Below, piece by piece: positions 1 to 64,000 of a DNA stretch of 64,000 nucleotides. Within the stretch, counting starts at the first letter, position 1. Each line of letters begins with the position of its first letter. The translations under genes were made by a program, and so were the position numbers. The notes beneath the pieces are model-generated. The model was given only the letters and a program-made list of their open reading frames with translations. It was not told the DNA's origin and did not search any database. This stretch comes from Candidatus Nealsonbacteria bacterium (GTDB lineage: Bacteria; Patescibacteriota; Minisyncoccia; Minisyncoccales; CAZKCU01): NCBI GenBank assembly GCA_047456305.1, contig CP179888.1:445307-509306 (forward strand). The letters are read 5' to 3'.

Positions 1-47
1 ATCTAAGAACCTCACTTCGCGAGAACCTTGTTTTCTTCGAAATTAAT

Positions 48-263
48 ATGCCAAATGAACAAATTCCACCAATTCCTCCCGGAGGAAGATTTAGAGTCTC
101 TGGTCGTGGCGGCCGCGGTCGCCAACCCGGTGGCTTTGGTTTAGGACCCGGAAATTTCTGTGTATGCCCGCGATGTAAAACAAGAATTCCTCATAAGAGA
201 GGGGTTCCTTGTTATGAGGAAGTCTGTCTAAAATGTGGGACTCCAATGACTAGAGTCCGCTAA
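48..263 (+). CDS. small Gly/Arg-rich zinc-ribbon protein (DUF5320-like)
   Basis: ORF track; two CxxC pairs (CPRC, CLKC) after a G/R-rich N-terminus; heads the NifX-like/MinD-like cluster. Confidence 0.5.
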   Translation: MPNEQIPPIPPGGRFRVSGRGGRGRQPGGFGLGPGNFCVCPRCKTRIPHKRGVPCYEEVCLKCGTPMTRVR

Positions 264-271
264 AATTTTTT

Positions 272-691
272 ATGAAAATTTGTATTAGTGCTACTGGCAA
301 TAATTTAGATGCACCTTTAGATCCTCGATTTGGAAGAGCGATGTATTTTTTGATTGTTGATGATAAAGGAAAACTAATTAAGGCAATTAAGAATACTGGG
401 GTGCAGGCGATGAGGGGCGCTGGCATTACGGCTGCCCAAATCGTAGCTGCAGAGAAAGTTAACGTAGTGATTACTGGAAATATTGGACCTAACGCCTCTA
501 TGGTTTTAGGCAGTTCTGGAATAAAGATTTTTCTTGGTAGCCCAGGAATGAACGTGCGAGATGTTTTCCAAGAATATCAAAAGGGAAAGCTTCGGGAGGC
601 GACAGAATCTGTACCCTGTGGGCCTGGTTTTGGGCCAGGATTCGGTCAAAGAGGGAAAGGTCTTGGAGGTAGGGGTCGGGGAAGAAGATAA
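272..691 (+). CDS. NifX/NifB-C-terminal-like (FeMo-cofactor-binding fold) protein with G/R-rich tail
   Basis: MKICISA..LDPRFGRA.YF.IVD...ITGNIGPNA pattern typical of the dinitrogenase FeMo-cofactor biosynthesis domain family. Confidence 0.6.
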   Translation: MKICISATGNNLDAPLDPRFGRAMYFLIVDDKGKLIKAIKNTGVQAMRGAGITAAQIVAAEKVNVVITGNIGPNASMVLGSSGIKIFLGSPGMNVRDVFQEYQKGKLREATESVPCGPGFGPGFGQRGKGLGGRGRGRR

Positions 692-709
692 AGCCCCTTT
701 TAGCTGTCT

Positions 710-1951
710 ATGAACCCTCAGTCTGTTTCAATAGTTAGTACTTTTGTGAATCTTGGCTTAGGAATTTCTAAGCTAATTTTTGGTTCCTTAATTGGCAGTG
801 TAGCTTTAATTGCAGACGGAGTGCATTCTGGCTTGGATGTTTTTTCTTCTTTTATTACTTTTTTAGGATTGAAGACAGCCAGAAAACCAGTTGATGAAAA
901 ACATCCCTATGGTCATTGGAAAGCAGAAAGCTTAGCTGGTTTTTTAGTAGCTTTATTGCTGGCAGGATCTGGTATTTGGATTTTGTATGAAGCAATTATT
1001 GGGTTTTTTGGAGAAAAAATAGTCAAACTTAGTGTTGGGGCAATAGCGGTGGTAGTTATTTCCATTTTAATTACCGAAGTCTTAGCCAGATTAAAATTTC
1101 ATTATGGAAGAAAGCACCAAAGCTTAGCTCTGGTGGCTGATGCTGAACATTCAAGAGCTGATGCCCTTTCTTCAATTGGTGTTTTAGTGGGACTTAGCTT
1201 GGTTAAATATTTCAGTTCAGCTGATGCCATAATTGCTCTATTTATTGGCGGTTATATTCTCTATGAGGCATTTCAAGTAGGAAGAGAGATTACTGATTCT
1301 TTGCTGGACGTAGCTAATAAAGACGTGGAAGAGAGAATTAAAAAGATTTGTTCTTCCCATAAAATAGAAATCTCTCAATTAAGAACCAGAAGAATTGGAG
1401 CAGTCAATTTTTCTGAAATCAAAATTAAGCTTCCTCCAAAATTAAAAGTTGAAGATGTTCAAAAAATAACCGATACCTTAGAAGAAAGATTGCTCAAAAA
1501 TATTCCAGAATTAAAGCAGATAGTTATTTCTATTGAAGCTTATCAAATGGCCAGAACCGTTGTTTTACCAAAGCTCGGCAGAAGAATAGGGGAACTTGAG
1601 GGTTTTGAACAAATTGGACCTAAGAAGTTGGGAGAAAGGATTATTATCCCTCTTAAAGGAGAAAGAATCAGTTCTCTTTTTGGAGCAGATAAATATTTGG
1701 TTATAGATAAAAAAGATGAAAATATTTTAACAAAAGAAGTGATTAAGAATCCCTACTTTGAAGAAAATTCTCCCCATGGAGCAAGATTTGCCAAGGCAGT
1801 AAGAACGAATAAAGTTTTAACACAGCAGATTGGTGATAATGCCAAGCAAAATTTAGAAAATTTTGGCATCGAAGTTAAAATAATTCCTTCAGAGAAAAAC
1901 CTTGAAGATATTTTAGAAGAAGTTAAACAAGAAGATGAAAGAGAAAGTTAA
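710..1951 (+). CDS. cation diffusion facilitator (CDF) transporter fused to a C-terminal NifX-like domain
   Basis: TM-rich N-terminus with HSGLDV and DAEHSRADALSS CDF motifs. The C-terminal ~120 aa (FGADKYLVIDKKD...QQIGDNAKQNLENFGIEV) parallels the neighbouring NifX-like ORF. Confidence 0.65.
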   Translation: MNPQSVSIVSTFVNLGLGISKLIFGSLIGSVALIADGVHSGLDVFSSFITFLGLKTARKPVDEKHPYGHWKAESLAGFLVALLLAGSGIWILYEAIIGFFGEKIVKLSVGAIAVVVISILITEVLARLKFHYGRKHQSLALVADAEHSRADALSSIGVLVGLSLVKYFSSADAIIALFIGGYILYEAFQVGREITDSLLDVANKDVEERIKKICSSHKIEISQLRTRRIGAVNFSEIKIKLPPKLKVEDVQKITDTLEERLLKNIPELKQIVISIEAYQMARTVVLPKLGRRIGELEGFEQIGPKKLGERIIIPLKGERISSLFGADKYLVIDKKDENILTKEVIKNPYFEENSPHGARFAKAVRTNKVLTQQIGDNAKQNLENFGIEVKIIPSEKNLEDILEEVKQEDERES

Positions 1952-2774
1952 AAAGCTGGCCATAAGCGGAGGAAAAGGAGGGGTAGGGAAGAGTACGGTT
2001 GCTGTTTTGATGGCCAATAAATTAATTAAGGAAGGGAAAAAAGTTATTCTTTGCGATTGCGATGTTGAATGTCCAAATGATTATTTACTATTGGGTCAGA
2101 AATTAAGAAAACCTCAAAAGAGAGTTTATGCTGAATTCCCAAAGCTAAATAAAAGAAAATGTCAAAAATGCGGCTTGTGTACAAAAACTTGTCGAAGCAA
2201 TGCTATTTTCCAAGCTCCAGGGAAATATCCAATATTTATCAAAGATTTATGTTCAGCTTGTGGAGCTTGCTGGATTGTTTGTCCTTTTAGAGCAATTGAG
2301 CCCCAAAAAGAGGAAGTCGGACAAATTTTTGTTAATAAGATTTTAAAGAATTTCTGGTTGGTTACCGGAGTGGCTAAGGCGGGTTTAGAAGAAACAGGGC
2401 CAGTTGTTACTGAGGTTAAGAAATTTGCTCTAAAATTTGCCGAAAAAGAAAAGGCAGATTTTGTTTTATTTGATACAGCGGCTGGCACTCATTGCCCGGT
2501 AATTTCGGCTTTATTAGATTGCGATTTAGCTTATTGTGTTACCGAACCTACTCCAATGGGAAAGTATGATTTAAATTTAATTTTGGATTTATGCCGAAAA
2601 CTTAAAGTATCAGCTAAAATAATTTTAAATCAGGCAGATTTAGGGAACAAAAAAGGAATTGAAAAAATTGCTAAAAAATTTAAAATAGAAATAAAAGAAG
2701 AAATTCCTTATTCAAAAAAATTAGTTGAGGCCTATTCAAAAGGCAAACTATTAAGTTTTGATTTTTTAAAATGA
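1935..2774 (+). CDS. MinD/ParA-type P-loop ATPase with inserted 2x[4Fe-4S] ferredoxin domain
   Basis: GGKGGVGKST P-loop; CxxCxxCxxxC and CxxCxxCxxxCP motifs. Confidence 0.7.
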   Translation: MKEKVKKLAISGGKGGVGKSTVAVLMANKLIKEGKKVILCDCDVECPNDYLLLGQKLRKPQKRVYAEFPKLNKRKCQKCGLCTKTCRSNAIFQAPGKYPIFIKDLCSACGACWIVCPFRAIEPQKEEVGQIFVNKILKNFWLVTGVAKAGLEETGPVVTEVKKFALKFAEKEKADFVLFDTAAGTHCPVISALLDCDLAYCVTEPTPMGKYDLNLILDLCRKLKVSAKIILNQADLGNKKGIEKIAKKFKIEIKEEIPYSKKLVEAYSKGKLLSFDFLK

Positions 2775-3364
2775 TTACTTTAACCGATGAAAATTTTGAA
2801 AAGGAAATCACGAAAAGCGATAAGCCAGTTTTAGTTGATTTTTGGGCGCTCTGGTGTTCGCCTTGTTTTGTTCTTACTCCAATTTTAGAAAAATTGGCTG
2901 AGGAATATAAAGATAAATTTATTTTAGCTAAAGTTAATTTAGATTATGCCCCGATTGCTGCTCAAAAATATAGGATTGATAGGATACCGGCTGTTGTTCT
3001 TTTCAAAAATGGAAAGCCGGTTAGTGGTTTTATTGGAGTGAAGCCTGAGCCAGTAGTAAAAGATATAATCAGCCAAATGTTAGAAGATAGCGAAAAAAAA
3101 ATAGGAGAGATAGAAAATATAATTAAAAATTACCAGGAATATGCCCAGAAAAATGGGTTTAAGCTAAATCCAGATAAGGGAATAGTGGAGAGATTAGTTA
3201 AAGGGTTATTAGAGAATGAAAAAAAATACGGGGCTCGATATTGTCCTTGCCGAAGGATAACGGGAAATCCGGAAGATGATAAAGGAAAAATCTGCCCTTG
3301 CTATTGGCATCAGGAAGAACTTGAAAGAGACGGCCATTGCTTTTGTGGATTATTTGTAAAATAA
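2771..3364 (+). CDS. thioredoxin (WCSPC) fused to a ferredoxin:thioredoxin-reductase catalytic-subunit-like domain
   Basis: N-terminal VDFWALWCSPC thioredoxin motif; C-terminal YCPCR...CPCYWH...GHCFCGLF matches the CPC/CPC/CxC pattern of FTR catalytic chains. Confidence 0.65.
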   Translation: MITLTDENFEKEITKSDKPVLVDFWALWCSPCFVLTPILEKLAEEYKDKFILAKVNLDYAPIAAQKYRIDRIPAVVLFKNGKPVSGFIGVKPEPVVKDIISQMLEDSEKKIGEIENIIKNYQEYAQKNGFKLNPDKGIVERLVKGLLENEKKYGARYCPCRRITGNPEDDKGKICPCYWHQEELERDGHCFCGLFVK

Positions 3365-3376
3365 ATTATTTAAATA

Positions 3377-3973
3377 ATGCAGGATTTAGAAAAAATAAAA
3401 AATGAGGTTTTAAATTGTAAAAAGTGTCCACTTTATAAAACCAGAAAGAATCCTGTGCTCGGTTCCGGAAACTTAGATGCCAAAATAATGTTTTGTGCTG
3501 AAGCGCCAGGATATTGGGAAGATGTAAAAGGCAACCCATTTGTTGGAGCAGCTGGAAAAATTTTAAATGAACTTTTAGAATCCGTGGGTCTAAAGAGAGA
3601 GGAGGTTTATATTTGTAATTTACTCAAATGCCGACCTATAACTCCTGATTTTAAAAATAGAGCTCCAAATTTAAATGAAATAGAAGCTTGCATACCCTAT
3701 TTAGAGAAACAAATTGAAATTATAAAACCAAAAGTAATTTGCACTTTGGGAAATTATTCAACAGCCTTTATCTTTGAAAAATACGGATTAAAAAATCAGA
3801 TCCAGGGGATAAGCAAAATCCACGGAAAACTTTTTGAATCAAAAACTTTATTTGGAAGCATAAAAATTGTTCCTCTTTATCATCCGGCCGTAGCCACCTA
3901 CAACATAAATATGAAAGAAATCCTCAAAAATGATTTTAAGATTTTAGAGAAATTTAAAAAAGATGAACAATAA
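3377..3973 (+). CDS. uracil-DNA glycosylase, family 4
   Basis: CKKCPL, AEAPGYWED (GEAPG-type motif), LLKCRP and LYHPA motifs. Confidence 0.8.
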   Translation: MQDLEKIKNEVLNCKKCPLYKTRKNPVLGSGNLDAKIMFCAEAPGYWEDVKGNPFVGAAGKILNELLESVGLKREEVYICNLLKCRPITPDFKNRAPNLNEIEACIPYLEKQIEIIKPKVICTLGNYSTAFIFEKYGLKNQIQGISKIHGKLFESKTLFGSIKIVPLYHPAVATYNINMKEILKNDFKILEKFKKDEQ

Positions 3974-4676
3974 TTTTATCTTAAAAGTGAAAAATCTAAA
4001 TGTGGAATTGGATAACGAAAAGGTTATTGGTAATTTATCTTTTCAGGTAAAAAAAGGAGAAATTTTGACAATTTTAGGACCAAACGGAGCAGGAAAAACC
4101 GTATTGCTAAAAGCCCTGTTAGGAATTCTTCCTTATCAAGGAACGATTGAGTGGAAAGCAGGAATTAAGCTGGGCTACGTTCCTCAACGACTGCCGTTTA
4201 TAAAAGATATCCCGCTAAGTGTTAGAGAATTTTTAAAGTTAAAAATTAATTCAGAAGATGCAATAAAAGAAGTTTTGAAACTGGTCGGCATTAAAAATGA
4301 AATTTTAGAGAAGAGAATAGACGAGCTCTCTTCAGGCCAGTTTCAAAGAATACTGGTTGGTTGGGGATTATTAGGTAGTCCCCAAGTTTTGTTATTTGAT
4401 GAACCAATGGCTGGAATTGATATTTCAGGTCAGGAATCTATTTATGACCTTTTAAAAAATTTACAAAAAGAAAAGGGTTTTACTATTTTATTAGTTTCTC
4501 ATGATTTAAGCGTTGTTTATAAATTTTCTTCAAATGTTCTATGTCTTAATAAAAAAGTTTTATGCTATGGCCCGCCGCAAGAGATTTTGACCCCGGAAAA
4601 TTTAACCCGGCTTTATGGAGGCGAAATAAAATTTTATCAACACTATCACCGATATGGAAATTCATTATCTTCTTAG
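3963..4676 (+). CDS. metal (Zn/Mn-type) ABC transporter ATP-binding protein
   Basis: Walker A GPNGAGKT, signature LSSGQFQR, Walker B LLLFDEP; followed by a ZnuB-like permease. Confidence 0.75.
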   Translation: MNNNFILKVKNLNVELDNEKVIGNLSFQVKKGEILTILGPNGAGKTVLLKALLGILPYQGTIEWKAGIKLGYVPQRLPFIKDIPLSVREFLKLKINSEDAIKEVLKLVGIKNEILEKRIDELSSGQFQRILVGWGLLGSPQVLLFDEPMAGIDISGQESIYDLLKNLQKEKGFTILLVSHDLSVVYKFSSNVLCLNKKVLCYGPPQEILTPENLTRLYGGEIKFYQHYHRYGNSLSS

Positions 4677-5421
4677 TTTAATAGTTGGAATTTTTATCGG
4701 AGCTGCATCCGGCTACCTGGGTTCTTTAATGTTGTCAAAAAGAATGGCTTTGGTAGCTGGTCCTCTCGGCCATTTAACTTTACCGGGAATTGCCTTGGCT
4801 CTTATTTACGGCTTTGATGTTTCTTTAGGCGCTTTCCCTTTTGTTATCTTGGGAATAATTGTGATTTGGCTGTTTGAGATGAGAACAAAATTGCCAATGG
4901 AGGCCTTAACAGCCATTATTTTTGCTTCCGGCGTAGCTGTCGCTTTTTTGTTTTTACCAATTGCCCAAGCCGAAACTGCCTTAGTTGGCGACATTTCTCA
5001 GGTAAGTTTTTGGGATGGAGTGATTTCCATCTTTTTGTGCCTTTCTCTCTTTTTAGTAATAAGAAAAATTTATCCGAAAATGACTCTAATAAGCATTTCT
5101 GAAGATTTAGCCAAAGTTGAAGGAATAAATATTAAAAAATATAATTTTATTTATTTAGCAGCAATTGCTATAATTGTGGCTTTGGGAGTAAAAATAGTTG
5201 GCGGTCTTTTAACCGCAGCTTTAGTAGCCATTCCTGCCGCTACGGCCAGAAATTTAAGCAAAAATCTTTCTCAGTATACTTTTGGAGGAATGATAATTGG
5301 GAGTTTAAGTTGTCTTTTGGGTATTTTACTTTTTAAACTAACCGGATTTCCGGCCGGTCCTTTAGTCATTTTAACTGCTACCTTCTTTTTCTTAATTTCT
5401 TTAATTTTTAAGAAAAAATAA
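4654..5421 (+). CDS. metal ABC transporter permease (ZnuB-like)
   Basis: polytopic membrane ORF overlapping the preceding ABC ATPase gene. Confidence 0.7.
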   Translation: MEIHYLLSLIVGIFIGAASGYLGSLMLSKRMALVAGPLGHLTLPGIALALIYGFDVSLGAFPFVILGIIVIWLFEMRTKLPMEALTAIIFASGVAVAFLFLPIAQAETALVGDISQVSFWDGVISIFLCLSLFLVIRKIYPKMTLISISEDLAKVEGINIKKYNFIYLAAIAIIVALGVKIVGGLLTAALVAIPAATARNLSKNLSQYTFGGMIIGSLSCLLGILLFKLTGFPAGPLVILTATFFFLISLIFKKK

Positions 5422-5459
5422 ATTAAGTGTTTAACATCATAAGTTAAACATGAGAGGAA

Positions 5460-6341
5460 ATGAAAAATTCAAAATTAAAATTAGTAATTACTTCAGGGAA
5501 AGGCGGAGTTGGAAAATCTATGTTGACTTCGGTTTTGGCAATGCTCCTTTCACAAATTAAAAAAGTGGTGGCGGTAGATTGTGATGCCGACGCGCCTAAT
5601 TTAGCTATTTGGTTGGGTGGGGTTAAAAAATGGGACAAAACCATTCCGGTTATTACTTCAGCTAAACCGGAGTTTGATTATAGAAAATGTAATGGCTGCG
5701 GCCTTTGTGCTAAAAATTGCCGATTTTCAGCCATCGAGATGGTAAATAGTAAACCTCAGCTGAACCCTTTCTTATGTGAAGGTTGTGGGGCTTGTGAAGT
5801 TGTTTGTCCTCAAAAAGCAATTAAAATGAAGCCAGTTCAAAATGGAGAGATTCAAATCAAAAAAACAAAATATGGTTTTCCCTTAGTTTCTGGCCAACTT
5901 TTTCCAGGAGAATCAGGTTCTGGTAAAGTAGTCGCCGAGATTAAAAAAGAGGCAGAAAAATTCAATTATAAAGTAATGTTAATTGATTCTGCTCCGGGAA
6001 CTGGTTGTCCAGTGATTGCTTCTTTACAAGATTCAAATTTTGCTATTTTAATTACCGAACCAACTCCTTCAGGATTTTCGGATTTAAAAAGAGTTTTAGA
6101 GGTAGTTAATCATTTTAAAATTCCCTATGGTATAGTAGTTAATAAGTGGGATATTAACTTCCAACTGAGCAATAAAATTAAAAATTTTGCCAAAAAGAAA
6201 TTCTTAGGTAGAATATCTTATGATAAAAAGATATTTAAAGCCATTGCTAATCTAACCCCAATTTTAGAAACAAATCTAAAAGCAAAAAAGGAAATTAATA
6301 ATATTTTTAAAAAAGTAAACAAACTATGGCTCGACCAATAA
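5460..6341 (+). CDS. second MinD/ParA-type P-loop ATPase with 2x[4Fe-4S] ferredoxin insert
   Basis: SGKGGVGKS P-loop; CNGCGLCAKNC and CEGCGACEVVCP motifs; paralog of 1935-2774. Confidence 0.7.
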   Translation: MKNSKLKLVITSGKGGVGKSMLTSVLAMLLSQIKKVVAVDCDADAPNLAIWLGGVKKWDKTIPVITSAKPEFDYRKCNGCGLCAKNCRFSAIEMVNSKPQLNPFLCEGCGACEVVCPQKAIKMKPVQNGEIQIKKTKYGFPLVSGQLFPGESGSGKVVAEIKKEAEKFNYKVMLIDSAPGTGCPVIASLQDSNFAILITEPTPSGFSDLKRVLEVVNHFKIPYGIVVNKWDINFQLSNKIKNFAKKKFLGRISYDKKIFKAIANLTPILETNLKAKKEINNIFKKVNKLWLDQ

Positions 6342-6610
6342 AACCAAGGAGGGTTCTTTTTGATCCAAATGTCACTTATTTCAAACCAAGGGCAGTGCCT
6401 CTTTCGATGTTAGAAGAGATGGATTTGGGAGTTGACGAATTAGAAGCTTTGCGGCTTTGCGATTTTAAAAATTTAGATCAAATTACAGCAGCCAAGAAAA
6501 TGAAAATTTCCCAAAGCACCCTTCAACGCATTTTGGCCTCAGCCCGGAAAAAAGTGACCGAAGCTTTAGTTGAAGGAAAAGCAATTAAAATAAGAAAAAA
6601 GCAAATATGA
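6326..6610 (+). CDS. DUF134/UPF0251-type small DNA-binding protein
   Basis: MARPIKPRRV...F.P.......L..DELEALRL.D..nL.Q..AA..M.ISQST..R.L pattern of the DUF134 family. Confidence 0.6.
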   Translation: MARPIKPRRVLFDPNVTYFKPRAVPLSMLEEMDLGVDELEALRLCDFKNLDQITAAKKMKISQSTLQRILASARKKVTEALVEGKAIKIRKKQI

Positions 6611-7761
6611 ATTCGAAAAAAGCCTTAGCTTTATTTTTTATAATTATCTTTTTAGGTTTAGTAGTGAAGGCTGATTTCGTTTTTGCTCAGCAAAATTCGA
6701 TTGGGGTTTATTTTTTTTATAGTGCCTTTTGTCCCCATTGTGAGGAGGAAAAAGAATTTTTGAAAGATTTGGAAAAAAAATATCCAGAAATTGAAATAAA
6801 AAAATACGAAATTGTTTATAACTCAGAAAATCAAAAAATTTTAAATGACTTCTATGAAAAACATCAGGTACCAAAAGGAGAACAAGGATGGGTTCCGGTT
6901 ACTTTTACTGCCAATAGATATTTTGTTGGCTTTAATCAACAAATCGGTAAAGATATTGAAAATTGTTTAAAAAACTGTCTGGTGGAAGAAAAAGCCACTC
7001 CTCAAAAAATTAAGATTCCATTTTTCGGCAGCATTGATTTTTCAAAAATGTCCTTGCCAGCTCTGACCATTACTCTGGGAGCTTTAGATGGATTGAATCC
7101 CTGTGCAATGTGGATTCTGTTGTTTTTGATTGTTCTTTTGATAAATACTCGTTCAAGAAAAAGAATGTGGTTAATTGGTGGAACTTTTATTTTAGCTTCG
7201 GGTATTGTCTATTATTTAATTTTGACTGCTTGGCTAAATTTATTTTTGGCAATTTCTTATGTAAATTTAACTAGAGTTTTAATTGGAGTTTTTGCCTTAG
7301 GGGTTGGAGCTTGGCAGATTAAAAATTTTATTACTTATCATCCCGGAGTTTGTAAAATTCTTGGTATAAGTTCAAAAATTGAGCGGGGATTAAAATTAAA
7401 AGAGAGGGCTGAAAAAATAATTGCTTCTCCATTTACTTTGGCAACAATAGGGGGTTTGATTATTTTAGCTCTGGGAGTAAATTTAATTGAAGTTTTCTGT
7501 TCAGCCGGTCTGCCAGCGATTTTCACCCGAATTTTAGCCCTAAACGAACTCTCGGCTTTAAGCTATTATCTTTATCTTTTGCTTTATACTTTTATTTTTA
7601 TGCTCGATGATTTAATTATTTTTACTCTTGCAGTAATTACTCTAAGCAAAATCGGCTTTACTGAAAAATACAATTACTGGGCTACTTTAATTGGGGGATT
7701 ACTGATGCTTGTTTTAGGATTATTGTTAATATTTAAACCGGAGTGGTTGATGTTTGGATAA
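6607..7761 (+). CDS. membrane protein with N-terminal thioredoxin-fold (CPHC) domain and polytopic Cys-containing domain
   Basis: signal/TM helix, then FFYSAFCPHCEEE. About 6 TM helices with LNPCAMW and FCSAGLP, reminiscent of CcdA/DsbD-type electron-transfer cores. Confidence 0.4.
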   Translation: MNSKKALALFFIIIFLGLVVKADFVFAQQNSIGVYFFYSAFCPHCEEEKEFLKDLEKKYPEIEIKKYEIVYNSENQKILNDFYEKHQVPKGEQGWVPVTFTANRYFVGFNQQIGKDIENCLKNCLVEEKATPQKIKIPFFGSIDFSKMSLPALTITLGALDGLNPCAMWILLFLIVLLINTRSRKRMWLIGGTFILASGIVYYLILTAWLNLFLAISYVNLTRVLIGVFALGVGAWQIKNFITYHPGVCKILGISSKIERGLKLKERAEKIIASPFTLATIGGLIILALGVNLIEVFCSAGLPAIFTRILALNELSALSYYLYLLLYTFIFMLDDLIIFTLAVITLSKIGFTEKYNYWATLIGGLLMLVLGLLLIFKPEWLMFG

Positions 7762-7845
7762 AAGGGGGGCTTGACTACCCTTCTTACTTAAATTAAGCTA
7801 TAATAAAATTGAAGTTCTATAGAAAAAGGTCGAGAATTAAATAAT

Positions 7846-7937
7846 TAGATACCCGAGCCGCAGGCGAAGAAAACAGAGTTTTCTTCTTTACCTTCGCTTT
7901 CATAAATGAAAGCTCGGTGGATGATGAAGGTATCTAA
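7846..7937. repeat. composite box-hairpin repeat (small-element family) closed by a 9-bp inverted repeat
   Basis: TTAGATACC...GGTATCTAA flank ACCCGAGCCGCAGGCGAAG and ACCTTCGCT-TTCAtaaaTGAA-AGCTCGG boxes shared with the copies at 54874, 40571 and 49914. Confidence 0.6.
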
Positions 7938-7970
7938 TATCTATAACCTTATAAACCACAATCTAAAAAT

Positions 7971-8126
7971 ATGGAAGCTTATTGTGTAAAATGTAAGGCG
8001 AAAAGGGAGATAGAGAATGAGAAAGAAATAACAATGAAAGGAAAAGGAGGAACAAAAAGAAGAGCTATGACTGGAAAGTGTCCAAAATGCGGGACAAAGA
8101 TGTTCAGGATTTTAGGAAAGGCATAG
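7971..8126 (+). CDS. 51-aa zinc-ribbon protein (DUF5679-like)
   Basis: hand-translated MEAYCVKCKAKREIENEKEITMKGKGGTKRRAMTGKCPKCGTKMFRILGKA; two CxxC pairs; followed by a strong terminator. It is below the ORF-track length cutoff. Confidence 0.5.
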   Translation: MEAYCVKCKAKREIENEKEITMKGKGGTKRRAMTGKCPKCGTKMFRILGKA

Positions 8127-8156
8127 GAAAGTAAACCTGCAATACAAACCAGTTGA

Positions 8157-8192
8157 CCCAAAACCACCAGTGGTGGTTTTGGTTGTTTATTT
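8157..8192 (+). terminator. rho-independent terminator
   Basis: CCAAAACCACC-agt-GGTGGTTTTGG followed by a T-rich run. Confidence 0.6.
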
Positions 8193-8211
8193 AAAATGAG
8201 AGAAGTGAGAA

Positions 8212-8363
8212 ATGAAAGTCAGAACTAAAAATTTCAGCTTTTTTATTTTAGGAGTTTTGTTTTCTCTAAATATTTTAGCCTGGATTGCAGTTTATAATTT
8301 GAGTAAGCCCCAACTTCTCGTGGTTAACTTTTTTGATGTTGGGCAAGGTGATGCTATCTTTAT
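8212..8363 (+). pseudogene. 5' fragment of a ComEC/Rec2-like MBL-fold gene, interrupted by the element
   Basis: TM helix then VNFFDVGQGDAIFI. After ATCTTTAT the frame runs into 8 unrelated codons and a stop at 8394. Confidence 0.8.
8356..8363. other. attL core (ATCTTTAT)
   Basis: identical to 20563-20570; lies at the point where homology to MBL/ComEC proteins breaks. Confidence 0.7.
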
Positions 8364-8453
8364 TGAATGCTCTATGCTGGAATGCGGAATTTGAAGAAAT
8401 AATCAGAGTTTGAAACGCTTGACCCTTTGCCATTAAATTATTAAGCTAAAATA

Positions 8454-8612
8454 ATGGAAGAAAAAAGAGCCAGAAATTTAGAAATAATTAAAATGCGAAG
8501 GAAGAAAATCACCCTCGCTGAAATTGGAAAAGAATATAAAATAAGCCCTGCGAGGGTTTGGTATGTAGTAAAAAATACAAGGAGAAAGTTAAGAATAGAA
8601 AAGAGGACTTGA
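8454..8612 (+). CDS. 52-aa HTH regulator (sigma-70 region-4/LuxR-like)
   Basis: hand-translated MEEKRARNLEIIKMRRKKITLAEIGKEYKISPARVWYVVKNTRRKLRIEKRT; paralog of 14778-14954. Confidence 0.5.
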   Translation: MEEKRARNLEIIKMRRKKITLAEIGKEYKISPARVWYVVKNTRRKLRIEKRT

Positions 8613-8636
8613 CTTGAATTTTGTAAATGTTAAAAT
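8609..8636 (+). promoter_or_regulatory. sigma-70-like promoter upstream of the rep leader
   Basis: TTGACT, 16 nt spacer, TAAAAT. Confidence 0.45.
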
Positions 8637-8669
8637 AGAAGAAGAAAATAAAAATAAATATAGCGATTA

Positions 8670-8748
8670 TTGAGGTTTGGATAGAGAGACCTCAAGTCCA
8701 AAATAAGAATAAGAATAAAAAAATTGCTGGACTTGAGGTTTTTGTTTT
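8670..8748 (+). promoter_or_regulatory. mutually exclusive hairpins / attenuator-like terminator in the rep leader
   Basis: TTGAGGT(8670-76)/ACCTCAA(8689-95) competes with CCTCAAGTCC(8690-99)/GGACTTGAGG(8729-38), the latter followed by TTTTTGTTTT. Confidence 0.4.
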
Positions 8749-8864
8749 GAAAGAAATGAAGAAAATGAAAAAACCAAAACTCATTATTCAAACAATAAAA
8801 TCCTCCCAAAGAGAGTGGGTAGATTTTATTGATAAAATTTTAAATTGGAAACCAAATAAAGAAA

Positions 8865-10157
8865 ATGATAGAAAAAAAAGAAAATAGAAGTTCATCAAGT
8901 TCCTCATCAAGCTCAAGTTCCAGTGGTTCAATTCAAGAATTAAAAGAAGAATTAAAGAGAACCAAAGAAGAATTAGAAAGAATCAAAATTGAAAAAAAAG
9001 GCAAAGAGGTTGGAGGAGTGCTTTCTAAAAAATTCCACAAACCTATAAGACAGATAGCTAAAACAGGAAAGATGACCTATCGGGAAAAAGAGAAAACGAA
9101 GGAGGGCAAGCTCTACAAAGAGAGAAAATTCTCAATAAGCAGAGAGAAGAGTTTGACTTTGAGCTTTCCTGTTTTTAATTTAGAAAAACTGAAATTAAAA
9201 AATCCTAATTTAGATGTTGATGGACAGCGAGCTATATTTTGGATAACCGGACAAATGAAAAGGCAAAAAACCATAGCACCAGTTTTTACAAAAGAAGAAT
9301 TTTTGAGGGGGCTTGGTTTCTCTAAAAAACAGATAAGGCAGGGCGGTTATTATTCTGACAAAGCGTCTGACATTCTTCAAAACTTGTGGGACAACGAATA
9401 TGTTTTTGAAGATGAAAAAGGAATGATTCTACAATTAAGAATTCTGAAAGCTATAAAAAGACCAAAAGGAAAAGGCAAGAAAGGGGACTTGATAAAGTTA
9501 GGGGTGAATGATTTAATCGTCCCTCAACTGGTGATAGCTGGGACTTTAGACCCGAAGCTCTTGGCAAAAAGTCCCTATGTTTCTTATCCCGCCAAAATCT
9601 ATCAGGACAGAAGTTTGAGAGATGACGAGTTCAAGTTTTTGATTTATCTGTGCGGGATACAGGGGTTTGACAAATTCTATTCCATAAAAGCGACAAGCAT
9701 TCTAAAAGAAGCCGGCTGTTCAACAAAAACAGAAGCAAGAAAAAAAGACCGCAGGGAAATGCTTAATCGTCTTTTAGAGAAGGCAAAGGCAAAGGAACTC
9801 ATACAGGGTTGGAAGGTTGAAAAGGAGGATCAGGGTTTTGAAGAATGGAGGGTTGTATTGAGCTTGCCACCGCGAAAGAGAAAGCAACTGCCACAATCCG
9901 AGCTAAACAAAGAAGCGAATGAGCTTATAGAGGAAATCTTAAGGTGGGTTAAGCAGTGGGAAAAGATTGAGGGATATGAAATAACTTTTTCTGAAAAAGA
10001 AAGAAGGAAGTTCTTGGGCGATTGCGTAAAAAGATTAGGCATAGAAAGGGTGGAAGAGCTGTTTGACATAGAGAGGCAATCGCTTTACCCCAACGCTCTA
10101 CAATTTTTAACACAAGAGCTGTCTGCTGAATTACAGATAAAAGGATTGGATTATTGA
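8865..10157 (+). CDS. candidate replication initiator (Rep) of the element
   Basis: 430-aa orphan ORF with poly-Ser and coiled-coil N-terminus; its stop overlaps the first of five iterons. No family recognised by eye. Confidence 0.4.
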   Translation: MIEKKENRSSSSSSSSSSSSGSIQELKEELKRTKEELERIKIEKKGKEVGGVLSKKFHKPIRQIAKTGKMTYREKEKTKEGKLYKERKFSISREKSLTLSFPVFNLEKLKLKNPNLDVDGQRAIFWITGQMKRQKTIAPVFTKEEFLRGLGFSKKQIRQGGYYSDKASDILQNLWDNEYVFEDEKGMILQLRILKAIKRPKGKGKKGDLIKLGVNDLIVPQLVIAGTLDPKLLAKSPYVSYPAKIYQDRSLRDDEFKFLIYLCGIQGFDKFYSIKATSILKEAGCSTKTEARKKDRREMLNRLLEKAKAKELIQGWKVEKEDQGFEEWRVVLSLPPRKRKQLPQSELNKEANELIEEILRWVKQWEKIEGYEITFSEKERRKFLGDCVKRLGIERVEELFDIERQSLYPNALQFLTQELSAELQIKGLDY

Positions 10158-10331
10158 TGATTTGGTCAGGAATTGTTGATGATCTGGTCAAAATTATTGA
10201 TGATTTGGTCAAAATTATTGATGATTTGGTCAGGATTTTTGCCTCCTGATTTTTGGAAAAAATAAGGATATTTTCCAGATTTTGTTCTTAAAAATAGTGG
10301 AAATATGCCAAAATTACTGATGATTTGGTCA
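10153..10331 (+). repeat. iteron array (5 direct copies of RTTGATGATYTGGTCA)
   Basis: copies at 10153, 10175, 10196, 10217 (21-22 bp spacing) and 10316; followed by AT-rich DNA with AAGTATAAA and GAACGAACG duplications. Confidence 0.8.
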
Positions 10332-10628
10332 GAGAAAAAACAGCAGACCAAAGGAAAGTATAAAGTAAAGTATAAAAAACTTTACAAAGTTTATTAAAGT
10401 TTTTGTTTTATTTTTTTAAAAGCGAACGAACGGGCTTATAAGAAACGAACGAGGCAACAAAGATAGTTAGCTAAAAATTCCGAAAACCCTATATGAATCA
10501 TAAAGAGTTTTCTTCCGATGTCGGAAAATACAAACAAAAAAAAAGCTGTTCTTACAAACAGCACAAAAAAACACTTTTTTTAGTTTTAATGCTTAATTTC
10601 TTTTTAACACGATTTTAAAAAAGGTCAA

Positions 10629-10644
10629 GTGAACCCAGGTTCAC
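10629..10644. promoter_or_regulatory. palindromic operator-like site GTGAACC-ca-GGTTCAC
   Basis: 15 nt identical to 14595-14609; sits just upstream of the PC4-like gene promoter. Confidence 0.45.
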
Positions 10645-10685
10645 AACTCTTGACCCTTCTTGTCAAGAGTATAGAATTAAAATCA

Positions 10686-10922
10686 ATGCCTGAAAATAAC
10701 AAGGAAAAAGTCGTTGGAGAGATAGCCAAAAATTCCCTTGAGAAAGTGATTATTTCGCTTCGTGAGTATCGGGAAAGGCAGTTGGTAGACATTCGCACTT
10801 ATTATCAGAATGACAAAGGCGAATGGCTTCCTACCAAGAAGGGAATTAGCTTGAATTCCGAGAATTATCCCGAGCTGAAACAAGGAGTTTTGGCTTTAGA
10901 GGAAGCAATTAAAGATTTTTAA
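10686..10922 (+). CDS. PC4/p15-like (YdbC-like) ssDNA-binding protein
   Basis: SLREYRERQLVDIRTYYQNDKGEWLPTKKGISL matches the PC4 family core. Start moved to the ATG at 10686, which follows a TTGACC-16-TAGAAT promoter. Confidence 0.6.
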   Translation: MPENNKEKVVGEIAKNSLEKVIISLREYRERQLVDIRTYYQNDKGEWLPTKKGISLNSENYPELKQGVLALEEAIKDF

Positions 10923-10925
10923 CTT

Positions 10926-11102
10926 ATGCGAATTTTTAAGACCAAAACGCCACCGGTAAAAGTTGAAAAAGAGGAAATAAAAAAGCCCCAACACAAGAGC
11001 GCATTTTTCTTTGTTGACCGATATTATCGCCAGAAAGAGTTTGAAGAAATGTTGGAAAAGGACATAGATGCGAAGGCGTTTTTTGGAGATAGTAAGTTTT
11101 AA
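10926..11102 (+). CDS. hypothetical 58-aa protein
   Basis: hand-translated MRIFKTKTPPVKVEKEE...; starts 3 nt after the upstream stop. Confidence 0.3.
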   Translation: MRIFKTKTPPVKVEKEEIKKPQHKSAFFFVDRYYRQKEFEEMLEKDIDAKAFFGDSKF

Positions 11103-11114
11103 TCTTGCGTTTTT

Positions 11115-11309
11115 ATGGCAAAATTTTTAATAACAATTCTTATCTTGATTCTGCTTTTTCTCTGGTTTTACTTTATGGCACAAAAGAAGAAAGAGCCAGA
11201 AACAAAAAAACAAGTTTTTCATTCTGAAGCTGAACGAAAATTTTTCCAAGTTCCGAGTGAGGAGGAGCTGGAACAAAGAGAAGAACAAGAAAAAAAGAAA
11301 ACTATTTAA
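11115..11309 (+). CDS. hypothetical small membrane protein
   Basis: ORF track; one N-terminal TM helix and an acidic tail. Confidence 0.4.
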   Translation: MAKFLITILILILLFLWFYFMAQKKKEPETKKQVFHSEAERKFFQVPSEEELEQREEQEKKKTI

Positions 11310-11345
11310 AAGGTCGCAGGAAACAATAAAATCGTCAAACTAATT

Positions 11346-11522
11346 ATGCCAACAATTAAGGAATTATTAGAACAAATCAAGGATAAAGCTGACGAAGTTG
11401 AAGAAAAACTGGAGGGAAAATACCCCCCACAAGGATACCCGACACCTCCGAAGGGCTATAAGCCACCAAAAGACGAGGTTGAAAAAGATGACGAAGAGGA
11501 AGAAGAGGAATCAGAAGAATAA
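11346..11522 (+). CDS. hypothetical 58-aa acidic protein
   Basis: hand-translated MPTIKELLEQIKDKADEVEEKLEGKYPPQGYPTPPKGYKPPKDEVEKDDEEEEEESEE; AAAAGGTCG motif ~30 nt upstream. Confidence 0.3.
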   Translation: MPTIKELLEQIKDKADEVEEKLEGKYPPQGYPTPPKGYKPPKDEVEKDDEEEEEESEE

Positions 11523-11574
11523 ATAAAAAAGAGATTCTAAAAGGTTGAATAATTAAAAATTAAGTTTTAAAAAA

Positions 11575-12063
11575 ATGGGAACATTCGTAAATTTTAGAAC
11601 CGAAAAAGACCCCGAAGAAAAATCTTTAGCACACCATTTAAAAATGGGAAAAAAGCGACAAGGCACTTCTCCTCCAGAGGAGCTTTACAAATTGGAAAAT
11701 CACCGAGAGGAAAAAAAAGTTGAACAAGCAAAAAATTTTGACCAGATAATAAATTCCCAAATGGGAGTCAGATTTGGGCAAGATGAGAAAATTTATCACA
11801 ATTTGTCAGAACTGAAAGTTGATCAAAAACTGAAAAGGGATTTTGGACTTTCCGAATTTGATGATAGCAATGAAGTGGAATTATCTGATTCCGAAGAAAA
11901 AATTGATGAGCAAAAATTTGAAAGGCAAACTGGTTTCAATTTGGCAGAATTAGAAGAAGATGAGCAACAAAAACAAAACTTGATGGAGGATTTTCAAGAA
12001 TTAGAAGACGAAAAGTTATGGGGTTCGCCAAGCGATTTGGAGGTTGAATTTGAAGAGGGATAA
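11575..12063 (+). CDS. hypothetical acidic protein
   Basis: ORF track; AAAAGGTTG motif upstream. It contains one inverted iteron-like TGACCAGAT sequence. Confidence 0.45.
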   Translation: MGTFVNFRTEKDPEEKSLAHHLKMGKKRQGTSPPEELYKLENHREEKKVEQAKNFDQIINSQMGVRFGQDEKIYHNLSELKVDQKLKRDFGLSEFDDSNEVELSDSEEKIDEQKFERQTGFNLAELEEDEQQKQNLMEDFQELEDEKLWGSPSDLEVEFEEG

Positions 12064-12080
12064 GAATTCAATGAGAGAGT

Positions 12081-12109
12081 TTGAAAAGCAGTTAAAATTC
12101 GCCTATAAA
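12081..12109 (+). promoter_or_regulatory. sigma-70-like promoter at the start of the ORF-free region
   Basis: TTGAAA, 17 nt spacer, TATAAA. Confidence 0.45.
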
Positions 12110-12115
12110 TAATAT

Positions 12116-12546
12116 ATCAATCCTTAAGAATTAAATTATACCCGGTTCAATCGCTGTTTCTAACTCTCGCCCGAGTTAAAAGCTAAAGAATTTCACCCAA
12201 GCTTTAAGTTTGGGTGAGAGTTGGAGGCAGTTTTGAGAGCCAGATGTTTTGACAGGGGGTTGGGTTTGACCACCTCTTCAAAATTGTCCTTTTACTCTGG
12301 CTTTCTAAACTGCCACGCGCAACTCACCAAAACAAAGTCCCATTCAAAAAATGGGGCTTTCTTCCTATTTCCCCTGACGGGAAATAATTGATTTATTCCC
12401 CATCACGGGAAATGGGCTTTCTTCCTCAAAGGGGACACCCGGGTGGCTTCAAAAACACTTCTCAAGCCATTTTAAGGCACTTCTGGGCTTATTTTAAGGA
12501 AGAAAGGATACAATCCCCGAGAAGCCCCTTTAAAAGGGCTTTTTAT
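12116..12546 (+). ncRNA. candidate ~430-nt structured non-coding RNA of the element
   Basis: no ORF on either strand; end-to-end pairing UCCUUAA(12121)/UUAAGGA(12495); long imperfect helix 12218-12243/12297-12325; several local hairpins; weak terminator at 12522-12546. Confidence 0.35.
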
Positions 12547-13190
12547 ATATAGAAACATAATTTAAAAGACCTGTATCAGACAGAGGTTGACAAACCAATG
12601 TAAAAGTGTGCTTATATTTGGTATTGGCTGACTAACATTACATAGAGGAGGACGGGGAGTTTCATTATTTAATTCTCTGTTTTTTTTATGGCTTTTGTTT
12701 TAAATGTCTATTCCTTGTAAGCTACGAACTATTGAATACAGCACAAAAACAAAAGATGTTTTTGGCTTGTTTCTGGTCTTTGTTTCTCGGCATTTGAGAT
12801 TGGCGTTTCTGGGCTTCGGGTCGTGGCTATGAGCTTTCACTTAATATCCTTTGTTTTTAAATATCAATAGCTCTGTGCTCTGTGCTTTGGTATCCCTGTT
12901 ATTTGCCTTTTAGTATTATTAAGCGCCAAAAAAAAACAAGCTTGGCGGATACAAAAGAGCCCATTTTATTATTGGGCTTAACTGCTCAACCCACTTAACA
13001 GCTCATACTCAATTTGTTCTTAACGAATGAATGCGCGAAATTGCTCAATAAAATGTTTTTTGAAAAATCCTGATTTTTGAAAACAAGGTTCAAAAGTTTT
13101 TTAAGAATTAAATTCAAATGGTGGAACTATGTTTCAAAAATGGTCTGTATTTTAGCCCTGAAAGTTATCCACAATTAAGCTCATTTGTGC

Positions 13191-13219
13191 TTGACAGAGT
13201 GCTTGGCTTTTGCTAAAAT
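13191..13219 (+). promoter_or_regulatory. near-consensus sigma-70 promoter
   Basis: TTGACA, 17 nt spacer, TAAAAT; preceded by TTATCCACAATTA at 13165-13177. Confidence 0.55.
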
Positions 13220-13374
13220 AGAGGTGTAAAGAGAGTTCATTTTAAAGGTCTATTTCAACAGCTTGCGAGATTTTTATTTTGGTATATTATTAAAATTGGT
13301 GGTTCTTCATTGAATCGCTAAAGTCCCTCGTTCTGCTCGCAAGCTGTCGGGGGGCTTTTAATTAAAATAAAACT

Positions 13375-13524
13375 ATGACTATTTCAGATTTCGTAAAAGA
13401 TTTAAAAAACGAAGGACTAAACAGAAAGGAGGCATTGGAGATTTTTGAAAGCTGGCTTGACGAGAATATCGGACTTGTCTTAAGAGATGAGGCGATCAAG
13501 TTATTTGAAAAACACTATGAGTAA
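13375..13524 (+). CDS. hypothetical 49-aa protein
   Basis: hand-translated MTISDFVKDLKNEGLNRKEALEIFESWLDENIGLVLRDEAIKLFEKHYE. A 36-aa hydrophobic ORF (13517-13627) overlaps its end. Confidence 0.3.
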   Translation: MTISDFVKDLKNEGLNRKEALEIFESWLDENIGLVLRDEAIKLFEKHYE

Positions 13525-13715
13525 AAAAATCCTTTATTGGGTCGGTCTGATTTTACTGGCAATGATTATCTTTCCCTTTTTCTACGGCTTCATCTACCTG
13601 TTTCTGTTGGCTGATTTAATTATTTAGTCCCTTCACTCCGTCAGCACCTTTGGTGCTGATCGGTGAGAGGATTAAAACTTAATGGCTGATGTCAGGGTCA
13701 GCACTTTAAAAAGCT

Positions 13716-13916
13716 ATGGCTAAAATAAACATTTACTTTCAGGATTTAAATGAAAATGCCCAACAGGAGGTATGGCAAGCTGTAAAAGAAGAATTAGAGG
13801 AAGATATTAAAAATGAGATTGAGTTTCAACCTGATTTAGATCCTCAAACTATTAAATCTGAAACGATTGAAAATCATATAAACTGCCACAATTTTGCCAA
13901 CGAGTTTGTAATATAA
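13716..13916 (+). CDS. hypothetical acidic 66-aa protein
   Basis: ORF track. Confidence 0.4.
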   Translation: MAKINIYFQDLNENAQQEVWQAVKEELEEDIKNEIEFQPDLDPQTIKSETIENHINCHNFANEFVI

Positions 13917-13991
13917 CCAATCAATTCAGCCCTTCAATATCCTGATATTTGGAGGTCTGAAATTGCTTGATTATCAGCTAACAAAAGAACT

Positions 13992-14198
13992 ATGCTAATT
14001 TTCTATACCCAAGTTTCAAATCCCGATAGCGAAAAAAAGAAAAGGTTTTTGAGAATGAAACAAGCCATAGCACGGGAGTTTAAAAGAATGAAAAAGTTTG
14101 ATGAAAAAATGGTAAGCTTGGGACATAAGAAACCGGAAAAACTGATTATGAAATGCGGGCAGAACTTTCTGGCAATCCACCAGTTTAGGAGCGCATAA
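13992..14198 (+). CDS. hypothetical basic 68-aa protein
   Basis: ORF track; Lys/Arg-rich. Confidence 0.35.
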   Translation: MLIFYTQVSNPDSEKKKRFLRMKQAIAREFKRMKKFDEKMVSLGHKKPEKLIMKCGQNFLAIHQFRSA

Positions 14199-14594
14199 TT
14201 TTGCCAATTCTTTTTGGGTCGGTGAGCTTTGAATTCTTGAAGGAGCTTATCTGTTTTAAAAAAACAGAGGAGAAAATCAAAGCGAACCGATGAGGTATGA
14301 GGATTTAGACGGAGGCAAAAATGAAAAAGGGGTTTAGCAAAAGTTAGACCTACCGAACCATAGGAACAGAGGGATATTCTTTCAAGAAAAAACTAACTAT
14401 CCCAAAGCTCTTAATCCGATTGATACATAATTTTTGTTTCAAATCTTTCCAGTAGTATTTGCCGAAGTTTAAAGAGCTGTATCTCTAATAATGGTAAGAT
14501 CCATTCCGAGTAGTCGGTCAAACTATGCTTTTACAATTTCAAGAGTTGGGAGAGCAAAAGAGTTTTTGTTAGTTTTTGCTCTTTTGCTGTCCTT

Positions 14595-14610
14595 GTGAAC
14601 CCAGGTTCAA
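14595..14610. promoter_or_regulatory. second copy of the GTGAACCCAGGTTCA operator-like site
   Basis: 15-nt identity with 10629-10643; ~135 bp upstream of the HTH gene promoter. Confidence 0.45.
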
Positions 14611-14743
14611 TTATCACTATTGACCGACCAAAACCCCATTTTTAAGGATTTAGCCCAAAAACAACGCACCAGATTGCGTTTTAAGAGGATTTGAGGGCTG
14701 GGCGGTGGTTTGATACCCGGTTGCCTGCCTTGATTTTGGGGGC

Positions 14744-14771
14744 TTGACACTATCTCTTGACTTGATAGAAT
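14744..14771 (+). promoter_or_regulatory. sigma-70-like promoter giving a probably leaderless HTH mRNA
   Basis: TTGACA, 16 nt spacer, TAGAAT, ending 6 nt before the ATG at 14778. Confidence 0.5.
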
Positions 14772-14777
14772 GAAATA

Positions 14778-14954
14778 ATGAAAGAAAATATAAAACGAAA
14801 AAAGAAGATTTTGGAATTAAGGGTGAAGGGTTATCAGTTGAAAGAGATCGGGGAAGCTCTTGGAATCTCAAAGCAGAGGGTTCACCAGATTATTAGGCAG
14901 TTTCAAAAAGACCAGCACGATTTGAGGCGCTTAAAACGGAAGAAGATATTATGA
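14778..14954 (+). CDS. 58-aa HTH regulator (sigma-70 region-4/LuxR-like)
   Basis: hand-translated MKENIKRKKKILELRVKGYQLKEIGEALGISKQRVHQIIRQFQKDQHDLRRLKRKKIL. Confidence 0.55.
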   Translation: MKENIKRKKKILELRVKGYQLKEIGEALGISKQRVHQIIRQFQKDQHDLRRLKRKKIL

Positions 14955-15101
14955 CAAAAAAAAAGCCCCCCAGCAGAGAGGAGAGCTAATTGAAAATAGT
15001 TTAATTTAAGCTAATCCAACTCAAAGAAAAATAAGTCAATAAAAATAAAGTCAAAAAATAGTAATTTAATTCACACTTTTATTTTACAAATTTTAAAAAC
15101 T

Positions 15102-16073
15102 ATGTCAAACAAATCTTTAATAATTCCTACAAGTTCAATCAATAATGACCTGATAAATCCTGATGCTTTTAAAAATCAGGAAATCTTGAGTATTGTCATT
15201 GATCCAAAAAAGACCTTCAATTACTTGGACATTTCCTCCGGAAGCCGGGCTGACTACAAATACCGGTTAGGTTTGTTTCTCAACTTTATGAGAAATAAGT
15301 CATTGAGTTTGAATTGCCTGTTGGAATACAAAAGGTATTTGAAGAACTTGATAAATTACAGCACCGCTACAAAAAACCATTACCTCCTTGTGGGCTTGAA
15401 GCTCCTGCGCGAATATCACAGGCAGGGAATTTTAAAAAGAGATATAACTTCCAACATAGAACTTTTTAAAGAAGAAAAGAATAAAATGAAGGTTGAGGAA
15501 TTTAATGAGCAAGAGATGACCAAAATCCTGAATGCCTTAAAGGAATTGCCGAACACAAAAGAGAATAGTCGCCTGAAAGCGATGATGAGCTTGCTGATAT
15601 TTCAGGGCTTGAGATTGATAGAGCTGACAAGGATTGATTACCCTGCTGATGTTGATTTTGGAAATAAAATCATTCAAATTCAAGGAAAGGGTAAGGAATA
15701 CAAACAACCGGTAGATTTACACCCCAAAACTATTGCCGAGCTGAAAAAGTATGTTTCAACCAATGGAATTAAAAGCGGGTCATTGTTCTTTTGTAAGAGC
15801 AACCGCAACCTCCACCAGAAAATAACCACCTCTGGAATTAGGAAGATTATCAAGAAATTTTTGAAGAGTTTGGGAATAGACAGGAATATCCACGCATTCA
15901 GGCACTCCTTTTGCGGTATGCTGGCTCTCAACAAAAACCTGACTACGCTTGATATGGCGCAGTTCTCACGACACTCAAATCCTGCTCAATTACAGGCGTA
16001 TATTGACAGAAGAAAATTCAAATCCAAAATTCCCGAATTCTATAAATGCTTTAGAGGGTGGAATATGAGATGA
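15102..16073 (+). CDS. tyrosine recombinase / integrase (XerC/D-like)
   Basis: GLRLIEL (Arg), HAFRHSF (His-x-x-Arg) and RHSNPAQLQAY (His...Tyr) catalytic motifs. Confidence 0.85.
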   Translation: MSNKSLIIPTSSINNDLINPDAFKNQEILSIVIDPKKTFNYLDISSGSRADYKYRLGLFLNFMRNKSLSLNCLLEYKRYLKNLINYSTATKNHYLLVGLKLLREYHRQGILKRDITSNIELFKEEKNKMKVEEFNEQEMTKILNALKELPNTKENSRLKAMMSLLIFQGLRLIELTRIDYPADVDFGNKIIQIQGKGKEYKQPVDLHPKTIAELKKYVSTNGIKSGSLFFCKSNRNLHQKITTSGIRKIIKKFLKSLGIDRNIHAFRHSFCGMLALNKNLTTLDMAQFSRHSNPAQLQAYIDRRKFKSKIPEFYKCFRGWNMR

Positions 16074-16126
16074 TTGAACCAAGTTCACTTAAAAGGTCGT
16101 TTAATCAAAATTAACTAACTAATAAA

Positions 16127-16489
16127 ATGAAAGAAGAAAAAGAGATTTTACAAGAGATATTAAAATTAGAAAAGGAAGAAAAAGAAGTTGATGAAAAAAT
16201 GGAAAGTGGAAGAGTTGAAAAATTGAATATATTAAAAGGAAAATTAAATGCTTTAAGGTGGGCATTGGGAACAGGTTTTCCTACCATAGACCCATATAAG
16301 GGAATGAAAACAAACAAACAGGTCAGCCACAAAATCAAGGAAATGTCAGCAATGAAGTTCCAGATTGAACCTCTTGAATGTATGAAAGATGCCCTTCGCT
16401 GGGTTTTAGGAGAAACAGATGAAACATATTTTTTTAATGATTGGTTCAAGGAACAACTGAAAGTAGCTGAAAGGGAAAAGGATAATTAA
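16127..16489 (+). CDS. hypothetical coiled-coil protein
   Basis: ORF track; internal repeat ALRWALG / ALRWVLGE; AAAAGGTCG motif 27 nt upstream. Confidence 0.5.
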   Translation: MKEEKEILQEILKLEKEEKEVDEKMESGRVEKLNILKGKLNALRWALGTGFPTIDPYKGMKTNKQVSHKIKEMSAMKFQIEPLECMKDALRWVLGETDETYFFNDWFKEQLKVAEREKDN

Positions 16490-16583
16490 CTTTTACTGAA
16501 TTCCTGATCTGGAAATCGGGGGTTCAGATAAGAGCTGATTTTAAAAGGTCGCAAGAAAATAAAAATTAAAATAAAATTATATT

Positions 16584-16772
16584 ATGGTTAAAGAATTAGA
16601 CAAGCGAAGATTAGAACTTTTGAATTCTTTAAATGAATATTTTTTGAATAACAAAGGAGAATTGAAGGTGTTGATAAATTTTCTTGATGAATCAGCAACG
16701 GGGTGGCGGGATACTCCCTCACCGCTTTTAGAAACCTTGGTTGCTCTGGCAAAGGGATTGGAGTTAAAATAG
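16584..16772 (+). CDS. hypothetical 62-aa protein
   Basis: ORF track; AAAAGGTCG motif 33 nt upstream. Confidence 0.4.
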   Translation: MVKELDKRRLELLNSLNEYFLNNKGELKVLINFLDESATGWRDTPSPLLETLVALAKGLELK

Positions 16773-16825
16773 AGGTAGAGATAAAATTTCAAAGGTCGTT
16801 TAATAAATTAAAATAAAATAAAATT

Positions 16826-17455
16826 ATGGGAACAGAAGAAGAAAAGAAAAAAATTGAGGAAGAAGAAAGAATACGAGCAGAAGCAAGGGTTAAGGCAGAA
16901 AAAGAGCTTAAGCAAAAAGAACAAAAGAAAAAGGGTATAGGTTGTTTGGTTGTTTTAGGGCTTATTATACTTTTTGTCGTTATTATTTCTATCGGTGGCA
17001 AAGAGGATAAAAAAGCAGAACCTACCTTAACCGAACCTCCTGCTAAATCAGAACCAGTACCTCTTACTCCTGAACAAAAACTGGAATCGGCTTATATCCA
17101 ATCTTTCACAGCGATCAACAAAAATGTCGTTGAGGCATCAAATTCTTTAGGTAATCTGGTTGGAGTTAAATCTCCTATCTTATGGACAGAAGAAGAAATA
17201 ATGCTGGTGGCATTCTCAACCGTAATGCTTGAAGAATCCTACACACAGGCGAAAGAGCTTGAACCTCCCGAAAAGTTTGAAGCCGTCCATTCCCTTTTCC
17301 TATCCGGATTGTCCAAATATGCCGAAGCTATGCCACTTTTGAGAGATGGCATAGATTATTCCAATGCTGATAAAATCAACCAATCAACCGATCTTCTTAT
17401 TGAAGGAGTGAAATTTTACGAACAAGCCACAGAGAAATTAAAACTTCTTCAATAA
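16826..17455 (+). CDS. hypothetical membrane-anchored protein
   Basis: ORF track; charged N-terminus, one TM helix, extracytoplasmic domain; AAAGGTCG motif upstream. Confidence 0.5.
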   Translation: MGTEEEKKKIEEEERIRAEARVKAEKELKQKEQKKKGIGCLVVLGLIILFVVIISIGGKEDKKAEPTLTEPPAKSEPVPLTPEQKLESAYIQSFTAINKNVVEASNSLGNLVGVKSPILWTEEEIMLVAFSTVMLEESYTQAKELEPPEKFEAVHSLFLSGLSKYAEAMPLLRDGIDYSNADKINQSTDLLIEGVKFYEQATEKLKLLQ

Positions 17456-17538
17456 ATTTACGAACCCAAATAAAACCAGAGACCGGATAAGCAAAAAAAA
17501 AGGTCGTTTAGTAAATTAAATTAAAATAAAATAAAATT

Positions 17539-17787
17539 ATGAGACCTATTTTTTGGGGCTTAATCTGTTTCCTGATTGGAATGGTTGGCTGGATTGCTTT
17601 TAGTGTTATAGGTGGTCTTGGAGAAGGAATTACTGGAGAAGCTGATCCTACATTCAAAGCTTTGGTGAGCTTTTTTGGAATGATATTCTTTTTCAGCTTG
17701 CCGGTGGCAATTATCTTTGAGATTATTCGCTGGGCAAGAAAGAGAAAGAGAAGGAAAAGAGAAGGAGAGCTAAACTTGAAAAATTAA
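17539..17787 (+). CDS. hypothetical two-TM membrane protein
   Basis: ORF track; AAAAGGTCG motif upstream. Confidence 0.5.
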   Translation: MRPIFWGLICFLIGMVGWIAFSVIGGLGEGITGEADPTFKALVSFFGMIFFFSLPVAIIFEIIRWARKRKRRKREGELNLKN

Positions 17788-17797
17788 AATTCTAACT

Positions 17798-18322
17798 ATG
17801 GCAAAAGAAAGATTAAGCATTTTACAAAAAGCCATTATCACTACCTTAAGAGCTTTAGATGAAGTAGAATATAAAACTAATAAAAAGCTATTCAAAAAGA
17901 AAGCCAAACAACCTCCATACTGGCACAAATTAAGAAAGACAACTGGTGATGGAAGTATGGTGGGATCAGGTTGGATTACAGATAGGGGTTTGAAATTCTA
18001 TGTAGAGAAATGTTTGAAAGCACACTACAAACTTCCGGAATTAGATTTTAGCAATTTAGACAAAGTCAATGCTCAAGAGGAAGAAAGAATGAAGCACCCC
18101 AAATACAATTATTTTGACCATAAGCCGACAGGAAAAGTTAGTCAGCGACTTGGCTATAATATCTATCGTTCCTCCTCTTTTGATATTTCATTCAGCAGGA
18201 GTTTAAAGAGCTTATGGGAAAAGAAGTTTATAGAATGTGATTTTATTAAAAATTGGAGGAATAAGGTAGCTCAAATAAGAACAATAAAACTAACAGAGAA
18301 GGGTCTTAATGTTAAGATGTGA
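17798..18322 (+). CDS. hypothetical protein, MAKERLS paralog 1
   Basis: N-terminus MAKERLSILQKAII shared with the next ORF; C-terminal KLTEKGLNV is suggestive of a winged-helix domain. Confidence 0.5.
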   Translation: MAKERLSILQKAIITTLRALDEVEYKTNKKLFKKKAKQPPYWHKLRKTTGDGSMVGSGWITDRGLKFYVEKCLKAHYKLPELDFSNLDKVNAQEEERMKHPKYNYFDHKPTGKVSQRLGYNIYRSSSFDISFSRSLKSLWEKKFIECDFIKNWRNKVAQIRTIKLTEKGLNVKM

Positions 18323-18367
18323 GCTTCCATAATTTAACAATAAGAAATTTGAAATAGAATTGTAAAT

Positions 18368-18823
18368 ATGGCAAAAGAAAGGTTAAGCAAACTTCAGAAG
18401 TGGATAATAAGGAATTGTAATCGCTGTAAATTCTCTGGCGGGGAAGCAACTGCTATGAGTCGCAAAGACATATTGGGGTTTTTTGCCTTTGATTATGAAG
18501 CCAATGAAGAGTATGAAGAAAGAAAAAACAGAGCAGAGGCAACCATAAGCAGGAGTATAAAAAACTTAAGGTGTAAGGGTTTTATAGAAGAGTTTAGTCG
18601 TGCTATCAAAAGAGGATTTTATATGAAAAAGGAAAATGGTATCTCTATAATGGAAGAACAAATAAAGGAAACTGGTTGTTTGGATAAAAAAGAAGGAAGA
18701 GAAGAAATAAAACAATCTTTTGGGAATTCAAGATTACCTGAATATACAAAATTGATTGAATTGACTGATAAAGGAATAAAAAAAAGGAAAGAACTCTTAA
18801 AGTTAAGTTCTGACAATAGCTAA
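18368..18823 (+). CDS. hypothetical protein, MAKERLS paralog 2
   Basis: N-terminus MAKERLSKLQKWII; C-terminal ELTDKGIKKRKELL. Confidence 0.5.
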   Translation: MAKERLSKLQKWIIRNCNRCKFSGGEATAMSRKDILGFFAFDYEANEEYEERKNRAEATISRSIKNLRCKGFIEEFSRAIKRGFYMKKENGISIMEEQIKETGCLDKKEGREEIKQSFGNSRLPEYTKLIELTDKGIKKRKELLKLSSDNS

Positions 18824-18910
18824 AACTTAACAATAAGAATTAGTTGATATTCTGAAACCCTGTTAAAATAGAAAAAGAGAAAAAAATAAAAAAGTTAATA
18901 AGAAAAAATT

Positions 18911-20572
18911 ATGACCAAAGTAGCAATATACATCCGGGTCTCAACCCAGCGTCAAGAAAAAGAAGAAACAGAAAAAACTCAACTATCTAAATTAAAAGAA
19001 TATTGTAAAAAAAATGACTATCAGATAGTCAAAGAATATTCTGATGTTTGTTCAGGTGCTTATCTATCAAGAACCGCCTTAAACCAATTAAGAGAAGATG
19101 TGAAGAAAGGAATCTTTGATGTTATTTGTGTTTATGCTCTTGATAGATTATCCAGAAAATTAGGACATCAAATAGCATTGCTTGATGAATTTGAAAAAGA
19201 AGCAAAAGTTAAAGTGGAAAGTTTGGAAGAAAAATTTGAAGATAGTCCTGAAGGAATGTTAAACCGAAATATGAGAGGAGCTTTCGCTGAATATGAAAGA
19301 TATAAAATAGCCAAGCGTCTAATGGACGCAAAATGGAGCAAAGTGAAGGAAAAAAAGCTAATTGGTTGTTATCCTCCTTTCGGCTATACTAATGTTAAAA
19401 AGACAGATGACACGCCGGCTCATTTTCTAATAAACCCAAAAGAAGTTTCAATAGTTAGGTTGATATTTAAGATTTATCTTGAAACAAATAGCACTTATCA
19501 AACAGCTATTCAACTTAAGGAAATGGGAATTAAAGGCAGAGGCAGAGGCAAGGGCAAAAATGGTAAGGACAAGCCGACATCTCTTCACCCAAAAACAATC
19601 CGAGAAATGCTGAAGAATGAATCATACATTGGTAATTGGTATTATGGCAAAACCTATTGTTGCGAGGCAAAGTATCACATTAAAGAGGAAAGGAAGCATA
19701 AAATAACCGGAAGAAAAATTAGACCCAAGTCAGATTGGAAACTGGTGAAAATACCAGAAATTATTGATAAAGAAATTTTTGATAGAGTTCAAGAAAAAAT
19801 GAATAAAAAGAAAAGTGATTATTTAAAACCATCAAAAAAGCATTTTTATCTTTGTCAAAGTTTAATTAAGTGTATTCATTGTAAAAGGACTTATAGTGGT
19901 CATAAGCAAACTAACAGAAAAAGAAAAAAACCTTTCTTCACTTATTATTGTGGGCAAAAATATCCAAGAAGAAATAAGCTTGATGAAGTTGCCTGTCCCT
20001 CAAGGTCAATGGGAAGAGACAGATTGGATAATGCTGTTTGGGATTATGTTAAATCTTTGGTTAGTGATGAGAATAAAGTCAAAAAGGGAATAAAAAAATT
20101 AGCAGAGAAAAGAGAAAAAGATAGGTCATTTAATCAGAAAGTTTATAATTCTCTGATAGCTGAAAAAGGGAAACTGGAAAAAAAGAAGCAGAGATTTATA
20201 GATCTCTATGGCGATGAAAACTTCACTCAAGAAGAGATAGATAATAAAGTTTCAGAAGTCAACAGCTTACAAGAAAATTTGAATAATCAAATAAGAGAAG
20301 TAGAAAAAGAATTTCAAAAGATAGAAAATCTTAAACTAATAGAAAAGGAAATTGAAAAACTTTGTTTTAGATATAAAACTAAAATAAAAAAGAATCCAAG
20401 CCCAGAATTAAAGAAATTTATTGTCAGAAGTTGGATAAAAGAAATAAATATACTTGATGACGGAAGAGTTTTTATCAAAGCAAAATTGCCGGAATTAGAA
20501 GAAATTTCAAGGGAGAAATTAGAATTTCCCTCTCAAAAGCGTATTCCAGCACAAACTCCTCAATCTTTATAG
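18911..20572 (+). CDS. large serine recombinase (integrase)
   Basis: VAIYIRVSTQRQ (catalytic Ser), YALDRLSR, recombinase domain, Cys-rich zinc-ribbon region (CIHC...C...C) and C-terminal coiled coil; ends in attR. Confidence 0.9.
   Translation: MTKVAIYIRVSTQRQEKEETEKTQLSKLKEYCKKNDYQIVKEYSDVCSGAYLSRTALNQLREDVKKGIFDVICVYALDRLSRKLGHQIALLDEFEKEAKVKVESLEEKFEDSPEGMLNRNMRGAFAEYERYKIAKRLMDAKWSKVKEKKLIGCYPPFGYTNVKKTDDTPAHFLINPKEVSIVRLIFKIYLETNSTYQTAIQLKEMGIKGRGRGKGKNGKDKPTSLHPKTIREMLKNESYIGNWYYGKTYCCEAKYHIKEERKHKITGRKIRPKSDWKLVKIPEIIDKEIFDRVQEKMNKKKSDYLKPSKKHFYLCQSLIKCIHCKRTYSGHKQTNRKRKKPFFTYYCGQKYPRRNKLDEVACPSRSMGRDRLDNAVWDYVKSLVSDENKVKKGIKKLAEKREKDRSFNQKVYNSLIAEKGKLEKKKQRFIDLYGDENFTQEEIDNKVSEVNSLQENLNNQIREVEKEFQKIENLKLIEKEIEKLCFRYKTKIKKNPSPELKKFIVRSWIKEINILDDGRVFIKAKLPELEEISREKLEFPSQKRIPAQTPQSL
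20563..20570. other. attR core (ATCTTTAT)
   Basis: identical to 8356-8363; MBL homology resumes immediately. Confidence 0.7.
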
Positions 20573-21279
20573 TAAGCCCTCAGAGGCATCAGATTCTGAT
20601 TGATGGAGGACCGGGGCCTGCTATTTTAGAAAAATTGGCAACTGAGATGCCTTTTTATGATCGCTCTTTGGATTTAATTGTTTTAACTCACCCTGAACAT
20701 GATCACATTGCAGGTTTAATTGAGGTTCTAAAAAGATACAAAGTAGATTATATTTTGTGGACTGGCATTATTAGAAATACCTCTGAATATGAAGAATGGT
20801 TAAAGACCATTGCCCGAGAGAATGCTCAAATAAAAATAGCTAAAGCTGGCCAGAGAATAATCGCATCGAGAATGGTTCTTGATATTTTACATCCTTTTGA
20901 AAATCTTGAGGACAAAAAAGTCAAAAATAGCAATAATACCTCTATAATTTCCCATCTAATTTTTGGTAATAACTCTTTTTTATTCACTGGCGATGCTTAC
21001 AAATCAGTAGAGAAAAAACTTATTGAAAGCAAGACCAATATTGATTCTGATGTTTTAAAAGTCGGTCATCATGGGAGTAAAACTTCAAGTGCAAAAGATT
21101 TTATTGAAAAAGTATCTCCGGCAATTGCTGTAATTCAATGTGGCAAAAACAATCCTTATGGTCATCCCCGCCCTGAAACTCTTGAAACTTTAGCCAAGTA
21201 TGATATAAAAATTTTAAGAACTGATTTAGATGGCGACATAAAAATAATTTCCGACGGCACAAAAATAAAAATAAAATAA
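20563..21279 (+). pseudogene. 3' fragment of the ComEC/Rec2-like MBL-fold gene
   Basis: open frame reads IFIVSPQRHQILIDGGPGPAILEKL...LTHPEHDHIAGL...GDA...HHGS. The ORF-track start at 20635 is an artefactual TTG. Confidence 0.8.
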
Positions 21280-21451
21280 TTCGCTCGGCAGGACATTCGG
21301 GGATAAACCGCTCGGCAACGAAGTTTTCAAAGTACCGACCCTCAAAATCCCAGCGAGATTTTGGGGTCTGCGTTCTCGGCTCGTCGTCCGCCTTCGGCGG
21401 AACCATGCCGACGAGCCTCCGAAAGCTACTTTGAAACTTGTTACCTCGCTT
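21280..21451 (+). repeat. family A structured repeat, copy 1
   Basis: CGCTCGGCA boxes, outer stem AAGTTTTCAAAGTA/TACTTTGAAACTT, hairpin with CCCAGCGA loop, nested hairpin then ACCATGCC, ends TTACCTCGCT. Confidence 0.75.
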
Positions 21452-21492
21452 ATTATTCGTATATTCGTACTTATTCGTAATTCGTAGGGTTT

Positions 21493-22557
21493 ATGAATTT
21501 TCCAATTTTTAAAACTAAAATCGAAGGCGTAAATCAGAAGTTTCAACTATCCAATCCTCAGGAGCGGCAGAGATATTTTGAGCTGAAAGCAGGATTAGAG
21601 ATTGAAAAGCTAAAGGAGTATCTCAAAGATAATACCTTTATTGCTTATCTCTTGGGCAAGAAGAATTCGGGTAAAGGTACTTATTCAAAAATGTTTGGAG
21701 AAGCTGTCGGGAAAGAAAAAGTTGACCATTTTTCCATTGGCGATATGGTTAGAGATATTGATAAGGAAATCAGAGACAAAAAAAAGAAAAAAGATTTAAT
21801 TACTTTTTTAGAAAAAAACTATCGGGGCTGGCTTTCTCTTAAAGAAATAAGTCAGACCTTAGAAGAGAGAAGTACCAAAACTCTCTTGCCAACCGATTTA
21901 ATTTTGGCCCTTGTAAAACGAGAAATTGCCAAAAGAGAGAAAAAAGCCGTTTTTATTGACGGCTTTCCTAGAGATTTGGGACAAATTTTTTATTCTTTAT
22001 TTTTTAGAGATTTAATTGGTTATCGTGACGACCCTGATATTTTTGTTTTGATTGATGTTCCTGAAGCAGTAATTGATGAAAGAATCAAGTGGAGAAGAGT
22101 TTGTCCCGTTTGCCAGACCTCAAGGAATTTAAAACTACTCCCGACCTCAAAGATTGGATATGATAAAGCAAAAAAAGAATTTTATTTAATTTGTGACAAT
22201 TCCGACTGTCGAGGAGTTAAGATGGTTTCAAAAGAAGGAGATGAATTTGGCATAGCACCAATAAGAGAAAGATTAAAAAAAGACACTGAGTTAATTCAGC
22301 GGGCTCTTTCTCTTTACGGTATCCCTAAAGTTTTTCTCCGCAATTCTATTCCAATAACAAAAGCAAAAGAATTCGTCGATGATTATGAGATTACCCCCGA
22401 ATATCATTATGAATGGGATGATAAGGAAGAAAAAGTAAAAATAGAAGAGTTACCCTGGATTATGAAAGATGATGAGGGTAATGCATCTTACAGTTTATTA
22501 GCTCCGCCAGTGGTAGTCTCTTTAATTTCCCAGATAGTTGAAGTGTTGAATCTTTAA
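21493..22557 (+). CDS. divergent adenylate-kinase-family protein with N-terminal extension
   Basis: P-loop GKKNSGKGT, DGFPR motif, Zn-lid CPVC...CDNSDC. The canonical adk is at 39914. Confidence 0.55.
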   Translation: MNFPIFKTKIEGVNQKFQLSNPQERQRYFELKAGLEIEKLKEYLKDNTFIAYLLGKKNSGKGTYSKMFGEAVGKEKVDHFSIGDMVRDIDKEIRDKKKKKDLITFLEKNYRGWLSLKEISQTLEERSTKTLLPTDLILALVKREIAKREKKAVFIDGFPRDLGQIFYSLFFRDLIGYRDDPDIFVLIDVPEAVIDERIKWRRVCPVCQTSRNLKLLPTSKIGYDKAKKEFYLICDNSDCRGVKMVSKEGDEFGIAPIRERLKKDTELIQRALSLYGIPKVFLRNSIPITKAKEFVDDYEITPEYHYEWDDKEEKVKIEELPWIMKDDEGNASYSLLAPPVVVSLISQIVEVLNL

Positions 22558-22599
22558 CTGAAAGCCAAGAGTTAAAAACAAAGAATTTTATTTTTGGAC

Positions 22600-22629
22600 T
22601 TGACTTAGTTCCAGGTAGGGAGGTATAAT
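22600..22629 (+). promoter_or_regulatory. sigma-70-like promoter of the candidate sRNA
   Basis: TTGACT, 18 nt spacer, TATAAT. Confidence 0.5.
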
Positions 22630-22635
22630 AAAAAT

Positions 22636-22808
22636 AGCCCTGCCAAAACTTCTGGTTATATCTGGTACAAACATTTTTTTCGGGAGTCTGATATGATTAT
22701 AGCCTTCGGGCTGTATCTTCGACACCCACATGGATTTTTTTCCGGATACGATTCTCTGGGGGTGGAAGCAGGGCTCCAAAAAATCTCGGAAATATCCGAG
22801 TTTTTTTG
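22636..22808 (+). ncRNA. candidate ~170-nt small RNA (class unresolved)
   Basis: promoter at 22600; 5'/3' closing helix AGCCCUGC/GCAGGGCU; internal helices UAUCUGG/CCGGAUA and UAUAGCC-uucg-GGCUGUA; terminator CTCGGAaatatCCGAG plus T7. Confidence 0.4.
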
Positions 22809-22839
22809 TTTTTCCCCAGATTTGACACGTACCGAATAG

Positions 22840-22911
22840 TCGGGGCGCTGAGAATCGAACTCAGATCACAAGACCCCCAGCCTTGCATACTAACCGTTGT
22901 ACTACGCCCCG
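22840..22911 (-). tRNA. tRNA-Pro (anticodon GGG)
   Basis: hand-folded cloverleaf: acceptor CGGGGCG/CGCCCCG, D stem GTAC/GTAT, anticodon stem CAAGG/TCTTG with loop CTGGGGG, T arm CTGAG-TTCGATT-CTCAG, discriminator A; no encoded CCA. Confidence 0.85.
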
Positions 22912-22913
22912 AT

Positions 22914-23135
22914 TTACTTCCTTTTTCCCATTGCTTTTATACATTTGGTGCAGGCTAAAATTCTTTTTCCAGCAAATTTTTTATAAGATTCTTTTTTTAT
23001 CCCAACAGGAATTTTAACTCGTTGTAAATTTGGGTATTTTCTTTTTTTGATGGTTGGATTATATTTCCCTCGAAGTTTTTTTAACTTCCAGACCATCCCT
23101 GATTTTTTACCGCAAATTAGACATTGCTTTGCCAT
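22914..23135 (-). CDS. rpmB: 50S ribosomal protein L28
   Basis: MAKQCLICGKK...YNPT.KKRKYPNLQ pattern. Confidence 0.85.
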   Translation of the reverse strand: MAKQCLICGKKSGMVWKLKKLRGKYNPTIKKRKYPNLQRVKIPVGIKKESYKKFAGKRILACTKCIKAMGKRK

Positions 23136-23200
23136 ACGTTTTCATTTTAAACTTTTTATTAATTTTTGCAAGGCATTTGTTAATATGTTATAAAAAAAAC

Positions 23201-23812
23201 ATGGATCCAACTATCATCTTTTTCTTAATCATTTTACTTTTTTCGATTGTTATTCATGAGGTTTCTCACGGAGCCATGGCTAATTTGTTGGGCGATCCTA
23301 CAGCAAAATACGCCGGTCGTCTTACTTTAAATCCAATCAAACATTTAGATCTAGTTGGGTCTATTTTTGTGCCGTTGTTTTTGCTCATCCTAAGAAGCCC
23401 CATTTTATTTGGCTGGGCAAAACCAGTACCAATTAATCCTTATAATTTTAGAAACCCAAAATGGGATGGAGCCAAGGTAGCCATAGCTGGCCCCGGAGCA
23501 AATATTCTGGTAGCCTTAATTTTCGGACTAGCTATTAGATTTTTCCCGTTACCTGCTTCAATTTTAACCATTTTTAGTATTATTGTTATTTTAAATCTCA
23601 TCCTAGCCATTTTCAATCTAGTTCCCATTCCACCTTTAGATGGTTCTCATATCCTTTTTACTTTTTTGCCCGAAAAATTTGCCAACATTAAATTATTTTT
23701 ACATCAATTTGGAATTTTTATTTTACTCTTTTTTATATTCTTTGCTCTGCGTTGGATATTCTCAGGAGTGATGATACTTTATTATTTAATTACCAGCCAG
23801 CCCTTTATTTAG
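23201..23812 (+). CDS. site-2 protease family (M50) membrane metalloprotease
   Basis: HEVSHG zinc motif in TM1, polytopic, NLVPIPPLDGS motif. Start moved to the ATG at 23201 because the track start overlaps rpmB. Confidence 0.7.
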   Translation: MDPTIIFFLIILLFSIVIHEVSHGAMANLLGDPTAKYAGRLTLNPIKHLDLVGSIFVPLFLLILRSPILFGWAKPVPINPYNFRNPKWDGAKVAIAGPGANILVALIFGLAIRFFPLPASILTIFSIIVILNLILAIFNLVPIPPLDGSHILFTFLPEKFANIKLFLHQFGIFILLFFIFFALRWIFSGVMILYYLITSQPFI

Positions 23813-23942
23813 TTGACATTTTTAGATTTATTTTATAATATAAAACATAAGCGCAAAGCGCTTTATATTTTTTAATTTTGATATTTGATTTTTAATTTTG
23901 ACTAAGCCCAAGCGAAGCGAAAGCGAGCGAGGGTGAAGGAAT

Positions 23943-24356
23943 ATGCCAACCATTAGACAATTAATTAAAAAAAGAAGAAAAAAAATCATTAAAGGTCACA
24001 AGATGCCGGCTTTGACATTTAGTTTTAACGTTTTAAAGAATCGACCCAAAAAACATCCCTCTCCATTTAAAAGAGGAGTTTGTCTTAAGGTTTTTACAGT
24101 AACTCCTAAAAAACCAAACTCGGCCTTAAGAAAAGTAGCAAGGGTCAAACTTACTAATGGGATGGAAGTTACTGCCTATATCCCTGGGGAAGGTCATGAT
24201 TTACAGGAACACTCAATAGTTTTAATTAAAGGAGGAAGAGTAAGAGATTTGCCCGGGGTAAGATACCATATTGTTCGTGGCGTTCTCGATACAGGGGGAG
24301 TGGAAGGAAGGAAACAGGAGAGAAGTAAGTACGGAACCAAGAAAGAGAAAAAGTAA
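23943..24356 (+). CDS. rpsL: 30S ribosomal protein S12
   Basis: MPTIRQLI...[10 protein letters not shown]...[10 protein letters not shown]. Confidence 0.95.
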
Positions 24357-24440
24357 CAACACGAAACCAATACACGAATGAGGCACCAATGTCACAAATA
24401 TTTATTCGTGTCATTGGTGTATTATTAGTGTCGAGCTCAT

Positions 24441-24908
24441 ATGAGAGGAAAAAAGAAAATAAAACAAGAAATTTCGCCTGACCCCGTTTACAATAACGTT
24501 ATTGTTGCCAAATTTATAAACCAGGTGATGCGCCGGGGCAAAAAGACTATAGCCAGAAAAATTGTCTATAGAGCATTTGACATTATTAAAACTAAGACCA
24601 AAAAGGAACCTTTAGAAGTTTTTGATTTGGCTTTTAAAAATGCCTCGCCTTTACTCGAAGTAAAACCAAAAAGAGTTGGCGGAGCAACCTATCAGGTTCC
24701 CAGAGAAGTAAAGGGGGAGAGAAGGTTAACTTTGGCTATGCGCTGGATAATTCAGGCGGCAAAATCAAAAAAGGGAAAGCCAATGAGAGAAAAGTTGGCT
24801 GAAGAATTAATTGCAGCCGCAAATAATACTGGAGCGGCAGTTAAGAAAAAAGAAAATACCCACCGTATGGCCGAGGCTAACAGGGCTTTTGCCCATTTCG
24901 CTTGGTAA
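24441..24908 (+). CDS. rpsG: 30S ribosomal protein S7
   Basis: [17 protein letters not shown]. Confidence 0.95.
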
Positions 24909-24934
24909 TTCACCTTTGCTTTAAAATTTTCATT

Positions 24935-27109
24935 ATGCCTCGTTTATATCCAATTGAAAAGGTCAAAGATATAGGAATTATTGCTCATATTGATGCCGGA
25001 AAAACAACCGTGACAGAACGGGTGCTTTTTTATACCGGAATTTCCCATAAAATTGGAGAAGTTCACGATGGCCAAGCTATTATGGATTGGATGGAGCAAG
25101 AAAGAGAAAGAGGGATTACTATTACCGCTGCTGCCACCACCTGTTTTTGGACTCCACAAGATTTGGACGCCACCCTCCCGCCACCCCGAAAAAAAGATTA
25201 CAACCCACCCACCGCGTCCTCCCATTCGCCTGTCGGCGAACGGGTCCCTAATGAATATAGAATAAATATCATTGATACTCCAGGCCATATTGATTTTACT
25301 GCCGAAGTTCAAAGGTCTCTAAGGGTCTTAGATGGAGCAGTTGTGGTTTTTGATGGGGTGGCGGGAGTAGAGCCTCAGTCAGAAACTGTTTGGCGTCAGG
25401 CTGATACCTTTAAAATTCCCAGAATCTGCTTTATAAACAAAATGGACAGAATAGGAGCCTCTTTTGAAAAAAGTTTAGAATCTATTTTGGAAAAATTATC
25501 TCCGAATGCTCTAGCCCTTCAGCTACCAATTGGCGAAGAAGATAAATTTGAAGGAGTGATTGATCTTTTAAATCTGAAAGCTCTAAAATTTGAAGGTGAT
25601 TTCGGTCAAATAGTAAAAGAAGAAGATATTCCCGCTAATTTATTGGAAAAGGCAAAGGAATGGCGGGCAAAATTAGTTGAGAAAATTGTTGCTGAAGATG
25701 AAAGACTCTTGGAGAAATTTTTAGCTAAAAAAGAAGTTTCTATTGATGAGCTAAGAAAAGTTTTAAGAAAAGCTGTTTTAGACTACAAACTCGTTCCAGT
25801 TTTTTGCGGAGCAGCTCTCAGAAATATAGGAATCCAACCCCTCTTAGATGGAATTTGTTATTATCTTCCCAGTCCTTTAAATCTTCCACCGGTTAAGGGA
25901 ATTGATCCTAAAGATGGAAAAGAAATTGAAAGAAAACCGGAGGATTCAGAAAAATTTTCTGCCTTGGTCTTTAAAGTTGCGGATGACCCTTATGTTGGAA
26001 CCCTAACCTATTTTCGAGTTTATTCTGGTTTCTTAACAAGAGGCTCTTATTTATTAAACTCAACAACAGGAGAGAAAGAAAGGATTGGCCGGATTTTAAG
26101 AATGCATGCTTCGGAAAGAGAAGAGGTAAAAGAAATTTTCACCGGGGATATTGCTGCCACTATAGGGCTGAAAAAAACGTCCACCGGACATACTCTCTGT
26201 GAGATTAATAATCCAATTGTTCTTGAAAAAATTAGTTTTCCTGAACCGGTTATCTCTATACGCATTGAGCCAAAAACCCGGGCTGACCAGGAAAAGATGA
26301 GTTTGGCTCTAAGAAGATTGTCAGAAGAAGACCCCACTTTTAAAACCAAAAGTGATTTAGAAACTGGAGAGACGATTATTTCTGGAATGGGAGAATTGCA
26401 CCTTGAGATTATTGTTGATCGTATGAAAAGAGAATTTAAAGTGGAAGGCCTGGTGGGAAAACCTCAGGTAGCTTATAAGGAGACTATCAAACAGACTGCA
26501 GAGGCTGAAGGAAAATATATTAGACAATCGGGAGGACGAGGTCAATATGGTCATGTTTGGCTAAAGGTTTTACCAAAAAATAGGGGAGAGGGATTCGAAT
26601 TTATTGATGAAATCAAAGGCGGAATTATTCCCAAAGAATTTATTCCGGCAGTAGGAAAGGGAGTAAAGGAAGCTATAGAGAAAGGAATTCTGGCTGGATA
26701 TCCGATGGTTGATATGGAAGTTAGGCTGTATGATGGTTCTTTCCATGATGTAGATTCTTCAGAGGTCGCTTTTAAAATTGCAGGTTCTATAGCTCTTCAA
26801 GAAGCTTCCAAGAGAGCAAAACCAGTGATCCTCGAGCCAATTATGCGGCTTGAGGTTATTGTTCCTGAGGAATTTTTTGGTGATACTATCGGAGATTTAT
26901 CAGCCAGAAGGGGAAAAATTGAAGAGACTAAAGATAGATTAAATCTAAAAGTTATTGATGTTATTGTTCCTTTAGCTGAAATGTTTGGTTATGCCACTGC
27001 CCTACGTTCCTTGACTGAAGGCAGAGGAACCTTTACAATGGAATTTAATTACTACGAGGAAGTACCGGCAAATATTGCTCAGGAAATTATCGAAGGGCGA
27101 AGAAGATAA
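24935..27109 (+). CDS. fusA: elongation factor G, with a ~30-aa GC-rich insertion in the G domain
   Basis: [26 protein letters not shown]. Start taken at the ATG at 24935. Confidence 0.95.
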
Positions 27110-27190
27110 ATCTTCTTCTTGACCCTTCGCTAACGCTCGGGTGGCCGAAGAAGATAAATCTTCTTTTTTTCCCTTCGCTATCGCTCGGGA
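27091..27190 (+). repeat. two tandem small hairpin-box elements overlapping the fusA stop
   Basis: CGAAGGG-c-GAAGAAGA-taaa-TCTTCTTC-ttga-CCCTTCGCTAACGCTCGGG, then GAAGAAGAtaaaTCTTCTT...CCCTTCGCTATCGCTCGGGAG. The fusA TAA lies in the first hairpin loop. Confidence 0.8.
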
Positions 27191-27228
27191 GAAAGAGGAG
27201 ATGATTTTTATCCACAATTAGAGAACCA

Positions 27229-27257
27229 TTGACTTTATTTTAAAAATTTAATAAAAT
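27229..27257 (+). promoter_or_regulatory. sigma-70-like promoter upstream of tuf
   Basis: TTGACT, 17 nt spacer, TAAAAT; preceded by TTATCCACAATTA at 27208-27220. Confidence 0.5.
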
Positions 27258-27353
27258 AATAATATAGTTAATCATATAAATAAACATTTAAACATAATAA
27301 CATTTAAACAAATATGTTTAGATGCTAAAATGCTTAAATGTTAAAAGGAAATT

Positions 27354-28553
27354 ATGGCAGAAAAAGAAAAATTTGAGAGGGTAAAACCTCATATTAATGT
27401 GGGGACCATCGGCCATGTTGACCATGGTAAAACCACCTTAGCAGCAGCCATTCTTAAAATTTTGGCTATGAAAGGGCTTAGGGCCTCAAAAAAAACGGTT
27501 GAGGAAATTGATTCAGCTCCCGAAGAAAGGGCTCGGGGCTTGACCATTTCTGTTTCCCATCTTGAATACGAAACAGAAAAAAGACACTATGCTCACATTG
27601 ATTGCCCTGGTCATGCCGACTATATCAAAAACATGATTACCGGAGCTGCTCAAATGGATGGAGCAATCTTAGTGGTTTCTGCTCCTGACGGTCCCATGCC
27701 CCAGACCAGAGAGCACGTTTTATTAGCTCGCCAGGTAGGACTACCTTCAATTGTTGTCTTTTTGAATAAAGTTGATATGGTGGATGATCCAGAAATTATT
27801 GATTTAGTTGAGTCTGAAGTAAGGGAGCTCTTGAAAAAATATGGTTATTCAGGAGATAAAATTCCGATAATTCGGGGGTCTGCTCTAAAAGCTTTGGAGG
27901 CAAAATCTCCAGATGACGAGGTAGCTCGACCTATTCTGGATTTGGTTAAAGCTATAGACGAACATATACCTGAACCAGTTCGAGAGGTTGATAAACCTTT
28001 CTTAATGTCTATTGAAGATGTTTTCTCAATTGCCGGACGTGGTACGGTGCCTACTGGAAGAATTGAAAGAGGAGTAGTCCACCCTGCAGAAGAGGTTGAG
28101 TTAGTTGGTCTCCGGCCTACTGTCAAAACTGTGGCAGTGAGTATTGAAATGTTTAATAAAATGCTTGATGAGGGAAGGGCAGGAGATAATGTTGGAGTTT
28201 TGCTTAGAGGTCTTAAAAAAGAAGAAGTAGAAAGAGGTCAGGTTCTGGCAAAACCAGGAACTATTACTCCTCATACTGAATTTGAGGCCGAAGTTTATAT
28301 CTTGACCAAAGAGGAAGGTGGTCGGCATACCCCTTTCTTCTCTGGTTATAAACCTCAGTTTTATATACGAACTACCGATGTGACTGGAGATGTAACCTTG
28401 CCAGAAGGAACAGAGATGGTTATGCCTGGTGATACGGCTAATTTAAAAGCTAAATTAATTGTCCCAGTTGCTCTTGAGGAAAAACAGAGATTCGCCATCC
28501 GTGAAGGAGGAAAGACAGTGGGAGCAGGAGTAGTAACTAAAATTGTTAAATAA
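27354..28553 (+). CDS. tuf: elongation factor Tu
   Basis: [21 protein letters not shown]. Confidence 0.97.
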
Positions 28554-28622
28554 ATAATGCGAGATATCGTGCGTTCATCGTGCTCAAAATCTTGTGTTCA
28601 TTATTAAAAAGCTTCTTTTAAG

Positions 28623-28973
28623 ATGCCAGTAAAAACGGAAGTGAAGAAAAAAGAAGTCGAAGAAGAAGTAAAATCCAGGCTTCGGATTAAACTCCGTGCC
28701 TATGACCACAAAGTTATTGATAATAGTACTCGACAGATTGTTGAGGCAGCTTTGCGCTATGGGGTTGAAATTTTAGGGCCGGTTCCCCTTCCAACCGAAA
28801 CTCATAAATATACAGTGAATAGGTCCTCTTTTATTCATAAAGATTCGAGAGAACAATTCGAAATGAGAGTTCACAAAAGATTGGTTGATATTTTAAATCC
28901 TACTCCCAAAGTTATTGATGCCTTAATGAGCCTGACTCTGCCAGCAGGAGTTGATATTGAAATAAAAATGTAG
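28623..28973 (+). CDS. rpsJ: 30S ribosomal protein S10 (N-terminal extension)
   Basis: [13 protein letters not shown]...; position after tuf. Confidence 0.9.
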
Positions 28974-29070
28974 TATAATTAAAATGTTGAAATTATTAAG
29001 TTTTTAGAATTTAAGTTATATAAATAGTCACGGAAGAAAACCGGGCTATGCCCGGTTTTTAATTACCAAA

Positions 29071-29694
29071 ATGGCAAAGTTTATTTTAGGATTAAAATTA
29101 GGAATGAGTCAAATCTTTGATGAGAAAGGAAATGTTATTCCGGTAACAGTTATTGAAGCAGGTCCCTGTTATGTTACCCAAATAAAGACAAAGGAAAAAG
29201 ATGGATATTCAGCTGTTCAGATTGGTTTTGGTGAAGCAAAAAAAATAACCAAAGCTTTGGCTGGCCATCTTAAAGGAGCAAAAGTTGGAAAATTGATGTT
29301 TTTGAGAGAATTTCGAAACGAAACACCTAAAATTGATGATAAAGAGCTAAAAATAAAGGATAAGATTGATGTTTCAATTTTTAAAGAAGGGGATAAAGTT
29401 AAAATTTCTGGAATCTCAAAAGGCAAAGGTTTTCAGGGAGCAGTTAAAAGATGGGGATTTTCAGGAATGGGGGCTAGCCATGGAGTAAAGCATGAGCACC
29501 GAACCTTGGGTTCGGTCGGAAGCAGCTTTCCGGAAAGAGTAATCAAGGGCAAGAAGATGCCCGGTCGGATGGGAAACGAAAGAGTAACGGTCAAAAATTT
29601 AAAAGTAGTTAAAATTGATAAAGAAAATAATTTATTAGCAGTAAAAGGAGCTGTGCCGGGTAGAAAGGGTATATTATTAGAAATTAGAGGATAA
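29071..29694 (+). CDS. rplC: 50S ribosomal protein L3
   Basis: G.KLGMSQIFDE.G...PVTVIE; FQG..KRWGF.G. Confidence 0.95.
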   Translation: MAKFILGLKLGMSQIFDEKGNVIPVTVIEAGPCYVTQIKTKEKDGYSAVQIGFGEAKKITKALAGHLKGAKVGKLMFLREFRNETPKIDDKELKIKDKIDVSIFKEGDKVKISGISKGKGFQGAVKRWGFSGMGASHGVKHEHRTLGSVGSSFPERVIKGKKMPGRMGNERVTVKNLKVVKIDKENNLLAVKGAVPGRKGILLEIRG

Positions 29695-29838
29695 TCGCTC
29701 GGCAAGCTGGTTTCAGGGTCGTTCGCTCGCCCCAGCGAGGCTCGCTCACTCAGGTAAAGACCTTCGCTCTTCGAGCTAAAGCTCGAAACCATGCCCGCTC
29801 AGGCCTTTAACTGTCCCTGAAACCACTGCCTCGCTTAA
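29695..29838 (+). repeat. family A structured repeat, copy 2 (between rplC and rplD)
   Basis: CGCTCGGCAA..., outer stem TGGTTTCAGGG/CCCTGAAACCA, CCCAGCGA, hairpin TTCGAGC-taaa-GCTCGAA then ACCATGCC, ends CTGCCTCGCT. Confidence 0.7.
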
Positions 29839-29858
29839 GGGAAGGGGATTAAAAAATT

Positions 29859-30488
29859 ATGCTTATTGAGACTTATGACCAAAACGGAAAAAAAATTGGA
29901 CAGGCGAGATTGCCCTCGGAAATTTTTGATGTGAAAATAAATCCTGATTTGGTTCATCAGGTGGTTCGCTCCCAGATAGCAAATCGAAGACGAATTATTG
30001 CCCATACTAAAGGTCGGGCTGAGGTTCGCGGCGGGGGCAGAAAACCCTGGCGGCAAAAAGGAACTGGAAGGGCAAGAGCAGGTTCAATTCGTTCCCCAAT
30101 TTGGAGAGGCGGGGGAGTAACCTTTGGGCCTACAACTGAGAAGGTTTTCAAGAAAAGAATTCCTAAAAAAATGAGAAGGAAAGCTTTATTTATGGTTTTA
30201 TCAGCTAAGGCAAAAGAGAATTTACTTTTAGTTTTAGATAATTTAAAGATTGAAAAACCTAAAACAAAATTGATGAGAGAGATATTAGATAAATTATTCT
30301 TGAAAAAAGGTTCGGGTTTAATTGCCTTGGCCCAGAAAGATGAGAATATAATTAAGGCAGCCAGAAATATTCCAAAAACTGAGACAATGCAAGCTAAAGA
30401 TTTAAATGTTTTAGATTTGCTTAGTTTTAAATACTTAGTGATGCCAAAAGAAGTAATAAAAGTAATAAAAGAAACATTTATAAAATAA
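29859..30488 (+). CDS. rplD: 50S ribosomal protein L4
   Basis: GGGRKPWRQKGTGRAR. Confidence 0.95.
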   Translation: MLIETYDQNGKKIGQARLPSEIFDVKINPDLVHQVVRSQIANRRRIIAHTKGRAEVRGGGRKPWRQKGTGRARAGSIRSPIWRGGGVTFGPTTEKVFKKRIPKKMRRKALFMVLSAKAKENLLLVLDNLKIEKPKTKLMREILDKLFLKKGSGLIALAQKDENIIKAARNIPKTETMQAKDLNVLDLLSFKYLVMPKEVIKVIKETFIK

Positions 30489-30498
30489 GTGAAAAAAT

Positions 30499-30945
30499 AT
30501 GGCAATTTTAGATATTTTCAAAAGAAAAAAACCAGAGAAGAAAAAGGAAGTCAAAAAACCCGCCGTCGTTAAAGCTTTGACGGGCAAGGAGGTTAAAAAG
30601 ATCCCCGAAGTTAAAGGGAAGCCGTCTAAAAAAATTTCTGAATTACCAGTAAAAAAAGGCTTTAATGTTGCCTATCGTACTTTAAAGATACCCCACATTA
30701 CAGAAAAAGCGGGAGATTTGGCTAAAAAAAATCAATACGTTTTTAAAATTTGGCCAGGGGCAAATAAAACTGAAATAAAAAAAGCGATTCAAGATATTTA
30801 TGGAGTAGATGTTTTAGATGTAAGAATTATTAAGATTTCGAGAAAACCCAGAAGATTGGGAAGGCAAAGAGGTTGGAGAGAAGGATATAAAAAGGCTATT
30901 GTAAAGATAAAAGAGGGACAAAAAATTGAGGTGTTACCGAGATAG
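30499..30945 (+). CDS. rplW: 50S ribosomal protein L23 (Lys-rich N-terminal extension)
   Basis: operon position; L23-like core ITEKA......YVFKI....NK.EIK.A. Confidence 0.85.
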   Translation: MAILDIFKRKKPEKKKEVKKPAVVKALTGKEVKKIPEVKGKPSKKISELPVKKGFNVAYRTLKIPHITEKAGDLAKKNQYVFKIWPGANKTEIKKAIQDIYGVDVLDVRIIKISRKPRRLGRQRGWREGYKKAIVKIKEGQKIEVLPR

Positions 30946-30975
30946 CAGTTTGGTAGGTTTGTTTCCCTTAAGGAT

Positions 30976-31755
30976 ATGACACAAAAAAAATTACTCACAA
31001 AAAAAGAACCGGAAAAAAAGCTGCTAAAATTTATAAAAAAGAAAGCAGGAAGGGCTCGTTCAGGCCGGATAACTGTTCGTCATCGGGGGAAAGGAGCAAA
31101 AAGACTTTATAGAATCATTGATTTCGGACAGGAAAAACTCGGTCTCCAGGCTAAAATTGTTGCTTTAGAATACGACCCTTACAGAACCAGTTTTATTGCT
31201 CTTTTGGAATACCAGGATGGAGAAAAAAGATACATTTTAGCCCCCCAAAATTTAAAGATTGGGGATGAAATTATTATTTCAGAAAAAGCTGAAATCCGGC
31301 CGGGGAATCGAATGAAACTAAAAAATATTCCAGTAGGAACTCAGCTCTATAATATTGAGATTGAGCCTGGCAAAGGAGGAAAGTTGGTCAGGGGAGCAGG
31401 AACTACTGCAAGAATCTTGGCTCAGGAAGGAAAGTTCGTCCATTTGGAGATGCCCTCTTCAGAAATTAGGCGGATTTCTCAAGAATGTTTTGCCTCAATT
31501 GGGATGGTTTCCCGACCCGAGCATAAATTTACTACTCTTTCAAAGGCAGGCAGAGCTCGCCATATGAGACGGAGGCCAACTGTTCGAGGAACAGCTATGG
31601 TTCCTGCTGACCATCCTCATGGAGGAGGTGAAGGTAAAGCCCCAATTGGATTAAAACACCCAAAGACTCCCTGGGGAAAACCAGCTCTAGGGAAAAAAAC
31701 AAGAAAGAAAAAGTGGACGGATAAATACATTATTAAAAGAAGATCAAAGAGATAA
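30976..31755 (+). CDS. rplB: 50S ribosomal protein L2
   Basis: [17 protein letters not shown]; HPHGGGEG. Confidence 0.95.
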
Positions 31756-31797
31756 ATCTCTTTTCTCCCTTCGTTCCGCTGTGTGGCGGAACTCGGA
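31745..31797 (+). repeat. small hairpin-box element overlapping the rplB stop
   Basis: AAAGAGA-taaa-TCTCTTT with the rplB TAA in the loop, then CCCTTCG-TTCCGC-tgtgt-GCGGAA-CTCGGAG. Confidence 0.65.
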
Positions 31798-31819
31798 GAA
31801 AAAAGAAAAAGAAATAATT

Positions 31820-32140
31820 ATGGCAAGGTCACTTAAAAAAGGTCCATATGTGTCAGAAAAACTTTTAGGAAAGATTAAGAAATTAAAACCAGGCACAAAG
31901 GAAGTTATAAAAACTTGGTGCCGGGCTTGTGTCATTACTCCAGAAATGATTGGTTTTACTTTTGGCGTCCATAATGGAAAAGAACACATCCCTGTTTATG
32001 TAACTGAAGATATGGTTGGTCACCGACTTGGGGAATTTGCTCTGACGACTAAATTTTCAAGGCATGGCGGAAGAATGCAGAGGGAGTTAGAGCAAAAAAC
32101 AACTGAAAAGGAAGTAGAGAAACTTAAAAAATCTGAGTAA
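31820..32140 (+). CDS. rpsS: 30S ribosomal protein S19 (C-terminal extension)
   Basis: [11 protein letters not shown]...; start taken at the internal ATG at 31820. Confidence 0.9.
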
Positions 32141-32196
32141 AGGAAACAGCTATCATAACTCTTATTATTAATGCTAAATGTAATTTTTTTAATAAT

Positions 32197-32694
32197 ATGT
32201 CAGTACTTGCTAAATTAAAATATTTACGGATTGCTCCTCGAAAAGTTCGCTTAGTCGCTAATCTCATTCGAGGAAAATCAGTTGAGGAAGCTCAAACTAT
32301 TTTAGATTTTACTGTAAAAAAAGCGACCCAGCCCCTTTTAAAACTCTTAAAATCTGCTCTTTCTAACGCTAAACATAATTTCCAGTTATTAGATGAATCA
32401 AATCTTTATATCTCTAAAATTATAGTTGAGGAGGGACCAAAATTAAAAAGATGGAGGGCTCGGGCCCGGGGAACAGTTGCCTCAATTCAAAAAAAGACTT
32501 CTCATATAACAATAATTCTTGATGAAATTTCAAAAAAACCCAAAAAAGTAAAAAAGGTTAGAAAGGTTGAAAAAGCTAAAAAAGTGAAAAGAATTCCCCG
32601 GCTGAAAAAACCAAAACTAAAAGCTGAGATGGAAATATCCAAACCCAAAATTGAAAGGGGAGTAAAAAGAATATTTAGGCGAAAAGCCTTTTAA
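32197..32694 (+). CDS. rplV: 50S ribosomal protein L22 (Lys-rich C-terminal extension)
   Basis: A..K.LRI.PRK.R.VA..IRGK.V.EA..IL. Confidence 0.9.
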   Translation: MSVLAKLKYLRIAPRKVRLVANLIRGKSVEEAQTILDFTVKKATQPLLKLLKSALSNAKHNFQLLDESNLYISKIIVEEGPKLKRWRARARGTVASIQKKTSHITIILDEISKKPKKVKKVRKVEKAKKVKRIPRLKKPKLKAEMEISKPKIERGVKRIFRRKAF

Positions 32695-32698
32695 TTAT

Positions 32699-33337
32699 AT
32701 GACTCATAAGGTTCACCCAAAAGCATTTAGAATAAAAGAAGCAACTGACTGGGATTCTCGTGGATTTTATAAAAAAAACTTTCCAGAATACCTGAAAGAG
32801 GATTTTGAAATTAGAGAATTTTTAAGAAAAAAATTAAAGAATATGGGGGTTGAAAAAATTGAAATTGAAAGGTTTCCAAGGAAATTAAATATTATTATTT
32901 CGACAGTTCGCCCGGGTCTTATCATTGGCCGAGGAGGAGGAGGAGTTGAAGTATTAAAAAAAGCATTAGAAAAAGTTGTGACTACGCCCTCTTCGGAATT
33001 AAGAATTGAGATTAGAGAAATTAAAAATCCTTGGCTTTCCGCTGTCTTGGCTGCAGAGTGGATTGCTCAACAAATCGAGAAAAGAGTTCGCTACCGAAGA
33101 GTATTAAAACAGGCTTTAGATAAAATTACAGCTCATAAGGCTGCCCAGGGAGCGAGGGTAGAGGTTGCCGGTAGATTAAACGGAGTAATGATTGCTCGAA
33201 CTGAATGGTTAAAGAAGGGTCGTCTTCCTCGCCAAACTCTGAGAGCTGTGATAGATTATGGGAAAGCAAGAGCTTATTGCTCTTATGGAGTGGTGGGGGT
33301 TAAGGTCTGGATATATAAAGGAGAACGCTTTGAGTAA
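32699..33337 (+). CDS. rpsC: 30S ribosomal protein S3
   Basis: HKVHP..FR......W.S; KH-domain GRGG. Confidence 0.95.
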   Translation: MTHKVHPKAFRIKEATDWDSRGFYKKNFPEYLKEDFEIREFLRKKLKNMGVEKIEIERFPRKLNIIISTVRPGLIIGRGGGGVEVLKKALEKVVTTPSSELRIEIREIKNPWLSAVLAAEWIAQQIEKRVRYRRVLKQALDKITAHKAAQGARVEVAGRLNGVMIARTEWLKKGRLPRQTLRAVIDYGKARAYCSYGVVGVKVWIYKGERFE

Positions 33338-33385
33338 GTTATAGTTGTTCTAAATGTTTTAATGTTATAATTGTAATTTTTAGAC

Positions 33386-33796
33386 ATGGCTCTATTAATT
33401 CCACGAAAAGTTAAACACCGGAAATGGCAAAAAGGAAGAAGTAAAGGGAGGGAGACTCGGGGGACTGAGCTGGTTTTTGGCAGTTATGGTTTAAAAAGTC
33501 TACAAGAAGGGTGGATTAGTTCTCGCCAAATAGAAGCAGCTAGAAGAACTATCATTAGATATCTAAAAAAAGGAGGAAAACTCTGGATTAGAATTTTTCC
33601 TCAAAAACCAATAACTAGGAAAGGAACAGAAATTCCCATGGGGGGAGGAAAAGGGAGTGTAGATCATTATGTTTTTCCAATAAAGCCTGGCCGAATTATT
33701 TTTGAATTAGAAGGAATAAAAATAACTGAAGCTCAGGAATCCTTAGAGAAAGCAGCTGGCAAATTACCGGTTAAAACAAGATTTATTAAAAGATAA
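33386..33796 (+). CDS. rplP: 50S ribosomal protein L16
   Basis: P...KHRK...GR; MGGGKG. Confidence 0.95.
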
Positions 33797-33857
33797 ACCC
33801 CGTTAGAGATTACAAAGACATAGAGAAAGCACAAAGAGAACAAATCTCTAACGGGGT
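33797..33857 (+). other. perfect 15-bp-stem hairpin between rplP and rpmC
   Basis: ACCCCGTTAGAGATT ... AATCTCTAACGGGGT with a 31-nt loop. Confidence 0.7.
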
Positions 33858-33872
33858 AAATCATTAATTTTT

Positions 33873-34058
33873 ATGAAATCTGCAGAATTGAGTCAAAAGC
33901 CAAAAAATGAATTGCAGGCTTTACTATCTGAAAAAAGAGAGAGATTGCGACAATTAAGATTTAGCATATCTTCAGGTAAAGTTAAAAATGTCAGAGAAAT
34001 TAGAATAGTAAAGAAAGATATCGCGAGAATATTAACAATATTAAAAGAGATTAAGTGA
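33873..34058 (+). CDS. rpmC: 50S ribosomal protein L29
   Basis: size and position; L.....L...L..LRF. Confidence 0.9.
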   Translation: MKSAELSQKPKNELQALLSEKRERLRQLRFSISSGKVKNVREIRIVKKDIARILTILKEIK

Positions 34059-34145
34059 AGCAAGTGATTAAGAGATTAAGTTTAAGATTTTTCTCTATTT
34101 ACTTAATTAGCTTAATCGCGTAGTCAACTTAATTAGCTTACCACT

Positions 34146-34379
34146 ATGTCAAAAAAACAAATAGCTGGGGTAGTTGTTTCTAATAAAATGAAAAAGACGG
34201 TAGTAGTTAAAACAGAGAGAATAAAAGAACACCCGAGGTACAAAAAGAGATACAAAATTCACAAAAAATATAAAGCCCATGATGAAAGCGGAGAGTGCAA
34301 AGTAGGAGATAAGGTTATTATTGAAGAATGTAGGCCAATGAGCAAAGAGAAAAGGTGGAGAGTAATTAAGAAGTTTTAA
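34146..34379 (+). CDS. rpsQ: 30S ribosomal protein S17
   Basis: G.VVS.KM.KT.VV......H..Y.K......K..AHDE. Confidence 0.9.
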
Positions 34380-34384
34380 AATGT

Positions 34385-34756
34385 ATGATTCAGCCCCGAA
34401 CAATGTTAAAAGTTGTCGACAATACCGGAGCTAAAGTCATCCAGTGTTTTCGAGTTTTGGGTGGTAGCCGCCGGCGTTATGCTCAAATTGGAGATATTAT
34501 AGTTGCCACCGTGAAAGAAGCTGAACCAAGGAGGATTGTTAAAAAACACGATGTAGTTAGAGCAGTAATTATTCGGCAAAAAAAAGCCTACAGGAGAAAT
34601 GATGGTTCTTATATTAGATTTGAGGAGAATGCAGCCGTAATTCTTGAAGGGAAAACAAAAGATCCAAAAGGAGGAAGAATTTCCGGACCCCTACCAAAGG
34701 AATTAAAAGAAAAGGGATTTGAAAAGATTGCCGCCTTGGCCGAAGAATTAGTATAG
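34385..34756 (+). CDS. rplN: 50S ribosomal protein L14
   Basis: MIQ..T.L.V.DN.GAK...C..VLGG. Confidence 0.95.
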
Positions 34757-34926
34757 CAGCTTTTGGAAGATAATTTTTGGTACACGCAAATTTTTCCAGC
34801 GAAAATTTGCTCCTACTCGCGAATTGCTCGCCGCGAAGCGGCGAGACCAAGCCAATTCGCTGCGGACTCCACCCACCCGCCACCCTCCTAAGAGGCACCT
34901 GTCCCAAAAATTACTTCCCTCGCTTA
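34757..34926 (+). repeat. family A structured repeat, copy 3 (between rplN and rplX), carrying an extra CCACCC-rich ~33-nt insert
   Basis: about 90 percent identical by eye to copy 5, except for CTCCACCCACCCGCCACCCTCCTAAGAGGCACC at 34868-34900. Confidence 0.8.
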
Positions 34927-34987
34927 GAGTTTTTTTATTCGTATATTCTTATTAATTCTTAATTTACAAAGAGATGAAAATAAAAAT

Positions 34988-35293
34988 ATGAAGATTCATA
35001 AAGGCGACCAGATTCTTATAATTTCCGGTAAAGACAAAGGTAGAAAAAGTAAGGTTTTAGAGGTTCTTCCTAAAGAGCAGAGAGTTGTAATAGAAGGCGT
35101 TAATATAAGAAAAAAACATGTCAGACCGAGAAAGACGGGGGAGAAGGGTCAAATTATAGAAACACCCGGTCCCGTCCATATTTCTAATCTAAAGCTTATT
35201 TGCTTGAAATGTGGAAAAGCAACGAGGGTGGAATATAAAATTGTAGAAAAGAAAAAATATCGAGTTTGTAAAAAATGTGGGCAAGAAATATGA
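34988..35293 (+). CDS. rplX: 50S ribosomal protein L24
   Basis: KGD.V.II.GKDKG..G.V; ends at TGA at the expected length. Confidence 0.9.
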   Translation: MKIHKGDQILIISGKDKGRKSKVLEVLPKEQRVVIEGVNIRKKHVRPRKTGEKGQIIETPGPVHISNLKLICLKCGKATRVEYKIVEKKKYRVCKKCGQEI

Positions 35294-35850
35294 TTACCAA
35301 ATTACCAGAAAAATATAAAAAAGAGGTTATACCTCAGATGAAAGAAAAATTCGGGTATACTAATAAGATGGCTGTTCCAAAGATTGAAAAAGTTGTAGTT
35401 AATACTGGCTTTGGTAGATTGATTGCTGATAAAGCTTCAGAAGAACAGAAAAATTTTTTTGAAGCTATTTTAGAAGATTTTAGCTTAATCACCGGCCAAA
35501 GACCTGTTTTAACAAGAGCAAAAAAGTCAATTTCCGGCTTTAAAATTCGTCAAGGCCTTCCAATCGGGGCTCAGGTTACATTGAGGGGAAAAAGAATGTT
35601 TGATTTTTTAGAAAGATTAATTAATATTGGTCTTCCCAGATCTCGCGATTTTCAGGGGATTGACTCAAAATCATTTGATAAAAAGGGAAATTTAACTATT
35701 GCTATTCGAGAACATATTACCTTTCCCGAAATTTTAATAGAAAAGGCAAAAAATATTTTTGGCCTTGAAATTACCGTGGTAACTACGGCGAAAAAAAGAG
35801 AAGAAGGGATAGAATTATTAAAGTTACTCGGCTTTCCAATTAAGGCTTAA
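35290..35850 (+). CDS. rplE: 50S ribosomal protein L5
   Basis: operon position; L5-like P.I.KVVVN.G; start taken at the ATG at 35290. Confidence 0.9.
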
Positions 35851-35854
35851 AAGT

Positions 35855-36040
35855 ATGGCGACGAAAGCTAAAATAGTAAAATCTAAAAAGAAACCTAAAT
35901 TTAGTTCGAGAATAGTTCGGCGTTGCTTTAGATGTGGGAGAAAAAGAGGATATATGAGAAAATTTGGATTATGCCGGATATGTTTTAGAGAGATGGCAAA
36001 CCAAGGATTAATTCCCGGAGTAAAGAAATCAAGTTGGTAG
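35855..36040 (+). CDS. rpsN: 30S ribosomal protein S14, zinc-binding type Z
   Basis: 61 aa; CxxCGR...CRIC. Confidence 0.9.
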
Positions 36041-36090
36041 TTATAAGATTAAGGTTGAAAATTCTTTAATCTTTAATCTTTAATCTAACT

Positions 36091-36600
36091 ATGACTGACC
36101 CTATCACCGATATGCTCAATCGAATAAGAAATGCTCAAGCTGTTTTAAAAGAAACGGTTGATATTCCTTTTTCTAATTTAAAATATGAAATTTCTAAAAT
36201 TTTAGAAAAGGAAAATTTTATTGAGAAGGTCGAAAAAAAAGGAAGGAAAAGTAAAAAATTCATTAAAATTAGCTTAAAATACTTGCCCTCCCGAGCGATA
36301 GCGAAGGGGAAAGAAGAAAGCTTGCTTTCTTCGCCCTCCCGAGCGACAGCGAAAGGGGAAGAAAAGGATAAATCCTCTTCGCCCTTCCAAGTTTTGCAAG
36401 ATAAAATAAAGGTGGCAGCAATTTCTGGTTTAAAAAGAATTTCCAAACCAGGCCAAAGGATTTACCTTTCAGCTAAAAAAATGCGGAGAGTGAGAGGGGG
36501 TTATGGAATAGCAATAATCTCAACACCAAAAGGATTGATGACTGATAAAAAAGCGAGGAGGCAGAAATTGGGAGGGGAAGTTTTATGTGAAGTCTGGTAA
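36091..36600 (+). CDS. rpsH: 30S ribosomal protein S8, with a ~35-aa repeat-derived insertion
   Basis: DPI.DML.RIRNA at the N-terminus and GGE.LC.VW at the C-terminus; 169 aa against ~130 aa typical. Confidence 0.9.
   Translation: MTDPITDMLNRIRNAQAVLKETVDIPFSNLKYEISKILEKENFIEKVEKKGRKSKKFIKISLKYLPSRAIAKGKEESLLSSPSRATAKGEEKDKSSSPFQVLQDKIKVAAISGLKRISKPGQRIYLSAKKMRRVRGGYGIAIISTPKGLMTDKKARRQKLGGEVLCEVW
36286..36388 (+). repeat. two tandem 48-nt small hairpin-box elements inside rpsH, in frame
   Basis: CCCTCCCGAGCGATAGCGAAGGGGAAAGAAGAAAGCTTGCTTTCTTCG followed by CCCTCCCGAGCGACAGCGAAAGGGGAAGAAAAGGATAAATCCTCTTCG. Confidence 0.85.
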
Positions 36601-36605
36601 ATATT

Positions 36606-37151
36606 ATGTCCAGAGTAGGTAAAAAACCAATTTTAATACCAGAACGTGTAGAAATTAAAATAGAGAACCAGAAAGTGATAATTAAAGGTCCCAAAGGGGA
36701 ACTCGAGAGAGAAATTCGCCCGGAGATTAGAGTTGAGTTAAAAGAAGGCAAAATTTTTGTTTTACCAAAGATCGAAACTAAAAAAACCAAGGCTTTTTGG
36801 GGTTTAACTCGGGCCCTCCTCGCCAACGCAATAGAAGGAGTAACCGCTGGTTATGAGAAGAAATTACAGATAGAAGGGCTTGGTTTTAGAGCAAGTTTGG
36901 AGGGAGATAATTTAGTATTGCAAGTTGGGTTTACCCACCCTGTTAAATTAAAAACTCCAGAAGGTATAAAATTTTCAGTCGAAAAAAATATTATTACTGT
37001 TTCTGGAATTAATAAAGAATTAGTGGGCCAAGTTGCTGCCAAAATAAGAAAAGTAAAACCTCCTGAACCCTACAAAGGAAAAGGAATTAGATATTTGGGA
37101 GAAGTAATTAGGAAGAAGGTAGGAAAGAAAGTAGCAATTACTACAGAGTAA
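36606..37151 (+). CDS. rplF: 50S ribosomal protein L6
   Basis: MSRVGKKPI.IP. Confidence 0.95.
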   Translation: MSRVGKKPILIPERVEIKIENQKVIIKGPKGELEREIRPEIRVELKEGKIFVLPKIETKKTKAFWGLTRALLANAIEGVTAGYEKKLQIEGLGFRASLEGDNLVLQVGFTHPVKLKTPEGIKFSVEKNIITVSGINKELVGQVAAKIRKVKPPEPYKGKGIRYLGEVIRKKVGKKVAITTE

Positions 37152-37172
37152 CAGCTTAGCTTATTTTTACTT

Positions 37173-37215
37173 ACCCGAGCGTAGCGAAGGGTGAAGAAGA
37201 GGATTTATCCTCTTT
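37173..37215 (+). repeat. small hairpin-box element (between rplF and rplR)
   Basis: ACCCGAGCGTAGCGAAGGGTGAAGAAGAGGATttatCCTCTT. Confidence 0.75.
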
Positions 37216-37222
37216 GACTAAA

Positions 37223-37642
37223 ATGTTAAAAAAACAAGAAAAACGCTATAGACGTCATAAAAGAGTAAGGGCCAAAATTTTTGGTAGGGCTTCTCGACCA
37301 CGACTTTGCGTTTTCAGGTCTCCAAAACATATTTACGCTCAGTTAATTGATGATGAAAAAGGAATAACCTTGGTGTCAGCTTGTGACCTGGAATTAGTCC
37401 CTCAACCTAGGATTAAAAGAGAAGCCAAGGCAAGAGCCGGAATCAGGCGGAAAAAAAACCAAAAAGAGACAAAAATTTTTAAGGGAAAGATTGCTTTAGC
37501 TTCCGAGGTCGGAAAGTTAATTGCTAAAAAAGCCCTGAAAAAGAAAATTGAAAAAGTGGTCTTTGACAGGGGAGGGTATACTTTTCATGGAAGAGTTAAG
37601 GCCCTATCAGAAGGGGCAAAGAAAGGAGGTTTAAAATTTTAA
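37223..37642 (+). CDS. rplR: 50S ribosomal protein L18
   Basis: RHKRVR.KI.G...RPRL.VFRS.KHIYAQ; start taken at the ATG at 37223. Confidence 0.9.
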
Positions 37643-37660
37643 ATTGCAAATTGCAAATTT

Positions 37661-38131
37661 ATGATTAAAGAAAAAGAAGCAAGAATTGAAAAAAAGGAGG
37701 AGTTTGAATCCAAACTGCTTGATTTGGCTCGGGTAGTTCGGGTGGCAGCCGGCGGTCGGCGTTTTCGCTTTCGCGCGGTAATGGTAATTGGTAATAAAGA
37801 GGGGAAGGTTGGAGTGGGGGTAGCAAAGGGAGCAGATGTTGCTCAGGGAGTTGAGAAAGCGACAAGGATGGCTAAGAAAAATTTAATAGAGGTTCCCATT
37901 ATAAATGATTCTATTCCTCATCAGGTGGAAGCAAAATTTGGACCAGCTAAAGTTTTACTCAGACCCCAAAGAAAAGGAAGAGGATTAGTGGCTGGAGGAA
38001 CAGTTAGGGTTATTTGCAATTTAGCCGGAATAAAAAACATTTCTTCAAAAATTCTAGGAAGAACGAGTAACAAATTAAACAATGCCAGAGCAACCATCAA
38101 GGCTCTACAAAAATTAAAAATAAAAACGTAA
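37661..38131 (+). CDS. rpsE: 30S ribosomal protein S5
   Basis: V.RV..GGRRFRFRA.VV.GN..G.VG.G. Confidence 0.95.
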   Translation: MIKEKEARIEKKEEFESKLLDLARVVRVAAGGRRFRFRAVMVIGNKEGKVGVGVAKGADVAQGVEKATRMAKKNLIEVPIINDSIPHQVEAKFGPAKVLLRPQRKGRGLVAGGTVRVICNLAGIKNISSKILGRTSNKLNNARATIKALQKLKIKT

Positions 38132-38138
38132 AACCACT

Positions 38139-38570
38139 ATGCAGTTACACGAATTACGTCCAAAATATAAATTAAAACGACGAAAAAGAGTTGGTCGTGG
38201 AGGTAAAAGGGGGACCTATTCTGGTAGAGGCCAAAAGGGCCAAAAATCTCGGGCAGGCAGAAGATTTAAGCCGGCTATTCGGGGATTGATAAAAAGATAC
38301 CCAAAGTTAAGAGGATACAAATTCAAACCCTTAAAATTAAAGCCAGCCATAATTAATATAGAAGCCCTTGGAAAAAAAATTAAAGGGGGTGAAATTATTA
38401 ATCCTCAAGTCTTGATTAAACAAGGCCTAGTTCATAGAATAAAAGGAAAGACGCCAGAGGTTAAGATTTTAGGGAAAGGAGAGCTAACCAAAGCTTTGAT
38501 TGTTGAAGGATGCGAAGTGTCGAAAGGAGCAAAAGAGAAAATAGAGAAAGCCGGAGGCACCATAAAATAA
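38139..38570 (+). CDS. rplO: 50S ribosomal protein L15
   Basis: L..L.P......R.KRVGRG...G...GRG.KGQK.R; directly follows rpsE, so no rpmD is present. Confidence 0.9.
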   Translation: MQLHELRPKYKLKRRKRVGRGGKRGTYSGRGQKGQKSRAGRRFKPAIRGLIKRYPKLRGYKFKPLKLKPAIINIEALGKKIKGGEIINPQVLIKQGLVHRIKGKTPEVKILGKGELTKALIVEGCEVSKGAKEKIEKAGGTIK

Positions 38571-38571
38571 T

Positions 38572-39852
38572 ATGCAGTGGTTAAATAAAATTACCCAAAT
38601 ATTTAAAATCCATGATTTAAGAAACAAGATATTATTTGTTTTAGGAATTTTTGTGGTTTTTCGAATAATGGCTAACATTCCTATGCCTGGAATTGATGCT
38701 CAAAAAATGCGGGAATTTTTTGAGGGATTTCAGATTTTCGGTCTTTTAAATATTTTTACTGGCGGCGCTTTAGACAGACTTTCCATTATTATGCTTGGCT
38801 TGGGTCCTTATATTACGGCAGTTATCGTTATCCAGCTTCTAACCATGATATTTCCCAAACTTGAGCGAATGTACAAAGAAGAAGGAGAGCAAGGCCGCCA
38901 AAAATTTAATCAATATGGAAGATTGCTGACTGTTCCATTTGCCATGCTTCAGAGCTATGCGATGTTAGTTTTATTCCAGAGACAAAATGTCATAAGTAGC
39001 CTTTCTCCTATTTTACTTTTAACTTCAATTTTAACAGTTACAGCCGGAGCCGTATTTTTAATGTGGCTCGGGGAGCTAATTACTGAAAAAGGGATTGGCA
39101 ATGGAATTTCGCTCTTAATTTTTGCTGGAATTGTTTCTGCCGTTCCAAATAATATTCGGCAGCTAGCTTTAACCTGGGATCCAGCTAAAATCCCGGCTTA
39201 TTTGCTCTTTTTTAGTATGGCTTTGATTATTATTGCCGGAGTAGTTTTAATTAACGAGGGTAGGCGAAATATTCCAGTTTCTTATGCCAAGCGAGTCAGG
39301 GGAATGAAAATGTATGGCGGTGTCTCTACTTATTTACCTTTAAATGTTAATCCAGCCGGAGTAATCCCTATAATTTTTGCCTTATCGATTTTACTCTTCC
39401 CTGGGATGATAGCTAATTTTTTGGCCGGAACAGAAGGAGCAGTTGGAAGGATAGCTCAGGGAATAGGGGAATTCTTGCAAAATGTCTGGGTTCATGGAAT
39501 TTTGTATTTTCTCTTAGTTTGTCTCTTTACCTATTTTTATACCGCCGTAACTTTTGACCCCAAGGCTATTGCTTCTAATTTAAAAAAAATGGGTGGATTT
39601 ATTCCTGGTATCAGGCCCGGAGACTCAACTGCCAACTTTTTATATTATATTTTAAACCGAATTTTACTTATCGGAGCCTTATTTTTAGGGACGATTGCTG
39701 TCCTTCCATCAATTATTGGAGGAATAACCGGAGTGATGGTTTTTCAATTTTTAATTGGAGGAACCTCTCTGCTTATTGTAGTAAGCGTAGTTCTTGAGAC
39801 CCTTCGCCAAATTAATGCCCAGCTTCAGATGAGAGAATATGAAACATTTTGA
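38572..39852 (+). CDS. secY: preprotein translocase subunit SecY
   Basis: 10-TM protein; GI.PYIT..I..QLL; position. Confidence 0.95.
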   Translation: MQWLNKITQIFKIHDLRNKILFVLGIFVVFRIMANIPMPGIDAQKMREFFEGFQIFGLLNIFTGGALDRLSIIMLGLGPYITAVIVIQLLTMIFPKLERMYKEEGEQGRQKFNQYGRLLTVPFAMLQSYAMLVLFQRQNVISSLSPILLLTSILTVTAGAVFLMWLGELITEKGIGNGISLLIFAGIVSAVPNNIRQLALTWDPAKIPAYLLFFSMALIIIAGVVLINEGRRNIPVSYAKRVRGMKMYGGVSTYLPLNVNPAGVIPIIFALSILLFPGMIANFLAGTEGAVGRIAQGIGEFLQNVWVHGILYFLLVCLFTYFYTAVTFDPKAIASNLKKMGGFIPGIRPGDSTANFLYYILNRILLIGALFLGTIAVLPSIIGGITGVMVFQFLIGGTSLLIVVSVVLETLRQINAQLQMREYETF

Positions 39853-39910
39853 CCCTACGAATTGCCCACTGTTTACAGACAGCGAGTTATTACGAATATA
39901 CGAATAAAAA
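39853..39910 (-). repeat. TTATTCGTATATTCGTA...ATTCGTAGGG repeat, inverted copy
   Basis: the reverse complement shares TTATTCGTATATTCGTA and AATTCGTAGGG with 21452-21490; 34937-34950 shares a 14-mer. Confidence 0.5.
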
Positions 39911-39913
39911 TTT

Positions 39914-40573
39914 ATGAAAAAACCTTTAGTGATAATTCTTCTGGGGCCGCCGGGTTCTGGTAAAGGAACCCAGGCCAAACTGCTTGTTAAAAAATTTGGG
40001 TTCGAATATTTCGGGTCAGGTGATGCTCTCAGAAATAGACAAAAAGCAGCTGATTTTACTGGAAAGAAGCTTATAAAAGTTATGAATTGCGGGGAGTTAG
40101 TTCCTTCTTTTGTGATTTCTAAGCTCTGGATAGATAAATTAGAAAAATTTGGGCAGAGGACAAAAACCAACGGTTTTGTTTTTGATGGTACTCCAAGAAA
40201 AATCATTGAGGCTAAATTTTTTGATGAAGCTTTGATTTGGTACGAATTGCAAAAAAAAGTAAAATTTATCTTCATTAATATTTCAAGAAAAGAATCGCTC
40301 CATCGTTTAATAAGAAGAAGGATATGTAAAAAATGTGGCAGACAAATTCCTTGGATTGGGAAATTTAAGTCACTTAAAAAATGCGACAAATGCGGAGCAA
40401 AACTTATAGTTAGAGCTGATGATGAACCAAAAGCCATAAAAAAGCGCTTGGAGGAATTTAAAAAAGAGGTGATACCAGTAATAAATTATTACAAAAAACA
40501 AAGAAAATTAATTGAAATAAATGGAGAGCGAAGTATTGAGACTATTTTTCAAGATATTTTAAAAGCGCTATAG
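39914..40573 (+). CDS. adk: adenylate kinase (Zn-lid type)
   Basis: LLGPPGSGKGTQA; DG.PR; CKKCG...CDKCG. Confidence 0.95.
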   Translation: MKKPLVIILLGPPGSGKGTQAKLLVKKFGFEYFGSGDALRNRQKAADFTGKKLIKVMNCGELVPSFVISKLWIDKLEKFGQRTKTNGFVFDGTPRKIIEAKFFDEALIWYELQKKVKFIFINISRKESLHRLIRRRICKKCGRQIPWIGKFKSLKKCDKCGAKLIVRADDEPKAIKKRLEEFKKEVIPVINYYKKQRKLIEINGERSIETIFQDILKAL

Positions 40574-40668
40574 TCGAGAGAAGAAGCTTGCTTCTTCGAA
40601 CCCATCTGCGCTAGTCGATGAAGCTAAAGCTTCATCTCCATCTTCGCTTCCACAAGTGGAAGCTCGAT
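40571..40668 (+). repeat. three consecutive box-hairpin units (between adk and map)
   Basis: TCGAGAGAAGAAGCttgcTTCTTCGAACCC; TCGATGAAGCtaaaGCTTCATC; CTTCGC-TTCCAC-aa-GTGGAA-GCTCGA. Confidence 0.6.
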
Positions 40669-40670
40669 AA

Positions 40671-41435
40671 ATGATTACAATAAAATCAAAAGAGGAAATC
40701 GCTATAATTGCAGAAGGTGGTAAAATCCTGGCAAAAATTATGGCTGAGATAGAAAGAGAAATTCAGCCAGGAATTAAAACTCGCGAATTAGACAGGCTTG
40801 CTGAAAGCCTGATTTTAAAATCTGGAGGAAAATGTTCTTTTAAAGGATATCAAAAATTTCCGGCTTGTTTATGTACATCAATTAATGAAGAAATTGTTCA
40901 CACAGCTCCCTCAGACCGGCAATTAAAGGAAGGCGATATAATTTCTCTTGATTTGGGGATTTGTTTTAAAGGTTTTCATACCGATATGGCGGTTACCCTT
41001 CCGGTTACGAAACCCGGCAATGTAGGGAAAATTGACCCAGAGGCTTTAAGATTAATTCGGGTAACAAAAAAATCTCTAAAAAGAGGAATTAAAAAAGTTC
41101 ACCCGGGAAATACTTTTGGTGATATTGGAAATACTATTCAAAGATATGTTGAGAGCCAGGGATTCAATGTTGTCCGTGATCTTTGCGGTCATGGTATAGG
41201 AAAAGAGATTCACGAGGAACCCCAAATACTTAATTACGGAAAAAGACACACAGGTCCTAAAATTCAAGAGGGGATGATTTTTTGTATTGAACCGATGGTA
41301 ACAATAGGGGATTGGAAAATAAAAAAAAGCAAGGATGGTTACGGATTTGAAACAGCCGATGGTTCCTTGTCTTGCCATTTTGAACATACAATGGCTGTAA
41401 CAAAAGATAGTTGTCAGATCTTGACAGAAATTTAA
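40671..41435 (+). CDS. map: methionine aminopeptidase, type I
   Basis: operon position after adk; size and overall type I MAP pattern (..HG...D..L..GDI...D) by eye. Confidence 0.95.
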   Translation: MITIKSKEEIAIIAEGGKILAKIMAEIEREIQPGIKTRELDRLAESLILKSGGKCSFKGYQKFPACLCTSINEEIVHTAPSDRQLKEGDIISLDLGICFKGFHTDMAVTLPVTKPGNVGKIDPEALRLIRVTKKSLKRGIKKVHPGNTFGDIGNTIQRYVESQGFNVVRDLCGHGIGKEIHEEPQILNYGKRHTGPKIQEGMIFCIEPMVTIGDWKIKKSKDGYGFETADGSLSCHFEHTMAVTKDSCQILTEI

Positions 41436-41556
41436 TAAAGATATAGTCCAGGAAGGAAGGTTAATAATAGGAACTCCTAACTATTTTTGTTATAATAAGC
41501 TAATTTTGTTATAATCTATAAAGATTTCAAGCTTTGCTTATAATAAAGTAAAATTT

Positions 41557-42306
41557 ATGTACTTATCCGTCATCGTTCCTGCCTATAATGAGGAAAGGAG
41601 GTTGCCAAAAACTTTGCGAGAAATCGACAAATATTTAAGGGCAAAAACTTACGATTACGAAATTATTGTTGTTTCCGATGGTTCAAAAGACAGAACAGTT
41701 GAAGTTGTTAGGAATTTAATGGCCGAAATTAAGAATCTGAAAATCCTTGATTTTAAAGAAAATCAGGGTAAAGGTTTTGGTGTCCGCCAGGGAATGCTGG
41801 AGGCAAAAGGGGATTTTCGGCTTTTTACCGATGCCGACAATTCCACTTCGGTCGACCAAGTTGAAAAAATGTGGCCAGAATTTAAGAAGGGCTATGATAT
41901 TGTTATTGGGTCAAGAGATGTGAAGGGAGCGGTTTTAGATCCGCCCCAATCCTGGCTTCATGGATTTTTGGCTGACATTTTTAAGTTATTACGAAAAATA
42001 ATTGCTGGCCTTTGGGAACTTGAAGATACTCAATGTGGTTTTAAATGCTTTACTAAAAAAGCAGCTGAAAGCATTTTTCCCAAGTGTAAAATTAATCGTT
42101 TTGCTTTTGACCCAGAATTTTTAATTGTAGCTAAAAAATTAAGATATAAAATCAAAGAAATTCCAATTTATTGGAAAAATGACCCAGAAAGTAAAGTAAA
42201 GTTCAAAAGCATGGTAAAAATGGGAATTGATTTGTTAAAAATAAGGTGGAATTTAATAACTGAAAAGTATGATGAAACTAAAGTTTCATCAACAGCTTCG
42301 TTTTAA
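41557..42306 (+). CDS. family-2 glycosyltransferase (polyprenol-phosphate glycosyltransferase-like)
   Basis: SVIVPAYNEE, VVSDGSKD and DADNS motifs. Confidence 0.8.
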   Translation: MYLSVIVPAYNEERRLPKTLREIDKYLRAKTYDYEIIVVSDGSKDRTVEVVRNLMAEIKNLKILDFKENQGKGFGVRQGMLEAKGDFRLFTDADNSTSVDQVEKMWPEFKKGYDIVIGSRDVKGAVLDPPQSWLHGFLADIFKLLRKIIAGLWELEDTQCGFKCFTKKAAESIFPKCKINRFAFDPEFLIVAKKLRYKIKEIPIYWKNDPESKVKFKSMVKMGIDLLKIRWNLITEKYDETKVSSTASF

Positions 42307-42324
42307 TAAATTAAAACTCGCTAT

Positions 42325-43362
42325 ATGAATAAGAAAATTAATCAGAAGAAATTTCCTTCTGAATTACGGTTTGATTTGACTTCAAAAGATTGGGTTGTCA
42401 TTGCTACAGGTAGAGCAAAAAGGCCGGAAACTTTCAAGAGAGAAAAGCGGAAAAAAGAGGAATCCCCCAAAGCTCTATGTCCTTTTTGTCAAATTTCCAC
42501 TCAAGAAGCTCCTGTTTTAATTTTTTCTCATGGAAAAAAAATACCTTTAGAAAGGGGAATTCCTAAAGATTGGACTACTATTTCTATTCCTAATAAATTT
42601 CCAGCCTTTCTCCCTTCTAAAAAATTAAATCCAAGAGTTGAAGGAAAATTTTATAAAACAATAAATGCGGTAGGTTTCCATGAAGTAGTAATTACCAGAG
42701 ACCATAAAAAATCAATGGGTCAATTTTCAATTAGTCAGGTTAAAGAAGTACTTGATGTTTACCAGGAAAGATATTTAGAATTAATGAAAGAAAAATTTGT
42801 TAATTACGTTTCTATTTTTCATAACCATGGAGTTGAAGCTGGAGCTTCGATGTCGCATCCTCACTCCCAAATTATAACTACCCCTTTAATTGATGTTGAC
42901 CTTAAAAAAGCTCTCTTTAATTCAAGAAAATATTATAGAGCCCATCGAAAATGTATTTATTGTCAGATGAATAATTGGGAAAAGAAAAATAAAAAAAGAG
43001 TAGTTTTTGAAAATAAAGATTTTTTAGTAATTTGTCCCTTTGCTTCAAAAGCTGCCTTTGAAGTTATTATTTCTCCCCAAAAACATTTAGCTTATTTTGA
43101 GAAAATAACCGAAAAAGAAAAAGAGCTTTTATCTGAAGCTTTCCAGATAGCCTTAAACAAACTTTACAAAGCCCTGAATGATCCGGCTTATAATTTCTAT
43201 TTGCATACTTCCCCTTGCGATGGGAAAAAATATCCCTTTTACCACTGGCACTGGACAATATTACCAAAAACCGCTACCTGGGCTGGTTTTGAAATCGGCA
43301 CCAGAATGGAAATTTCTACCATTGAACCTAAAAAAGCTGCTGAATATTTAAGAAAGCAATAA
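42325..43362 (+). CDS. galactose-1-phosphate uridylyltransferase-like (GalT/HIT superfamily)
   Basis: CPFC zinc motif; HPHSQI (HxHxQ) active site. Confidence 0.7.
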   Translation: MNKKINQKKFPSELRFDLTSKDWVVIATGRAKRPETFKREKRKKEESPKALCPFCQISTQEAPVLIFSHGKKIPLERGIPKDWTTISIPNKFPAFLPSKKLNPRVEGKFYKTINAVGFHEVVITRDHKKSMGQFSISQVKEVLDVYQERYLELMKEKFVNYVSIFHNHGVEAGASMSHPHSQIITTPLIDVDLKKALFNSRKYYRAHRKCIYCQMNNWEKKNKKRVVFENKDFLVICPFASKAAFEVIISPQKHLAYFEKITEKEKELLSEAFQIALNKLYKALNDPAYNFYLHTSPCDGKKYPFYHWHWTILPKTATWAGFEIGTRMEISTIEPKKAAEYLRKQ

Positions 43363-43364
43363 AT

Positions 43365-43558
43365 ATTGCTCGGCAATGAAGTGTTAAAGTACCGATAGTT
43401 CAAATCCCAGCGCGAAGAGGATAAATTCTCTTCTTCCCCCTTCGCTATCGCTCGGGAGCGAGATTTGACTATCTACATTCTCGTCCCGTCGCTCCGACTT
43501 CGTCGGAGACCGTGCCGACGGGACTGCGAAAGTTACTTTAAAACTTATTGCCTCGCTT
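43365..43558 (+). repeat. family A structured repeat, copy 4, with a small hairpin-box element nested in its first loop
   Basis: TTGCTCGGCAA...TTGCCTCGCT. CCCAGCG[43413-43460 insert]CGAGATTTG; GTCCCGTCG/CGACGGGAC around CTCCGAC-ttcg-GTCGGAG then ACCGTGCC. Confidence 0.8.
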
Positions 43559-43565
43559 GATTATA

Positions 43566-44354
43566 ATGAAGCCCTTAATCGTAGCAAATTGGAAATGTAA
43601 CCCCACGACATTAAAAGAGGCAAAAGCCCTCTTTAATTCAGTTGGGAAAGGAATAAAAAATATCAAAAATGTGGAAGTAGTAATTTGTCCGCCCTTTGTT
43701 TATCTGCCGGTATTAATAGGTGCTTCCGCCTCCGCTCGCCGCAAGGAGAACTTCAGTAGACTCGCCTTTGGCTCGCAAAATTGTTTTTGGGAAGAGAAAG
43801 GAGCTTTTACCGGAGAAATTTCTCCCCGAATGCTTAAAGATATAGGGGTGAAGTATGTTATTTTAGGTCATTCTGAACGTCGGATTTACCTTAGTGAAAC
43901 CGACCAAATGATAAATAAAAAAATAAAAGCAGTTTTGAAAGCAAAATTAAATCCTATTTTATGTGTTGGAGAAACTAAAGAGGAGAGAAATCAAGGAAGA
44001 ACCCAGGAGGTTTTAAAAAATCAATTAATATCTGCCCTTTTGAACATTTCTAAATCTATAATTCAAAGCTCAAAATTCTCAATTGCCTATGAACCAATTT
44101 GGGCAATTGGGACAGGAAAAGCTTGTGAAACTAACGAAGCTCAAACTATGGGTTTATTCATTCGAAAAATTATAGCCCAGCTTTATGGAGGTTTTATTTC
44201 TAAAAAGGTTCAAATACTATATGGAGGAAGCATAAACTCTAAAAATGCGCTGAGTTATATTAAAGAAGCAAGAATGCAAGGGCTTTTAGTGGGAGGAGCC
44301 TCTTTAAATAAGCAAGAATTTATCCAATTAGTTAAAAATGTTAGTAAGGGTTGA
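43566..44354 (+). CDS. tpiA: triosephosphate isomerase
   Basis: ANWKCN, GHSERR, AYEPIWAIGTG and GGAS motifs. Start taken at the ATG at 43566 because the track start lies inside the repeat. Confidence 0.9.
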   Translation: MKPLIVANWKCNPTTLKEAKALFNSVGKGIKNIKNVEVVICPPFVYLPVLIGASASARRKENFSRLAFGSQNCFWEEKGAFTGEISPRMLKDIGVKYVILGHSERRIYLSETDQMINKKIKAVLKAKLNPILCVGETKEERNQGRTQEVLKNQLISALLNISKSIIQSSKFSIAYEPIWAIGTGKACETNEAQTMGLFIRKIIAQLYGGFISKKVQILYGGSINSKNALSYIKEARMQGLLVGGASLNKQEFIQLVKNVSKG

Positions 44355-44387
44355 TTTTCTTTTTTATTTTTGTTATTCTAATAAAGA

Positions 44388-44554
44388 ACCCACATCGGAA
44401 GGGGGTCGGGGAAACCCTTCGGTTTCCCCGTGTAGGAAAATATTAAAAACCGAGGGTTTTTAAAGAGCGAGCCCGAAGCGAGGCTGAGCTTGTCGAAGCC
44501 GAGCGCCAGCCGTAAGGCTGGATGAGGGCGAGCGACTAACTTAGTAATACCACT
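44388..44554 (+). repeat. family B structured element, copy 1, ending exactly at the ATG of 44555
   Basis: shares ACCCAyATCGGAAGGGGGTCGGGGAAACCyTTCGGTTTCCCCGTGTAGGAAAATA, GAGGGTTTyTTAA(A)GAGCGAGCCCGAAG and GAGGGCGAGCGACTAACTTAGTAAyACCACT-ATG with 50574-50760. Confidence 0.8.
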
Positions 44555-45073
44555 ATGGAAAATTTTTCTAAAGGCCATTTTTATAATCCAACCCGAGGAA
44601 ATTTGACATTGCCAAAGGTAATTGAAGAGATATTAAATTATATTGCCGAAAAGCCAGAGAAATTTTATGACATTATTGTTGGCTGTGATTCATCCTCAAA
44701 CCAGGAACCTCATTTCCCCGTGGCAGTAGTTATTTTGAGAATAGGAGAGGGAGGGAGATTTTTTCTTAAAAAAATAAGTTATCCTTTTTCTTCAAAAAAG
44801 AAATTTTATAACTGGAAAGAAAGAGTTCTGGAAGAAGTTTTGCTATCTTGCCAGCTGGCCTTATTTTTGAAGGAAAGTTTAGAAAAACAAATCAAAAAGT
44901 TAGTTCCCCTACCTAATTATCAGTTTCGATATATTCATGCTGATATTGGAGAAAATGGGCAGACAAAAGATATGATAAAAGAAGTGACTGGTCTTATTCA
45001 GGGAAATGGGTTTGAGCCCAAAATAAAACCGGAATCTTTTGTTGCCTCAACAGTAGCAGATAGATATACCTAA
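44555..45073 (+). CDS. YkuK-like (DUF458) RNase-H-fold protein
   Basis: IIVGCDSS...FPVAVVI...IHADIG pattern; moderate recognition only. Confidence 0.45.
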   Translation: MENFSKGHFYNPTRGNLTLPKVIEEILNYIAEKPEKFYDIIVGCDSSSNQEPHFPVAVVILRIGEGGRFFLKKISYPFSSKKKFYNWKERVLEEVLLSCQLALFLKESLEKQIKKLVPLPNYQFRYIHADIGENGQTKDMIKEVTGLIQGNGFEPKIKPESFVASTVADRYT

Positions 45074-45082
45074 AAATAAAAG

Positions 45083-46870
45083 ATGAATTCAAAAAGGCTT
45101 CGTCAGAAATTTTTAGAGTTTTTTGAAAAAAGAGGGCATAAAGTAGTGCCCTCAAGTTCGTTATTATCAACTGACCCCAGTGTTTTGTTTACCAGTGCTG
45201 GAATGCAGCAATTCAAAGTCTATTATTTAGGCGAGAAATCACCATATGGGTTGGATGTTGTTTCCTGTCAGAAATGTTTCAGGACCTCTGATATTGAGGA
45301 GGTGGGAAATGAAAAACATTTAACTTTTCTTGAAATGCTGGGCAATTTTTCTTTTGGGGGATATTTTAAAAAAGAAGCGATAAATTGGGCTTATCAATTT
45401 CTTTTTGAAGAATTAAAATTGCCAATAGAAGAAGCTATTTTCACGGTTTTTAAGGGTAACAAAGATGTCCCAGAAGATAAAGAATCGATTGAAATTTGGA
45501 AAAAATTAGGAATTCCCGAAAATAAAATAAAAAAATGTGGAAGAGCAGATAATTTTTGGGGGCCGACCGGCGAAGAAGGTCCTTGCGGCCCAACAACCGA
45601 AATTCATCTTCGAGGCATTGAGGTTTGGAATTTGGTTTTTAATGAATATTATCAAGACTACAACCCGCCCACCACCCACTCACCACCACGAAACAAAAAA
45701 TTAACTCCTTTAAAACAAAAAGGAGTAGATACTGGAATGGGTCTGGAAAGATTAGCTATGGTTGTTCAAAATAAACCCAGCGTCTTCGAGACCGATTTGT
45801 TTGAGCCTATTATCGGCGAGCTCCAAAAATACACGGGTCCCACCCCTGCAAATTTAAAAGCAGAAAGGATTATTGCTGACCACATTAAGGGTTCGATTTT
45901 TTTGATAGCAGAGGGGATTTTTCCTTCTAATGTGGAAGAAGGTTATGTTTTAAGAAGGATTCTACGAAGAGCGATAAGATTTGGGAAACTTTTAGACTAC
46001 AACCCACCCACCACCCAATATAGTTTTTTAATTCCTTTGGCTCAAAAAGTTATTGAAATTTATCAAGACATTTATCCCGAAGTAAAATCCCGAGAAGCTG
46101 ATATCTTAACTGTTATTCAAAAAGAAGGAGAGAAATTTGAAAAAACTTTGGAAAAAGGACTCAAAGAGTTTGGGAAAATTGCAGCCAAAGGCGATATTAA
46201 GGGAGATGAAGCCTTTCATCTTTATGATACTTACGGCTTTCCATTGGAGTTGACCGGAGAGTTGGCTAAAGAAAAGGGGCTGAAAGTCGATGTTAAAGGA
46301 TTCGAGGAATCCTTTAGAAAACACCAAGAAATTTCAAGAGCAGGTGTAGAAAAAAAATTTGGCGGAGTAGGGAAGAAAGTAACTTACGAATCAACTAAGC
46401 TTCATACAGCCACCCATTTACTTCACTCAGCTTTGAGAAAGATTTTCGGTGAACATGTTAGACAAATGGGATCTGACATTACTCTTCAGCGCCTTCGCTT
46501 TGATTTTTCTCATCCACAAAAAATGACAATTGAGGAGATAAAAAAAGTTGAAGATTTAGTTAATCAAAAAATTAGAGAAAATTTGGAGGTAAGAAAGGAA
46601 GAGATGTCATTGAAAGAAGCTCTAAATTCAGGAGCCTTATCTTTTTTTAAAGAGAAATACCCGGAAAAAGTAACTGTCTATTCAATAACCGAGCTTCTGA
46701 AGGAAGCGAAGGTGAAGAAGAGGACGAAGTCCTCTTCGCCTAAAGCTTTTTCAAAAGAAATTTGTGCCGGCCCCCATGTTAAAAAGACATCCGAATTAGG
46801 CAGTTTTAAAATTATAAAGGAAGAATCTTCTGGAGCAGGCGTGCGAAGAATTCGAGCTATTTTAAGATAA
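45083..46870 (+). CDS. alaS: alanyl-tRNA synthetase, short form (no C-Ala domain), with three small in-frame insertions
   Basis: F..F..RGH..V.SS.L; DTGMGLERL; HTATHLLH; CAGPHV. Confidence 0.9.
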   Translation: MNSKRLRQKFLEFFEKRGHKVVPSSSLLSTDPSVLFTSAGMQQFKVYYLGEKSPYGLDVVSCQKCFRTSDIEEVGNEKHLTFLEMLGNFSFGGYFKKEAINWAYQFLFEELKLPIEEAIFTVFKGNKDVPEDKESIEIWKKLGIPENKIKKCGRADNFWGPTGEEGPCGPTTEIHLRGIEVWNLVFNEYYQDYNPPTTHSPPRNKKLTPLKQKGVDTGMGLERLAMVVQNKPSVFETDLFEPIIGELQKYTGPTPANLKAERIIADHIKGSIFLIAEGIFPSNVEEGYVLRRILRRAIRFGKLLDYNPPTTQYSFLIPLAQKVIEIYQDIYPEVKSREADILTVIQKEGEKFEKTLEKGLKEFGKIAAKGDIKGDEAFHLYDTYGFPLELTGELAKEKGLKVDVKGFEESFRKHQEISRAGVEKKFGGVGKKVTYESTKLHTATHLLHSALRKIFGEHVRQMGSDITLQRLRFDFSHPQKMTIEEIKKVEDLVNQKIRENLEVRKEEMSLKEALNSGALSFFKEKYPEKVTVYSITELLKEAKVKKRTKSSSPKAFSKEICAGPHVKKTSELGSFKIIKEESSGAGVRRIRAILR

Positions 46871-46879
46871 AAATAAGCC

Positions 46880-46924
46880 GAATTCTTCTTACCCCTTCGC
46901 TGGCGCTCGGGAATAAGAAGAATT
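46880..46924 (+). repeat. small element with arms flanking the box (after alaS)
   Basis: GAATTCTTCTTA-CCCCTTCGCTGGCGCTCGGG-AATAAGAAGAATT. Confidence 0.75.
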
Positions 46925-46958
46925 AGGGCAATTTTGCAATAATTGCTATAATCAAACA

Positions 46959-48278
46959 ATGAAGATTAGTTTTCTTAAACCCAAGAAGAAGGGGGAGTAT
47001 TTTTTAGTTTTAGATATCGGCACAGAAGCAGTAAAAGCTATAATTTTTTCTCTCTCAGAAAAAAAAGATAAAAAGATTACTATTTTGGGAAACTCTCTTT
47101 CCTACTTTGACAGTTACGGGCTATTTGACAGTCAGGATTTTGAAGCCGATGTTGTTAAAAAAACTATTTCAAAAACGATTAAAGAGGCTCAAGAAAAAGT
47201 TAATCAAAAGCCAAGCGAGGCGGAGCCGAGCGAGGCGGGAGATGAGACGAAGTCTCAGCGACCGCCTAACCTGACATTACTTGAATTGCCAGCTAACATT
47301 TTAAAAGGAAGAATTGCTTTTCAGTCTTTTAAAAGAAAAAATTCTCAATCGATTATTGACAAAAAAGAGAAAGAAGTGATTTATCAGAAGATTTTAAGCA
47401 AGGCTCAAAATGAAATTTCCCAGATTTTTGCCACAGAATCCGGCATTTTGCCAAAAGATGTTCACTTTATTAACCTAAAAATCCTGGAAATAAAAATTGA
47501 TGGATATGTAGTGCCAGTTCTTCAAGGGTATGATGGAAAAAATTTAGATTTTAGAATTTTAGCTATTTTTTTACCGAAATATTATTTAGAGAATATCAAA
47601 AAAATTATTCAGGCTTTAATTCCTACTGATTTTTATAGAGATAAATATATCCAGGAAGACTTTACCAAAAACGAGGAGGGATTAGAAATTCTCCACCTTG
47701 CGGAAGCCTTACCTTATTTCTTTACAAGGAGAGTGGTTGATGGAATTTTTCTTGATGTTGGAGGAAATTTGACCCAGATTTTTTTAGTAAACAATGGAAA
47801 ACTAAATAATGTCGATGAATTCGAAATAGGAGGAAAAACTTTTTCCCAAGCTCTTTCTCAGAGCTTGGGAATAGAAATTTCAGAGGCAAGAGTTTTAAAA
47901 GAAAATTATTCTAAAGGAGAATTATCAGAAGAAGTGAGAAAAAGAGTTAGAGAGATTTTTTCTCAATCTTTAGGAGATTGGTTCAAAAATCTAAAACTAA
48001 AATTAAAGACCCAAAGCATTTTTGGCAGAGGAAGGAAATCTGGAGGTGTACTACTTCCATCAACTTTTTTTCTTTTCGGGGGAGGAAGTCAACTGCCTGA
48101 AATTCAGGAAATTTTAGAAGAGGGGAATTGGGAAGACTTTTCTTTTTTTACTCCCCCAAAAGTAAAATTTATTTATCCAAATGATCTCAGAAATATTGAA
48201 GATATAACAAAAAAATTAAATAGCCCTCAAGACATCCCTGCCTTACTACTTTGTTATGCCTCCCAAATCTATGACTAA
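46959..48278 (+). CDS. actin-like ATPase (FtsA/PilM family)
   Basis: LVLDIGTEAVKA, FLDVGGNLTQI and FGGGSQLP motifs. Confidence 0.6.
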   Translation: MKISFLKPKKKGEYFLVLDIGTEAVKAIIFSLSEKKDKKITILGNSLSYFDSYGLFDSQDFEADVVKKTISKTIKEAQEKVNQKPSEAEPSEAGDETKSQRPPNLTLLELPANILKGRIAFQSFKRKNSQSIIDKKEKEVIYQKILSKAQNEISQIFATESGILPKDVHFINLKILEIKIDGYVVPVLQGYDGKNLDFRILAIFLPKYYLENIKKIIQALIPTDFYRDKYIQEDFTKNEEGLEILHLAEALPYFFTRRVVDGIFLDVGGNLTQIFLVNNGKLNNVDEFEIGGKTFSQALSQSLGIEISEARVLKENYSKGELSEEVRKRVREIFSQSLGDWFKNLKLKLKTQSIFGRGRKSGGVLLPSTFFLFGGGSQLPEIQEILEEGNWEDFSFFTPPKVKFIYPNDLRNIEDITKKLNSPQDIPALLLCYASQIYD

Positions 48279-49608
48279 AAAAATTTTTGATATTTTTCCT
48301 CCGGAAACTCCGACTACCTTTAGGCCGGAGGACTTTCAGGCTCCAAAATCTTCAGCTCAGCTAGAGATTTCTTCGCCAAAGGCGAACAAATTACCAACTG
48401 GAAAGTATCTGAGAGGGAAGAGGGGTTTAATTTTAGTTCTTGGAGTTTTAATTTTAACCGGGATTTTTGGTTATTTTTTATTACCTCGAGCTCAAATAGA
48501 AATTTGGCCGGAAACTCAAACTTTGAATTTTAAAGAAAAAATAGAGGTTTCTTCAGAAGTAATTCAGCCTAATCCCGGCTTTTGGCTAAAGCGTGGGGCT
48601 ATCCCTGGAAAAGTTTTTTATAATCAAAAATCTTCTTCTCAAGAATTTCTTTCATCGGGTAAGCTAATTAAAGAAGAGAAGGCCAGGGGTATAATTCGAG
48701 TTTACAATGCTTATTCTACCTCTTCTCGATCGTTAATACCTTCTCGTTTTATTTCGGCCGATGGAAAATTATTTTGGTCATTGAAAAAAGAGGTGATTCC
48801 CGGGGGGAAATATGAGAAAGAAAAGTTTATTCCAGGTTACGCCGACATTGAGGTTCAGGCAGCCGAGGCAGGAGAAGATTATAATATTAAACCCTCTACT
48901 TTTGCTCTTCCTGCTCTTGCCGGAAGTCCATTATACACTACCATTTATGGAAGATCTTTCTCTCCTATGACAGGTGGCTTTAAAGGTGAAGTTTCTCAGG
49001 TTACTCAGGAAGATTTAGAGAAGGCAGAAAGTATTTTAGCCACCAATCTTTTTGAAGAGGGGAGTAAAGCTTTAAAAAATGAGCTCCAGTCGAATAAAAA
49101 TTCCTCAGATTTTATCTTGCTTAATGAAGCTCAGAGTCAAGAAATTGTTGAGGCTTTATCTTCGGTCAAGCCAGGCGAGGAGGCTCAAACATTTAATTTC
49201 CAGGTTAAAGTTGATTCAAAGGCTTTAGTATTTAAAAAATCTGATTTAGAAAAATTTGCCAAAGAATTTATTCTTTCTCAAATACCTCAAAATGATTTAG
49301 AGCCAAATATCTTCTGGTTAAATAAAAAAATTCACAATGAAAGTCTAAAAATAGATTTTAGACCAGAATCAATAGATTTGAAATCAAAGAAGATTGTCTT
49401 AAATTTAGACATCACTGCTAAAGTTTATTCAGATATTAATGAGATTAGCCTAAAGAAAGCCCTTTTCGGGAAACCTTTAGAAGAAACCCAAATTCTTTTG
49501 GAAGATCAGCCTCAAATTACTAAAGTCCAGGTAAAATTTTGGCCATTTTGGGTAAAGAGAGTTCCCCAAAATATGGGAAGGATTAAAATAAAACTAAATA
49601 TTGACTAG
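48256..49608 (+). CDS. hypothetical membrane-anchored protein
   Basis: ORF track; one TM helix after ~60 aa; overlaps the preceding gene end. Confidence 0.5.
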   Translation: MPPKSMTKKIFDIFPPETPTTFRPEDFQAPKSSAQLEISSPKANKLPTGKYLRGKRGLILVLGVLILTGIFGYFLLPRAQIEIWPETQTLNFKEKIEVSSEVIQPNPGFWLKRGAIPGKVFYNQKSSSQEFLSSGKLIKEEKARGIIRVYNAYSTSSRSLIPSRFISADGKLFWSLKKEVIPGGKYEKEKFIPGYADIEVQAAEAGEDYNIKPSTFALPALAGSPLYTTIYGRSFSPMTGGFKGEVSQVTQEDLEKAESILATNLFEEGSKALKNELQSNKNSSDFILLNEAQSQEIVEALSSVKPGEEAQTFNFQVKVDSKALVFKKSDLEKFAKEFILSQIPQNDLEPNIFWLNKKIHNESLKIDFRPESIDLKSKKIVLNLDITAKVYSDINEISLKKALFGKPLEETQILLEDQPQITKVQVKFWPFWVKRVPQNMGRIKIKLNID

Positions 49609-49643
49609 TTTAGGAAAATTTGTTATTGTAAATAATTATCTTA

Positions 49644-49868
49644 ATGATAAATTCAAATAAAAAATTCTTACGAAAATCCGGTCAGGTGATAGAAGCTTTG
49701 CCCAGTATCCATTTCCGAGTAAAGTTAGATGATGGGAAAGAAATAATTGCTCATCTGGCTGGGAAATTAAGACTTTATCGAATAAAAGTTTTACCTGGTG
49801 ATCGGGTAACAGTAGAAATGAGCCCTTATGATGAAAAAAGGGGAAGAATAGTGTATCGTGGGAAATAG
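49644..49868 (+). CDS. infA: translation initiation factor IF-1
   Basis: G.V.E.LP...FRV.L..G....AH..GK.R...I....GD.V.VE.SPYD...GRI.YR. Confidence 0.95.
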   Translation: MINSNKKFLRKSGQVIEALPSIHFRVKLDDGKEIIAHLAGKLRLYRIKVLPGDRVTVEMSPYDEKRGRIVYRGK

Positions 49869-49968
49869 TCAAAGAAGATAAATCTTCTTCTTCACTCTTC
49901 GTTGCGGCTCGGGTAGTCAAAGAAGATAAATCTTCTTTTCCATCTTCGCTTTAATAAATTAAAGCTCA
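49866..49968 (+). repeat. two tandem small hairpin-box units starting at the infA stop codon
   Basis: TAGTCAAAGAAGAtaaaTCTTCTTCTTCACTCTTCGTTGCGGCTCGGG, then TAGTCAAAGAAGAtaaaTCTTCTTTTCCATCTTCGCT-TTAAtaaaTTAA-AGCTCA. Confidence 0.8.
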
Positions 49969-49972
49969 ATAA

Positions 49973-50086
49973 ATGAAGGTTCGCTCATCAGTTAAAAAAA
50001 TTTGTAAAAATTGTAAAATAGTTCGGCGAAAAGGCCGACTCTATGTTATCTGTAAAAATCCCAAGCATAAACAACGCCAAGGATAA
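49973..50086 (+). CDS. rpmJ: 50S ribosomal protein L36
   Basis: hand-translated [37 protein letters not shown]; below the ORF-track cutoff. Confidence 0.9.
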
Positions 50087-50162
50087 TTTTAACTATAAAC
50101 CTTAAACCATAAACATTTAATTAAGTTTAGAGTTTATTGTTTAAAGTTTTGCGAAACAAGAG

Positions 50163-50552
50163 ATGCCACGCATAGCTGGTGTAAACATACCAGAACAAAA
50201 ACAAATAGAAGTTGCCTTAACCTATATTTTTGGCATAGGACTGTCTTTGAGCAGAAAGATTTTAGCTACAGCTGGTATTGAAAAGCAGAGACTGGCATCT
50301 GAGTTAACTCCGGAAGAAATAAATCTGCTTAAAGAAATTATTGAAAAAAAATATAAAATTGAGGGGAATCTTAAAAGAGAGATAATGATAAATATTAGAA
50401 GATTAAAAAATATATCTTCTTTTCGAGGAATTCGTCATATTAAAGGGTTACCGGTGAGAGGCCAAAGAACCCGAACAAATACTCGGACTGTCCGGGGGAA
50501 TGTCAGAAAAACAGTAGGATCGGGAAGAAAACCACCGGCAGCCCCCAAGTAA
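50163..50552 (+). CDS. rpsM: 30S ribosomal protein S13
   Basis: MPRIAGV.IP; GIRH..GLPVRGQRT.TN. Confidence 0.95.
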   Translation: MPRIAGVNIPEQKQIEVALTYIFGIGLSLSRKILATAGIEKQRLASELTPEEINLLKEIIEKKYKIEGNLKREIMINIRRLKNISSFRGIRHIKGLPVRGQRTRTNTRTVRGNVRKTVGSGRKPPAAPK

Positions 50553-50573
50553 AGCTTCCTACTAAAACGACCG

Positions 50574-50760
50574 ACCCATATCGGAAGGGGGTCGGGGAAA
50601 CCTTTCGGTTTCCCCGTGTAGGAAAATAAGAGTGAGTTGCTAAAAGCAACGAACGACGTAAGAAAACGAGGGTTTCTTAAGAGCGAGCCCGAAGGTCGAC
50701 GAAGGCGACCGCTGGAGCAAAGCTCCAGAGAGGGCGAGCGACTAACTTAGTAACACCACT
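50574..50760 (+). repeat. family B structured element, copy 2, ending exactly at the rpsK ATG
   Basis: see 44388-44554. Variable helices differ but stay paired: GTCG-acgaagg-CGAC and CTGGAGC-aaa-GCTCCAG, versus GGCT...AGCC and CCAGCC-gtaa-GGCTGG. Confidence 0.8.
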
Positions 50761-51213
50761 ATGGGTAAAAAGAGAATCATCACTAAAACAGAAGAAGAGC
50801 TTTTGAAAGAAAGAGAAAAAGTAGAAGAGAGCCTAAAAAAAGAGGTTAAACTTAAACCCTCTCAAAAGATTAGAGAAGGCAGAATTTATGTTTTAGCTTC
50901 TTATAATAACACCATTATAACTTTAACCGATATTCGGGGAAATGTTTTGGCCTGGGCCAGTGCAGGCAATATTGGATTTAAAGGAACAAAAAAGGCTACT
51001 CCTTTTGCCGCCTCGAGGGTAGCGGAAGTTTTAGCTCAGGCTGCTAAAAAATTAGGAATTGAGAAGGTAGCCGTTTTAGTAAAGGGAATTGGGTCAGGCC
51101 GGGAATCAGCAGTTAGATCTTTGGCTGCCAGAGGTCTTGATATCATTTCAATTAAAGATGTCACACCGATTCCCCATAATGGATGTAGACCGCCAAAAGT
51201 TCGTCGAGTTTAA
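50761..51213 (+). CDS. rpsK: 30S ribosomal protein S11
   Basis: operon position between rpsM and rpsD; S11-like core AS.NNTI.T.TD..GN...W.S.G..GFKG..K.TPFAA. Confidence 0.95.
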
Positions 51214-51222
51214 TATCAATTT

Positions 51223-51855
51223 ATGCAGAATTCTAAATGTAAAATATGTCGCCGATTAGGAATAAAGCTCTTCTTGAAGGGTGAACGTTGTTTAACCCAA
51301 AAATGCCCAATGGTAAAAAGGTCCTATCCGCCCGGTCAGAAGAAGAAAAGGAGAATCAGGGCTCCTTCTGAATATGGGAAAGAATTAAGGGAAAAACAAA
51401 AATTAAAAAAATGCTATAATTTAGGAGAAAGGCAATTTCGGAAATACGTGAAAGAAATCTTAGAGTCTCATCGGGGAGAAAAAAAAGATGTCCTCACTTT
51501 ATTAATTAAAACTTTAGAAAGTCGTTTAGATAATGTGATTTTTCGGTTAGGAATTGCCGCTTCCAGATCTCAGGCAAGGCAATTAATCTCCCACGGTCAT
51601 TTTTTAGTTAACTCAAAAGCAGTTAACAACCCAGGATATCTTGTAAAAAAAGGAGACAAAATTAGAATCTCCCCGTCTTCTCGTAAAAAAATTATTTTTC
51701 AAAACCTCCCTACTTTATTAAAAAAAAGAGAGCTGCCTTCTTGGATTTCTTTAGATGTTGAAAAAATAGAAGGGAAGGTGATAGGTACCCCTTCTTTAGA
51801 GGAGGCTGTTCCTCCGGCTGAAGTTTCACTAATATTTGAGTATTATTCAAGATAA
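51223..51855 (+). CDS. rpsD: 30S ribosomal protein S4
   Basis: CK.CRR.G.KLFLKG.RC; S4 domain LESRLDNV.FR.G.A.SR.QARQL..HGH. Confidence 0.95.
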   Translation: MQNSKCKICRRLGIKLFLKGERCLTQKCPMVKRSYPPGQKKKRRIRAPSEYGKELREKQKLKKCYNLGERQFRKYVKEILESHRGEKKDVLTLLIKTLESRLDNVIFRLGIAASRSQARQLISHGHFLVNSKAVNNPGYLVKKGDKIRISPSSRKKIIFQNLPTLLKKRELPSWISLDVEKIEGKVIGTPSLEEAVPPAEVSLIFEYYSR

Positions 51856-51881
51856 ATTAACATAATCCCAATTATATTTAT

Positions 51882-52754
51882 ATGATTCCTTTACCGCTTC
51901 AACCAAAAATTATTGAAAAAAAAGGAAATAGGGCAATCTTTCAGATAGAGGCCCTCTACCCGGGTTATGGAGTGACCATTGGGAATTCTCTGAGAAGAGT
52001 TTTACTCTCTTCTTTAGCGGGGGCAGCGGTTACTCGAGTAAAAATCAGAGGGATTCAGCACGAATTTTCAACAATACCAGGAATTCTGGAAGATGTGATT
52101 GAAATCATACTAAACTTAAAACAGTTGAGATTTAAACTTTTTACTTCAGAAATCCAAAAAGCCAGATTAAAAGTAAAAGGCGAAAAGGAGGTGAAGGCCT
52201 CGGATTTTGAATTGCCCTCACAGGTTGAAATAGTAAATAAAACAGCTCATATCGCTACTTTAACTACCAAAAAAGCTGAACTTGAAATGGAAATCCAAAT
52301 TGAAAAAGGGCTGGGATATCAGCCAAGAGAATCAAGAGAGGAGGAAAAATTAGAAATAGGAGAAATTTCCCTTGATGCTATTTTTACTCCGGTAAAAAAA
52401 GTAAGTTATCAAATTGAAAATATGCGAGTGGGGAAAAGAACCGATTTCGATAGACTAAATTTAGAAATTGAAACCGATGGTCAGATTACTCCCGAAGAAG
52501 CTTTTAGCCAGGCTTCAGAAATTTTGGTAAAACACTTTTCTTTGTTTGCTGAAGTATTCAAAAAGCCAGAAGAGAAAGTAATAGAGGTAGCTCCAGTCAA
52601 AAAGAAAAAAACTATAGCTCGAAAAAAAATTCCCTCCAAAAAACATATCAAAAAACATATGAAGGCGGGAAAAAGGAAAAGACCTTCAGCTCGCCCGCCC
52701 AAATTTCGGAGAAACTTGGTGCGGACTCAGCGCCGTCGTACCTCCAAAAAATAA
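51882..52754 (+). CDS. rpoA: RNA polymerase alpha subunit: N-terminal domain only, plus a basic tail
   Basis: GYG.T.GN.LRR.LLSS..GAA; 290 aa; the last ~65 aa are Lys/Arg-rich with no alpha-CTD-like sequence. Confidence 0.85.
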   Translation: MIPLPLQPKIIEKKGNRAIFQIEALYPGYGVTIGNSLRRVLLSSLAGAAVTRVKIRGIQHEFSTIPGILEDVIEIILNLKQLRFKLFTSEIQKARLKVKGEKEVKASDFELPSQVEIVNKTAHIATLTTKKAELEMEIQIEKGLGYQPRESREEEKLEIGEISLDAIFTPVKKVSYQIENMRVGKRTDFDRLNLEIETDGQITPEEAFSQASEILVKHFSLFAEVFKKPEEKVIEVAPVKKKKTIARKKIPSKKHIKKHMKAGKRKRPSARPPKFRRNLVRTQRRRTSKK

Positions 52755-52764
52755 TTAAATAATT

Positions 52765-53115
52765 ATGCGGAAACGTAAACAAGGACGAAAATTAAGTCGA
52801 AAAAGGGATCAACGCCAAGCATTATTGAAGGCAGAAATTTCTGCTCTTTTATCGAGAGAAAAAATTAAGACCACTGAGGCCAAAGCTAAGGAAGTTTCTG
52901 AAATTTCAGAGAAATTTATAACTCGGGCCAAAAAAGGAGATTTATCTTCAAGGAGATTATTGGCAAAATTTTTTTCTCCAGAAATAGTTATAAAATTATT
53001 TAAAGAAATTGGACCAAGGTACAAAGAAAGGAAAGGAGGATATACAAGGATTATTAAACTTGGGCCGAGAAAAAGTGATGGAGCCAAGATAGCAATTATT
53101 GAATTAGTTAAATGA
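52765..53115 (+). CDS. rplQ: 50S ribosomal protein L17
   Basis: R......L.R....R.AL......L.....I.TT..KAKE; GGYTRI.K...R.GD.A. Confidence 0.9.
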   Translation: MRKRKQGRKLSRKRDQRQALLKAEISALLSREKIKTTEAKAKEVSEISEKFITRAKKGDLSSRRLLAKFFSPEIVIKLFKEIGPRYKERKGGYTRIIKLGPRKSDGAKIAIIELVK

Positions 53116-53118
53116 AAT

Positions 53119-53463
53119 ATGCGAAAAACTCATACAATAGATGCCACAGGCAAGGTCTTGGGCAGATTAGCGGCAGAAATCGCAATTTTGTTGCGAGGCA
53201 AACATAAGCCAGATTTCGTCCCTTATAAAGACATGGGTGACGTTGTTGTTGTTAAAAATATTAATAAAATAAAATTTACTGGTAAAAAATTTGAGAAGAA
53301 AAAATATTTCCGCCATTCAGGGTATCTCGGCAGCCTAAAAGAAATTCCTCTAAAAACACTTTTTAAGAAGGATTCTCCTAAAGTTTTGCAGAGAGCAGTT
53401 TTTGGGATGCTGCCGAAAAATAAACTAAGAGCAAAAATGATAAAGCGTTTAAAAATAGAATAA
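53119..53463 (+). CDS. rplM: 50S ribosomal protein L13 (short)
   Basis: IDA....LGRLA..IA..LRGKHKP.F.P..D.GD.VVV.N. Confidence 0.9.
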   Translation: MRKTHTIDATGKVLGRLAAEIAILLRGKHKPDFVPYKDMGDVVVVKNINKIKFTGKKFEKKKYFRHSGYLGSLKEIPLKTLFKKDSPKVLQRAVFGMLPKNKLRAKMIKRLKIE

Positions 53464-53474
53464 CGCAAATTAAT

Positions 53475-53999
53475 ATGAAGAAAGTTAAAAAGACAAAAAA
53501 AGCAGTTAAAAAAAAGCCTGCCGTCAAAAAAGTTAAGGAAGCAAAAGTTGTAAAAAAAGCCAAAAAGCCAACTCCTAAGAAAAAAGTTAGAAAACCAGCG
53601 CCGCCGCCAGCTCGCTATTTTGAAGCAGTTGGCAAAAGAAAAACAGCGGTAGCAAGGGTGCGTCTATTTACCCGGGGAGAAAAAGTATTTTTAGTTAATG
53701 AAAAACCTTTTACTGTTTATTTTCCCACATTTTACCTTCAACAAATTGCTACAGCCAGCTTAAGAAAGATGCGATGTCTTGATAAATTCAGAGTTTTAGT
53801 TAAAGTTAGGGGAGGTGGAGTAAATGCCCAGGCCGAAGCTTTAAGGCATGGGATAACTCGAGCCCTCACCCTTTTTAATCCTGATTTTAAAAAAAGATTA
53901 AGAAGAGCAGGTTATTTAACTCGTGATGCTAGAAAGAGAGAAAGAAAGAAATTCGGATTAAAACGAGCAAGACGTGCTCCTCAGTGGGCAAAACGATAA
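53475..53999 (+). CDS. rpsI: 30S ribosomal protein S9 (Lys-rich N-terminal extension)
   Basis: GKRK.A.ARV.L..G; GGG...QA.A.RHGI.RAL; C-terminus ARRAPQWAKR. Confidence 0.9.
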   Translation: MKKVKKTKKAVKKKPAVKKVKEAKVVKKAKKPTPKKKVRKPAPPPARYFEAVGKRKTAVARVRLFTRGEKVFLVNEKPFTVYFPTFYLQQIATASLRKMRCLDKFRVLVKVRGGGVNAQAEALRHGITRALTLFNPDFKKRLRRAGYLTRDARKRERKKFGLKRARRAPQWAKR

Positions 54000-54005
54000 A
54001 ATAAT

Positions 54006-54356
54006 ATGGAGACAAAAATTATAAAAGATTCGATAAGCAAAAAAGATCTTATTGATATTGCAAAAAAACAATTTGGCAATTTGGTGAAAGCAGTTGTTGA
54101 TGTTGAGCAGGGAATAATAGCTGTGGCTGGCGAATTGCACGCCGATGAGGAAGTAGCTTTGATTGAAGAGGAAGAATCAAAAAGAGAGCATACTTGGGGT
54201 ATTAATCTTTATCCCGAAAAACCAGAAAAAGAATGGATTGAGTTTGACTCCATTATTAATATCAAGCCTTCTTTTGGCAATCAGTCGCGAGAAGTAGAGA
54301 ACCCGGAAACAAGAGAAAAGATTAAAAACATTGTTCAAAAATTAGTTATTCAATAA
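54006..54356 (+). CDS. hypothetical protein (DUF5674-like)
   Basis: ORF track; family assignment from memory of the sequence pattern only. Confidence 0.4.
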   Translation: METKIIKDSISKKDLIDIAKKQFGNLVKAVVDVEQGIIAVAGELHADEEVALIEEEESKREHTWGINLYPEKPEKEWIEFDSIINIKPSFGNQSREVENPETREKIKNIVQKLVIQ

Positions 54357-54359
54357 AAA

Positions 54360-54707
54360 ATGTCTTTCACGATGCATCAAAATTTAGCTTCAGGTAGATG
54401 GCGAACACTTTCTTTAGTCGAGCAGCTCGCCAATATTGGGAGCGAAGTTGGCCGGGCACGGCGATGGGCTGGTAAAGATCAGAAGTTATATGAAGGAGCA
54501 GTTCAGAGGGCTTTGGAACTATTTGATTTAACGCTGGCTGATTCGCGCTGGAAGGGACGTCTACGAGAAATTGCTCGAGCCAGAGAATTATTTTGCGACG
54601 CTATCACTGGCGGCAGGGAATATAAAAGCTCGCTCAAGGACCTTGAACGTTACTTCTTTTATTACGCCTTAGTTGCCCGTCGAGCTCCCCAGTGGCAAAA
54701 GCGGTAA
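54360..54707 (+). CDS. hypothetical helical protein whose C-terminus duplicates the S9 tail
   Basis: ORF track; visibly GC-richer than its neighbours; ends VARRAPQWQKR against S9 RARRAPQWAKR. Confidence 0.5.
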   Translation: MSFTMHQNLASGRWRTLSLVEQLANIGSEVGRARRWAGKDQKLYEGAVQRALELFDLTLADSRWKGRLREIARARELFCDAITGGREYKSSLKDLERYFFYYALVARRAPQWQKR

Positions 54708-54710
54708 AGT

Positions 54711-54873
54711 GCTCAGGAAGTTAATTTTTGGTACACGCGAATTTTTCCAGCGAAAATTCGCTGCTACTCGCGAATTGCTCCGACTTCGTGGGAGACCAAG
54801 CCAATTCGCTGCGGATTGTCCCAAAAATTACTTCCCTCGCTCCGAAATTTACTCTGAAACTTGTTACCTCGCT
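54711..54873 (+). repeat. family A structured repeat, copy 5, plus a truncated 3' remnant of another copy
   Basis: AATTTTTGGTACA/TGTCCCAAAAATT, GCGAATTTT-tccagcg-AAAATTCGC, GCGAATTG..ACCAAGCCAATTCGC. The following CCGAAATTTACTCTGAAACTTGTTACCTCGCT matches the 3' end of copy 1. Confidence 0.8.
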
Positions 54874-54925
54874 TACCCGAGCCGCAGGCGAAGGGTGAAG
54901 AAAAGGACGAAGTCCTCTTTGCCTA
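54874..54925 (+). repeat. small hairpin-box element
   Basis: ACCCGAGCCGCAGGCGAAGGGTGAAGAAAAGGACgaaGTCCTCTTTGCC. Confidence 0.75.
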
Positions 54926-54936
54926 GTTGATAATTT

Positions 54937-54997
54937 ATGCTCAAAGAATTTTCAATTCATTTCGATCTTCAATAAATTTTCAATTTATTTCGATGTT
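54937..54997 (+). repeat. 61-nt leader repeat, copy 1 (includes the ATG of the Cas4-like gene)
   Basis: identical to 61090-61150 except for one base. Confidence 0.85.
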
Positions 54998-55685
54998 AAA
55001 AGAGTTAATTGATAAATTTTATTTAGACAGAAAAAAAGATAAAGAACAGCAGCATTTTTATATTAGCGAGGCAGGGAAGTGTCCCCGACAGATTTTTTTT
55101 AAATTTAAAAACGCCCCCCGGAAAGAAATGGAGGCAAATATTTTAAGGTTATTTGACCATGGCGACCACATGCACCAGCTTATTATGAAGCCTCTTTTAA
55201 GCACAAGGGAGGTACGAGTGGTATCAGCTGAAGTGGAAATTCCTCCCCAAGAGCTTGTGAAAGGGAGGGCGGATGCAGTAATTAGTGATGGTAAAGAGCT
55301 TTATGTTTTAGATATTAAAAGTATGAATAGTATGATTTTTAGAAATTTAACTTCTCCCAAAGAAGAAAACATTAATCAAATTCAACTCTACCTTCATTAT
55401 TTTAAAATAGCAAAGGGGATACTTCTTTACGTTGATAAAGATAAATTGAATTTGAAAGAATTCGTGATTGATTACAATAAGACATTAGCTGAGAAAATTT
55501 TAAGCGATTTAGCTTACCTAAAAAAACAAATTGATTCCAATATTATTCCTCCGAGAATCCCTGATTATTCAGATAACTGGCAGTGTTCATACTGCCAATT
55601 TAGAGAACTTTGCGATATAGGGGTTCCAGGCGAAATGAACTGGGAAGATTTTAAGAAAAAAATCGAAGCCCAAAATACAAAATAA
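54993..55685 (+). CDS. Cas4-like PD-(D/E)xK nuclease with Fe-S cysteines
   Basis: GKCPRQ near the N-terminus, D...DIK core, C-terminal CSYCQFRELC. Start taken at the ATG at 54993. Confidence 0.6.
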   Translation: MLKELIDKFYLDRKKDKEQQHFYISEAGKCPRQIFFKFKNAPRKEMEANILRLFDHGDHMHQLIMKPLLSTREVRVVSAEVEIPPQELVKGRADAVISDGKELYVLDIKSMNSMIFRNLTSPKEENINQIQLYLHYFKIAKGILLYVDKDKLNLKEFVIDYNKTLAEKILSDLAYLKKQIDSNIIPPRIPDYSDNWQCSYCQFRELCDIGVPGEMNWEDFKKKIEAQNTK

Positions 55686-55737
55686 ACGATTATTTGTTTA
55701 ATATTTAAAAAAAGCTCTTAGGGAGCTTTTTTGTAAA

Positions 55738-56307
55738 ATGAAACTAAAAAGACTTTCCCGAAAATTCTATACTCGCAAAACTTTAACTGTAGCTAAAGAC
55801 CTTTTAGGAAAATATATAGTCAGGAAAATCGGTTCAAAAAAACTGGTTGGTAAGATTGTTGAGACCGAAGCTTATATTGGGCCAAAAGATAAAGCCAGTC
55901 ATGCTTTTGGGGGAAAGTTAACTCTTAGAAATAAAACAGAATATTTAAAAGGTGGCCACATTTATATTTATCTCTGTTATGGAATGTATTGGCAGTTGAA
56001 TATTACAACTGAGAAAGCTGGGAAACCAGAGTGTGTTTTAATTAGGGCGTTAGAACCAATTGGTAAGGTGAAATCAAAAAAAATTGCTTCAGGTCCTGGG
56101 AAACTTTGCAAATGGATGAAATTAGATAAATCTTTTAATGGAGAAGATTTAGTAAATTCAAAAAAAATATGGTTGGAAGCCGATGAAAAATTAAAAAAGC
56201 AACAGATTATAGCTGCAAAAAGAATCGGCATTGAATATGCCGGCATCTGGAAAGAAAAACCCTGGCGTTTCTATCTCAAGAATAATCCTTTTGTTTCTCA
56301 TTTTTAA
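55738..56307 (+). CDS. mpg: DNA-3-methyladenine glycosylase (Mpg/AAG family)
   Basis: T..VAKDLLGK......G...GKIVETEAY.G..D.ASHA. Confidence 0.8.
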   Translation: MKLKRLSRKFYTRKTLTVAKDLLGKYIVRKIGSKKLVGKIVETEAYIGPKDKASHAFGGKLTLRNKTEYLKGGHIYIYLCYGMYWQLNITTEKAGKPECVLIRALEPIGKVKSKKIASGPGKLCKWMKLDKSFNGEDLVNSKKIWLEADEKLKKQQIIAAKRIGIEYAGIWKEKPWRFYLKNNPFVSHF

Positions 56308-56354
56308 TAAGCTGACAAAGTGGTTTAACCTTCTGTTTTTTTTAAAGGATGATT

Positions 56355-57782
56355 CTAAGGTATCAACTTTTCTGAGACATATAAATTTTCCTCAGCCAAG
56401 AGATATAATTTCTTATTTTTTTGATTAAAAAACATTTTTGGATTTTGAAATTCTGTTAAATCCCAGGTTTGAATTCTATCTCGGTCGTCAATTTCGGCGA
56501 TTTTTATTTTGTTCCCGGTATTAAAAACTAAATAATGACTTGTTAACCAAAAAACTTCCCCAATTTTTTCTGAAAAACGAGTTAAAAAAATTTCTTCTCC
56601 AACTTTTTTTTGAGGTTGATCCAATTTTTCTTCCAGAAATAAAATCCAGATTTCATAGTTGTTAAAATAAACAATTTTTTTGAGGTCTGGAGCAAAGCTA
56701 AAACTATTAGCCGGGGCAGAAACCTTTTTAAAATTCTTTAAATCTTGATCAAAAAAATAAAGATTGTCATTTTCTTTGAGTAAAATTTTAGGAAAATTTA
56801 CCAGAAGTTGATAATTAACCTCCTTTTTAATCGCAAATGGCAAGAAAGAAAGTTGTTCCTGTTTTTTTCCAGAAAGGTCGGTTCTAAAAAGAAACCCTTC
56901 ATTTGAAATCAAGAACATATTTCCTTCGGAAATCCCGTAAGTTACTAAATTACTTGAGATAGCTTGAGAAATTTCTTTGGTTTCCCAGTCACCTTCAAAG
57001 AGCTCTATTTGGGAAATTTTGTTTTCCTTAATTTTCTTTTCAGAAGATTTAGTAAAAAATATTTTTTTAGGAACTTGAGAATTAAAAGAAATATTCTCAA
57101 TGTCAGCTTCTAAGAAATCGAGGGAAATTAAGTCGGGAGGAGTTTTTTCCATGTCCAAAATAAAATATTTCTCTTCCTCTTTTAAGCTAACTTTTAATAA
57201 AATCCTTTTGGAATCTGGAGAAAATTTTAAACTAAGGAAATCAACTTTAGATTTCTCGCTTTTAGCAATGTCTTTTTCTCCAATCAAATAACTTTTAACA
57301 TTGTTTTTTAAATCATAAAGATTAATCTGCCAACCGTTTTCTCTGATTTCTTCAAGAATTATTTTTTTTTCATCAGGCGAGAAAAAGAAATCTTTTACTT
57401 CTTTACTCAAAACAGAAAAACCTAAACTTTCAGGGATTAAGACAATATTTTTTGCTTCAGTAACTTGTTTTTCTTTTATTTCTAAAGTTTTTTCCCAGGC
57501 GAGATATCCTTCCTTCTTTATTTGGATGTTATAGGTTTTGGGTAAGAGATTTTCAATCAGGGTTGAACCAAAGAGAAAATCAGTTTTCTTTTTTAGTTTG
57601 CCGCCAAAATAAATTTGGGTGCTTTTTGGCAAAACCTTAAAATAAAAAGCCCCGGTTTGGGTAACCTTTTTCTTTTCGAAGTCAAACCTATAACCCTGAG
57701 AATAAAAAACAACTGCTGGAGCAATTAAGAGAAATAAAAAGAGACAAATAAAGAATAAAATAGTTCGAGTTTTCCGAGTCAT
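56355..57782 (-). CDS. membrane-anchored PEGA-domain / TolB-like beta-propeller-repeat protein
   Basis: start moved to the ATG at 57782 (MTRKTRTILFFICLF...). The upstream 148 codons of the track ORF overlap murA on the other strand. Repeats FSPDEKKI, FSPDSKRI and FAPDLKKI. Confidence 0.6.
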   Translation of the reverse strand: MTRKTRTILFFICLFLFLLIAPAVVFYSQGYRFDFEKKKVTQTGAFYFKVLPKSTQIYFGGKLKKKTDFLFGSTLIENLLPKTYNIQIKKEGYLAWEKTLEIKEKQVTEAKNIVLIPESLGFSVLSKEVKDFFFSPDEKKIILEEIRENGWQINLYDLKNNVKSYLIGEKDIAKSEKSKVDFLSLKFSPDSKRILLKVSLKEEEKYFILDMEKTPPDLISLDFLEADIENISFNSQVPKKIFFTKSSEKKIKENKISQIELFEGDWETKEISQAISSNLVTYGISEGNMFLISNEGFLFRTDLSGKKQEQLSFLPFAIKKEVNYQLLVNFPKILLKENDNLYFFDQDLKNFKKVSAPANSFSFAPDLKKIVYFNNYEIWILFLEEKLDQPQKKVGEEIFLTRFSEKIGEVFWLTSHYLVFNTGNKIKIAEIDDRDRIQTWDLTEFQNPKMFFNQKNKKLYLLAEENLYVSEKLIP

Positions 57783-57849
57783 AATAAATAATTTTAACCT
57801 TTCTAAAAGGATTTGCCAAGTTTTGAATTTTAATATAAGATAAATTATA

Positions 57850-59124
57850 ATGGCTGAGAAATTTATAATTGAAGGCGAAAAGCCGCTTGAGGGAGAAATT
57901 GAGGTGAGGGGGTCAAAAAATGCTGCTGGAGCCATCTTAGCTGCAACTTTACTTACTTCAGAAGAATGCGTTATTGATAATCTTCCATTGGTTTCTGATA
58001 TCTTAAATTTAATTGATATTTTAAAAGAGATGGGAGCAGAGATTGAATGGCTTGAGAAAAGGAAAGTTAAAATCAGAGCCGGGAAGAGAATTGACCTCAA
58101 AAAACTGGATTTTGAAAAAATTTCCAAATCAAGAGTTTCTGTTCTTTTAATCGGAGCTCTTCTGCCGCGGGTTAAAGAATTTAGATTTTCCCGGCCCGGA
58201 GGTGATAGGATAGGTTTGCGCCCCATAGATACCCACTTAAACGCTTTAAGGGAATTAGGCGCCGAAATAGAGGAAGCTGGAGATTTTTATTATCTCAAAT
58301 CAAAACAGTTAAAAGGAAAAGAAATCGTTTTACCGGAATTCAGCGTTACTACTACTGAGAATTTAATAATGGCATCAGTTTTTGCTGAGGGGGAGACAAT
58401 TATTAAATTAGCTGCTCAAGAGCCCCAAGTTCAGGATTTAATTTTGATTCTGAATAAAATGGGGGCTAAAATTGAAGGTAATAGAACTCATACATTGAAA
58501 ATTCAGGGCGTTAAAAGACTAAAAGGAGTAGAGCATAGAATTATTCCCGATCCTAATGAAGCGGGGACATTTTTAACCATTGGAGCAGCTGCCGCTAAAA
58601 AACTTTTGGTGAAAGATTTAATTCCTGAACATCTGGATATTTTTTTACTGAAGCTTAAAGAAGCAGGAGTTAATTTTATTAGAAAAGGCGATAATTCAAT
58701 TGAAATTTACAAGCCAGAAAAGCTTTTTCCAACCAAAATTCAGGCGCTTCCTTATCCAGGATTTCTTACAGATATTCTTCCTTTAATTATTCCTCTTTTA
58801 ACTCAAGCAGAAGGGAAAAGTTTGATTCATGACACTCATTATGAGAATCGCCTGAACTTTATTCATCAGTTGAGAAAGATGGGAGCTGATATTGAAATTA
58901 TTGACCCTCACCGAGCCATTATTTTTGGTCCAACTCCGCTTACTGGGGTGACCATTGAGTCGTGGGATATCAGGGCAGGAGCTGCCTTGGTGATGGCAGG
59001 ACTGATGGCTCAAGGCAAAACTATAATTGAGAATGTGGAGCAAATTGATAGAGGATATGAGAGAATAGAGGAGAGACTACAGAAGTTAGGAGCGAATATA
59101 AAACGAGTTAAGTCTGAAGTCTGA
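57850..59124 (+). CDS. murA: UDP-N-acetylglucosamine 1-carboxyvinyltransferase
   Basis: I.G...L.GE..V.GSKNA; 424 aa. Confidence 0.9.
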   Translation: MAEKFIIEGEKPLEGEIEVRGSKNAAGAILAATLLTSEECVIDNLPLVSDILNLIDILKEMGAEIEWLEKRKVKIRAGKRIDLKKLDFEKISKSRVSVLLIGALLPRVKEFRFSRPGGDRIGLRPIDTHLNALRELGAEIEEAGDFYYLKSKQLKGKEIVLPEFSVTTTENLIMASVFAEGETIIKLAAQEPQVQDLILILNKMGAKIEGNRTHTLKIQGVKRLKGVEHRIIPDPNEAGTFLTIGAAAAKKLLVKDLIPEHLDIFLLKLKEAGVNFIRKGDNSIEIYKPEKLFPTKIQALPYPGFLTDILPLIIPLLTQAEGKSLIHDTHYENRLNFIHQLRKMGADIEIIDPHRAIIFGPTPLTGVTIESWDIRAGAALVMAGLMAQGKTIIENVEQIDRGYERIEERLQKLGANIKRVKSEV

Positions 59125-59182
59125 AGTCTGAAGATCTGAAGATTGCTTTGTTTCTTCATACTTCCTACTTCGTAATTCAAAC

Positions 59183-60190
59183 GTGTTTATTAAAAAAATC
59201 GGCATCGATCTTGGAACCTGTAATTCATTAGTTTTTATCCCTGGTAAAGGGGTGGTTTTAAAAGAGCCTTCAGTGGTAGCGGTGACTCTTTCTGAAAATA
59301 AAATTTTAGCAGTGGGGGTTGAAGCCAAAGAGATGACTGGTCGGACTCCTGATACTATCAGAGTTTACCGTCCCCTAAAAGATGGAGTTATTGCTGAATA
59401 CCGAATTACTGAAGCCATGTTGAGATATTTTATTACTAAAGCAAGTGGTAAGTTCCGGCTTTTCAAGCCTGAGTTAATGATTGGAGTACCGGCCGGTATT
59501 ACCTCCACTGAAAGAAGGGCGGTAATTGAAGCTGGCATTAGTGCTGGAGCTAAGGCTGTCTATGTGGCAAAAGAGCCAATTTTAGCAGCTATTGGGGCTG
59601 GTATTCCTATTAATTCTTGTTCCGGACATATAATTGTTGACATTGGTGGCGGGACATCCGAGGTGGCGGTAATTTCTCTTGGAGGAATAGTTGCCTCTAA
59701 TTCAGTAAGGACTGGTGGTGACAAAATGGATTCGGCAATCGCAGATTATATTAAGAAAAAATATAATTTAGCCATAGGTTCCCAGACTGCCGAGGAAATA
59801 AAAATAAAAATCGGCACTGCTTCACCCGAAGAAGAAGAAAGATATTTGGAAATTCGGGGGAGGGATTTAATTTTAGGGTTACCACGAACGATTAAAATTT
59901 CTTCTAATGAGGTCTGCGAAGCAGTTTCTGATGTCTTGAGTGAAATTATCCAGGTAGTTAAACAAGTTCTAAGAGACACTCCGCCTGAGTTATCTGCTGA
60001 TATTATGGACAAAGGAATGATTCTTTCAGGAGGCGGAGCCTTGCTTAGAAATATTGATGAGCTCATCGCCCAGACAACTGGCATACCCTGTTTTATAGCT
60101 GAGGGACCTTTGTTATGCGTGGCTAAAGGAACAGGAATCGTCTTGGAAAACTTAGAAGCATATAAAAAGAGCATAATGAGCAAAAAGTAA
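59183..60190 (+). CDS. mreB: rod-shape-determining actin homolog MreB
   Basis: IGIDLGT.N; RPLKDGVIA; VDIGGGT.EVAVIS. Confidence 0.9.
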   Translation: MFIKKIGIDLGTCNSLVFIPGKGVVLKEPSVVAVTLSENKILAVGVEAKEMTGRTPDTIRVYRPLKDGVIAEYRITEAMLRYFITKASGKFRLFKPELMIGVPAGITSTERRAVIEAGISAGAKAVYVAKEPILAAIGAGIPINSCSGHIIVDIGGGTSEVAVISLGGIVASNSVRTGGDKMDSAIADYIKKKYNLAIGSQTAEEIKIKIGTASPEEEERYLEIRGRDLILGLPRTIKISSNEVCEAVSDVLSEIIQVVKQVLRDTPPELSADIMDKGMILSGGGALLRNIDELIAQTTGIPCFIAEGPLLCVAKGTGIVLENLEAYKKSIMSKK

Positions 60191-60196
60191 CTGCTT

Positions 60197-61087
60197 ATGA
60201 TCATTGGTCACCAAAAACAATGGCAATTTTTGAGAAAATCGGCAGAAATCGGAAGAACTTCCCATGCTTATTTATTTGTCGGTCAAGCCCAATTAGGAAA
60301 AAAAACTTTAGCTATTGAATTTGTTGAATGGCTTTTTAATGAGAATATCCAGGCAAAACAACATCCTGATTTTATTTTTGTCGAGCCCCAAAAAGGGGAA
60401 ATCCAAATTTCTCAGATTAGAGAATTTATCAGAAGGTTATCTTTTAAGCCATTGCTATCTCCTTTCAAAGCAGCAATTATAGATCAGGCCCATTGTATGA
60501 ATCAGGAAGCTCAGAACTGTCTTTTAAAAACCCTTGAAGAGCCAAAAGGCAGAGCTATTTTAATTTTAATAACTGAATATCCAGAAATGTTATTTCCGAC
60601 CATTCTCTCACGATGCGAAATCATAAAATTCTATCCAGTAAGAAAAATAGAAATTAAAAAATATTTAGAAAGTCAAGGAATTCCCAACAAAGAGATTGAA
60701 GAATTGGTTCGCTCTTCTATGGGAAGACCGGGAGTAGTCATAGATTTTATTTCTGACCCTCAGAAATTAGAAAATCAAAGAAAAACGATAAAAGATTTAA
60801 TTAAATTTTCAAATTCAGAATTATCCACTCGTTTTCAATATGTCAAAGATTTGTCTCAAGACCCTCAGAACTTAAGAAAAATTTTAGATATCTGGTTGAG
60901 ATACTTTAGGAATGTTTTGCTGGCTCGGAGTACAGACAAAAAGCCTTCAAACAGTCTTCAATTTAATAATTACTCTTCCTTTAGAATAAGAAAAATTCTT
61001 AAACTTATTCAAAGAATAAATTTTTTAATTGAAAATACCAATGTTAATTCAAGACTGGCTTTGGAAATATTAATGATAGAGTTATAA
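60197..61087 (+). CDS. holB: DNA polymerase III delta-prime subunit
   Basis: HAYLF.G....GK..LA; LLKTLEEP; SRC. Confidence 0.8.
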   Translation: MIIGHQKQWQFLRKSAEIGRTSHAYLFVGQAQLGKKTLAIEFVEWLFNENIQAKQHPDFIFVEPQKGEIQISQIREFIRRLSFKPLLSPFKAAIIDQAHCMNQEAQNCLLKTLEEPKGRAILILITEYPEMLFPTILSRCEIIKFYPVRKIEIKKYLESQGIPNKEIEELVRSSMGRPGVVIDFISDPQKLENQRKTIKDLIKFSNSELSTRFQYVKDLSQDPQNLRKILDIWLRYFRNVLLARSTDKKPSNSLQFNNYSSFRIRKILKLIQRINFLIENTNVNSRLALEILMIEL

Positions 61088-61089
61088 TA

Positions 61090-61150
61090 ATGCTCAATGA
61101 ATTTTCAATTCATTTCGATCTTCAATAAATTTTCAATTTATTTCGATGTT
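61090..61150 (+). repeat. 61-nt leader repeat, copy 2 (includes the frr ATG)
   Basis: see 54937-54997. Confidence 0.85.
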
Positions 61151-61700
61151 TAAAGAAATTATTAACAAAATCAAACCCGAACTGGACAAAACCATTAATT
61201 TTTTAGATAGGGAATTAGCTAAAATTCGAACTGGACGGGTTTCAGCTTCCTTGGTTGAAGATTTAATGGTTGATTACTACGGAAAAAAAACTCCCTTAAA
61301 ACAAGTATCTTCAATTTCAACTCCTGGTCCTCGAACTCTTTGCATTCAGCCCTGGGACCATTCGATTCTTCTAAATATTGAAAAAGCCATCTTGGAATCA
61401 AATTTGGGGATAAATCCAATTGTTGAGAAAGATTTAATTAGACTTTCTTTGCCTCCTCTAAGTGAAGAATATCGAAAAAATCTTCTTCGAGTTTTAAATG
61501 AAAAATTAGAAGCAGCTCGTTTGACTCTCAGACGCTGGAGAGAGGAAGCCTGGCGCCAGATTCAAGAGGGGTTTAGGCAGGGAAAAATTCGAGAAGATGA
61601 TAAATTTCGGGCAAAAGACGAACTCCAAGAATTGATTGATGAATATAATCAAAAGATTAAAGAGATGGAGGAGAGAAAAAAGAAGGAGATAATGAAGTAA
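61146..61700 (+). CDS. frr: ribosome recycling factor
   Basis: R.GR..P..L....V.YYG...PL.Q...I; 184 aa. Confidence 0.9.
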   Translation: MFKEIINKIKPELDKTINFLDRELAKIRTGRVSASLVEDLMVDYYGKKTPLKQVSSISTPGPRTLCIQPWDHSILLNIEKAILESNLGINPIVEKDLIRLSLPPLSEEYRKNLLRVLNEKLEAARLTLRRWREEAWRQIQEGFRQGKIREDDKFRAKDELQELIDEYNQKIKEMEERKKKEIMK

Positions 61701-61704
61701 AAAT

Positions 61705-62832
61705 ATGATTCTTACAATTTTTATCGCTTTTATCAGCTTAATAAGTTTAATAATTTTACATGAGTTTGGCCATTTTATTGTAGCTAGGCGCTTTGGAGTG
61801 AAAGTTGAGGAATTTGGAATTGGCTATCCCCCTAGATTGTTTGGGAAAAGAATTGGCGAGACGATTTATTCTTTAAATCTTTTACCTTTTGGAGCATTTG
61901 TTAAAATTTACGGAGAGGAAAAGAAAATTGAGCACGAGCGAAGTTTTTCTCAAAAACCAATCTGGCAGAGAGCCTTCATTGTTTTAGGTGGAGTAGTATC
62001 TTTTTGGATAATTTCAGCAATTTTGTTGAGCATCGTGATGAGTTTGGGAAGCCCGACCGCTATTTCTGATGAAGAAAATGGTGAATTGATAGACCCGAGA
62101 GTTCAGATTGCCGCTGTCGCTCCAGGCTCGCCGGCCCAAGTCGCAGGAATAAAAGTGGGGGACACAATCGCTTTACTCAAATTAAAAATTAAAAATGACC
62201 CCGAAAAGAAATCAGAGACTTCTAACGGGGCAAGCAGCCAGCGATTAATAATTAATAAGGTAAAAGAAGTTCAAGAATTTACAAATTTACATAAAGGAGA
62301 AGAGATAACTTTAACGATTGAAAGGGGGAAAGAAGTTTTTGAGGTTTCTTTAGTTCCGAGAGTTTCACCGCCAGCCAGAGAGGGGGCAATGGGAGTAGCT
62401 TTAGTCAGGACAGCGATTAAAAGTTATCCCTGGTACAAAGCTATATTTCAGGGAATTTTGGCTACTGGGAATTTAACAATAGCAGTAATTCAGGGTTGGG
62501 CTCAGGCCTTAGGCAATCTAATAAAAGGATTACCAACCGGAGTTCAATTAATGGGACCGGTAGGAATTTTTTCTTTATTTGCCCAAGTTAGTCAGTTGGG
62601 AGTAATTTATTTTTTACAATTTATTGCCATTATTTCTATTTATATTGCTTTGTTCAACATCTTACCAATTCCAGCTTTAGATGGAGGAAAACTTTTATTT
62701 TTAGGAATTGAAGCAGTAAGAAGAAAACCAGTTTCTCAAAAAATTGAACAAAATATAACTTTTGCTTTCTTTATGATATTGATTGTTCTAATGGTTTTGG
62801 TAACAATAAAAGATATTGCCAGGCTATTTTGA
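61705..62832 (+). CDS. rseP: RseP-like M50 zinc metalloprotease with PDZ domain
   Basis: HEFGHF in TM1; PDZ-like GSPA..AGIKVGD; NLLPIPALDGG. Confidence 0.85.
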   Translation: MILTIFIAFISLISLIILHEFGHFIVARRFGVKVEEFGIGYPPRLFGKRIGETIYSLNLLPFGAFVKIYGEEKKIEHERSFSQKPIWQRAFIVLGGVVSFWIISAILLSIVMSLGSPTAISDEENGELIDPRVQIAAVAPGSPAQVAGIKVGDTIALLKLKIKNDPEKKSETSNGASSQRLIINKVKEVQEFTNLHKGEEITLTIERGKEVFEVSLVPRVSPPAREGAMGVALVRTAIKSYPWYKAIFQGILATGNLTIAVIQGWAQALGNLIKGLPTGVQLMGPVGIFSLFAQVSQLGVIYFLQFIAIISIYIALFNILPIPALDGGKLLFLGIEAVRRKPVSQKIEQNITFAFFMILIVLMVLVTIKDIARLF

Positions 62833-62876
62833 GCGAAGCGAAAACAAGGTTATAACAAATAGGCTCTTATTTTAAC

Positions 62877-64000
62877 ATGAGACAATCTCAACTTTTCACA
62901 AAAACAATTAGAGAAACACCGAGAGATGAAAAAAGTATAAATTCTCGTCTTTTAATTAAAGCTGGCTTTATTGATAAATTAACAGCCGGAGTTTATTCTT
63001 ATTTACCTTTAGGATTTAAAGTGCTCAAAAAAATTGAAAATATTATTCGAGAAGAAATGAATAAAATTTTAGGCCAAGAGGTTTTTTTACCAGCTCTTCA
63101 TCCTAAAAAAAACTGGGAGATAACAGACCGCTGGCATTATAAAGAAATGTTTAAAGTAAAAAGTCGGGGAGGAAAAGATTTTAGTTTGGGTTGGACCCAC
63201 GAAGAAATTATTACTCCTTTGGTCAAAAAATTTGTTCAATCATATAAAAACTTACCAGTTTTTGTTTATCAAATTCAAGATAAATTTAGGGACGAACTCC
63301 GAGTCAAATCTGGATTATTAAGGGGAGTAGAGTTTATTATGAAGGACCTTTACTCTTTCCATCGAGATGAAAAAGATTTGGATAAATATTATGAGAAAGT
63401 GAAAAAGGCTTATCTCCGAATTTTCGAGAGATGCGGTTTGGGGAAGCAAACTTTTTTAACCCTGGCTTCTGGAGGGACTTTTAGCAAATATTCTCATGAA
63501 TTTCAAACAATAACTCCTGTCGGTGAAGATGAAATATATCTTTGTCAAAAATGTAAATTAGCTGTCAATAAAGAGATTATTAAAGAAGAGAAATATAAAT
63601 GTCCAAAATGTAAAAGTAAAAAATTAGAAATTAAAAAAGCCATTGAAGTAGGAAACATTTTTAAATTAAAAGACAAATTTAGCAAACCATTTAATTTTAA
63701 ATTTAAAGATAAAGATGGAAAAGAAAAAATGGTCTTAATGGGTTGTTATGGTATAGGGCTTGGCAGACTTATGGGGGCTGTAGTTGAGGTTCATTATGAT
63801 AAAGATGGAATTATTTGGCCAAAAGAAGTAGCTCCTTTTGATTGTCATTTGTTAGCTCTATCTGGTAGTAAAAAAAAGTTTGAAAGAAAAATTGGAAAAG
63901 TTAGTGAAAAATTATACCAAGATTTACAAGGAGCTGACCTCAAAGTATTATATGATGATAGGAAAGACAAAACAGCTGGTGAAAAATTTGCCGAAGCCGA
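62877..64000 (+). CDS. proS: prolyl-tRNA synthetase (5' part; runs off the window)
   Basis: hand-translated MRQSQLFTKTIRETPRDEKSINSRLLIKAGFIDKLTAGVYSYLPLG...; no stop before 64000, so it is absent from the ORF track. Confidence 0.85.
   Translation, partial: MRQSQLFTKTIRETPRDEKSINSRLLIKAGFIDKLTAGVYSYLPLGFKVLKKIENIIREEMNKILGQEVFLPALHPKKNWEITDRWHYKEMFKVKSRGGKDFSLGWTHEEIITPLVKKFVQSYKNLPVFVYQIQDKFRDELRVKSGLLRGVEFIMKDLYSFHRDEKDLDKYYEKVKKAYLRIFERCGLGKQTFLTLASGGTFSKYSHEFQTITPVGEDEIYLCQKCKLAVNKEIIKEEKYKCPKCKSKKLEIKKAIEVGNIFKLKDKFSKPFNFKFKDKDGKEKMVLMGCYGIGLGRLMGAVVEVHYDKDGIIWPKEVAPFDCHLLALSGSKKKFERKIGKVSEKLYQDLQGADLKVLYDDRKDKTAGEKFAEA

Follow-up and report, generated by a model that had tools for sequence, protein, structure and literature searches.

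The middle promoters of phage T4 carry the MotA box, (a/t)(a/t)(a/t)TGCTTtA, which is centred at -30 in nearly 60 promoters (PMC2988021). In the linear plasmids pGKL1/2 of yeast, the UCS (ATNTGA) is usually found 20-40 nt ahead of each ORF's start codon and is essential for transcription, while sequence further upstream is irrelevant (PMC6211774). The promoters of leaderless mRNAs in Actinobacteria, Deinococcus and phage lambda (cI PRM) place the -10 hexamer ~7 nt before the start codon. Activators of the stand-alone LuxR or sigma-region-4 type bind at or near -35, and GerE activates sigma-K promoters from sites overlapping -35.

Here, we analyzed a window of 64,000 nt from a Candidatus Nealsonbacteria genome, the host of an integrated mobile element in which a box of nine bases, AAAAGGTCG, lies ~28-33 nt upstream of six small genes. 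The UCS of pGKL1/2 is the closest match to this layout, as a short element-specific motif in a very A/T-rich element. However, the yeast virus-like elements are eukaryotic, cytoplasmic and equipped with their own RNA polymerase and helicase, whereas no recognisable RNA polymerase was found among the genes of the bacterial element, and the UCS stands before each ORF whereas the box precedes only about a third of the genes. In T4, where sigma is appropriated, a 9-bp non-palindromic element-specific box replaces the host -35, as our box would, and a monomeric element-encoded factor reads it while the host RNA polymerase is retained. In contrast to the MotA box, which has an excellent -10 hexamer at 12 +/- 1 bp, our box has a different sequence and no fixed -10, its positions are relative to the ATG and not to a mapped transcription start site, and no MotA or AsiA homologues are present in the element. 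The element family's own TTGAC-N16-17-TAnAAT-N6-8-ATG promoters have exactly the leaderless layout, and the box-preceded genes share their -35-to-ATG distance; unlike these, the box class, which is presumed leaderless, has a recognisable -10 in only about half of its members. As for GerE, the element encodes a stand-alone three-helix HTH of 58 aa, although GerE is a dimer with a different consensus and the fold matches of the 58-aa protein are generic.

Box copies and their leaders

The element spans ~12 kb and has ~20 genes, all on one strand. The six core copies of the box were found where the original prediction had placed them.

11308..11316, + strand: box AAAAGGTCG, last G 30 nt before ATG 11346 (gene 11346-11522)
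11539..11547, + strand: box variant AAAAGGTTG, 28 nt before ATG 11575 (gene 11575-12063)
16091..16099, + strand: box AAAAGGTCG, 28 nt before ATG 16127 (gene 16127-16489) and 18 nt past the integrase stop
16543..16551, + strand: box AAAAGGTCG, 33 nt before ATG 16584 (gene 16584-16772)
16790..16798, + strand: box CAAAGGTCG, 28 nt before ATG 16826 (gene 16826-17455)
17498..17506, + strand: box AAAAGGTCG, 33 nt before ATG 17539 (gene 17539-17787)
15102..16073, + strand: tyrosine recombinase, the marker for finding related elements

On the coding strand, these ATGs are preceded by five exact copies of the 8-mer AAAGGTCG and one AAAGGTTG variant, and the extended consensus is roughly TTyTAAAAGGTCG(C/T). 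The box at 11308 overlaps the TAA stop of ORF 11115-11309. A repeat search independently found a direct-repeat family of 34 nt that starts at AAAGGTCG and comprises the four copies at 16092-17532. Most start codons of the element had been predicted to carry the box, but only six of the ~20 genes do; among the nine genes with an upstream gap of 36-94 nt, six have it. The four box-preceded genes within 16127..17787 belong to no Pfam or PHROGs family.

The window contains 8 exact copies of AAAGGTCG against 1.73 +/- 1.49 expected from dinucleotide-preserving shuffles, an excess of 4-5 times that none of 100 shuffles reached. When one mismatch was allowed, the 9-mer occurred 28 times against 25.3 in the window, without enrichment, and therefore the signal resides in the exact, positioned copies. 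Three stray exact matches, at 7825, 30009 and 56873, agree with the chance expectation of 1.7. Of the nine copies listed in the original prediction, three were no instances of the box. The site at 7824-7832 is followed by its next ATG only after 139 nt. The sequence at 10617-10626 reads GGTCA and directly adjoins a palindromic operator as well as a TTGACC-N16-TAGAAT promoter of canonical form. At 13243-13250 the sequence is GGTCT; it belongs to a 5' leader that follows a TTGACA-N17-TAAAAT promoter, and the related locus L006 does not conserve it in its homologous region.

The stretches between box and ATG, together with a neighbouring hairpin, are as follows.

11317..11345, + strand: leader to ATG 11346, 72% A+T, no Shine-Dalgarno sequence, essentially unstructured
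16799..16825, + strand: leader to ATG 16826, 100% A+T, minimum free energy 0 kcal/mol
16100-16126, 16552-16583 and 17507-17538, + strand: leaders similar to 16799..16825
16490..16534, + strand: strong hairpin of 19 bp, directly after the stop of gene 16127-16489

With 72-100% A+T, the leaders are A/T-rich and not, as had been proposed, uniformly A/T-only. GGAGG is absent from them as predicted, but this is nothing specific to the element: of the 61 host genes in the window, only 8 have a Shine-Dalgarno sequence even by a loose definition. Its scarcity is host-wide and no peculiarity of the element, and because the host is poor in such sequences throughout, the argument from their lack carries no weight. 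The leaders of the 17498 and 16790 copies share 94% identity, the former with a 5-nt insertion, and the leaders at 11308, 11539 and in the related loci L003, L006 and L139 have the box alone in common. The hairpin (-21 kcal/mol, z -4.4) ends 9 nt upstream of the box at 16543, is kept in another relative, L141 (-20.4, z -4.9), and has no proper U-tract; it is a candidate terminator or 3'-end hairpin. This unit architecture, a conserved hairpin before the box and an unstructured stretch from box to ATG, was counted in favor of a promoter.

Conservation in related elements

In eight related loci (59 kb) found via the tyrosine recombinase, AAGGTCG occurs 17 times against 3.7 predicted by composition, and 14 of these copies lie 26-33 nt before an ORF start, again with leaders of 72-100% A+T; the box-to-ATG distance is 24-34 nt overall. 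An unbiased 6-mer scan of positions -45..-20 at 96 ORF starts from six close-family loci ranked GGTCGC (6 vs 0.14 expected), AGGTCG (10 vs 0.28), AAGGTC (11 vs 0.45) and GTCGCA at the top. The only other clear class was the sigma-70 -35 element, with CTTGAC at 8 vs 0.73 and TTGACA enriched too. Homologues of gene 11575 in L003 and L006 have the boxes AAAAGGTCG and AAAAAGTCG, respectively, with diverged leaders. L141, at 62% integrase identity, keeps the box at three orthologous junctions (1170 for 16091, 1626 for 16543 and 1873 for 16790); at the first of these the similarity starts exactly at the box, and the first three of the box-preceded genes in 16127..17787 are syntenic there. Overall, the box is retained across 51-82% integrase identity.

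Enrichment of the box was seen neither upstream of the window's host genes nor in 112 loci whose integrases are more distant, and of 120 unrelated viral contigs that contain the 15-mer AAAAGGTCGTTTAAT, none showed the box-to-ATG arrangement. These results support the predicted specificity of the box to this family of integrative elements. Taken together with the shuffles and the scan, they bear out the claim that the box is not a product of chance: it is non-random, strand- and position-specific, and conserved across diverged relatives.

Position at the -35 hexamer and candidate reader

Canonical promoters of the element serve as a reference for the position of the box.

14744..14771, + strand: promoter TTGACA-N16-TAGAAT, leaderless layout, -10 hexamer ending 6 nt before ATG 14778; the positional reference
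10650..10677, + strand: promoter TTGACC-N16-TAGAAT, 8 nt before ATG 10686 (PC4-like gene)
8419..8447, + strand: promoter TTGACC-N17-TAAGCT, 6 nt before ATG 8454

In the family, seven canonical TTGAC-N16-17-TAnAAT promoters begin between -34 and -38 relative to the ATG and leave 6-8 nt between the end of the -10 hexamer and the ATG, while AAAGGTCG starts at -31 to -41 with both median and mode at -35. The position of the box coincides with that of the canonical -35 hexamer. A -10 hexamer is less evident. It is recognisable at -12..-7 in only about half of the box instances (partly by eye), such as TAAAAT before ATG 16826, and none was found at a fixed distance from box or ATG. For TAnnnT, weak peaks (4/15 each) were seen at +6 downstream of the box and at -12 relative to the ATG, neither of them significant in so A/T-rich a sequence. 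Counted against a promoter were this want of a fixed-distance -10 hexamer, the 24-34 nt spread, which is wide for a -35 element if every transcript starts at the ATG, and the read-through across boxes that would be expected from the close upstream genes (see below).

The original prediction left a promoter, a processing site and a translation signal side by side; the sequence alone cannot separate these mechanisms, but the positional evidence favors a promoter or transcription signal. Our best reading, about as likely to be right as wrong, is that the box takes the place of the -35 hexamer in element-specific promoters, as a specificity signal or activator site. The box would occupy the -35 position of promoters that do not have the TTGACA hexamer, and would be read by the 58-aa HTH or by another element or host factor.

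14778..14954, + strand: stand-alone HTH of 58 aa, sigma-70 region 4 / LuxR type
8454..8612, + strand: second small HTH of 52 aa, resembling sigma-70 region 4

In all close relatives, the 58-aa HTH gene immediately precedes that of the integrase; these loci form one clade and were chosen through the adjoining integrase gene, and the proposed link between HTH and box comes from their co-occurrence there. It scores 30.7 bits against Pfam Sigma70_r4 (cut-off 24.1) and 21.6 against GerE, just under the cut-off of 23.5. Among solved structures, its best natural matches are region 4 of WhiG, FliA, RpoD and SigA, all weak, and the fold search, with matches including GerE, DesR, EsrB, WhiG and SigF, returned generic HTH only and no match at E <= 0.001. 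The invariant recognition helix of the 58-aa HTH reads SKQR(V/I)xQI, compared with TRERIRQI in E. coli sigma-70. The non-palindromic form of the box agrees with a reader that is monomeric or is tethered to RNA polymerase, and the 58-aa HTH might be that reader.

Alternative roles of the box

An RNA-level signal is possible but rather unlikely. The box would then be contained in the 5' UTR of transcripts that are longer and in part polycistronic, as a processing site that sets the mRNA 5' end, or as a protein or ribosome standby/enhancer site for Shine-Dalgarno-independent translation. At four of the six boxes in the window, only 0-18 nt separate the upstream stop codon from the box, and no terminator intervenes. 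Read-through transcripts would thus include the box as RNA, and with all genes on one strand it is probably transcribed. The fixed box-ATG distance suits a translation-linked role equally well, the host must use other initiation signals, the leaders are unstructured and A/U-rich, and the hairpin upstream of the 16543 box could shield a processed 3' end. However, the host genes are likewise SD-less and do not have the box, whose position is that of the -35 hexamer in the canonical promoters. The complementary sequence CGACCTTT is absent throughout the element, and none of the element's genes was recognised as coding for a known endoribonuclease or RNA-binding protein. In addition, a distance of 28-33 nt from the ATG puts the box at the margin of the region that the ribosome usually contacts, or outside it.

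Less probable still is an operator, at which an element or host regulator would co-regulate the cargo, for example by silencing it during integration, with the A/T-rich sequence around the box as the true promoters. Position and conservation argue for it as they do for a promoter, and at least two small HTH proteins are among the element's products. Weak sigma-70-like pairs also overlap the 5' half of the box, but at two sites only (TTTAAA-16-TAAAAT at 11305-11332 and TTCAAA-17-TAAAAT in L141). Moreover, the box is a single 9-mer without a second half-site, whereas the obvious operator of the element is different and palindromic, GTGAACCCAGGTTCAC.

Integron-like insertion or exchange of small gene cassettes at the boxes by the adjacent tyrosine recombinase is disfavored and seems very improbable. 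Small unrelated genes that vary between relatives do lie directly downstream of the recombinase with the same short sequence before each, and the relatives L001 and L138 share longer junction blocks ahead of genes of very different size (173 aa and a 412-aa methylase/Mrr fusion, respectively). However, no inverted repeats flank the boxes, and there is no GTTRRRY-like core, because the bases after the box differ between copies (CAAG, CAGG, CATA, TTTA). The recombinase and the array share one orientation, the boxes at 11308 and 11539 lie 4-5 kb from the recombinase, and the spacing follows the downstream ATG and not the upstream stop, which is 0-54 nt from the box. Finally, a box without function, stemming from recently duplicated leader segments or arising by chance where DNA is A/T-rich, is essentially refuted and scarcely credible: the two 94% identical leaders indicate that some copies are paralogous and the one-mismatch 9-mer is at chance level, but the excess of exact copies, the leaders that share only the box, its persistence among diverged integrases and its absence from the unrelated contigs all stand against it.

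Taken all together, the box is a real gene-start signal, and most likely a cis-acting transcription signal at the -35 position that is specific to this element family. As a promoter box, it would work at the DNA level when transcription initiates. Every cargo gene behind a box would then form a small transcription unit of its own, with the mRNA 5' end at the ATG or a few nt before it, and translation of the leaderless or nearly leaderless transcripts would begin in an unstructured, A/U-rich region and proceed without a Shine-Dalgarno sequence.

The element and its genes

The box occurs in an element that splits a ComEC/metallo-beta-lactamase-like gene and carries all of its own genes on the + strand.

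Features of the element in the window
roughly 8.39-20.63 kb (+), the element, ~12.2 kb
8212-8394, N-terminal piece of the split ComEC/metallo-beta-lactamase-like gene, flanking the element
8454-8612 (+), very small HTH protein resembling sigma-70 region 4, 52 aa
8865-10157 (+), Rep-like protein, 430 aa
10686-10922 (+), PC4-like protein
14778-14954 (+), very small HTH protein resembling sigma-70 region 4, 58 aa
15102-16073 (+), tyrosine recombinase (integrase)
18911-20572 (+), large serine recombinase, at the right end of the element
20635-21279, C-terminal piece of the split gene, flanking the element

Considering that the two halves of the ComEC-like gene flank the element and that a serine recombinase gene lies at its right end, we regard it as an integrated, plasmid-like unit. 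An NCBI protein encoded on a MAG contig matches the tyrosine recombinase at 100% identity. The remaining element proteins scanned matched no family in Pfam or PHROGs, and none of the box-preceded genes has a PHROGs family. The Rep-like protein, likewise without a match in Pfam or PHROGs, has no relatives in plasmid and phage databases, in which the integrase gave one weak match only. When the integrase and a 209-aa protein were searched against viral contigs, no relatives were found, and the homologue search with a 68-aa core protein returned only the protein itself. In Rfam, a tRNA-Pro was the only match in the window, with nothing credible in 7500-21500 at E-values up to 1.

Several sequence features of the element were observed apart from the box. 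About five direct repeats of TTGATGATTTGGTCA at 10150-10335, just 3' of the Rep-like gene, look like plasmid iterons. The palindrome GTGAACCCAGGTTCAC, probably an operator of an HTH dimer, is present at 10628-10643, adjoining the promoter of the PC4-like gene, and in a second copy (...TTCAA) at 14595-14609, inside a conserved non-coding region, where it is kept in relatives (alignment columns 417-430). A perfect DnaA box, TTATCCACA, at 13165-13173 is followed by a TTGACA-N17-TAAAAT promoter (13191-13219); the related locus L006 conserves the stretch holding both, with an identical promoter and eight of nine DnaA box positions. The ~150-nt leader before gene 13375 contains a long-range hairpin in which 13261-13272 pairs with 13337-13348, and 13040-13375 is possibly an origin or regulatory region. 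The adjacent proteins of unknown function at 17798-18322 and 18368-18823, which have neither a box nor a family match, are probably paralogues, judging from their common N-terminus MAKERLS(I/K)LQK. L125, another locus of a related recombinase, shares 90% identity with the element over 41 nt at 18365-18405.

The box in the window and in related elements

The exact 8-mer core AAAGGTCG of the box AAAAGGTCG was found eight times in the window, compared with 1.73 +/- 1.49 expected, and none of 100 dinucleotide-preserving shuffles reached eight copies, which bears out the original prediction of a non-random motif at gene starts. Five exact copies, together with the variant AAAGGTTG at 11540, are found in intergenic gaps of the + strand, each at a similar distance from a start codon.

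Boxes before element genes (+ strand), with the distance from the last G of the box to the A of the ATG
ATG 11346, 30 nt
ATG 11575, 28 nt
ATG 16127, 28 nt
ATG 16584, 33 nt
ATG 16826, 28 nt
ATG 17539, 33 nt

Four of these boxes were independently recovered by a repeat search as a 34-nt direct-repeat family starting at AAAGGTCG. The motif had been described as preceding most element start codons; it precedes only six of about 20 genes, which are six of the nine genes with an upstream gap of 36-94 nt. The segments between box and ATG are unstructured and consist of 72-100% A+T, and, as predicted, they lack a Shine-Dalgarno (SD) sequence. This lack is not special to the element: among 61 host genes in the window, just 8 carry an SD even by a loose definition, so that the absence of SD sequences is a trait of the host. 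Host upstream regions are A/T-rich. Two kinds of G+C-rich repeats were seen in the 40 nt before host start codons. The first, gggcgagcgactaacttagtaa[tc]accact, lies at 44515-44554 and 50721-50760, before ATG 44555 and ATG 50761, and the second, (c)gaagggtgaagaa-like, lies at 37174-37213 and 54887-54926, before 37214 and 54927; a more distant gagggtgaagga lies at 23903-23942, before 23943.

The three further exact copies (7825, 30009 and 56873), two of which are inside ORFs, are in line with the chance expectation. As a one-mismatch 9-mer search of the window gave a chance-level count (28 vs 25.3), the analysis was restricted to exact, positioned copies. The six copies before ATGs 11346 to 17539 stood, and three others that had been listed as instances did not. 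The copy at 7824/7825 was rejected on context, as the next ATG is 139 nt away and a canonical promoter lies upstream, and it fits the chance count. This stray copy (7824-7832) is located in the leader of a 51-aa zinc-ribbon gene (7971-8126). The leader is ~150 nt long, contains a long hairpin (~7849-7937, gatacc...ggtatc) and comes after a TTGACT-N17-TATAAT promoter (window 7773-7970); Rfam gave no match. The copy at 10617/10619 (GGTCA), which adjoins the palindrome GTGAACCCAGGTTCAC and a TTGACC-N16-TAGAAT promoter, was also rejected on context. The GGTCT copy at 13243, part of a leader 3' of the TTGACA-N17-TAAAAT promoter, was rejected because it is not retained in the homologous region of L006, in which the promoter is perfectly kept. 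No complementary RNA partner CGACCTTT was found within the element, and literature searches with the motif string returned unrelated primer matches only.

The recombinase family has 14 members in the protein collection, and scans of contigs, genomes and metagenomes extended it to 141 loci. Close relatives are L001 (= L002, L058, L099), L003, L006, L138, L139, L140 and L141, with recombinase identities of 51-82%. They have a common core of the 68-aa protein, ~550 nt of conserved non-coding DNA, the 58-aa HTH protein and the recombinase, and the flanking small genes mostly differ from relative to relative.

Boxes before genes in close relatives
L001, three (two of them variants, GGTCA and AAAAGTCG)
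L006, three (one of them AAAAGTCG)
L141, three
L003, one
L138, one
L139, one

Of the 17 copies of AAGGTCG in 59 kb from the close family, 14 lie 26-33 nt before an ORF start; composition predicts 3.7 copies in total. An unbiased 6-mer enrichment at positions -45 to -20 of 96 ORF starts from six close loci ranked GGTCGC (6 vs 0.14 expected), AGGTCG (10 vs 0.28) and AAGGTC (11 vs 0.45) at the top; the only other clear class was CTTGAC (8 vs 0.73), with TTGACA enriched too, which is the sigma-70 -35 hexamer. High information content was confined to AAAAGGTCG; an extension rich in T on its 5' side and, 6 nt downstream, a tendency to TAAAWT were both weak. A homologous gene starting with MG(T/V)F has the box in the window, L003 and L006 despite differing leaders. 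L141 is syntenic with 16074-16830 and retains all three boxes, and at its first junction the similarity starts exactly at the box, with unrelated sequence upstream. This footprinting comparison supports selection acting on the box itself.

No upstream enrichment of the box was seen for host genes in the window, and among 112 low-GC loci with more distant recombinases (out of 131 further loci) the box was not enriched (3 vs 1.26 expected). In viral contigs, the pattern TAAAAGGTCGCANNATTAAAA gave no matches, and AAAAGGTCGTTTAAT gave 120 single random matches in unrelated contigs, which served as a negative control; none of the 120 showed an A/T-rich leader with an ORF start 22-37 nt further on. 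A strong GTAGTAAGTA signal in the wider integrase family was rejected as a motif, since it comes from orthologous 5' leaders of the integrase or PC4-like gene and thus reflects shared ancestry instead of an independent motif at each gene. The ~10-fold enrichment of GTAGTA/GTAAGT k-mers in the wider family has the same kind of source. In L008-L137, whose recombinases are 42-45% identical, a canonical promoter precedes the recombinase or PC4-like gene (e.g., L060 2934 and L086 2193), followed by conserved leaders with AGTAGTAAGTA(ATAAGTA) repeats and, in some, GGAGG; these repeats are possibly an autoregulatory or arm-type site.

Position of the box and readings of its role

The element family also has canonical promoters of the form TTGAC(A/C)-N16-17-TAnAAT (n=7), mostly before regulator genes. 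Their -10 hexamer ends 6-8 nt before the ATG, a layout that is classical for leaderless mRNAs.

Genes with canonical promoters in the element family
Window, 8454, 10686 and 14778
L001, 4929
L006, 9809 and 12235
L139, 1495

Measured from the ATG, the start of TTGAC is at -34 to -38 in these seven promoters, and that of the 8-mer AAAGGTCG ranges from -31 to -41, both its median and its mode being -35. The box and TTGAC, which exclude each other, thus share one position ahead of start codons. Most simply read, the box would take the place of the -35 hexamer in a second promoter class, one that would rely on a factor distinct from region 4 of the primary sigma. The box at this position reads AAAGGT(CG) and bears no resemblance to TTGACA; in a promoter consensus scan just two of the box sites were flagged, on account of a weak TTTAAA or TTCAAA that overlaps the box at its 5' edge. 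Upstream of the 16543 box, a 19-bp hairpin at 16490-16534 (-21 kcal/mol, z -4.4; conserved in L141, -20.4 kcal/mol, z -4.9) ends 9 nt before the box and lacks a proper U-tract. The order of hairpin and box is the one to be expected where an upstream gene ends and a new transcription unit follows. The promoter reading is further supported by the unstructured segment between box and ATG and by the box being non-palindromic.

The original prediction offered a promoter, a processing site or a translation signal. The box is indeed a real regulatory sequence that is specific to the element family, and most probably it serves cargo genes with little or no mRNA leader as a promoter or activator box located at -35. 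A role at the RNA level, as a processing site that defines 5' ends or as a translation standby site, appears rather unlikely but stays a serious rival owing to the weaknesses of the promoter reading. No -10 hexamer at a fixed place relative to the box or the ATG was found; TAnnnT occurs at many offsets of the A/T-rich leaders, its maxima, at +6 after the box and -12 from the ATG, are weak and without significance at 4 of 15 each, and a TAnnnT-like hexamer at -15 to -12 was counted, partly by manual reading, in about 9 of 18 box-class genes. The distance from box to ATG spans 24-34 nt. Four of the six boxes lie 0-18 nt after the upstream stop codon; no terminator intervenes, which makes it probable that the box is transcribed as well. 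Finally, host genes in the window do not present a clear leaderless signature (a -10 peak at -12), and leaderless expression can therefore not be claimed for the host as a whole.

An operator role of the box seems improbable. A role as a cassette junction or recombination site is disfavoured, because inverted repeats and a conserved core after the box are absent and the spacing is tied to the ATG and not to the upstream stop. A chance origin is excluded. Known classes were rejected as well: the box is not an SD sequence, as it lies 28-33 nt upstream with only AAGG inside and box genes have no SD-like tetramer at -20 to -4; nor an integron attC, as no box has an inverted repeat and the bases after it vary, unlike GTTRRRY; nor an intrinsic terminator, as box and leader are unstructured and the scan gave no terminator at any box; nor does it match a known Rfam family.

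The box would belong among mobile-element-specific promoter boxes, and T4 middle promoters and the upstream conserved sequence of yeast linear plasmids are its closest functional analogues. T4 middle promoters require MotA and AsiA; there, a MotA box of 9 bp, centred at -30, stands in for the -35 hexamer, and the -10 hexamer lies at a distance of 12 +/- 1 bp (PMC2988021). The element box is similarly short, non-palindromic and at the -35 site (relative to the ATG). However, it has a different sequence and no preferred hexamer at +12 to +14, and MotA/AsiA homologues are absent among the element proteins scanned (Pfam, PHROGs), so the likeness is only an analogy. In yeast cytoplasmic linear plasmids, the sequence ATNTGA, usually 20-40 nt before the start codon of each ORF, is essential for transcription (PMC6211774); the element box differs in sequence, and no RNA polymerase is recognisable among the element's proteins. 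Membership in either system is not supported by these comparisons.

Small HTH proteins and a conserved non-coding region

The 58-aa HTH protein (14778-14954), whose gene is conserved immediately 5' of the recombinase gene in each of the close relatives, is a candidate reader of the box. It exceeded the Pfam cut-off for Sigma70_r4 (30.7 vs 24.1 bits), and its best natural matches among solved structures were region 4 of WhiG, FliA, RpoD and SigA, all weak (E 0.017-0.75). The structure model is a confident three-helix HTH (pLDDT 86.6), whose fold matches were generic HTH domains, including LuxR/GerE-type domains and sigma region 4, none at E <= 0.001. Its recognition helix SKQR(V/I)xQI is invariant in relatives; its counterpart in E. 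coli sigma-70 is TRERIRQI. The protein might be a free-standing mimic of sigma region 4 that docks on the host RNA polymerase or its sigma factor, changing -35 recognition from TTGACA to AAAAGGTCG and giving (near-)leaderless cargo genes a private regulon; this proposal is quite doubtful, and if true, it would make the protein a minimal, one-protein form of sigma appropriation. In L140, a second small HTH protein (327-530) adjoins the family HTH. By its recognition helix LSRERVRQI, a near match to TRERIRQI of E. coli sigma-70 region 4.2, it is a free-standing region 4 look-alike with predicted canonical -35-reading residues.

Between the 68-aa gene (13992-14198) and the HTH gene lie ~530 nt (14199-14730, +) that contain only ORFs of 30-47 aa and none of at least 60 aa. 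Conservation of this region in L001, L003, L006 and L138 is 70-76%, on a par with that of the recombinase gene. From an alignment of five sequences, RNAalifold predicted 115 pairs. Of these, 26 have changes on both sides; shuffles gave 11.4 +/- 2.5, with none of 500 reaching 26, and slid controls gave 1-6. Many G-U pairs indicate the + strand, and Rfam gave no match. This covariation is consistent with a candidate new large structured RNA of the element family.

Genetic tools are lacking for CPR (Patescibacteria) bacteria, which are mostly uncultured, and to our knowledge little is known about how genes are switched on in them and in their mobile elements. The box, the leaderless-type promoters and the small HTH regulators of this 12-kb element provide a concrete hypothesis on CPR gene expression that is checkable in existing metatranscriptomes. 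The element also offers candidate parts for CPR expression tools, namely promoters, a regulator, a Rep/iteron origin and two recombinases. If the box is read by a sigma-region-4-like protein, the element would be a very compact case of a mobile element re-programming the host RNA polymerase.

Follow-up and report, generated by a model that had tools for sequence, protein, structure and literature searches.

In the attenuation leaders of pT181 (repC) and pIP501/pAMbeta1 (repR), and in riboswitch-type expression platforms, an antiterminator and a terminator share one strand, and an external factor decides which of the two is formed. Antisense control of copy number or immunity is exemplified by RNA I/RNA II of ColE1, CopA/CopT of R1, the countertranscripts of pT181 and pIP501, and the CI RNA of phage P4. 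GOLLD and ROOL, in turn, are large ornate RNAs riding on phages and plasmids. For the CPR (Patescibacteria), which are not growable alone, to our knowledge almost nothing is known of gene regulation or mobile elements. TIGR (Tandem Interspaced Guide RNA) arrays, known from phages and CPR bacteria, consist of regular 36-nt units with two alternating 8-12-nt repeats and 9-nt spacers, usually in 5-15 copies, and adjoin a Tas protein with a Nop domain (PMC12045711).

The stretch described here covers positions 12064-13374 of a 64,000-nt window from a Candidatus Nealsonbacteria (CPR) MAG. It belongs to a plasmid-like element of 12.2 kb (~8367-20574) that sits within a ComEC-like gene, the termini of the element falling inside the split ComEC/MBL gene. 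With slightly better than even confidence, we regard these 1.3 kb as the central non-coding control region of the element, consisting of RNA-A (a chain of hairpins on the + strand, about 12113-12546), a conserved spacer, and a promoter with its leader (Table 1). By its conservation, the stretch appears composite, with at least three units of different histories rather than one RNA, and our verdict is that it holds real regulatory RNA elements. The sequence-only reading from which we started had proposed a large RNA here, reminiscent of GOLLD and ROOL. Its non-coding character and selected + strand structure are borne out, whereas the unity of the RNA is not; Rfam gives no match and the likeness to GOLLD and ROOL is unsupported. 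Since only two near-identical RNA-A sequences are available, a large ornate RNA is not demonstrable.

Table 1. Features of the 12064-13374 stretch and its downstream gene (window coordinates).
Feature	Position	Strand	Details
Zn-ribbon gene relic, 3' end	12071-12112	+	translation MREFEKQLKFAYK, then stop
Half-site CCGGTTCAAT	12142-12151	+	half of conserved palindrome TGAACCCAGGTTCAAT
H1 hairpin, 22 bp	arms 12154-12175 / 12208-12230	+	six G-U pairs
H2 imperfect helix, 19 bp	12226-12244 / 12296-12314	+	encloses G-rich hairpin about 12250-12293
H3 hairpin	12334-12360	+	followed by pyrimidine-rich tail with GGGCTTTCTTCCT
H4	12364-12416	+	one long or two short hairpins, then pyrimidine-rich tail with GGGCTTTCTTCCT
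H5 domain	12417-12507	+	CUUUCUUCCU (12417-12426) pairs with AGGAAGAAAG (12497-12506)
Intrinsic terminator t1, RNA-A 3' end	12519-12546	+	identical in L001
Spacer common to window and L007	12550-13190		conserved sequence islands
Island GAGTTTCATTATTT plus T8 run	12657-12688		
X box CTTGTAAGC	12714-12722		
Further spacer islands			AGCACAAAA, TGTTTCT repeats, AGCCCATTTT..AACTGCT, TGATTTTTGA
DnaA-box-like AAAGTTATCCACA	13165-13173		perfect DnaA box; TTTTCCAC in L007
Promoter P2, sigma-70	13191-13219	+	TTGACA-17 nt-TGcTAAAAT (extended -10)
P1 antiterminator helix	13258-13269 / 13336-13347	+	ACAGCTTGCGAG with CTCGCAAGCTGT
Terminator T	13320-13362	+	AAAGTCCCTCG (13320-13330) with CGGGGGGCTTT (13348-13358), then U run
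Small hydrophobic-peptide gene, 36 aa	13517-13627	+	MSKKILYWVGLILLAMIIFPFFYGFIYLFLLADLII

The element is most likely small, plasmid-like, and integrated into the ComEC-like gene via a large serine recombinase. Its replication-side operon comprises a 430-aa Rep-like gene (8865-10157), iteron-like tandem repeats directly after it (21 nt x3.9, 10150-10232), a PC4-like gene, and a 162-aa gene. The order of Rep-like gene and tandem repeats is kept in the distant relative L007, which places the origin elsewhere than 12064-13374. The stretch itself does not fit an iteron-type replication origin, as it holds no tandem array of three or more copies and no more DnaA boxes than expected by chance. In the element proteins, Pfam and PHROG scans recognized PC4, integrase, resolvase, and HTH domains, and neither a relaxase nor a rolling-circle Rep. 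The AlphaFold model of the 430-aa protein (pLDDT 46) was too poor for use, and a PDB sequence search came back empty.

Homologues were retrieved from Logan, ENA, and JGI with proteins as anchors. This yielded L001 as the sole further carrier of RNA-A and L007/L008/L012 as the sole distant carrier of the right-hand part; in L002, L003, L005, L006, L009, L010, and L021-L023 the region is absent or the sequence ends before it. L007 is a circle of 14,917 bp with an integrase merely 51% identical to that of the window element and an integrase gene without a significant blastn nucleotide match; the right two-thirds of 12064-13374 nevertheless align colinearly with it. Blastn searches of INPHARED phages and PLSDB plasmids gave 0 matches, protein-anchored and DNA-pattern scans of IMG/VR gave nothing or chance matches in coding DNA only (L004, L013-L020), and GTDB genomes scanned with the leader pattern and an RNA-A 20-mer gave no match. 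The JGI metagenome scan returned the L007 element plus one 99.7% identical copy and nothing else. The elements are mosaic: positions 12224-12722 are 94-100% identical to L001, adjoining coding DNA 50-90%. Given this mosaicism, 12224-12722 may be nearly identical through recent recombination and not through constraint.

The absence of any ORF of at least 60 aa, claimed from the sequence, was confirmed: the longest between 12064 and 13715 on either strand encodes 56 aa (12221-12391, TTG start). Small conserved ORFs do not explain the region, each being disrupted in L001 or L007, and the same is true of 12550-13190, equally non-coding as proposed. The predicted fold of 12110-12550 has -160.3 kcal/mol (z -8.3 for the + strand, -7.7 for the - strand), the stability of RNA-A being near-equal on both strands (-159.7 vs -161.2 kcal/mol), so that the minus strand or the DNA itself may also have a role. 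In a scan of 424 segments of 300 nt on both strands of the 64-kb window (mean z -0.72, sd 1.55), 12201-12500(+) ranked first of 424 (z -8.9, MFE -115.9). For the remainder, 12550-13374, z is -3.8 (+ strand) and +0.1 (- strand); 12550-13190, the leader, and 14199-14600 all fold more stably as the + strand. Six terminator-like hairpins with T-rich tails were counted vs 2.2 expected; five of the six lie within 12334-12546, all on the + strand.

Rfam 15 at gathering thresholds matched only a tRNA at 22840-22911, and a permissive scan of 11900-13800 returned sub-threshold miRNA and leader noise alone. The Infernal comparison suggested by the sequence-only reading was negative here for every family at gathering or permissive thresholds, GOLLD and ROOL included. 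L001, L003, and L007 gave no Rfam match and no tRNA or tmRNA with ARAGORN; a tRNA/tmRNA-like element was ruled out by the lack of such a match in either search.

RNA-A, with ends predicted from sequence, consists of five hairpin domains in a row, several of them terminator-like, and a final intrinsic terminator. The comparison comprises the window and L001, which are ~99% identical outside H1. H1 itself is hypervariable, with 24% divergence vs about 1% beside it, and is still paired: none of the 22 pairs is missing in the window and one is missing in L001 (21/22). The two sequences differ in H1 by four double compensatory changes, five one-sided changes, and one break (permutation test with transitions only, p about 0.011, two sequences). 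On the - strand, merely 16/22 and 18/22 of these pairs are possible. H1 is the sole testable helix of RNA-A, and at a modest p-value its changes support a + strand RNA structure under selection. The long imperfect helix proposed earlier exists as an inverted repeat (I3, 19 nt, 89% complementary). It corresponds to H2, which is seen in the MFE and consensus folds and is uninformative for covariation because it is 100% identical in L001.

The H3/H4 segment, identical in L001, contains the repeats D7 and D20 and the inverted repeat I2, and gave terminator-like matches at 12334-12360, 12366-12386, and 12399-12416. The direct repeat GGGCTTTCTTCCT was indeed found twice, at 12354-12366 and 12414-12426 (D20), as were the local hairpin TATTTCCC-ctgac-GGGAAATA at 12366-12386 and a second one at 12399-12416. 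The hairpin TCACCCAA/TTGGGTGA fared less well, losing two pairs in L001, where the competing long hairpin is kept. H5 is seen in the MFE and consensus folds as an inverted repeat (I20, 93% complementary) with internal hairpins and a tandem repeat of 22 nt (D5, 12456-12499). When both sequences are folded jointly, the H5 substitutions of L001 sit either in a hairpin loop (12459-12462) or outside any helix; in the fold of the window sequence by itself, two of them disrupt pairs at the ends of helices. The weak terminator noted at the 3' end is present, with a hairpin at 12526-12538 followed by TTTTTAT, and L007 has a similar one, GAAGCCCCTCGAGTGAGGGGTTTTTG, at about 2090-2125. The proposed end-to-end pairing amounts to a mere 7-nt complement (12121-12127 with 12494-12500, off by one) that neither the MFE nor the consensus fold uses. 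Two long-range pairs predicted for RNA-A, 12113/12549 and 12146/12326, are lost in L001. As a whole, RNA-A lines up local hairpins, and no long-range helix that would close it is supported. Its size and stability (430 nt, z -8.9) are far beyond termination needs.

Where RNA-A sits, L007 holds an unrelated, equally structured segment (1747-2130, z -7.4) without sequence homology to RNA-A; judged by this comparison, RNA-A is a lineage-specific cassette. Structured segments are also found nearby in the window element. RNA-B, the adjoining gene-free stretch at 14199-14600, has better covariation support than anything in 12064-13374, and the Rep-like gene apparently also has an attenuator-type leader at about 8610-8750.

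RNA-A starts directly after a stop codon, with no terminator upstream. The peptide MREFEKQLKFAYK represents the last 13 codons of a Zn-ribbon gene whose ORF is intact in L001 (66-75 aa, 3426/3453-3653, same C-terminus; Pfam PF01396, E 2.8e-13). Relative to L001, the window has a 161-nt deletion, and the 3 nucleotide differences in the relic are all synonymous. The promoter placed at 12081-12109 in the sequence-only reading does exist as a string, with TTGAAA (12081-12086), a 17-nt spacer, and TATAAA (12104-12109), but it lies inside the relic coding sequence. The consensus scan did not list it because its -10 hexamer is without the conserved final T, and this hexamer is TACAAA in L001. As the supposed promoter consists of Zn-ribbon codons with synonymous changes, a 3'-UTR/terminator module is a likelier identity for RNA-A than a gene with a promoter of its own. 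Slightly downstream, the half-site CCGGTTCAAT heads the same intergenic region in L001, L003, and L007. Its pattern, CMGGTTCAAY, occurs 3 times in the window vs 0.4 expected, and the full palindrome is present in the window (14595-14610), L001 (1937), L003 (3153), and L007 (12159). The half-site is probably a protein-binding DNA site.

The spacer is supported by the three-way alignment A2 and by colinear blastn matches. Its RNAalifold covariation term of +0.96 represents no net covariation support, and its DnaA-box counts are at chance level. Of the micro-repeats described earlier, the CTCTGTG type is present as GCTCTGT x2.4 at 12870-12886; the GTTTCT type shows no window-wide enrichment (2 observed vs 2.3 expected) and, lacking this, was ruled out as iterons.

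The leader follows P2, a strong sigma-70 promoter that agrees with 11/12 consensus positions and is the top match in the region. P2 is kept in L001 and takes the form TTGACT-17-TGcTATTAT in L007, where a second copy is found at 2026-2054. All 12 pairs of P1 form in the window, L001, and L007, with two outer pairs double-changed in L007, and the MFE structure is the P1 antiterminator form in all three. Compared with its L007 counterpart (AGCCGTTAG/CTAACGGCT), terminator T has three pairs double-changed and three changed on one side; its tail is short, with four U's (UUUU) before AAUU. Taken together, P1 and T have 97% of cells paired vs 34-49% in slid controls, with five pairs double-changed, and these comparisons support + strand RNA structure under selection in the leader helices. 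P1 and T are mutually exclusive because the T loop contains the 3' arm of P1. The arrangement is that of an attenuator: P2 lies upstream and a co-oriented ATG downstream at 13375, in the same order in L001 and L007, and one of the two exclusive helices is a terminator hairpin with a U run. As for an effector of the switch, no leader ORF, no Rfam aptamer, and no complementary RNA above background was found. The X box CTTGTAAGC (12714) could base-pair with the 5' arm of P1, both partners being invariant. Duplex-energy scans for trans targets of RNA-A, the X box, and the leaders gave nothing above background.

The operon controlled by the leader has the hydrophobic-peptide gene as its conserved first cargo. 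A similar peptide is encoded directly after the leader in L007 (3047-3157) and another hydrophobic peptide of 35 aa in the same place in L001 (4931-5038). While the gene (35-36 aa) stands right behind the leader in these relatives, it is 142 nt further on in the window, separated from the leader by a 49-aa ORF (13375-13524). Type I toxin-antitoxin systems (hok/sok, fst-like) combine a small hydrophobic toxin ORF downstream of a structured 5' UTR with an antisense RNA; here, no antisense promoter or RNA was identified.

RNA-A could instead be a stand-alone, trans-acting large structured ncRNA of a new class, transcribed from its own promoter at 12081-12109 and functioning through its fold, which we consider unlikely. 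In fold stability it exceeds everything else in the window, its terminator is defined, H1 covaries, and positions 12224-12546 hardly vary between two elements with 10-50% divergence in their coding genes; as known families give no match, the class would be new. The promoter is weak, however (-10 TATAAA in the window, TACAAA in L001), and lies within relic coding sequence with synonymous differences only. The molecule is a string of local hairpins whose predicted long-range pairs are broken in L001, L007 and L003 are without RNA-A though they retain the rest of the region, and the scans of IMG/VR, JGI metagenomes, GTDB genomes, INPHARED, and PLSDB leave two sequences only. It likewise seems improbable that RNA-A and RNA-B represent two new classes of large structured ncRNAs of CPR/Patescibacteria plasmid-like elements with functions in trans (such as element maintenance, incompatibility, or host manipulation), beyond mere UTR/terminator structure. 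We give little credence to RNA-A as an RNA-based incompatibility or immunity determinant, in which the RNA or an antisense partner would control replication or the attenuators and H1 would set specificity. H1 is the sole fast-evolving part, its pairing held by compensatory changes, non-homologous cassettes occupy the same position in related elements, as in heteroimmune relatives, and attenuator-type leaders occur here as well as ahead of the Rep-like gene (8610-8750). A conserved promoter on the minus strand opposite H1 is lacking, though: the candidate from 12162 to 12135 loses its -35 in L001, and another, from 12497 to 12469, is an unconvincing 9/12. Moreover, RNA-A is about 2 kb from the Rep-like gene and iterons, and its segments show no complementarity above background to the leaders or the rest of the element.

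The hairpins might also act in single-stranded or supercoiled DNA, with the spacer islands and repeats as protein-binding sites, for instance in a single-strand origin, a primosome/ssDNA-promoter signal, a tyrosine recombinase site, or a partition/replication site. RNA-A folds equally on both strands, so that it consists mostly of Watson-Crick palindromes; the palindrome family TGAACCCAGGTTCAAT, with its half-site at 12142, is conserved, as is the perfect DnaA box at 13165 (in L007 as TTTTCCAC); a PC4-like ssDNA-binding protein is encoded nearby, and the spacer is without RNA covariation. We nevertheless deem this quite unlikely. H1 tolerates G-U and not A-C, with the + strand the better one in both sequences, T-rich tails follow the hairpins in the direction of transcription, and in the window and L007 alike the iteron-like repeats are elsewhere, beside the Rep-like gene. 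DnaA boxes, as stated, occur at chance frequency, and a relaxase or rolling-circle Rep was not recognized. Lastly, the stretch could be mostly decayed or neutral sequence, made of remains of genes and scars left by recombination between two operons, with hairpins that are merely ordinary terminators. One gene remnant is demonstrable (12071-12112), the elements are mosaic, and the tiny family makes conservation statistics weak. A z of -8.9 at the top of 424 segments is unexpected for decayed sequence, however, the leader helices covary, and the right part is alignable with L007 despite an integrase gene without a significant blastn match; we hold decay to be very unlikely indeed.

Under the preferred reading of a composite control region, RNA-A would be the structured segment that closes the replication-side operon at its 3' side. 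There it would stop read-through into the next operon and protect the 3' end of the upstream mRNA, and it may leave a stable 3'-derived RNA. The spacer islands would most likely serve as DNA/protein-binding sites or unstructured RNA. We postulate that the leader adopts the antiterminator fold by default, leaving the gene ON, and that some factor sequestering the 5' arm GCTTGCGAG would let the terminator form and shut the operon off. Candidates for this factor are a protein and an RNA bearing the look-alike box CTTGTAAGC (12714-12722). The operon thus controlled would start with the small hydrophobic peptide gene and end before the integrase operon's own promoter.

Non-coding structured sequence makes up about a fifth of the element's 12 kb, including two attenuator-type leaders and two long structured segments without a known family. 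Should they prove to be functional RNAs, they would count among the earliest regulatory RNAs reported from CPR plasmids, and the promoter, terminators, and switch would provide handles for future genetic tools. If RNA-A is merely an oversized terminator, the stretch would be an ordinary intergenic control region.

Compared with known systems, the locus resembles TIGR arrays in having short repeats and hairpins within non-coding DNA of a CPR mobile element. A TIGR-Tas array was ruled out, as the repeat families have two copies only at irregular spacings of 22, 28, and 60 nt; the Nop domain is absent from the element proteins in the Pfam and PHROG scans. Like GOLLD and ROOL, RNA-A is large, non-coding, highly structured, and carried by a mobile element. 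Unlike them, it has no covariance-model match, no supported multi-domain long-range architecture, and no tRNA within about 9 kb, and it is missing from the closest wider relatives. Covariation is seen in one local hairpin, H1, in the only two sequences known. With antisense-RNA systems it has in common a structured region on a small replicon, in which H1 varies while pairing is kept, and distant relatives with non-homologous cassettes at its site. It differs from them in that neither an antisense promoter nor a complementary target was found and in that it is not beside rep or ori, the Rep-like gene and 21-nt repeats being 1.9 kb upstream.

Closer parallels are seen in structured 3' UTRs, tandem intrinsic terminators, and 3'-UTR-derived sRNAs. 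As in these, RNA-A runs from a stop codon with no prior terminator, is built of units of a hairpin and a pyrimidine tail, and has a clear terminator before the next promoter-containing region. At about 430 nt and -160 kcal/mol, it is far larger and stabler than usual terminator regions, and unlike simple terminators it has one fast-evolving helix with compensation. From rep attenuation leaders, the right-hand part differs in that its operon opens with a small hydrophobic peptide and not rep, and from these leaders and riboswitches alike in that no countertranscript promoter, ligand-binding aptamer, leader peptide, or sequence or Rfam relationship was found. In its organization, it nevertheless resembles rep attenuation leaders and riboswitch-type expression platforms, with a promoter followed by an exclusive antiterminator and terminator at 13226-13362 and, apparently, at 8636-8750 too.

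The window is bacterial chromosome with a GC content of ~35%, and almost every gene lies on the + strand. Its products include EF-G, EF-Tu, SecY, RpoA and AlaRS. A mobile element of ~12.2 kb (8367-20574) encloses the gene-free stretch at ~12064-13374 and splits a ComEC-like metallo-beta-lactamase gene into parts at 8212-8394 and 20575-21279; its N-terminal part stops at '...DVGQGDAIFIE' near 8367, and the gene resumes at 20575 as 'SPQRHQILIDGGPG...THPEHDH'. Both the 162-aa protein encoded upstream of the stretch and the integrase have a 100% identical counterpart in a 'Candidatus Nealsonbacteria bacterium' MAG. Two adjacent ORFs at 17798-18322 (174 aa) and 18368-18823 (151 aa) share the N-terminal motif MAKERLS.LQK.II, and their products look like paralogues.

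The element family is very rare. Among 5.8 billion clusters, the Rep-like 430-aa protein and the 162-aa protein each have two to three homologues, through which we reached L001, a 5-kb Logan sequence containing the whole region at 90.8% identity. L003, reached via a 73% homologue of the 162-aa protein, shares short motifs with the window and has no RNA-A (the segment at ~12113-12546, + strand). L007 (JGI Ga0307928_10002172), reached via an integrase homologue (51% protein identity), has a 1.3-kb gene-free gap, of which the right two-thirds are colinear with window 12650-13380. Since its ends are identical over 127 nt and an independent contig, L012 (Ga0075125_10004551), spans the junction, L007 is a complete 14,917-bp circle, a free rather than integrated element. 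Its products include a tyrosine recombinase and a 280-aa PHROG 'DNA topoisomerase'-like protein; no capsid genes were recognisable among its genes scanned. Scans of INPHARED, PLSDB, IMG/VR, JGI metagenomes and GTDB genomes gained no further relatives. In L002, the third relative, whose Rep-like protein is 86% identical, a gene for a 603-aa ParB_N-domain protein (L002 2432-4243) lies upstream of the Rep-like gene, at the position taken in the window by the attL junction; these elements thus have a modular backbone.

Features of the element and its relatives
Feature	Sequence	Coordinates	Remark
430-aa protein gene	window	8865-10157
Tandem repeats	window	10150-10232	21 nt x3.9, directly after 430-aa gene
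T8 run	window		spacer
Box CTTGTAAGC	window	12714-12722	spacer
DnaA-box-like AAAGTTATCCACA	window		spacer
Helix P1	window	13258-13269/13336-13347	12 bp, leader
Terminator T + U run	window	13320-13330/13348-13358	loop holds 3' arm of P1
RNA-B	window	14199-14600
RNA-B	L005	1932-2380
RNA-B	L006	1284-1719
RNA-B	L007	4358-4783
RNA-B domain	window	14218-14291
RNA-B domain	window	14292-14485
RNA-B terminator-like hairpin	window	14547-14586
Palindrome TGAACCCAGGTTCAAT	window	14595-14610
Palindrome TGAACCCAGGTTCAAT	L001	1937-1952
Palindrome TGAACCCAGGTTCAAT	L003	3153-3168
Palindrome TGAACCCAGGTTCAAT	L007	12159-12174
Tyrosine recombinase gene	window	15102-16073
Large serine recombinase gene	window	18911-20572	abuts right junction
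PC4-like protein gene	window
Small ORFs	window

The structure of RNA-A is well beyond chance. Positions 12110-12550 have an MFE of -160.3 kcal/mol (z -8.3), and 12201-12500(+) ranks first, at z -8.9, among the 424 segments of 300 nt scanned on both strands of the window (mean z -0.72, sd 1.55). The fold is a row of hairpins, H1-H5, followed by terminator t1, and it forms equally well on the + and - strands. H1 (arms 12154-12175/12208-12230) is the sole part that varies between the window and L001, through four double compensatory changes, five one-sided changes and one break, such that 22/22 pairs form in the window and 21/22 in L001 (p about 0.011, transitions-only permutation); read on the minus strand, it pairs at just 16 and 18 of 22 positions. 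The remaining L001 substitutions lie at loops, bulges or helix ends, and as the two sequences are ~99% identical outside H1, covariation is uninformative for H2-H5. L007 has no RNA-A homologue, and an unrelated segment in the same position has a z of -7.4.

A sequence-only reading had proposed large non-coding RNA(s) here, with their own promoter and in the manner of GOLLD and ROOL. Its listed sequence features are all present to within 1 nt and structured RNA elements do exist, whereas the proposed architecture, promoter and analogy do not hold. The 7-nt 'end-to-end' pairing is used by no fold, comparison with a relative speaks against the local hairpin TCACCCAA/TTGGGTGA, GTTTCT repeats occur at chance level, and an Rfam scan matched no family. 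The proposed promoter falls within 12071-12112, which translates to MREFEKQLKFAYK*. In L001 the corresponding stretch closes a topoisomerase-type Zn-ribbon ORF of 66-75 aa that is intact there (Pfam PF01396, E 2.8e-13), and relative to L001 the window has a 161-nt deletion. The three nucleotide differences in this stretch are all synonymous, and the -10 element, TATAAA in the window, is TACAAA in L001. As this site is a relic coding end, a stop codon marks the start of RNA-A and no terminator precedes it; on the simplest view, RNA-A forms the 3' end of the upstream operon. We read it as a lineage-specific structured cassette at the operon end, which would terminate transcription, act as an insulator and stabilise the mRNA, and may be the source of a stable RNA. 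A less likely reading is a trans-acting or specificity role for RNA-A. The stretch does not show the hallmarks of TIGR-Tas, namely regular 36-nt dual-repeat arrays and a Nop-domain protein (PMC12045711).

At the other end, P2 (13191-13219; TTGACA-17-TGcTAAAAT) is the top promoter match of the region and is conserved. The leader behind it is a predicted attenuator, ON by default: the MFE structure is the P1 form in the window, L001 and L007, and P1 and T together have 97% of cells paired, against 34-49% in slid controls. Relative to L007, both sides have changed in the outer two P1 pairs and in three T pairs. In L001 and L007 the leader leads straight into a gene for a 35-36-aa hydrophobic peptide; in the window, a 49-aa ORF stands between the two. 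This ORF (13375-13524), found in the window only, weakly resembles HU/IHF-type DNA-binding proteins in their N-terminal part (Pfam PF00216, with an E of 0.021 that is below threshold).

The spacer (12550-13190) is common to the window and L007 as sequence islands, with no net covariation (RNAalifold, +0.96); compared with shuffles, folding is more stable on its + strand (z -3.8) but not on its - strand. The box CTTGTAAGC resembles the leader's CTCGCAAGC and could pair with GCTTGCGAG, and box counts are at chance level. Four otherwise divergent elements each have one exact copy of the 16-nt palindrome TGAACCCAGGTTCAAT, always in non-coding DNA but differently placed relative to genes, and its half-site CMGGTTCAAY stands at the head of the intergenic region in all four. 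The palindrome is a likely protein-binding or recombination site, probably the former.

A neighbouring gene-free stretch, 14199-14600 (to about 14780), lies outside the finding and is bounded by a 68-aa ORF and the HTH/integrase promoter. It carries the candidate RNA-B, for which we have four distinct sequences of 72-86% identity; the L007 integrase gene gave no significant blastn nucleotide match despite this conservation. The consensus fold comprises 115 pairs, and 95.6% of cells are paired. Both partners have changed in 20 of the pairs, where shuffles give 8.0 +/- 2.1 (0/500) and slid controls 1-3. RNA-B, which has no match in Rfam, is the family's best-supported candidate for a conserved, and possibly new, structured RNA.

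A probable Rep-plus-iteron module lies elsewhere than the finding in both the window and L007, as both pair a gene with tandem repeats. The L007 481-aa protein is a distant relative of the 430-aa protein, homologous at the C-terminus with 35% identity over 62 residues, and its gene is followed by a 43-nt x1.9 repeat at 11576-11657. By analogy, the repeats beside these genes resemble iterons with an initiator, which suggests a replication origin. Positions 10130-10430 are 97-100% identical between the window and L001. The leader of the 430-aa gene (8610-8750) looks like a candidate second attenuator: a promoter-like site (TTGACT-16-TAAAAT, 8610-8637) is followed by a three-segment arrangement with two competing pairings, TTGAGGT/ACCTCAA and CCTCAAGTCCA/TGGACTTGAGG, the latter plus a T run. 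This leader is not conserved in L002. Among the 300-nt segments of the window, 8601-8900(+) ranks second for structure (z -8.35); for the 125-nt leader, z is -5.7.

The region is a new variation on types of regulatory region that are already known, and to our knowledge none has been described in this lineage. RNA-A is placed like structured 3' UTRs and tandem terminators. Its variable, compensated stem-loop recalls antisense-control cassettes, although it has neither their promoter nor their location. In its mode of action the leader would match the rep-leader attenuators of plasmids, but the operon downstream of it is a different one and no countertranscript is visible.

Follow-up and report, generated by a model that had tools for sequence, protein, structure and literature searches.

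Among REPs, some copies supply stop codons and others sit inside genes (PMC3733652), and in-frame insertion is documented for RPEs (PMC10969869). Our literature search found no report of REP/BIME-type repeats in CPR (Patescibacteria). The genomes of these bacteria are among the smallest and most streamlined known. The original prediction, made from the window (the whole 64-kb stretch of DNA that was analysed, from a Candidatus Nealsonbacteria bacterium), placed a REP/RPE-like small hairpin repeat in a tiny genome, and our results agree with it. They showed a repeat family with hairpin structure and covariation, gain and loss among strains and relatives, copies that lie in frame or provide stops, and more flank duplications than expected. 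The family is probably one of mobile repeats of the REP/BIME and RPE type that are small, palindromic and non-coding, and it is present in Candidatus Nealsonbacteria and in other CPR.

The units were located with a covariance model (R1) built from 22 units and run with its filters off, with E < 1e-3 as the cut for full-length units. The model recovered 15 full-length and two partial units at 12 sites of the window, between 7.8 and 55 kb. The full-length units of the + strand (10 of the 15) start at 7861, 27094, 27142, 31741, 40612, 42266, 43409, 46875/46840, 49866 and 49914, the five of the - strand are at 36290, 36338, 37174, 46688 and 54876, and the partial units are at 7852-7894 (-) and 40576-40602. 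The box CCCTTCGCTNNCGCTCGGG, when up to three mismatches were allowed, matched the window seven times, compared with 0.02 matches expected from shuffled sequence. All the copies listed in the original prediction were found by sequence inspection, at or a few bases off the positions given there, while the unit at 42266-42322 had been missed. The three copies counted at 40571 are really one degenerate and one full unit, although they do hold three hairpins in all. The fragment proposed upstream of rpsL (23908..23935, strand not assigned) is AGCGA-rich and box-like but was not matched by R1 and is kept as a candidate member only. The R1 census over 252 kb of CPR DNA gave 76 units. The density of 15 units in the 64-kb window would extrapolate to about 150 per 640 kb; REPs typically number about 100 or more per genome. 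Mean column identity among the copies within one genome was 86%. Such copies are fairly diverged, unlike those of a recent burst, which counts against a mobile repeat.

Each unit consists of a GA-rich 8-bp hairpin (H, 20 nt) and a box (B, 19-35 nt), CCCTTCG and CTCGGG separated by a 4-nt loop or by a second variable hairpin, and the commonest whole unit is 48 nt long while others are 57 nt long. Units start with four variable nucleotides and CGAAG, and end with CTCGGG and then TA, TG or AG. The hairpin had been described as variable and the boxes as kept, which the alignment of the 22 units bore out: H was paired at 96%, with compensatory double changes at five of its eight pairs. Among the 76 units of the census, 97% of the cells were paired and 125 cells showed double changes, compared with 30 in shuffles. 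Gene conversion from arm to arm could also yield such "compensatory" changes without selection. Folding z-scores ranged from -3.5 to -4.4, and G-U pairs are tolerated in the stems. As in REPs, both H and B are imperfect palindromes with compensatory stem variation and, as in BIMEs, units are found in tandem and in alternating orientation. The intergenic composite copy at 7852..7918 (+; z = -4.4; 31.9 bits on the + strand and 15 bits on the - strand) has the order box(-)-H-box(+), with a reverse box (CCGAGCCGCAGGCGAAG), H (GAAGAAAAC-AGA-GTTTTCTTC) and a forward box that holds a second hairpin (CCTTCGC-TTTCATAAATGAAA-GCTCGG), and is bounded by an outer inverted repeat (TAGATACC/GGTATCTA). Among relatives, the S19-L22 spacer of L004 holds clusters of units, and the end of tpiA carries H-B(+) in some genomes and H-B(-) in another. 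The second hairpin inside the box, the in-frame copies, the presence/absence polymorphism and the short target duplications had all been overlooked in the original prediction.

The element had also been said to supply gene ends and stop codons. Sequence inspection placed the TAA stops of fusA (27107-27109) and rplB (31753-31755) in the hairpin loop, as claimed, and the TAG stop of infA (49866-49868) is indeed the first triplet of a unit, with the TAGTCA start recurring at 49914. Comparison with orthologues that lack the unit showed that the C-termini of RplB, Adk and the glycosyltransferase differ in its absence. At the end of rplB, a 57-nt unit with a second hairpin (TTCCGC/GCGGAA) in its box (31741..31797, +; z = -3.8) replaces the tail and gives a stop in the loop of H, with a C-terminus of IIKRRSKR rather than the IIQRRRKKKK of orthologues without the unit, and the old tail AAAAAGAAATAA is left downstream. 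The C-terminus of Adk is KAL rather than the KKISR of unit-free orthologues, and the TAG stop of adk belongs to a degenerate unit at 40571..40611 (+; partial R1 match), made of TAGTCGA, a hairpin (GAAGAAGC/GCTTCTTC) and a decayed box. A 57-nt unit at 40612..40668 (+; 37.3 bits), with a TAGTCGA start and a second hairpin (TTCCAC/GTGGAA), ends 2 nt before the start codon of map. The 57-nt unit at the junction of the glycosyltransferase gene and galT (42266..42322, +; 19.9 bits) gives the protein a 12-residue extension, compared with an end in TKKI without the unit, and the stop lies in the loop of the unit's second hairpin. The tpiA product of relatives ends in KG without the unit and in KGRRR with it. 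The infA stop opens a 48-nt unit of the TAGTCA subfamily (49866..49913, +; 64.2 bits), next to a 57-nt unit (49914..49970, +; 32.6 bits) whose second hairpin is TTTAA/TTAAA and whose end adjoins the start codon of rpmJ; a 1.2-kb contig matching infA also ends inside the unit. A 47-nt unit occupies the rplF-rplR spacer (37174..37220, -; 62.6 bits), which in L004 carries a unit in the opposite orientation, and another unit lies just upstream of a PD-(D/E)XK/Cas4-like nuclease gene (54876..54925, -; 41.9 bits). Units at gene ends favour the sense orientation, and many stop a few bases short of the next start codon.

The end of fusA carries two canonical 48-nt units in tandem, one at 27094..27141 (+; 73.6 bits), which is absent in L001, and one at 27142..27189 (+; 68.7 bits), which has a T run after its hairpin. 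For this gene the comparison of orthologues formally went against the prediction, as the unit-free fusA of L001 ends in EGRRR like that of the window. The AGGGCGAAGAAGATAA retained at the L001 end has the same sequence as the 5' half of the canonical unit. Just past the second unit of the window there is a relic encoding RKRR and a stop (AGA AAG AGG AGA TGA; 27190..27204, +), which matches the EGKRR tail of the other clade (L004 and L128) and is probably the displaced native tail of fusA. Because AGGGCGAAGAAGATAA is kept in L001 and the relic in the window, the L001 end looks like a deletion remnant of a unit; the native tail of fusA was probably replaced by the unit, which would then have supplied the stop. 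On the same two grounds, a native fusA tail, not derived from the element, was judged less likely.

At the end of alaS (46840..46911, +; 45.4 bits), native codons for VRRIRA (GCGAAGAATTCG) form the 5' arm of H, and the 3' arm (CGAATTCTTC) and the box come after the stop codon, an arrangement conserved in L004/L005 and L070. Snap-back, in which the hairpin would form anew from the target, was rejected as a general explanation, since the units at 43409, at the end of tpiA and within L18 are complete and have unrelated hairpins; it may apply to the alaS end, whose 3' arm agrees with native coding sequence. This alaS-end hairpin, which has a native coding arm in several lineages, and a box-like remnant in S8 are old conserved sites that hint at co-option or selection.

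Copies of the unit are also found in frame inside two genes of the window, rpsH (36290-36385) and alaS (46688-46742), a location that had gone unnoticed in the original prediction. These in-frame copies are the strongest RPE-like feature of the family. The two tandem units of rpsH, at 36290..36337 (-; 69.2 bits) and 36338..36385 (-; 63.4 bits), encode PSRAIAKGKEESLLSS and PSRATAKGEEKDKSSS, respectively, and GCCCT occurs three times, in the left flank, after unit 1 and after unit 2. The lengths of S8 homologues (169/170, 153 and about 137-141 aa) change in steps of 16 aa at one site, and disorder is predicted for the insert (pLDDT of about 31). A box-like remnant is found in the S8 of relatives that are only about 62% identical. 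The alaS unit (46688..46742, -; 33.4 bits), which has a second hairpin, is an 18-aa insert (ELLKEAKVKKRTKSSSPK) absent from three relatives. At syntenic loci of relatives, in-frame copies are also found in L3 and L18, and in other CPR genomes, including Saccharibacteria, in TopA, GatB, FolD, GpsA, HolA, UvrB and a thioredoxin-FTR protein. As with RPEs, an in-frame palindromic repeat is present in many unrelated protein genes.

Comparison of six syntenic genomes showed differing sets of units at no fewer than (at least) 16 sites in 20 kb of the str/S10/spc operons, and each of the five syntenic relatives, which are 84-92% identical, has a different set. Strains with an identity of 99.7-99.9% were distinguished by two pieces, a 44-nt box-box palindrome and a 102-nt block. 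The 44-nt insert, in L006, runs from CCCTTCG to CGAAGG and is flanked by duplicated TAA. Since the sets of units and these strain-level pieces differ, the elements are gained and lost. The 48-nt unit at 43409..43456 (+; 71.7 bits), nested in another repeat family and flanked by AGCG on both sides, is exactly the 48 nt that are absent from L001. Flanks matched at five or more of six positions for 16 of 75 units (5.5 expected), and exact 4/4 matches were found for four of 56 non-tandem units (0.66 expected; P of about 0.002). A clear target duplication was seen at only a minority of sites; at others the length could be read as 3-7 bp, and many sites are without any. Terminal inverted repeats were seen only in the composites (7852-7918 and the 44-nt insert of L006) and not in the basic unit. 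In its commonest form, the insertion looks like 44 nt of element and 4 bp of duplicated target, which together make 48 nt or 16 codons. Intergenic copies, at 43409 and at the tpiA end of relatives, are also exactly 48 nt long, and the frame-neutral length is therefore a property of the element itself.

The basic element, estimated at about 44 nt, has a CGAAGA start, the GA-rich 8-bp hairpin H, 3-4 nt and a second hairpin formed by the box, in which a CCC/GGG stem, an unpaired conserved TTC/TC (GA/GAA on the other strand) and a G-C/C-G pair lead to a tip that is a 4-nt loop in some copies and a variable extension of 5-7 bp in others. As H and B occur also singly, in tandem and, for B, in both orientations, the family forms mosaics. 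We infer the following course of events. Insertion would duplicate about 4 bp of target and the commonest event would add 48 nt (44 + 4), so that 16 codons would be added and the frame would never be shifted. In a genome almost without spacer DNA, copies would persist only where they are harmless. At gene junctions, a + unit has stops in two of the three frames, a TAG where units of the TAGTC subfamily begin and a TAA in the loop of H, and would cut off the final few codons of the gene upstream and take their place. Copies within genes would survive, given an open frame, in tolerant loops (S8 and alaS in the window; L3, L18, TopA, UvrB, GatB and others in relatives). Loss would proceed by deletion at short repeats, leaving 5'-arm remnants, and clusters would be reshuffled by recombination. 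Mobilisation, and not a host function, would require the hairpins, which a trans-acting enzyme would recognise as single-stranded DNA. The evidence leans towards a selfish rather than a regulatory element.

Pfam scans of 30 ORFs of the window found no Y1/HUH or DDE transposase and no RAYT-like gene, which counts against mobility, and the gene tables of the syntenic loci name no transposase either. The only recombinases that these scans found, a tyrosine integrase and a large serine recombinase, belong to an integrative element at about 8-21 kb that carries no units. A cognate enzyme among the scanned ORFs of the window was rejected. A known RNA family was also rejected: Rfam searches gave a single tRNA over the whole window, nothing beyond chance miRNA-type matches around 27000-27300 with E up to 10, and no matches at 13 other loci.

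The position of most window copies at gene ends, with 10 + units and five - units, would also suit an RNA element serving the host at the junctions of long operons, as a 3'-end stabiliser, a weak terminator, an RNase site or a platform for translation start. Both hairpins fold well with G-U pairs tolerated, the GGGAG/GGGTA end of the box is 2-10 nt away from many start codons, coding sequence takes part in the pairing of the alaS-end hairpin, which is conserved across clades, and contigs resembling jumbo phages keep a single copy between convergent genes; known REPs, moreover, stabilise mRNA and end transcripts (PMC3733652). We nevertheless consider such an RNA function an unlikely explanation of the family. 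About 40% of the units in six co-oriented loci are antisense to transcription, termination or cleavage would do harm at the copies within S8, L3, L18 and alaS, and the sets of units differ between close relatives, in which many junctions do well without one. No unit between 26.5 and 46.4 kb was called as an intrinsic terminator on the + (sense) strand, the stem of H having only two or three G-C pairs, and A.C mismatches, each a G-U pair when read from the other strand, match G-U pairs in frequency, the wobble pairs showing no informative strand asymmetry. The mobile-repeat reading has also to be weighed against a usefulness of the peptide, in which a 16-residue insert (PSRAxAKGxEE...SSS) would be kept as a useful surface feature of host proteins. 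The S8 inserts are in frame and retained, as one or two copies, across several relatives, and the two - inserts of the window (S8 and AlaRS) share a frame (GCG AAG ...). A selected peptide is very improbable, as coding copies are the minority, the peptides of + and - copies are unrelated, close relatives differ in copy number, the predicted state of the S8 insert is disorder and the DNA pairing is conserved while the amino acids are not.

Local slippage, tandem duplication and recombination among GA-rich runs of Lys/Arg/Glu codons, with likeness arising by convergence and gene conversion, would require no mobility at all. The tandem pairs (27094/27142, 36290/36338 and 49866/49914), the resemblance of the H arm GAAGAAGA to the Lys/Arg/Glu-rich tails of ribosomal proteins, the coding 5' arms at fusA and alaS and the block changes in clusters, which look recombinational, are in keeping with such an origin. 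It is improbable given the box, a 17-19-nt sequence that is not of low complexity and that recurs, among the matches listed, at unrelated sites and in different CPR phyla with constant spacing to the hairpin; complete 48-nt units are present without a local template at 43409, at the tpiA end and in L18 of L004, and flank duplications are in excess. Beyond a mobile repeat of the REP/BIME and RPE type, a joint reading would make the family a new class of frame-neutral mobile module (44 nt with a constant 4-bp duplication), with the box as an ancient shared module recognised by a conserved host or phage factor. Mobilisation would then be unlike that of RAYT/IS200 systems because there is no GTAG tag, the duplications are short and box-only copies look 5'-truncated. 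Among the matches listed, the 17 specified bases of the box were found inside CGTC-type long palindromes of Thermodesulfatator and gammaproteobacterial MAGs, beside tRNA-terminator hairpins of Sphingomonadales and in repeats of Bacteroidia. The hairpin and box together, as the single conserved copy of the jumbo-phage-like contigs, were not found in cultured phage genomes. We hold this joint reading to be doubtful.

A proliferating repeat is tolerated here in the most conserved operons and ribosomal proteins of a CPR genome, which carries the Rickettsia phenomenon of "selfish DNA in protein-coding genes" over to an uncultured radiation that is very distant. Insertion that is likely frame-neutral (48 = 16 x 3) offers a straightforward account of how elements of this kind can enter essential genes. 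The units make 16-aa indels in ribosomal proteins used for CPR phylogenomics, alter annotated gene ends, serve as strain-level markers and break assemblies, the contig of one relative stopping inside a unit. The box, common to unrelated repeat families and phage contigs, is a lead to the machinery that handles REP-like hairpins.

Among known systems, bacterial MITEs (Correia, ERIC, BOX and RUP) are likewise short non-autonomous repeats with presence/absence polymorphism and occasional in-frame ORF fusion, and have short target duplications that this family may share, but the unit described here is much shorter, its basic form has no terminal inverted repeats and no parent insertion sequence was identified for this family. 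REPs and BIMEs of the GTAG superfamily, especially enterobacterial GTAG-3, and REPINs share with it an imperfect palindrome of 20-40 nt, compensatory stem changes, G-T pairs and mosaics of alternating orientation. The GTAG-3 palindrome has a stem, a non-complementary di- or trinucleotide and a GC-flanked loop that grows to an inner hairpin of 6-7 bp, and the box does likewise. REPs, too, lie mostly just downstream of ORFs, often supply stops with their ends and are in some cases intragenic (PMC3733652). The present family differs from them in having no GTAG or CGTC tag (GTAG follows the unit in only a few copies), an outer box stem of only 3 bp and a box coupled to a separate AT-rich, GA-biased hairpin. 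From RPEs it is set apart by description, host phylum, size and tag, no sequence similarity being expected: the unit is 48 nt (16 aa) long, whereas RPE-1 measures roughly 100-150 nt; RPE-4 and RPE-6 are REPs of the CGTC type, whose tag this unit does not have; and a modular build of hairpin plus box and an apparent target duplication of 4 bp are features of the present family and not of RPEs. Both are nevertheless small palindromic repeats of a reduced genome, with no known transposase, that add a peptide to many unrelated housekeeping genes by in-frame copies, including uvrB and tRNA synthetases, and have other copies between genes.

The sequence at 27091-27190 reads cgaaGGGCGAAGAAGATAAATCTTCTTCTTGACCCTTCGCTAACGCTCGGG and is followed 48 nt on by a near-copy. 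The box, CCCTTCGCTNNCGCTCGGG, was found seven times in the window with up to three mismatches, against 0.02 occurrences expected. A covariance model, R1, was built from 22 units of the window and its relatives. At E < 1e-3, a search of the window with the filters off returned 15 units over their full length, of which ten were in + and five in - orientation, and it also returned two partial units; the units were spread over 12 sites from 7.8 to 55 kb. The host is a CPR (Patescibacteria) genome with a G+C content of about 35%, and 24-55 kb of the window are taken up by the ribosomal operons str, S10, spc, and alpha together with neighbouring genes, all on the + strand. The original prediction had listed copies of a single family, and a repeat finder did connect every site that it named; however, it had overlooked the unit at 42266-42322, and the fragment that it placed upstream of rpsL was not detected by R1. 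No Rfam family matched the repeat.

The units are made of two modules. Module H is a GA-rich hairpin, GAAGAnnn-TAAA-nnnTCTTC, whose eight pairs were 96% paired in the 22 units, with changes on both sides at five of the pairs, in line with the proposal that the hairpin varies while the boxes are kept. In an alignment of 76 units, which was fitted to the model, 97% of all cells were paired and 125 double-change cells were counted, compared with 30 in shuffles; pairing collapsed when the partner columns were slid. Module B is a hairpin too, with CCC/GGG pairs, an unpaired TTC opposite TC, and then a G-C and a C-G pair, which close a loop of 4 nt (TNNC) in some units and a variable stem of 5-7 bp in others (TTTCA/TGAAA, TTCCGC/GCGGAA, TTCCAC/GTGGAA, TTTAA/TTAAA, and CCCGC/GCGGG). 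In folding, the units formed exactly these two hairpins (z-scores from -3.5 to -4.4). The modules are freely combined: we found tandem H-B arrays, a box(-)-H-box(+) composite at 7852-7918, a box(+)-box(-) palindrome, and, in the relatives' contigs L001 and L004, a 24-nt box-only insert inside the glycosyltransferase gene. S8 of loci L127 and L128 contains a box remnant, and the tpiA end carries H-B(+) in three relatives and H-B(-) in a fourth. This mosaic behaviour is shared with BIMEs.

Comparison of the window with the syntenic region of five relatives, which was retrieved through their S8 proteins and represents two clades with an overall identity to the window of 84-92%, showed at least 16 sites in about 20 kb that are occupied by a unit in some genomes and empty in others. 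Among the relatives compared, the units at the ends of rplB, adk and the glycosyltransferase gene and the one internal to alaS were found in the window only; L001 is without both fusA-end units, and the window exceeds it by exactly 48 nt at 43409-43456. A tpiA-end unit is present in L001, L004, L126, and L128 and missing from the window, L004 has units inside L3 and L18, and the spacer between rplF and rplR has a - unit in the window and a + unit in L004. Even contigs of the same populations, 99.7-99.9% identical, differed in repeat content. At 7467-7510 of L006, a 44-nt insertion at the S14 stop codon, TAA-CCCTTCGATAAACTCAGGG-TTAT-CCTGAGCTAGCCGAAGGA-TAA, is a box(+)-TTAT-box(-) palindrome with TAA duplicated on either side; it is very recent, being absent from L004 and L005, which show that same identity. 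In L005, 102 nt of the S19-L22 cluster are missing. L004 retains AGGCGAAGAGAAC at the site of a whole unit in L128, an example of the 5'-arm remnants that deletions leave behind.

The initial four bases of the unit are variable (AGGG, AGCG, TAGT, TGGT, and others), whereas the sequence is conserved from CGAAG onward, and at clean sites these four bases recur after the unit. AGCG...AGCG flanks the unit at 43409, and L001 has a single AGCG at its empty site. At tpiA ends, the flanks are AGGT...AGGT in L128 and GGTTGA...GGTTGA in L126, where the empty site of the window has one GGTTGA; GCCCT is repeated three times around both S8 units and TAGTCGA twice at adk. At least five of six flanking positions matched in 16 of 75 units (5.5 expected), and an exact match of four of four was found in 4 of 56 non-tandem units (0.66 expected, P about 0.002). 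This is most simply read as an element of 44 nt with a duplication of 4 bp, giving 48 nt, or 16 codons. Since intergenic copies are 48 nt long too, this frame-neutral length is a property of the element itself, beyond a mere survival filter. Variants with a second hairpin were mostly 57 nt by the model boundaries, and lengths of 45, 46, and 55 nt were also found.

The proposal that the element supplies gene ends and stop codons was supported by C-termini that differ with and without the unit. Directly before the stop codon, rplB ends in ...IIKRRSKR with the unit (window) and in ...IIQRRRKKKK or RRHKKK without it, adk in ...KAL (window) versus ...KKISR, the glycosyltransferase gene in ...TEKYDETKVSSTASF (window) versus ...TKKI or TKKYA, and tpiA in ...KGRRR or KGRRG (relatives) versus ...KG (window). 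These ends show that the unit replaces the native tails and provides the stop codon. For fusA, the product ends in EGRRR in both the window and L001 although L001 is without the unit, which formally goes against an element-derived C-terminus. Yet the final 16 nt of the L001 gene, AGGGCGAAGAAGATAA, are the canonical 5' half of the unit, AGA AAG AGG AGA TGA (RKRR and a stop) stands straight after the second fusA-end unit of the window, and fusA of the other clade ends in EGKRR; from these we infer that the units entered the tail codons and that L001 afterwards deleted all except the 5' arm. At the alaS end, the H 5' arm is formed by the codons for the conserved VRRIRA motif, and the stop codon is followed by a 3' arm of perfect complementarity and by the box. 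Common to the window, L004/L005, and the locus L070, this arrangement gives the clearest hint that there has been selection, or else arm-to-arm conversion.

Units also lie in frame inside genes. Two - units at 36290-36385 are inside rpsH and encode the peptides PSRAIAKGKEESLLSS and PSRATAKGEEKDKSSS. The S8 proteins of the lineage are 169/170 aa long with two units, 153 aa with one, and 137-141 aa with no unit or a box remnant only, while more distant homologues have 129 aa; all these differences fall at a single site, after LKY. The AlphaFold pLDDT was about 31 for the insert (residues 67-106) versus about 80 for the N-terminal domain, which is weak evidence, the alignment being shallow. In alaS, the unit at 46688-46742 gives an 18-aa insert, ELLKEAKVKKRTKSSSPK, missing in three relatives. 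Among the matches listed, other box-bearing CPR contigs, two of them from Saccharibacteria, carry units inside the genes for topoisomerase I (two copies), GatB, FolD, GpsA, HolA, UvrB, and a thioredoxin-FTR protein.

Across six loci with co-oriented genes, about 24 units were sense and 16 antisense. Terminator prediction over 26.5-46.4 kb of the window called no unit on the sense strand, and wobble pairs were found on both strands of the 76-unit alignment. These results speak against the units existing mainly for a strand-specific RNA role, though they may have been co-opted at some sites. No Y1/HUH or DDE transposase was found in 30 scanned window ORFs outside the ribosomal block, nor any transposase in the gene tables of the syntenic loci.

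The window holds other features and repeats. A probable integrated mobile element at about 8000-21300 contains no hairpin-box unit. Besides many ORFs without a Pfam match, it has genes for a tyrosine integrase (15102-16073), a large serine recombinase (18911-20572), and a PC4-like ssDNA-binding protein (10629-10922). Inside it, no ORF exceeds 70 aa over about 3 kb at 12063-15102, in a genome that is gene-dense elsewhere, and this stretch has no Rfam match with E up to 0.1. A separate G+C-rich family (ACCCACATCGGAAGGGGGTCGGGGAAACCCTTCGGTTTCCCCG...) lies at 44387-44541 and 50574-50628; its 155-nt copy at 44387 is missing from L001 and L004, and a related copy lies between S17 and L14 in L001. 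Further families, including the family A of the original prediction, at 21417-21452, 29685-29857, 34765-34829, 43457-43562, and 54716-54875, have common motifs such as CGCTCGG, CCTCGCTT, and CTTCGCTC and also vary in presence among relatives (123 nt at the rplC end are missing in L001). Two more short in-frame inserts of alaS (45083-46870), YNPPTTHSPPR and YNPPTTQYS, share YNPPTT; relatives lack them or differ there, and they may represent a further small repeat within genes. A direct repeat of 80 nt (91% identity, with internal tandem TTTTCAATTnATTTCGAT) lies at the start of a PD-(D/E)XK/Cas4-like nuclease gene (54937-55016) and between the DNA polymerase III delta' gene and frr (61090-61169). 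At 56355-58900, a 623-aa - ORF overlaps a + region with a direct repeat of 420-430-nt period (58006, 58435, 58855).

Among the matches listed, the exact box was also found outside CPR: in the loop region of long CGTC-type palindromes in Thermodesulfatator (L011, L013, L057, L074, L111) and gammaproteobacterial MAGs (L051, L062, L069, L072, L076, L115, L122), adjoining long hairpins 3' of tRNA genes in Sphingomonadales (L065, L075, L086-L088, L095, L100, L105), and in Bacteroidia repeats (L079, L114, L118). The repeats holding it there are unrelated and multi-copy, such as the CGTC-ATTGCGAG...GCAATCC long palindromes, the hairpins 3' of tRNA genes, and GGGCGTGT-box-TCGG repeats. Three kinds of viral contigs of low G+C content in IMG/VR (L130/L134, L132, and L137/L138) each have hairpin and box at the same spacing, as a single copy between convergent genes of jumbo-myovirus-like contigs (e.g., AGAGATGAACAAGTTCATCTTAT-CCCTTCGCTATCGCTCGGG). 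The portal protein of one viral contig has about 50% identity to jumbo myovirus portals, and L137 encodes a T4-type portal protein, a baseplate protein, and a SegE-like GIY-YIG endonuclease. The phage-type copy had no match in cultured phage genomes.

The family behaves like REPs and RPEs. In GTAG- and CGTC-tagged REPs, the stems contain G-T pairs and change in a compensatory way, and a non-complementary di- or trinucleotide separates the stem from a GC-flanked loop that can be extended to an inner stem of 6-7 bp. These REPs form dimers and clusters and lie immediately 3' of ORFs with termini that give stop codons; their intragenic copies include those in uvrB and in tRNA synthetase genes, as well as RPE-4 and RPE-6 of Rickettsia (Di Nocera et al., PMC3733652); RPEs are the classic in-frame palindromic inserts (PMC10969869). 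Unlike these REPs, the units lack the defining GTAG or CGTC tag, and the hairpin-plus-box build is their own. None of the papers searched described repeats of this type in CPR (Patescibacteria). We therefore place the hairpin-box family with the known REP/RPE-type elements.
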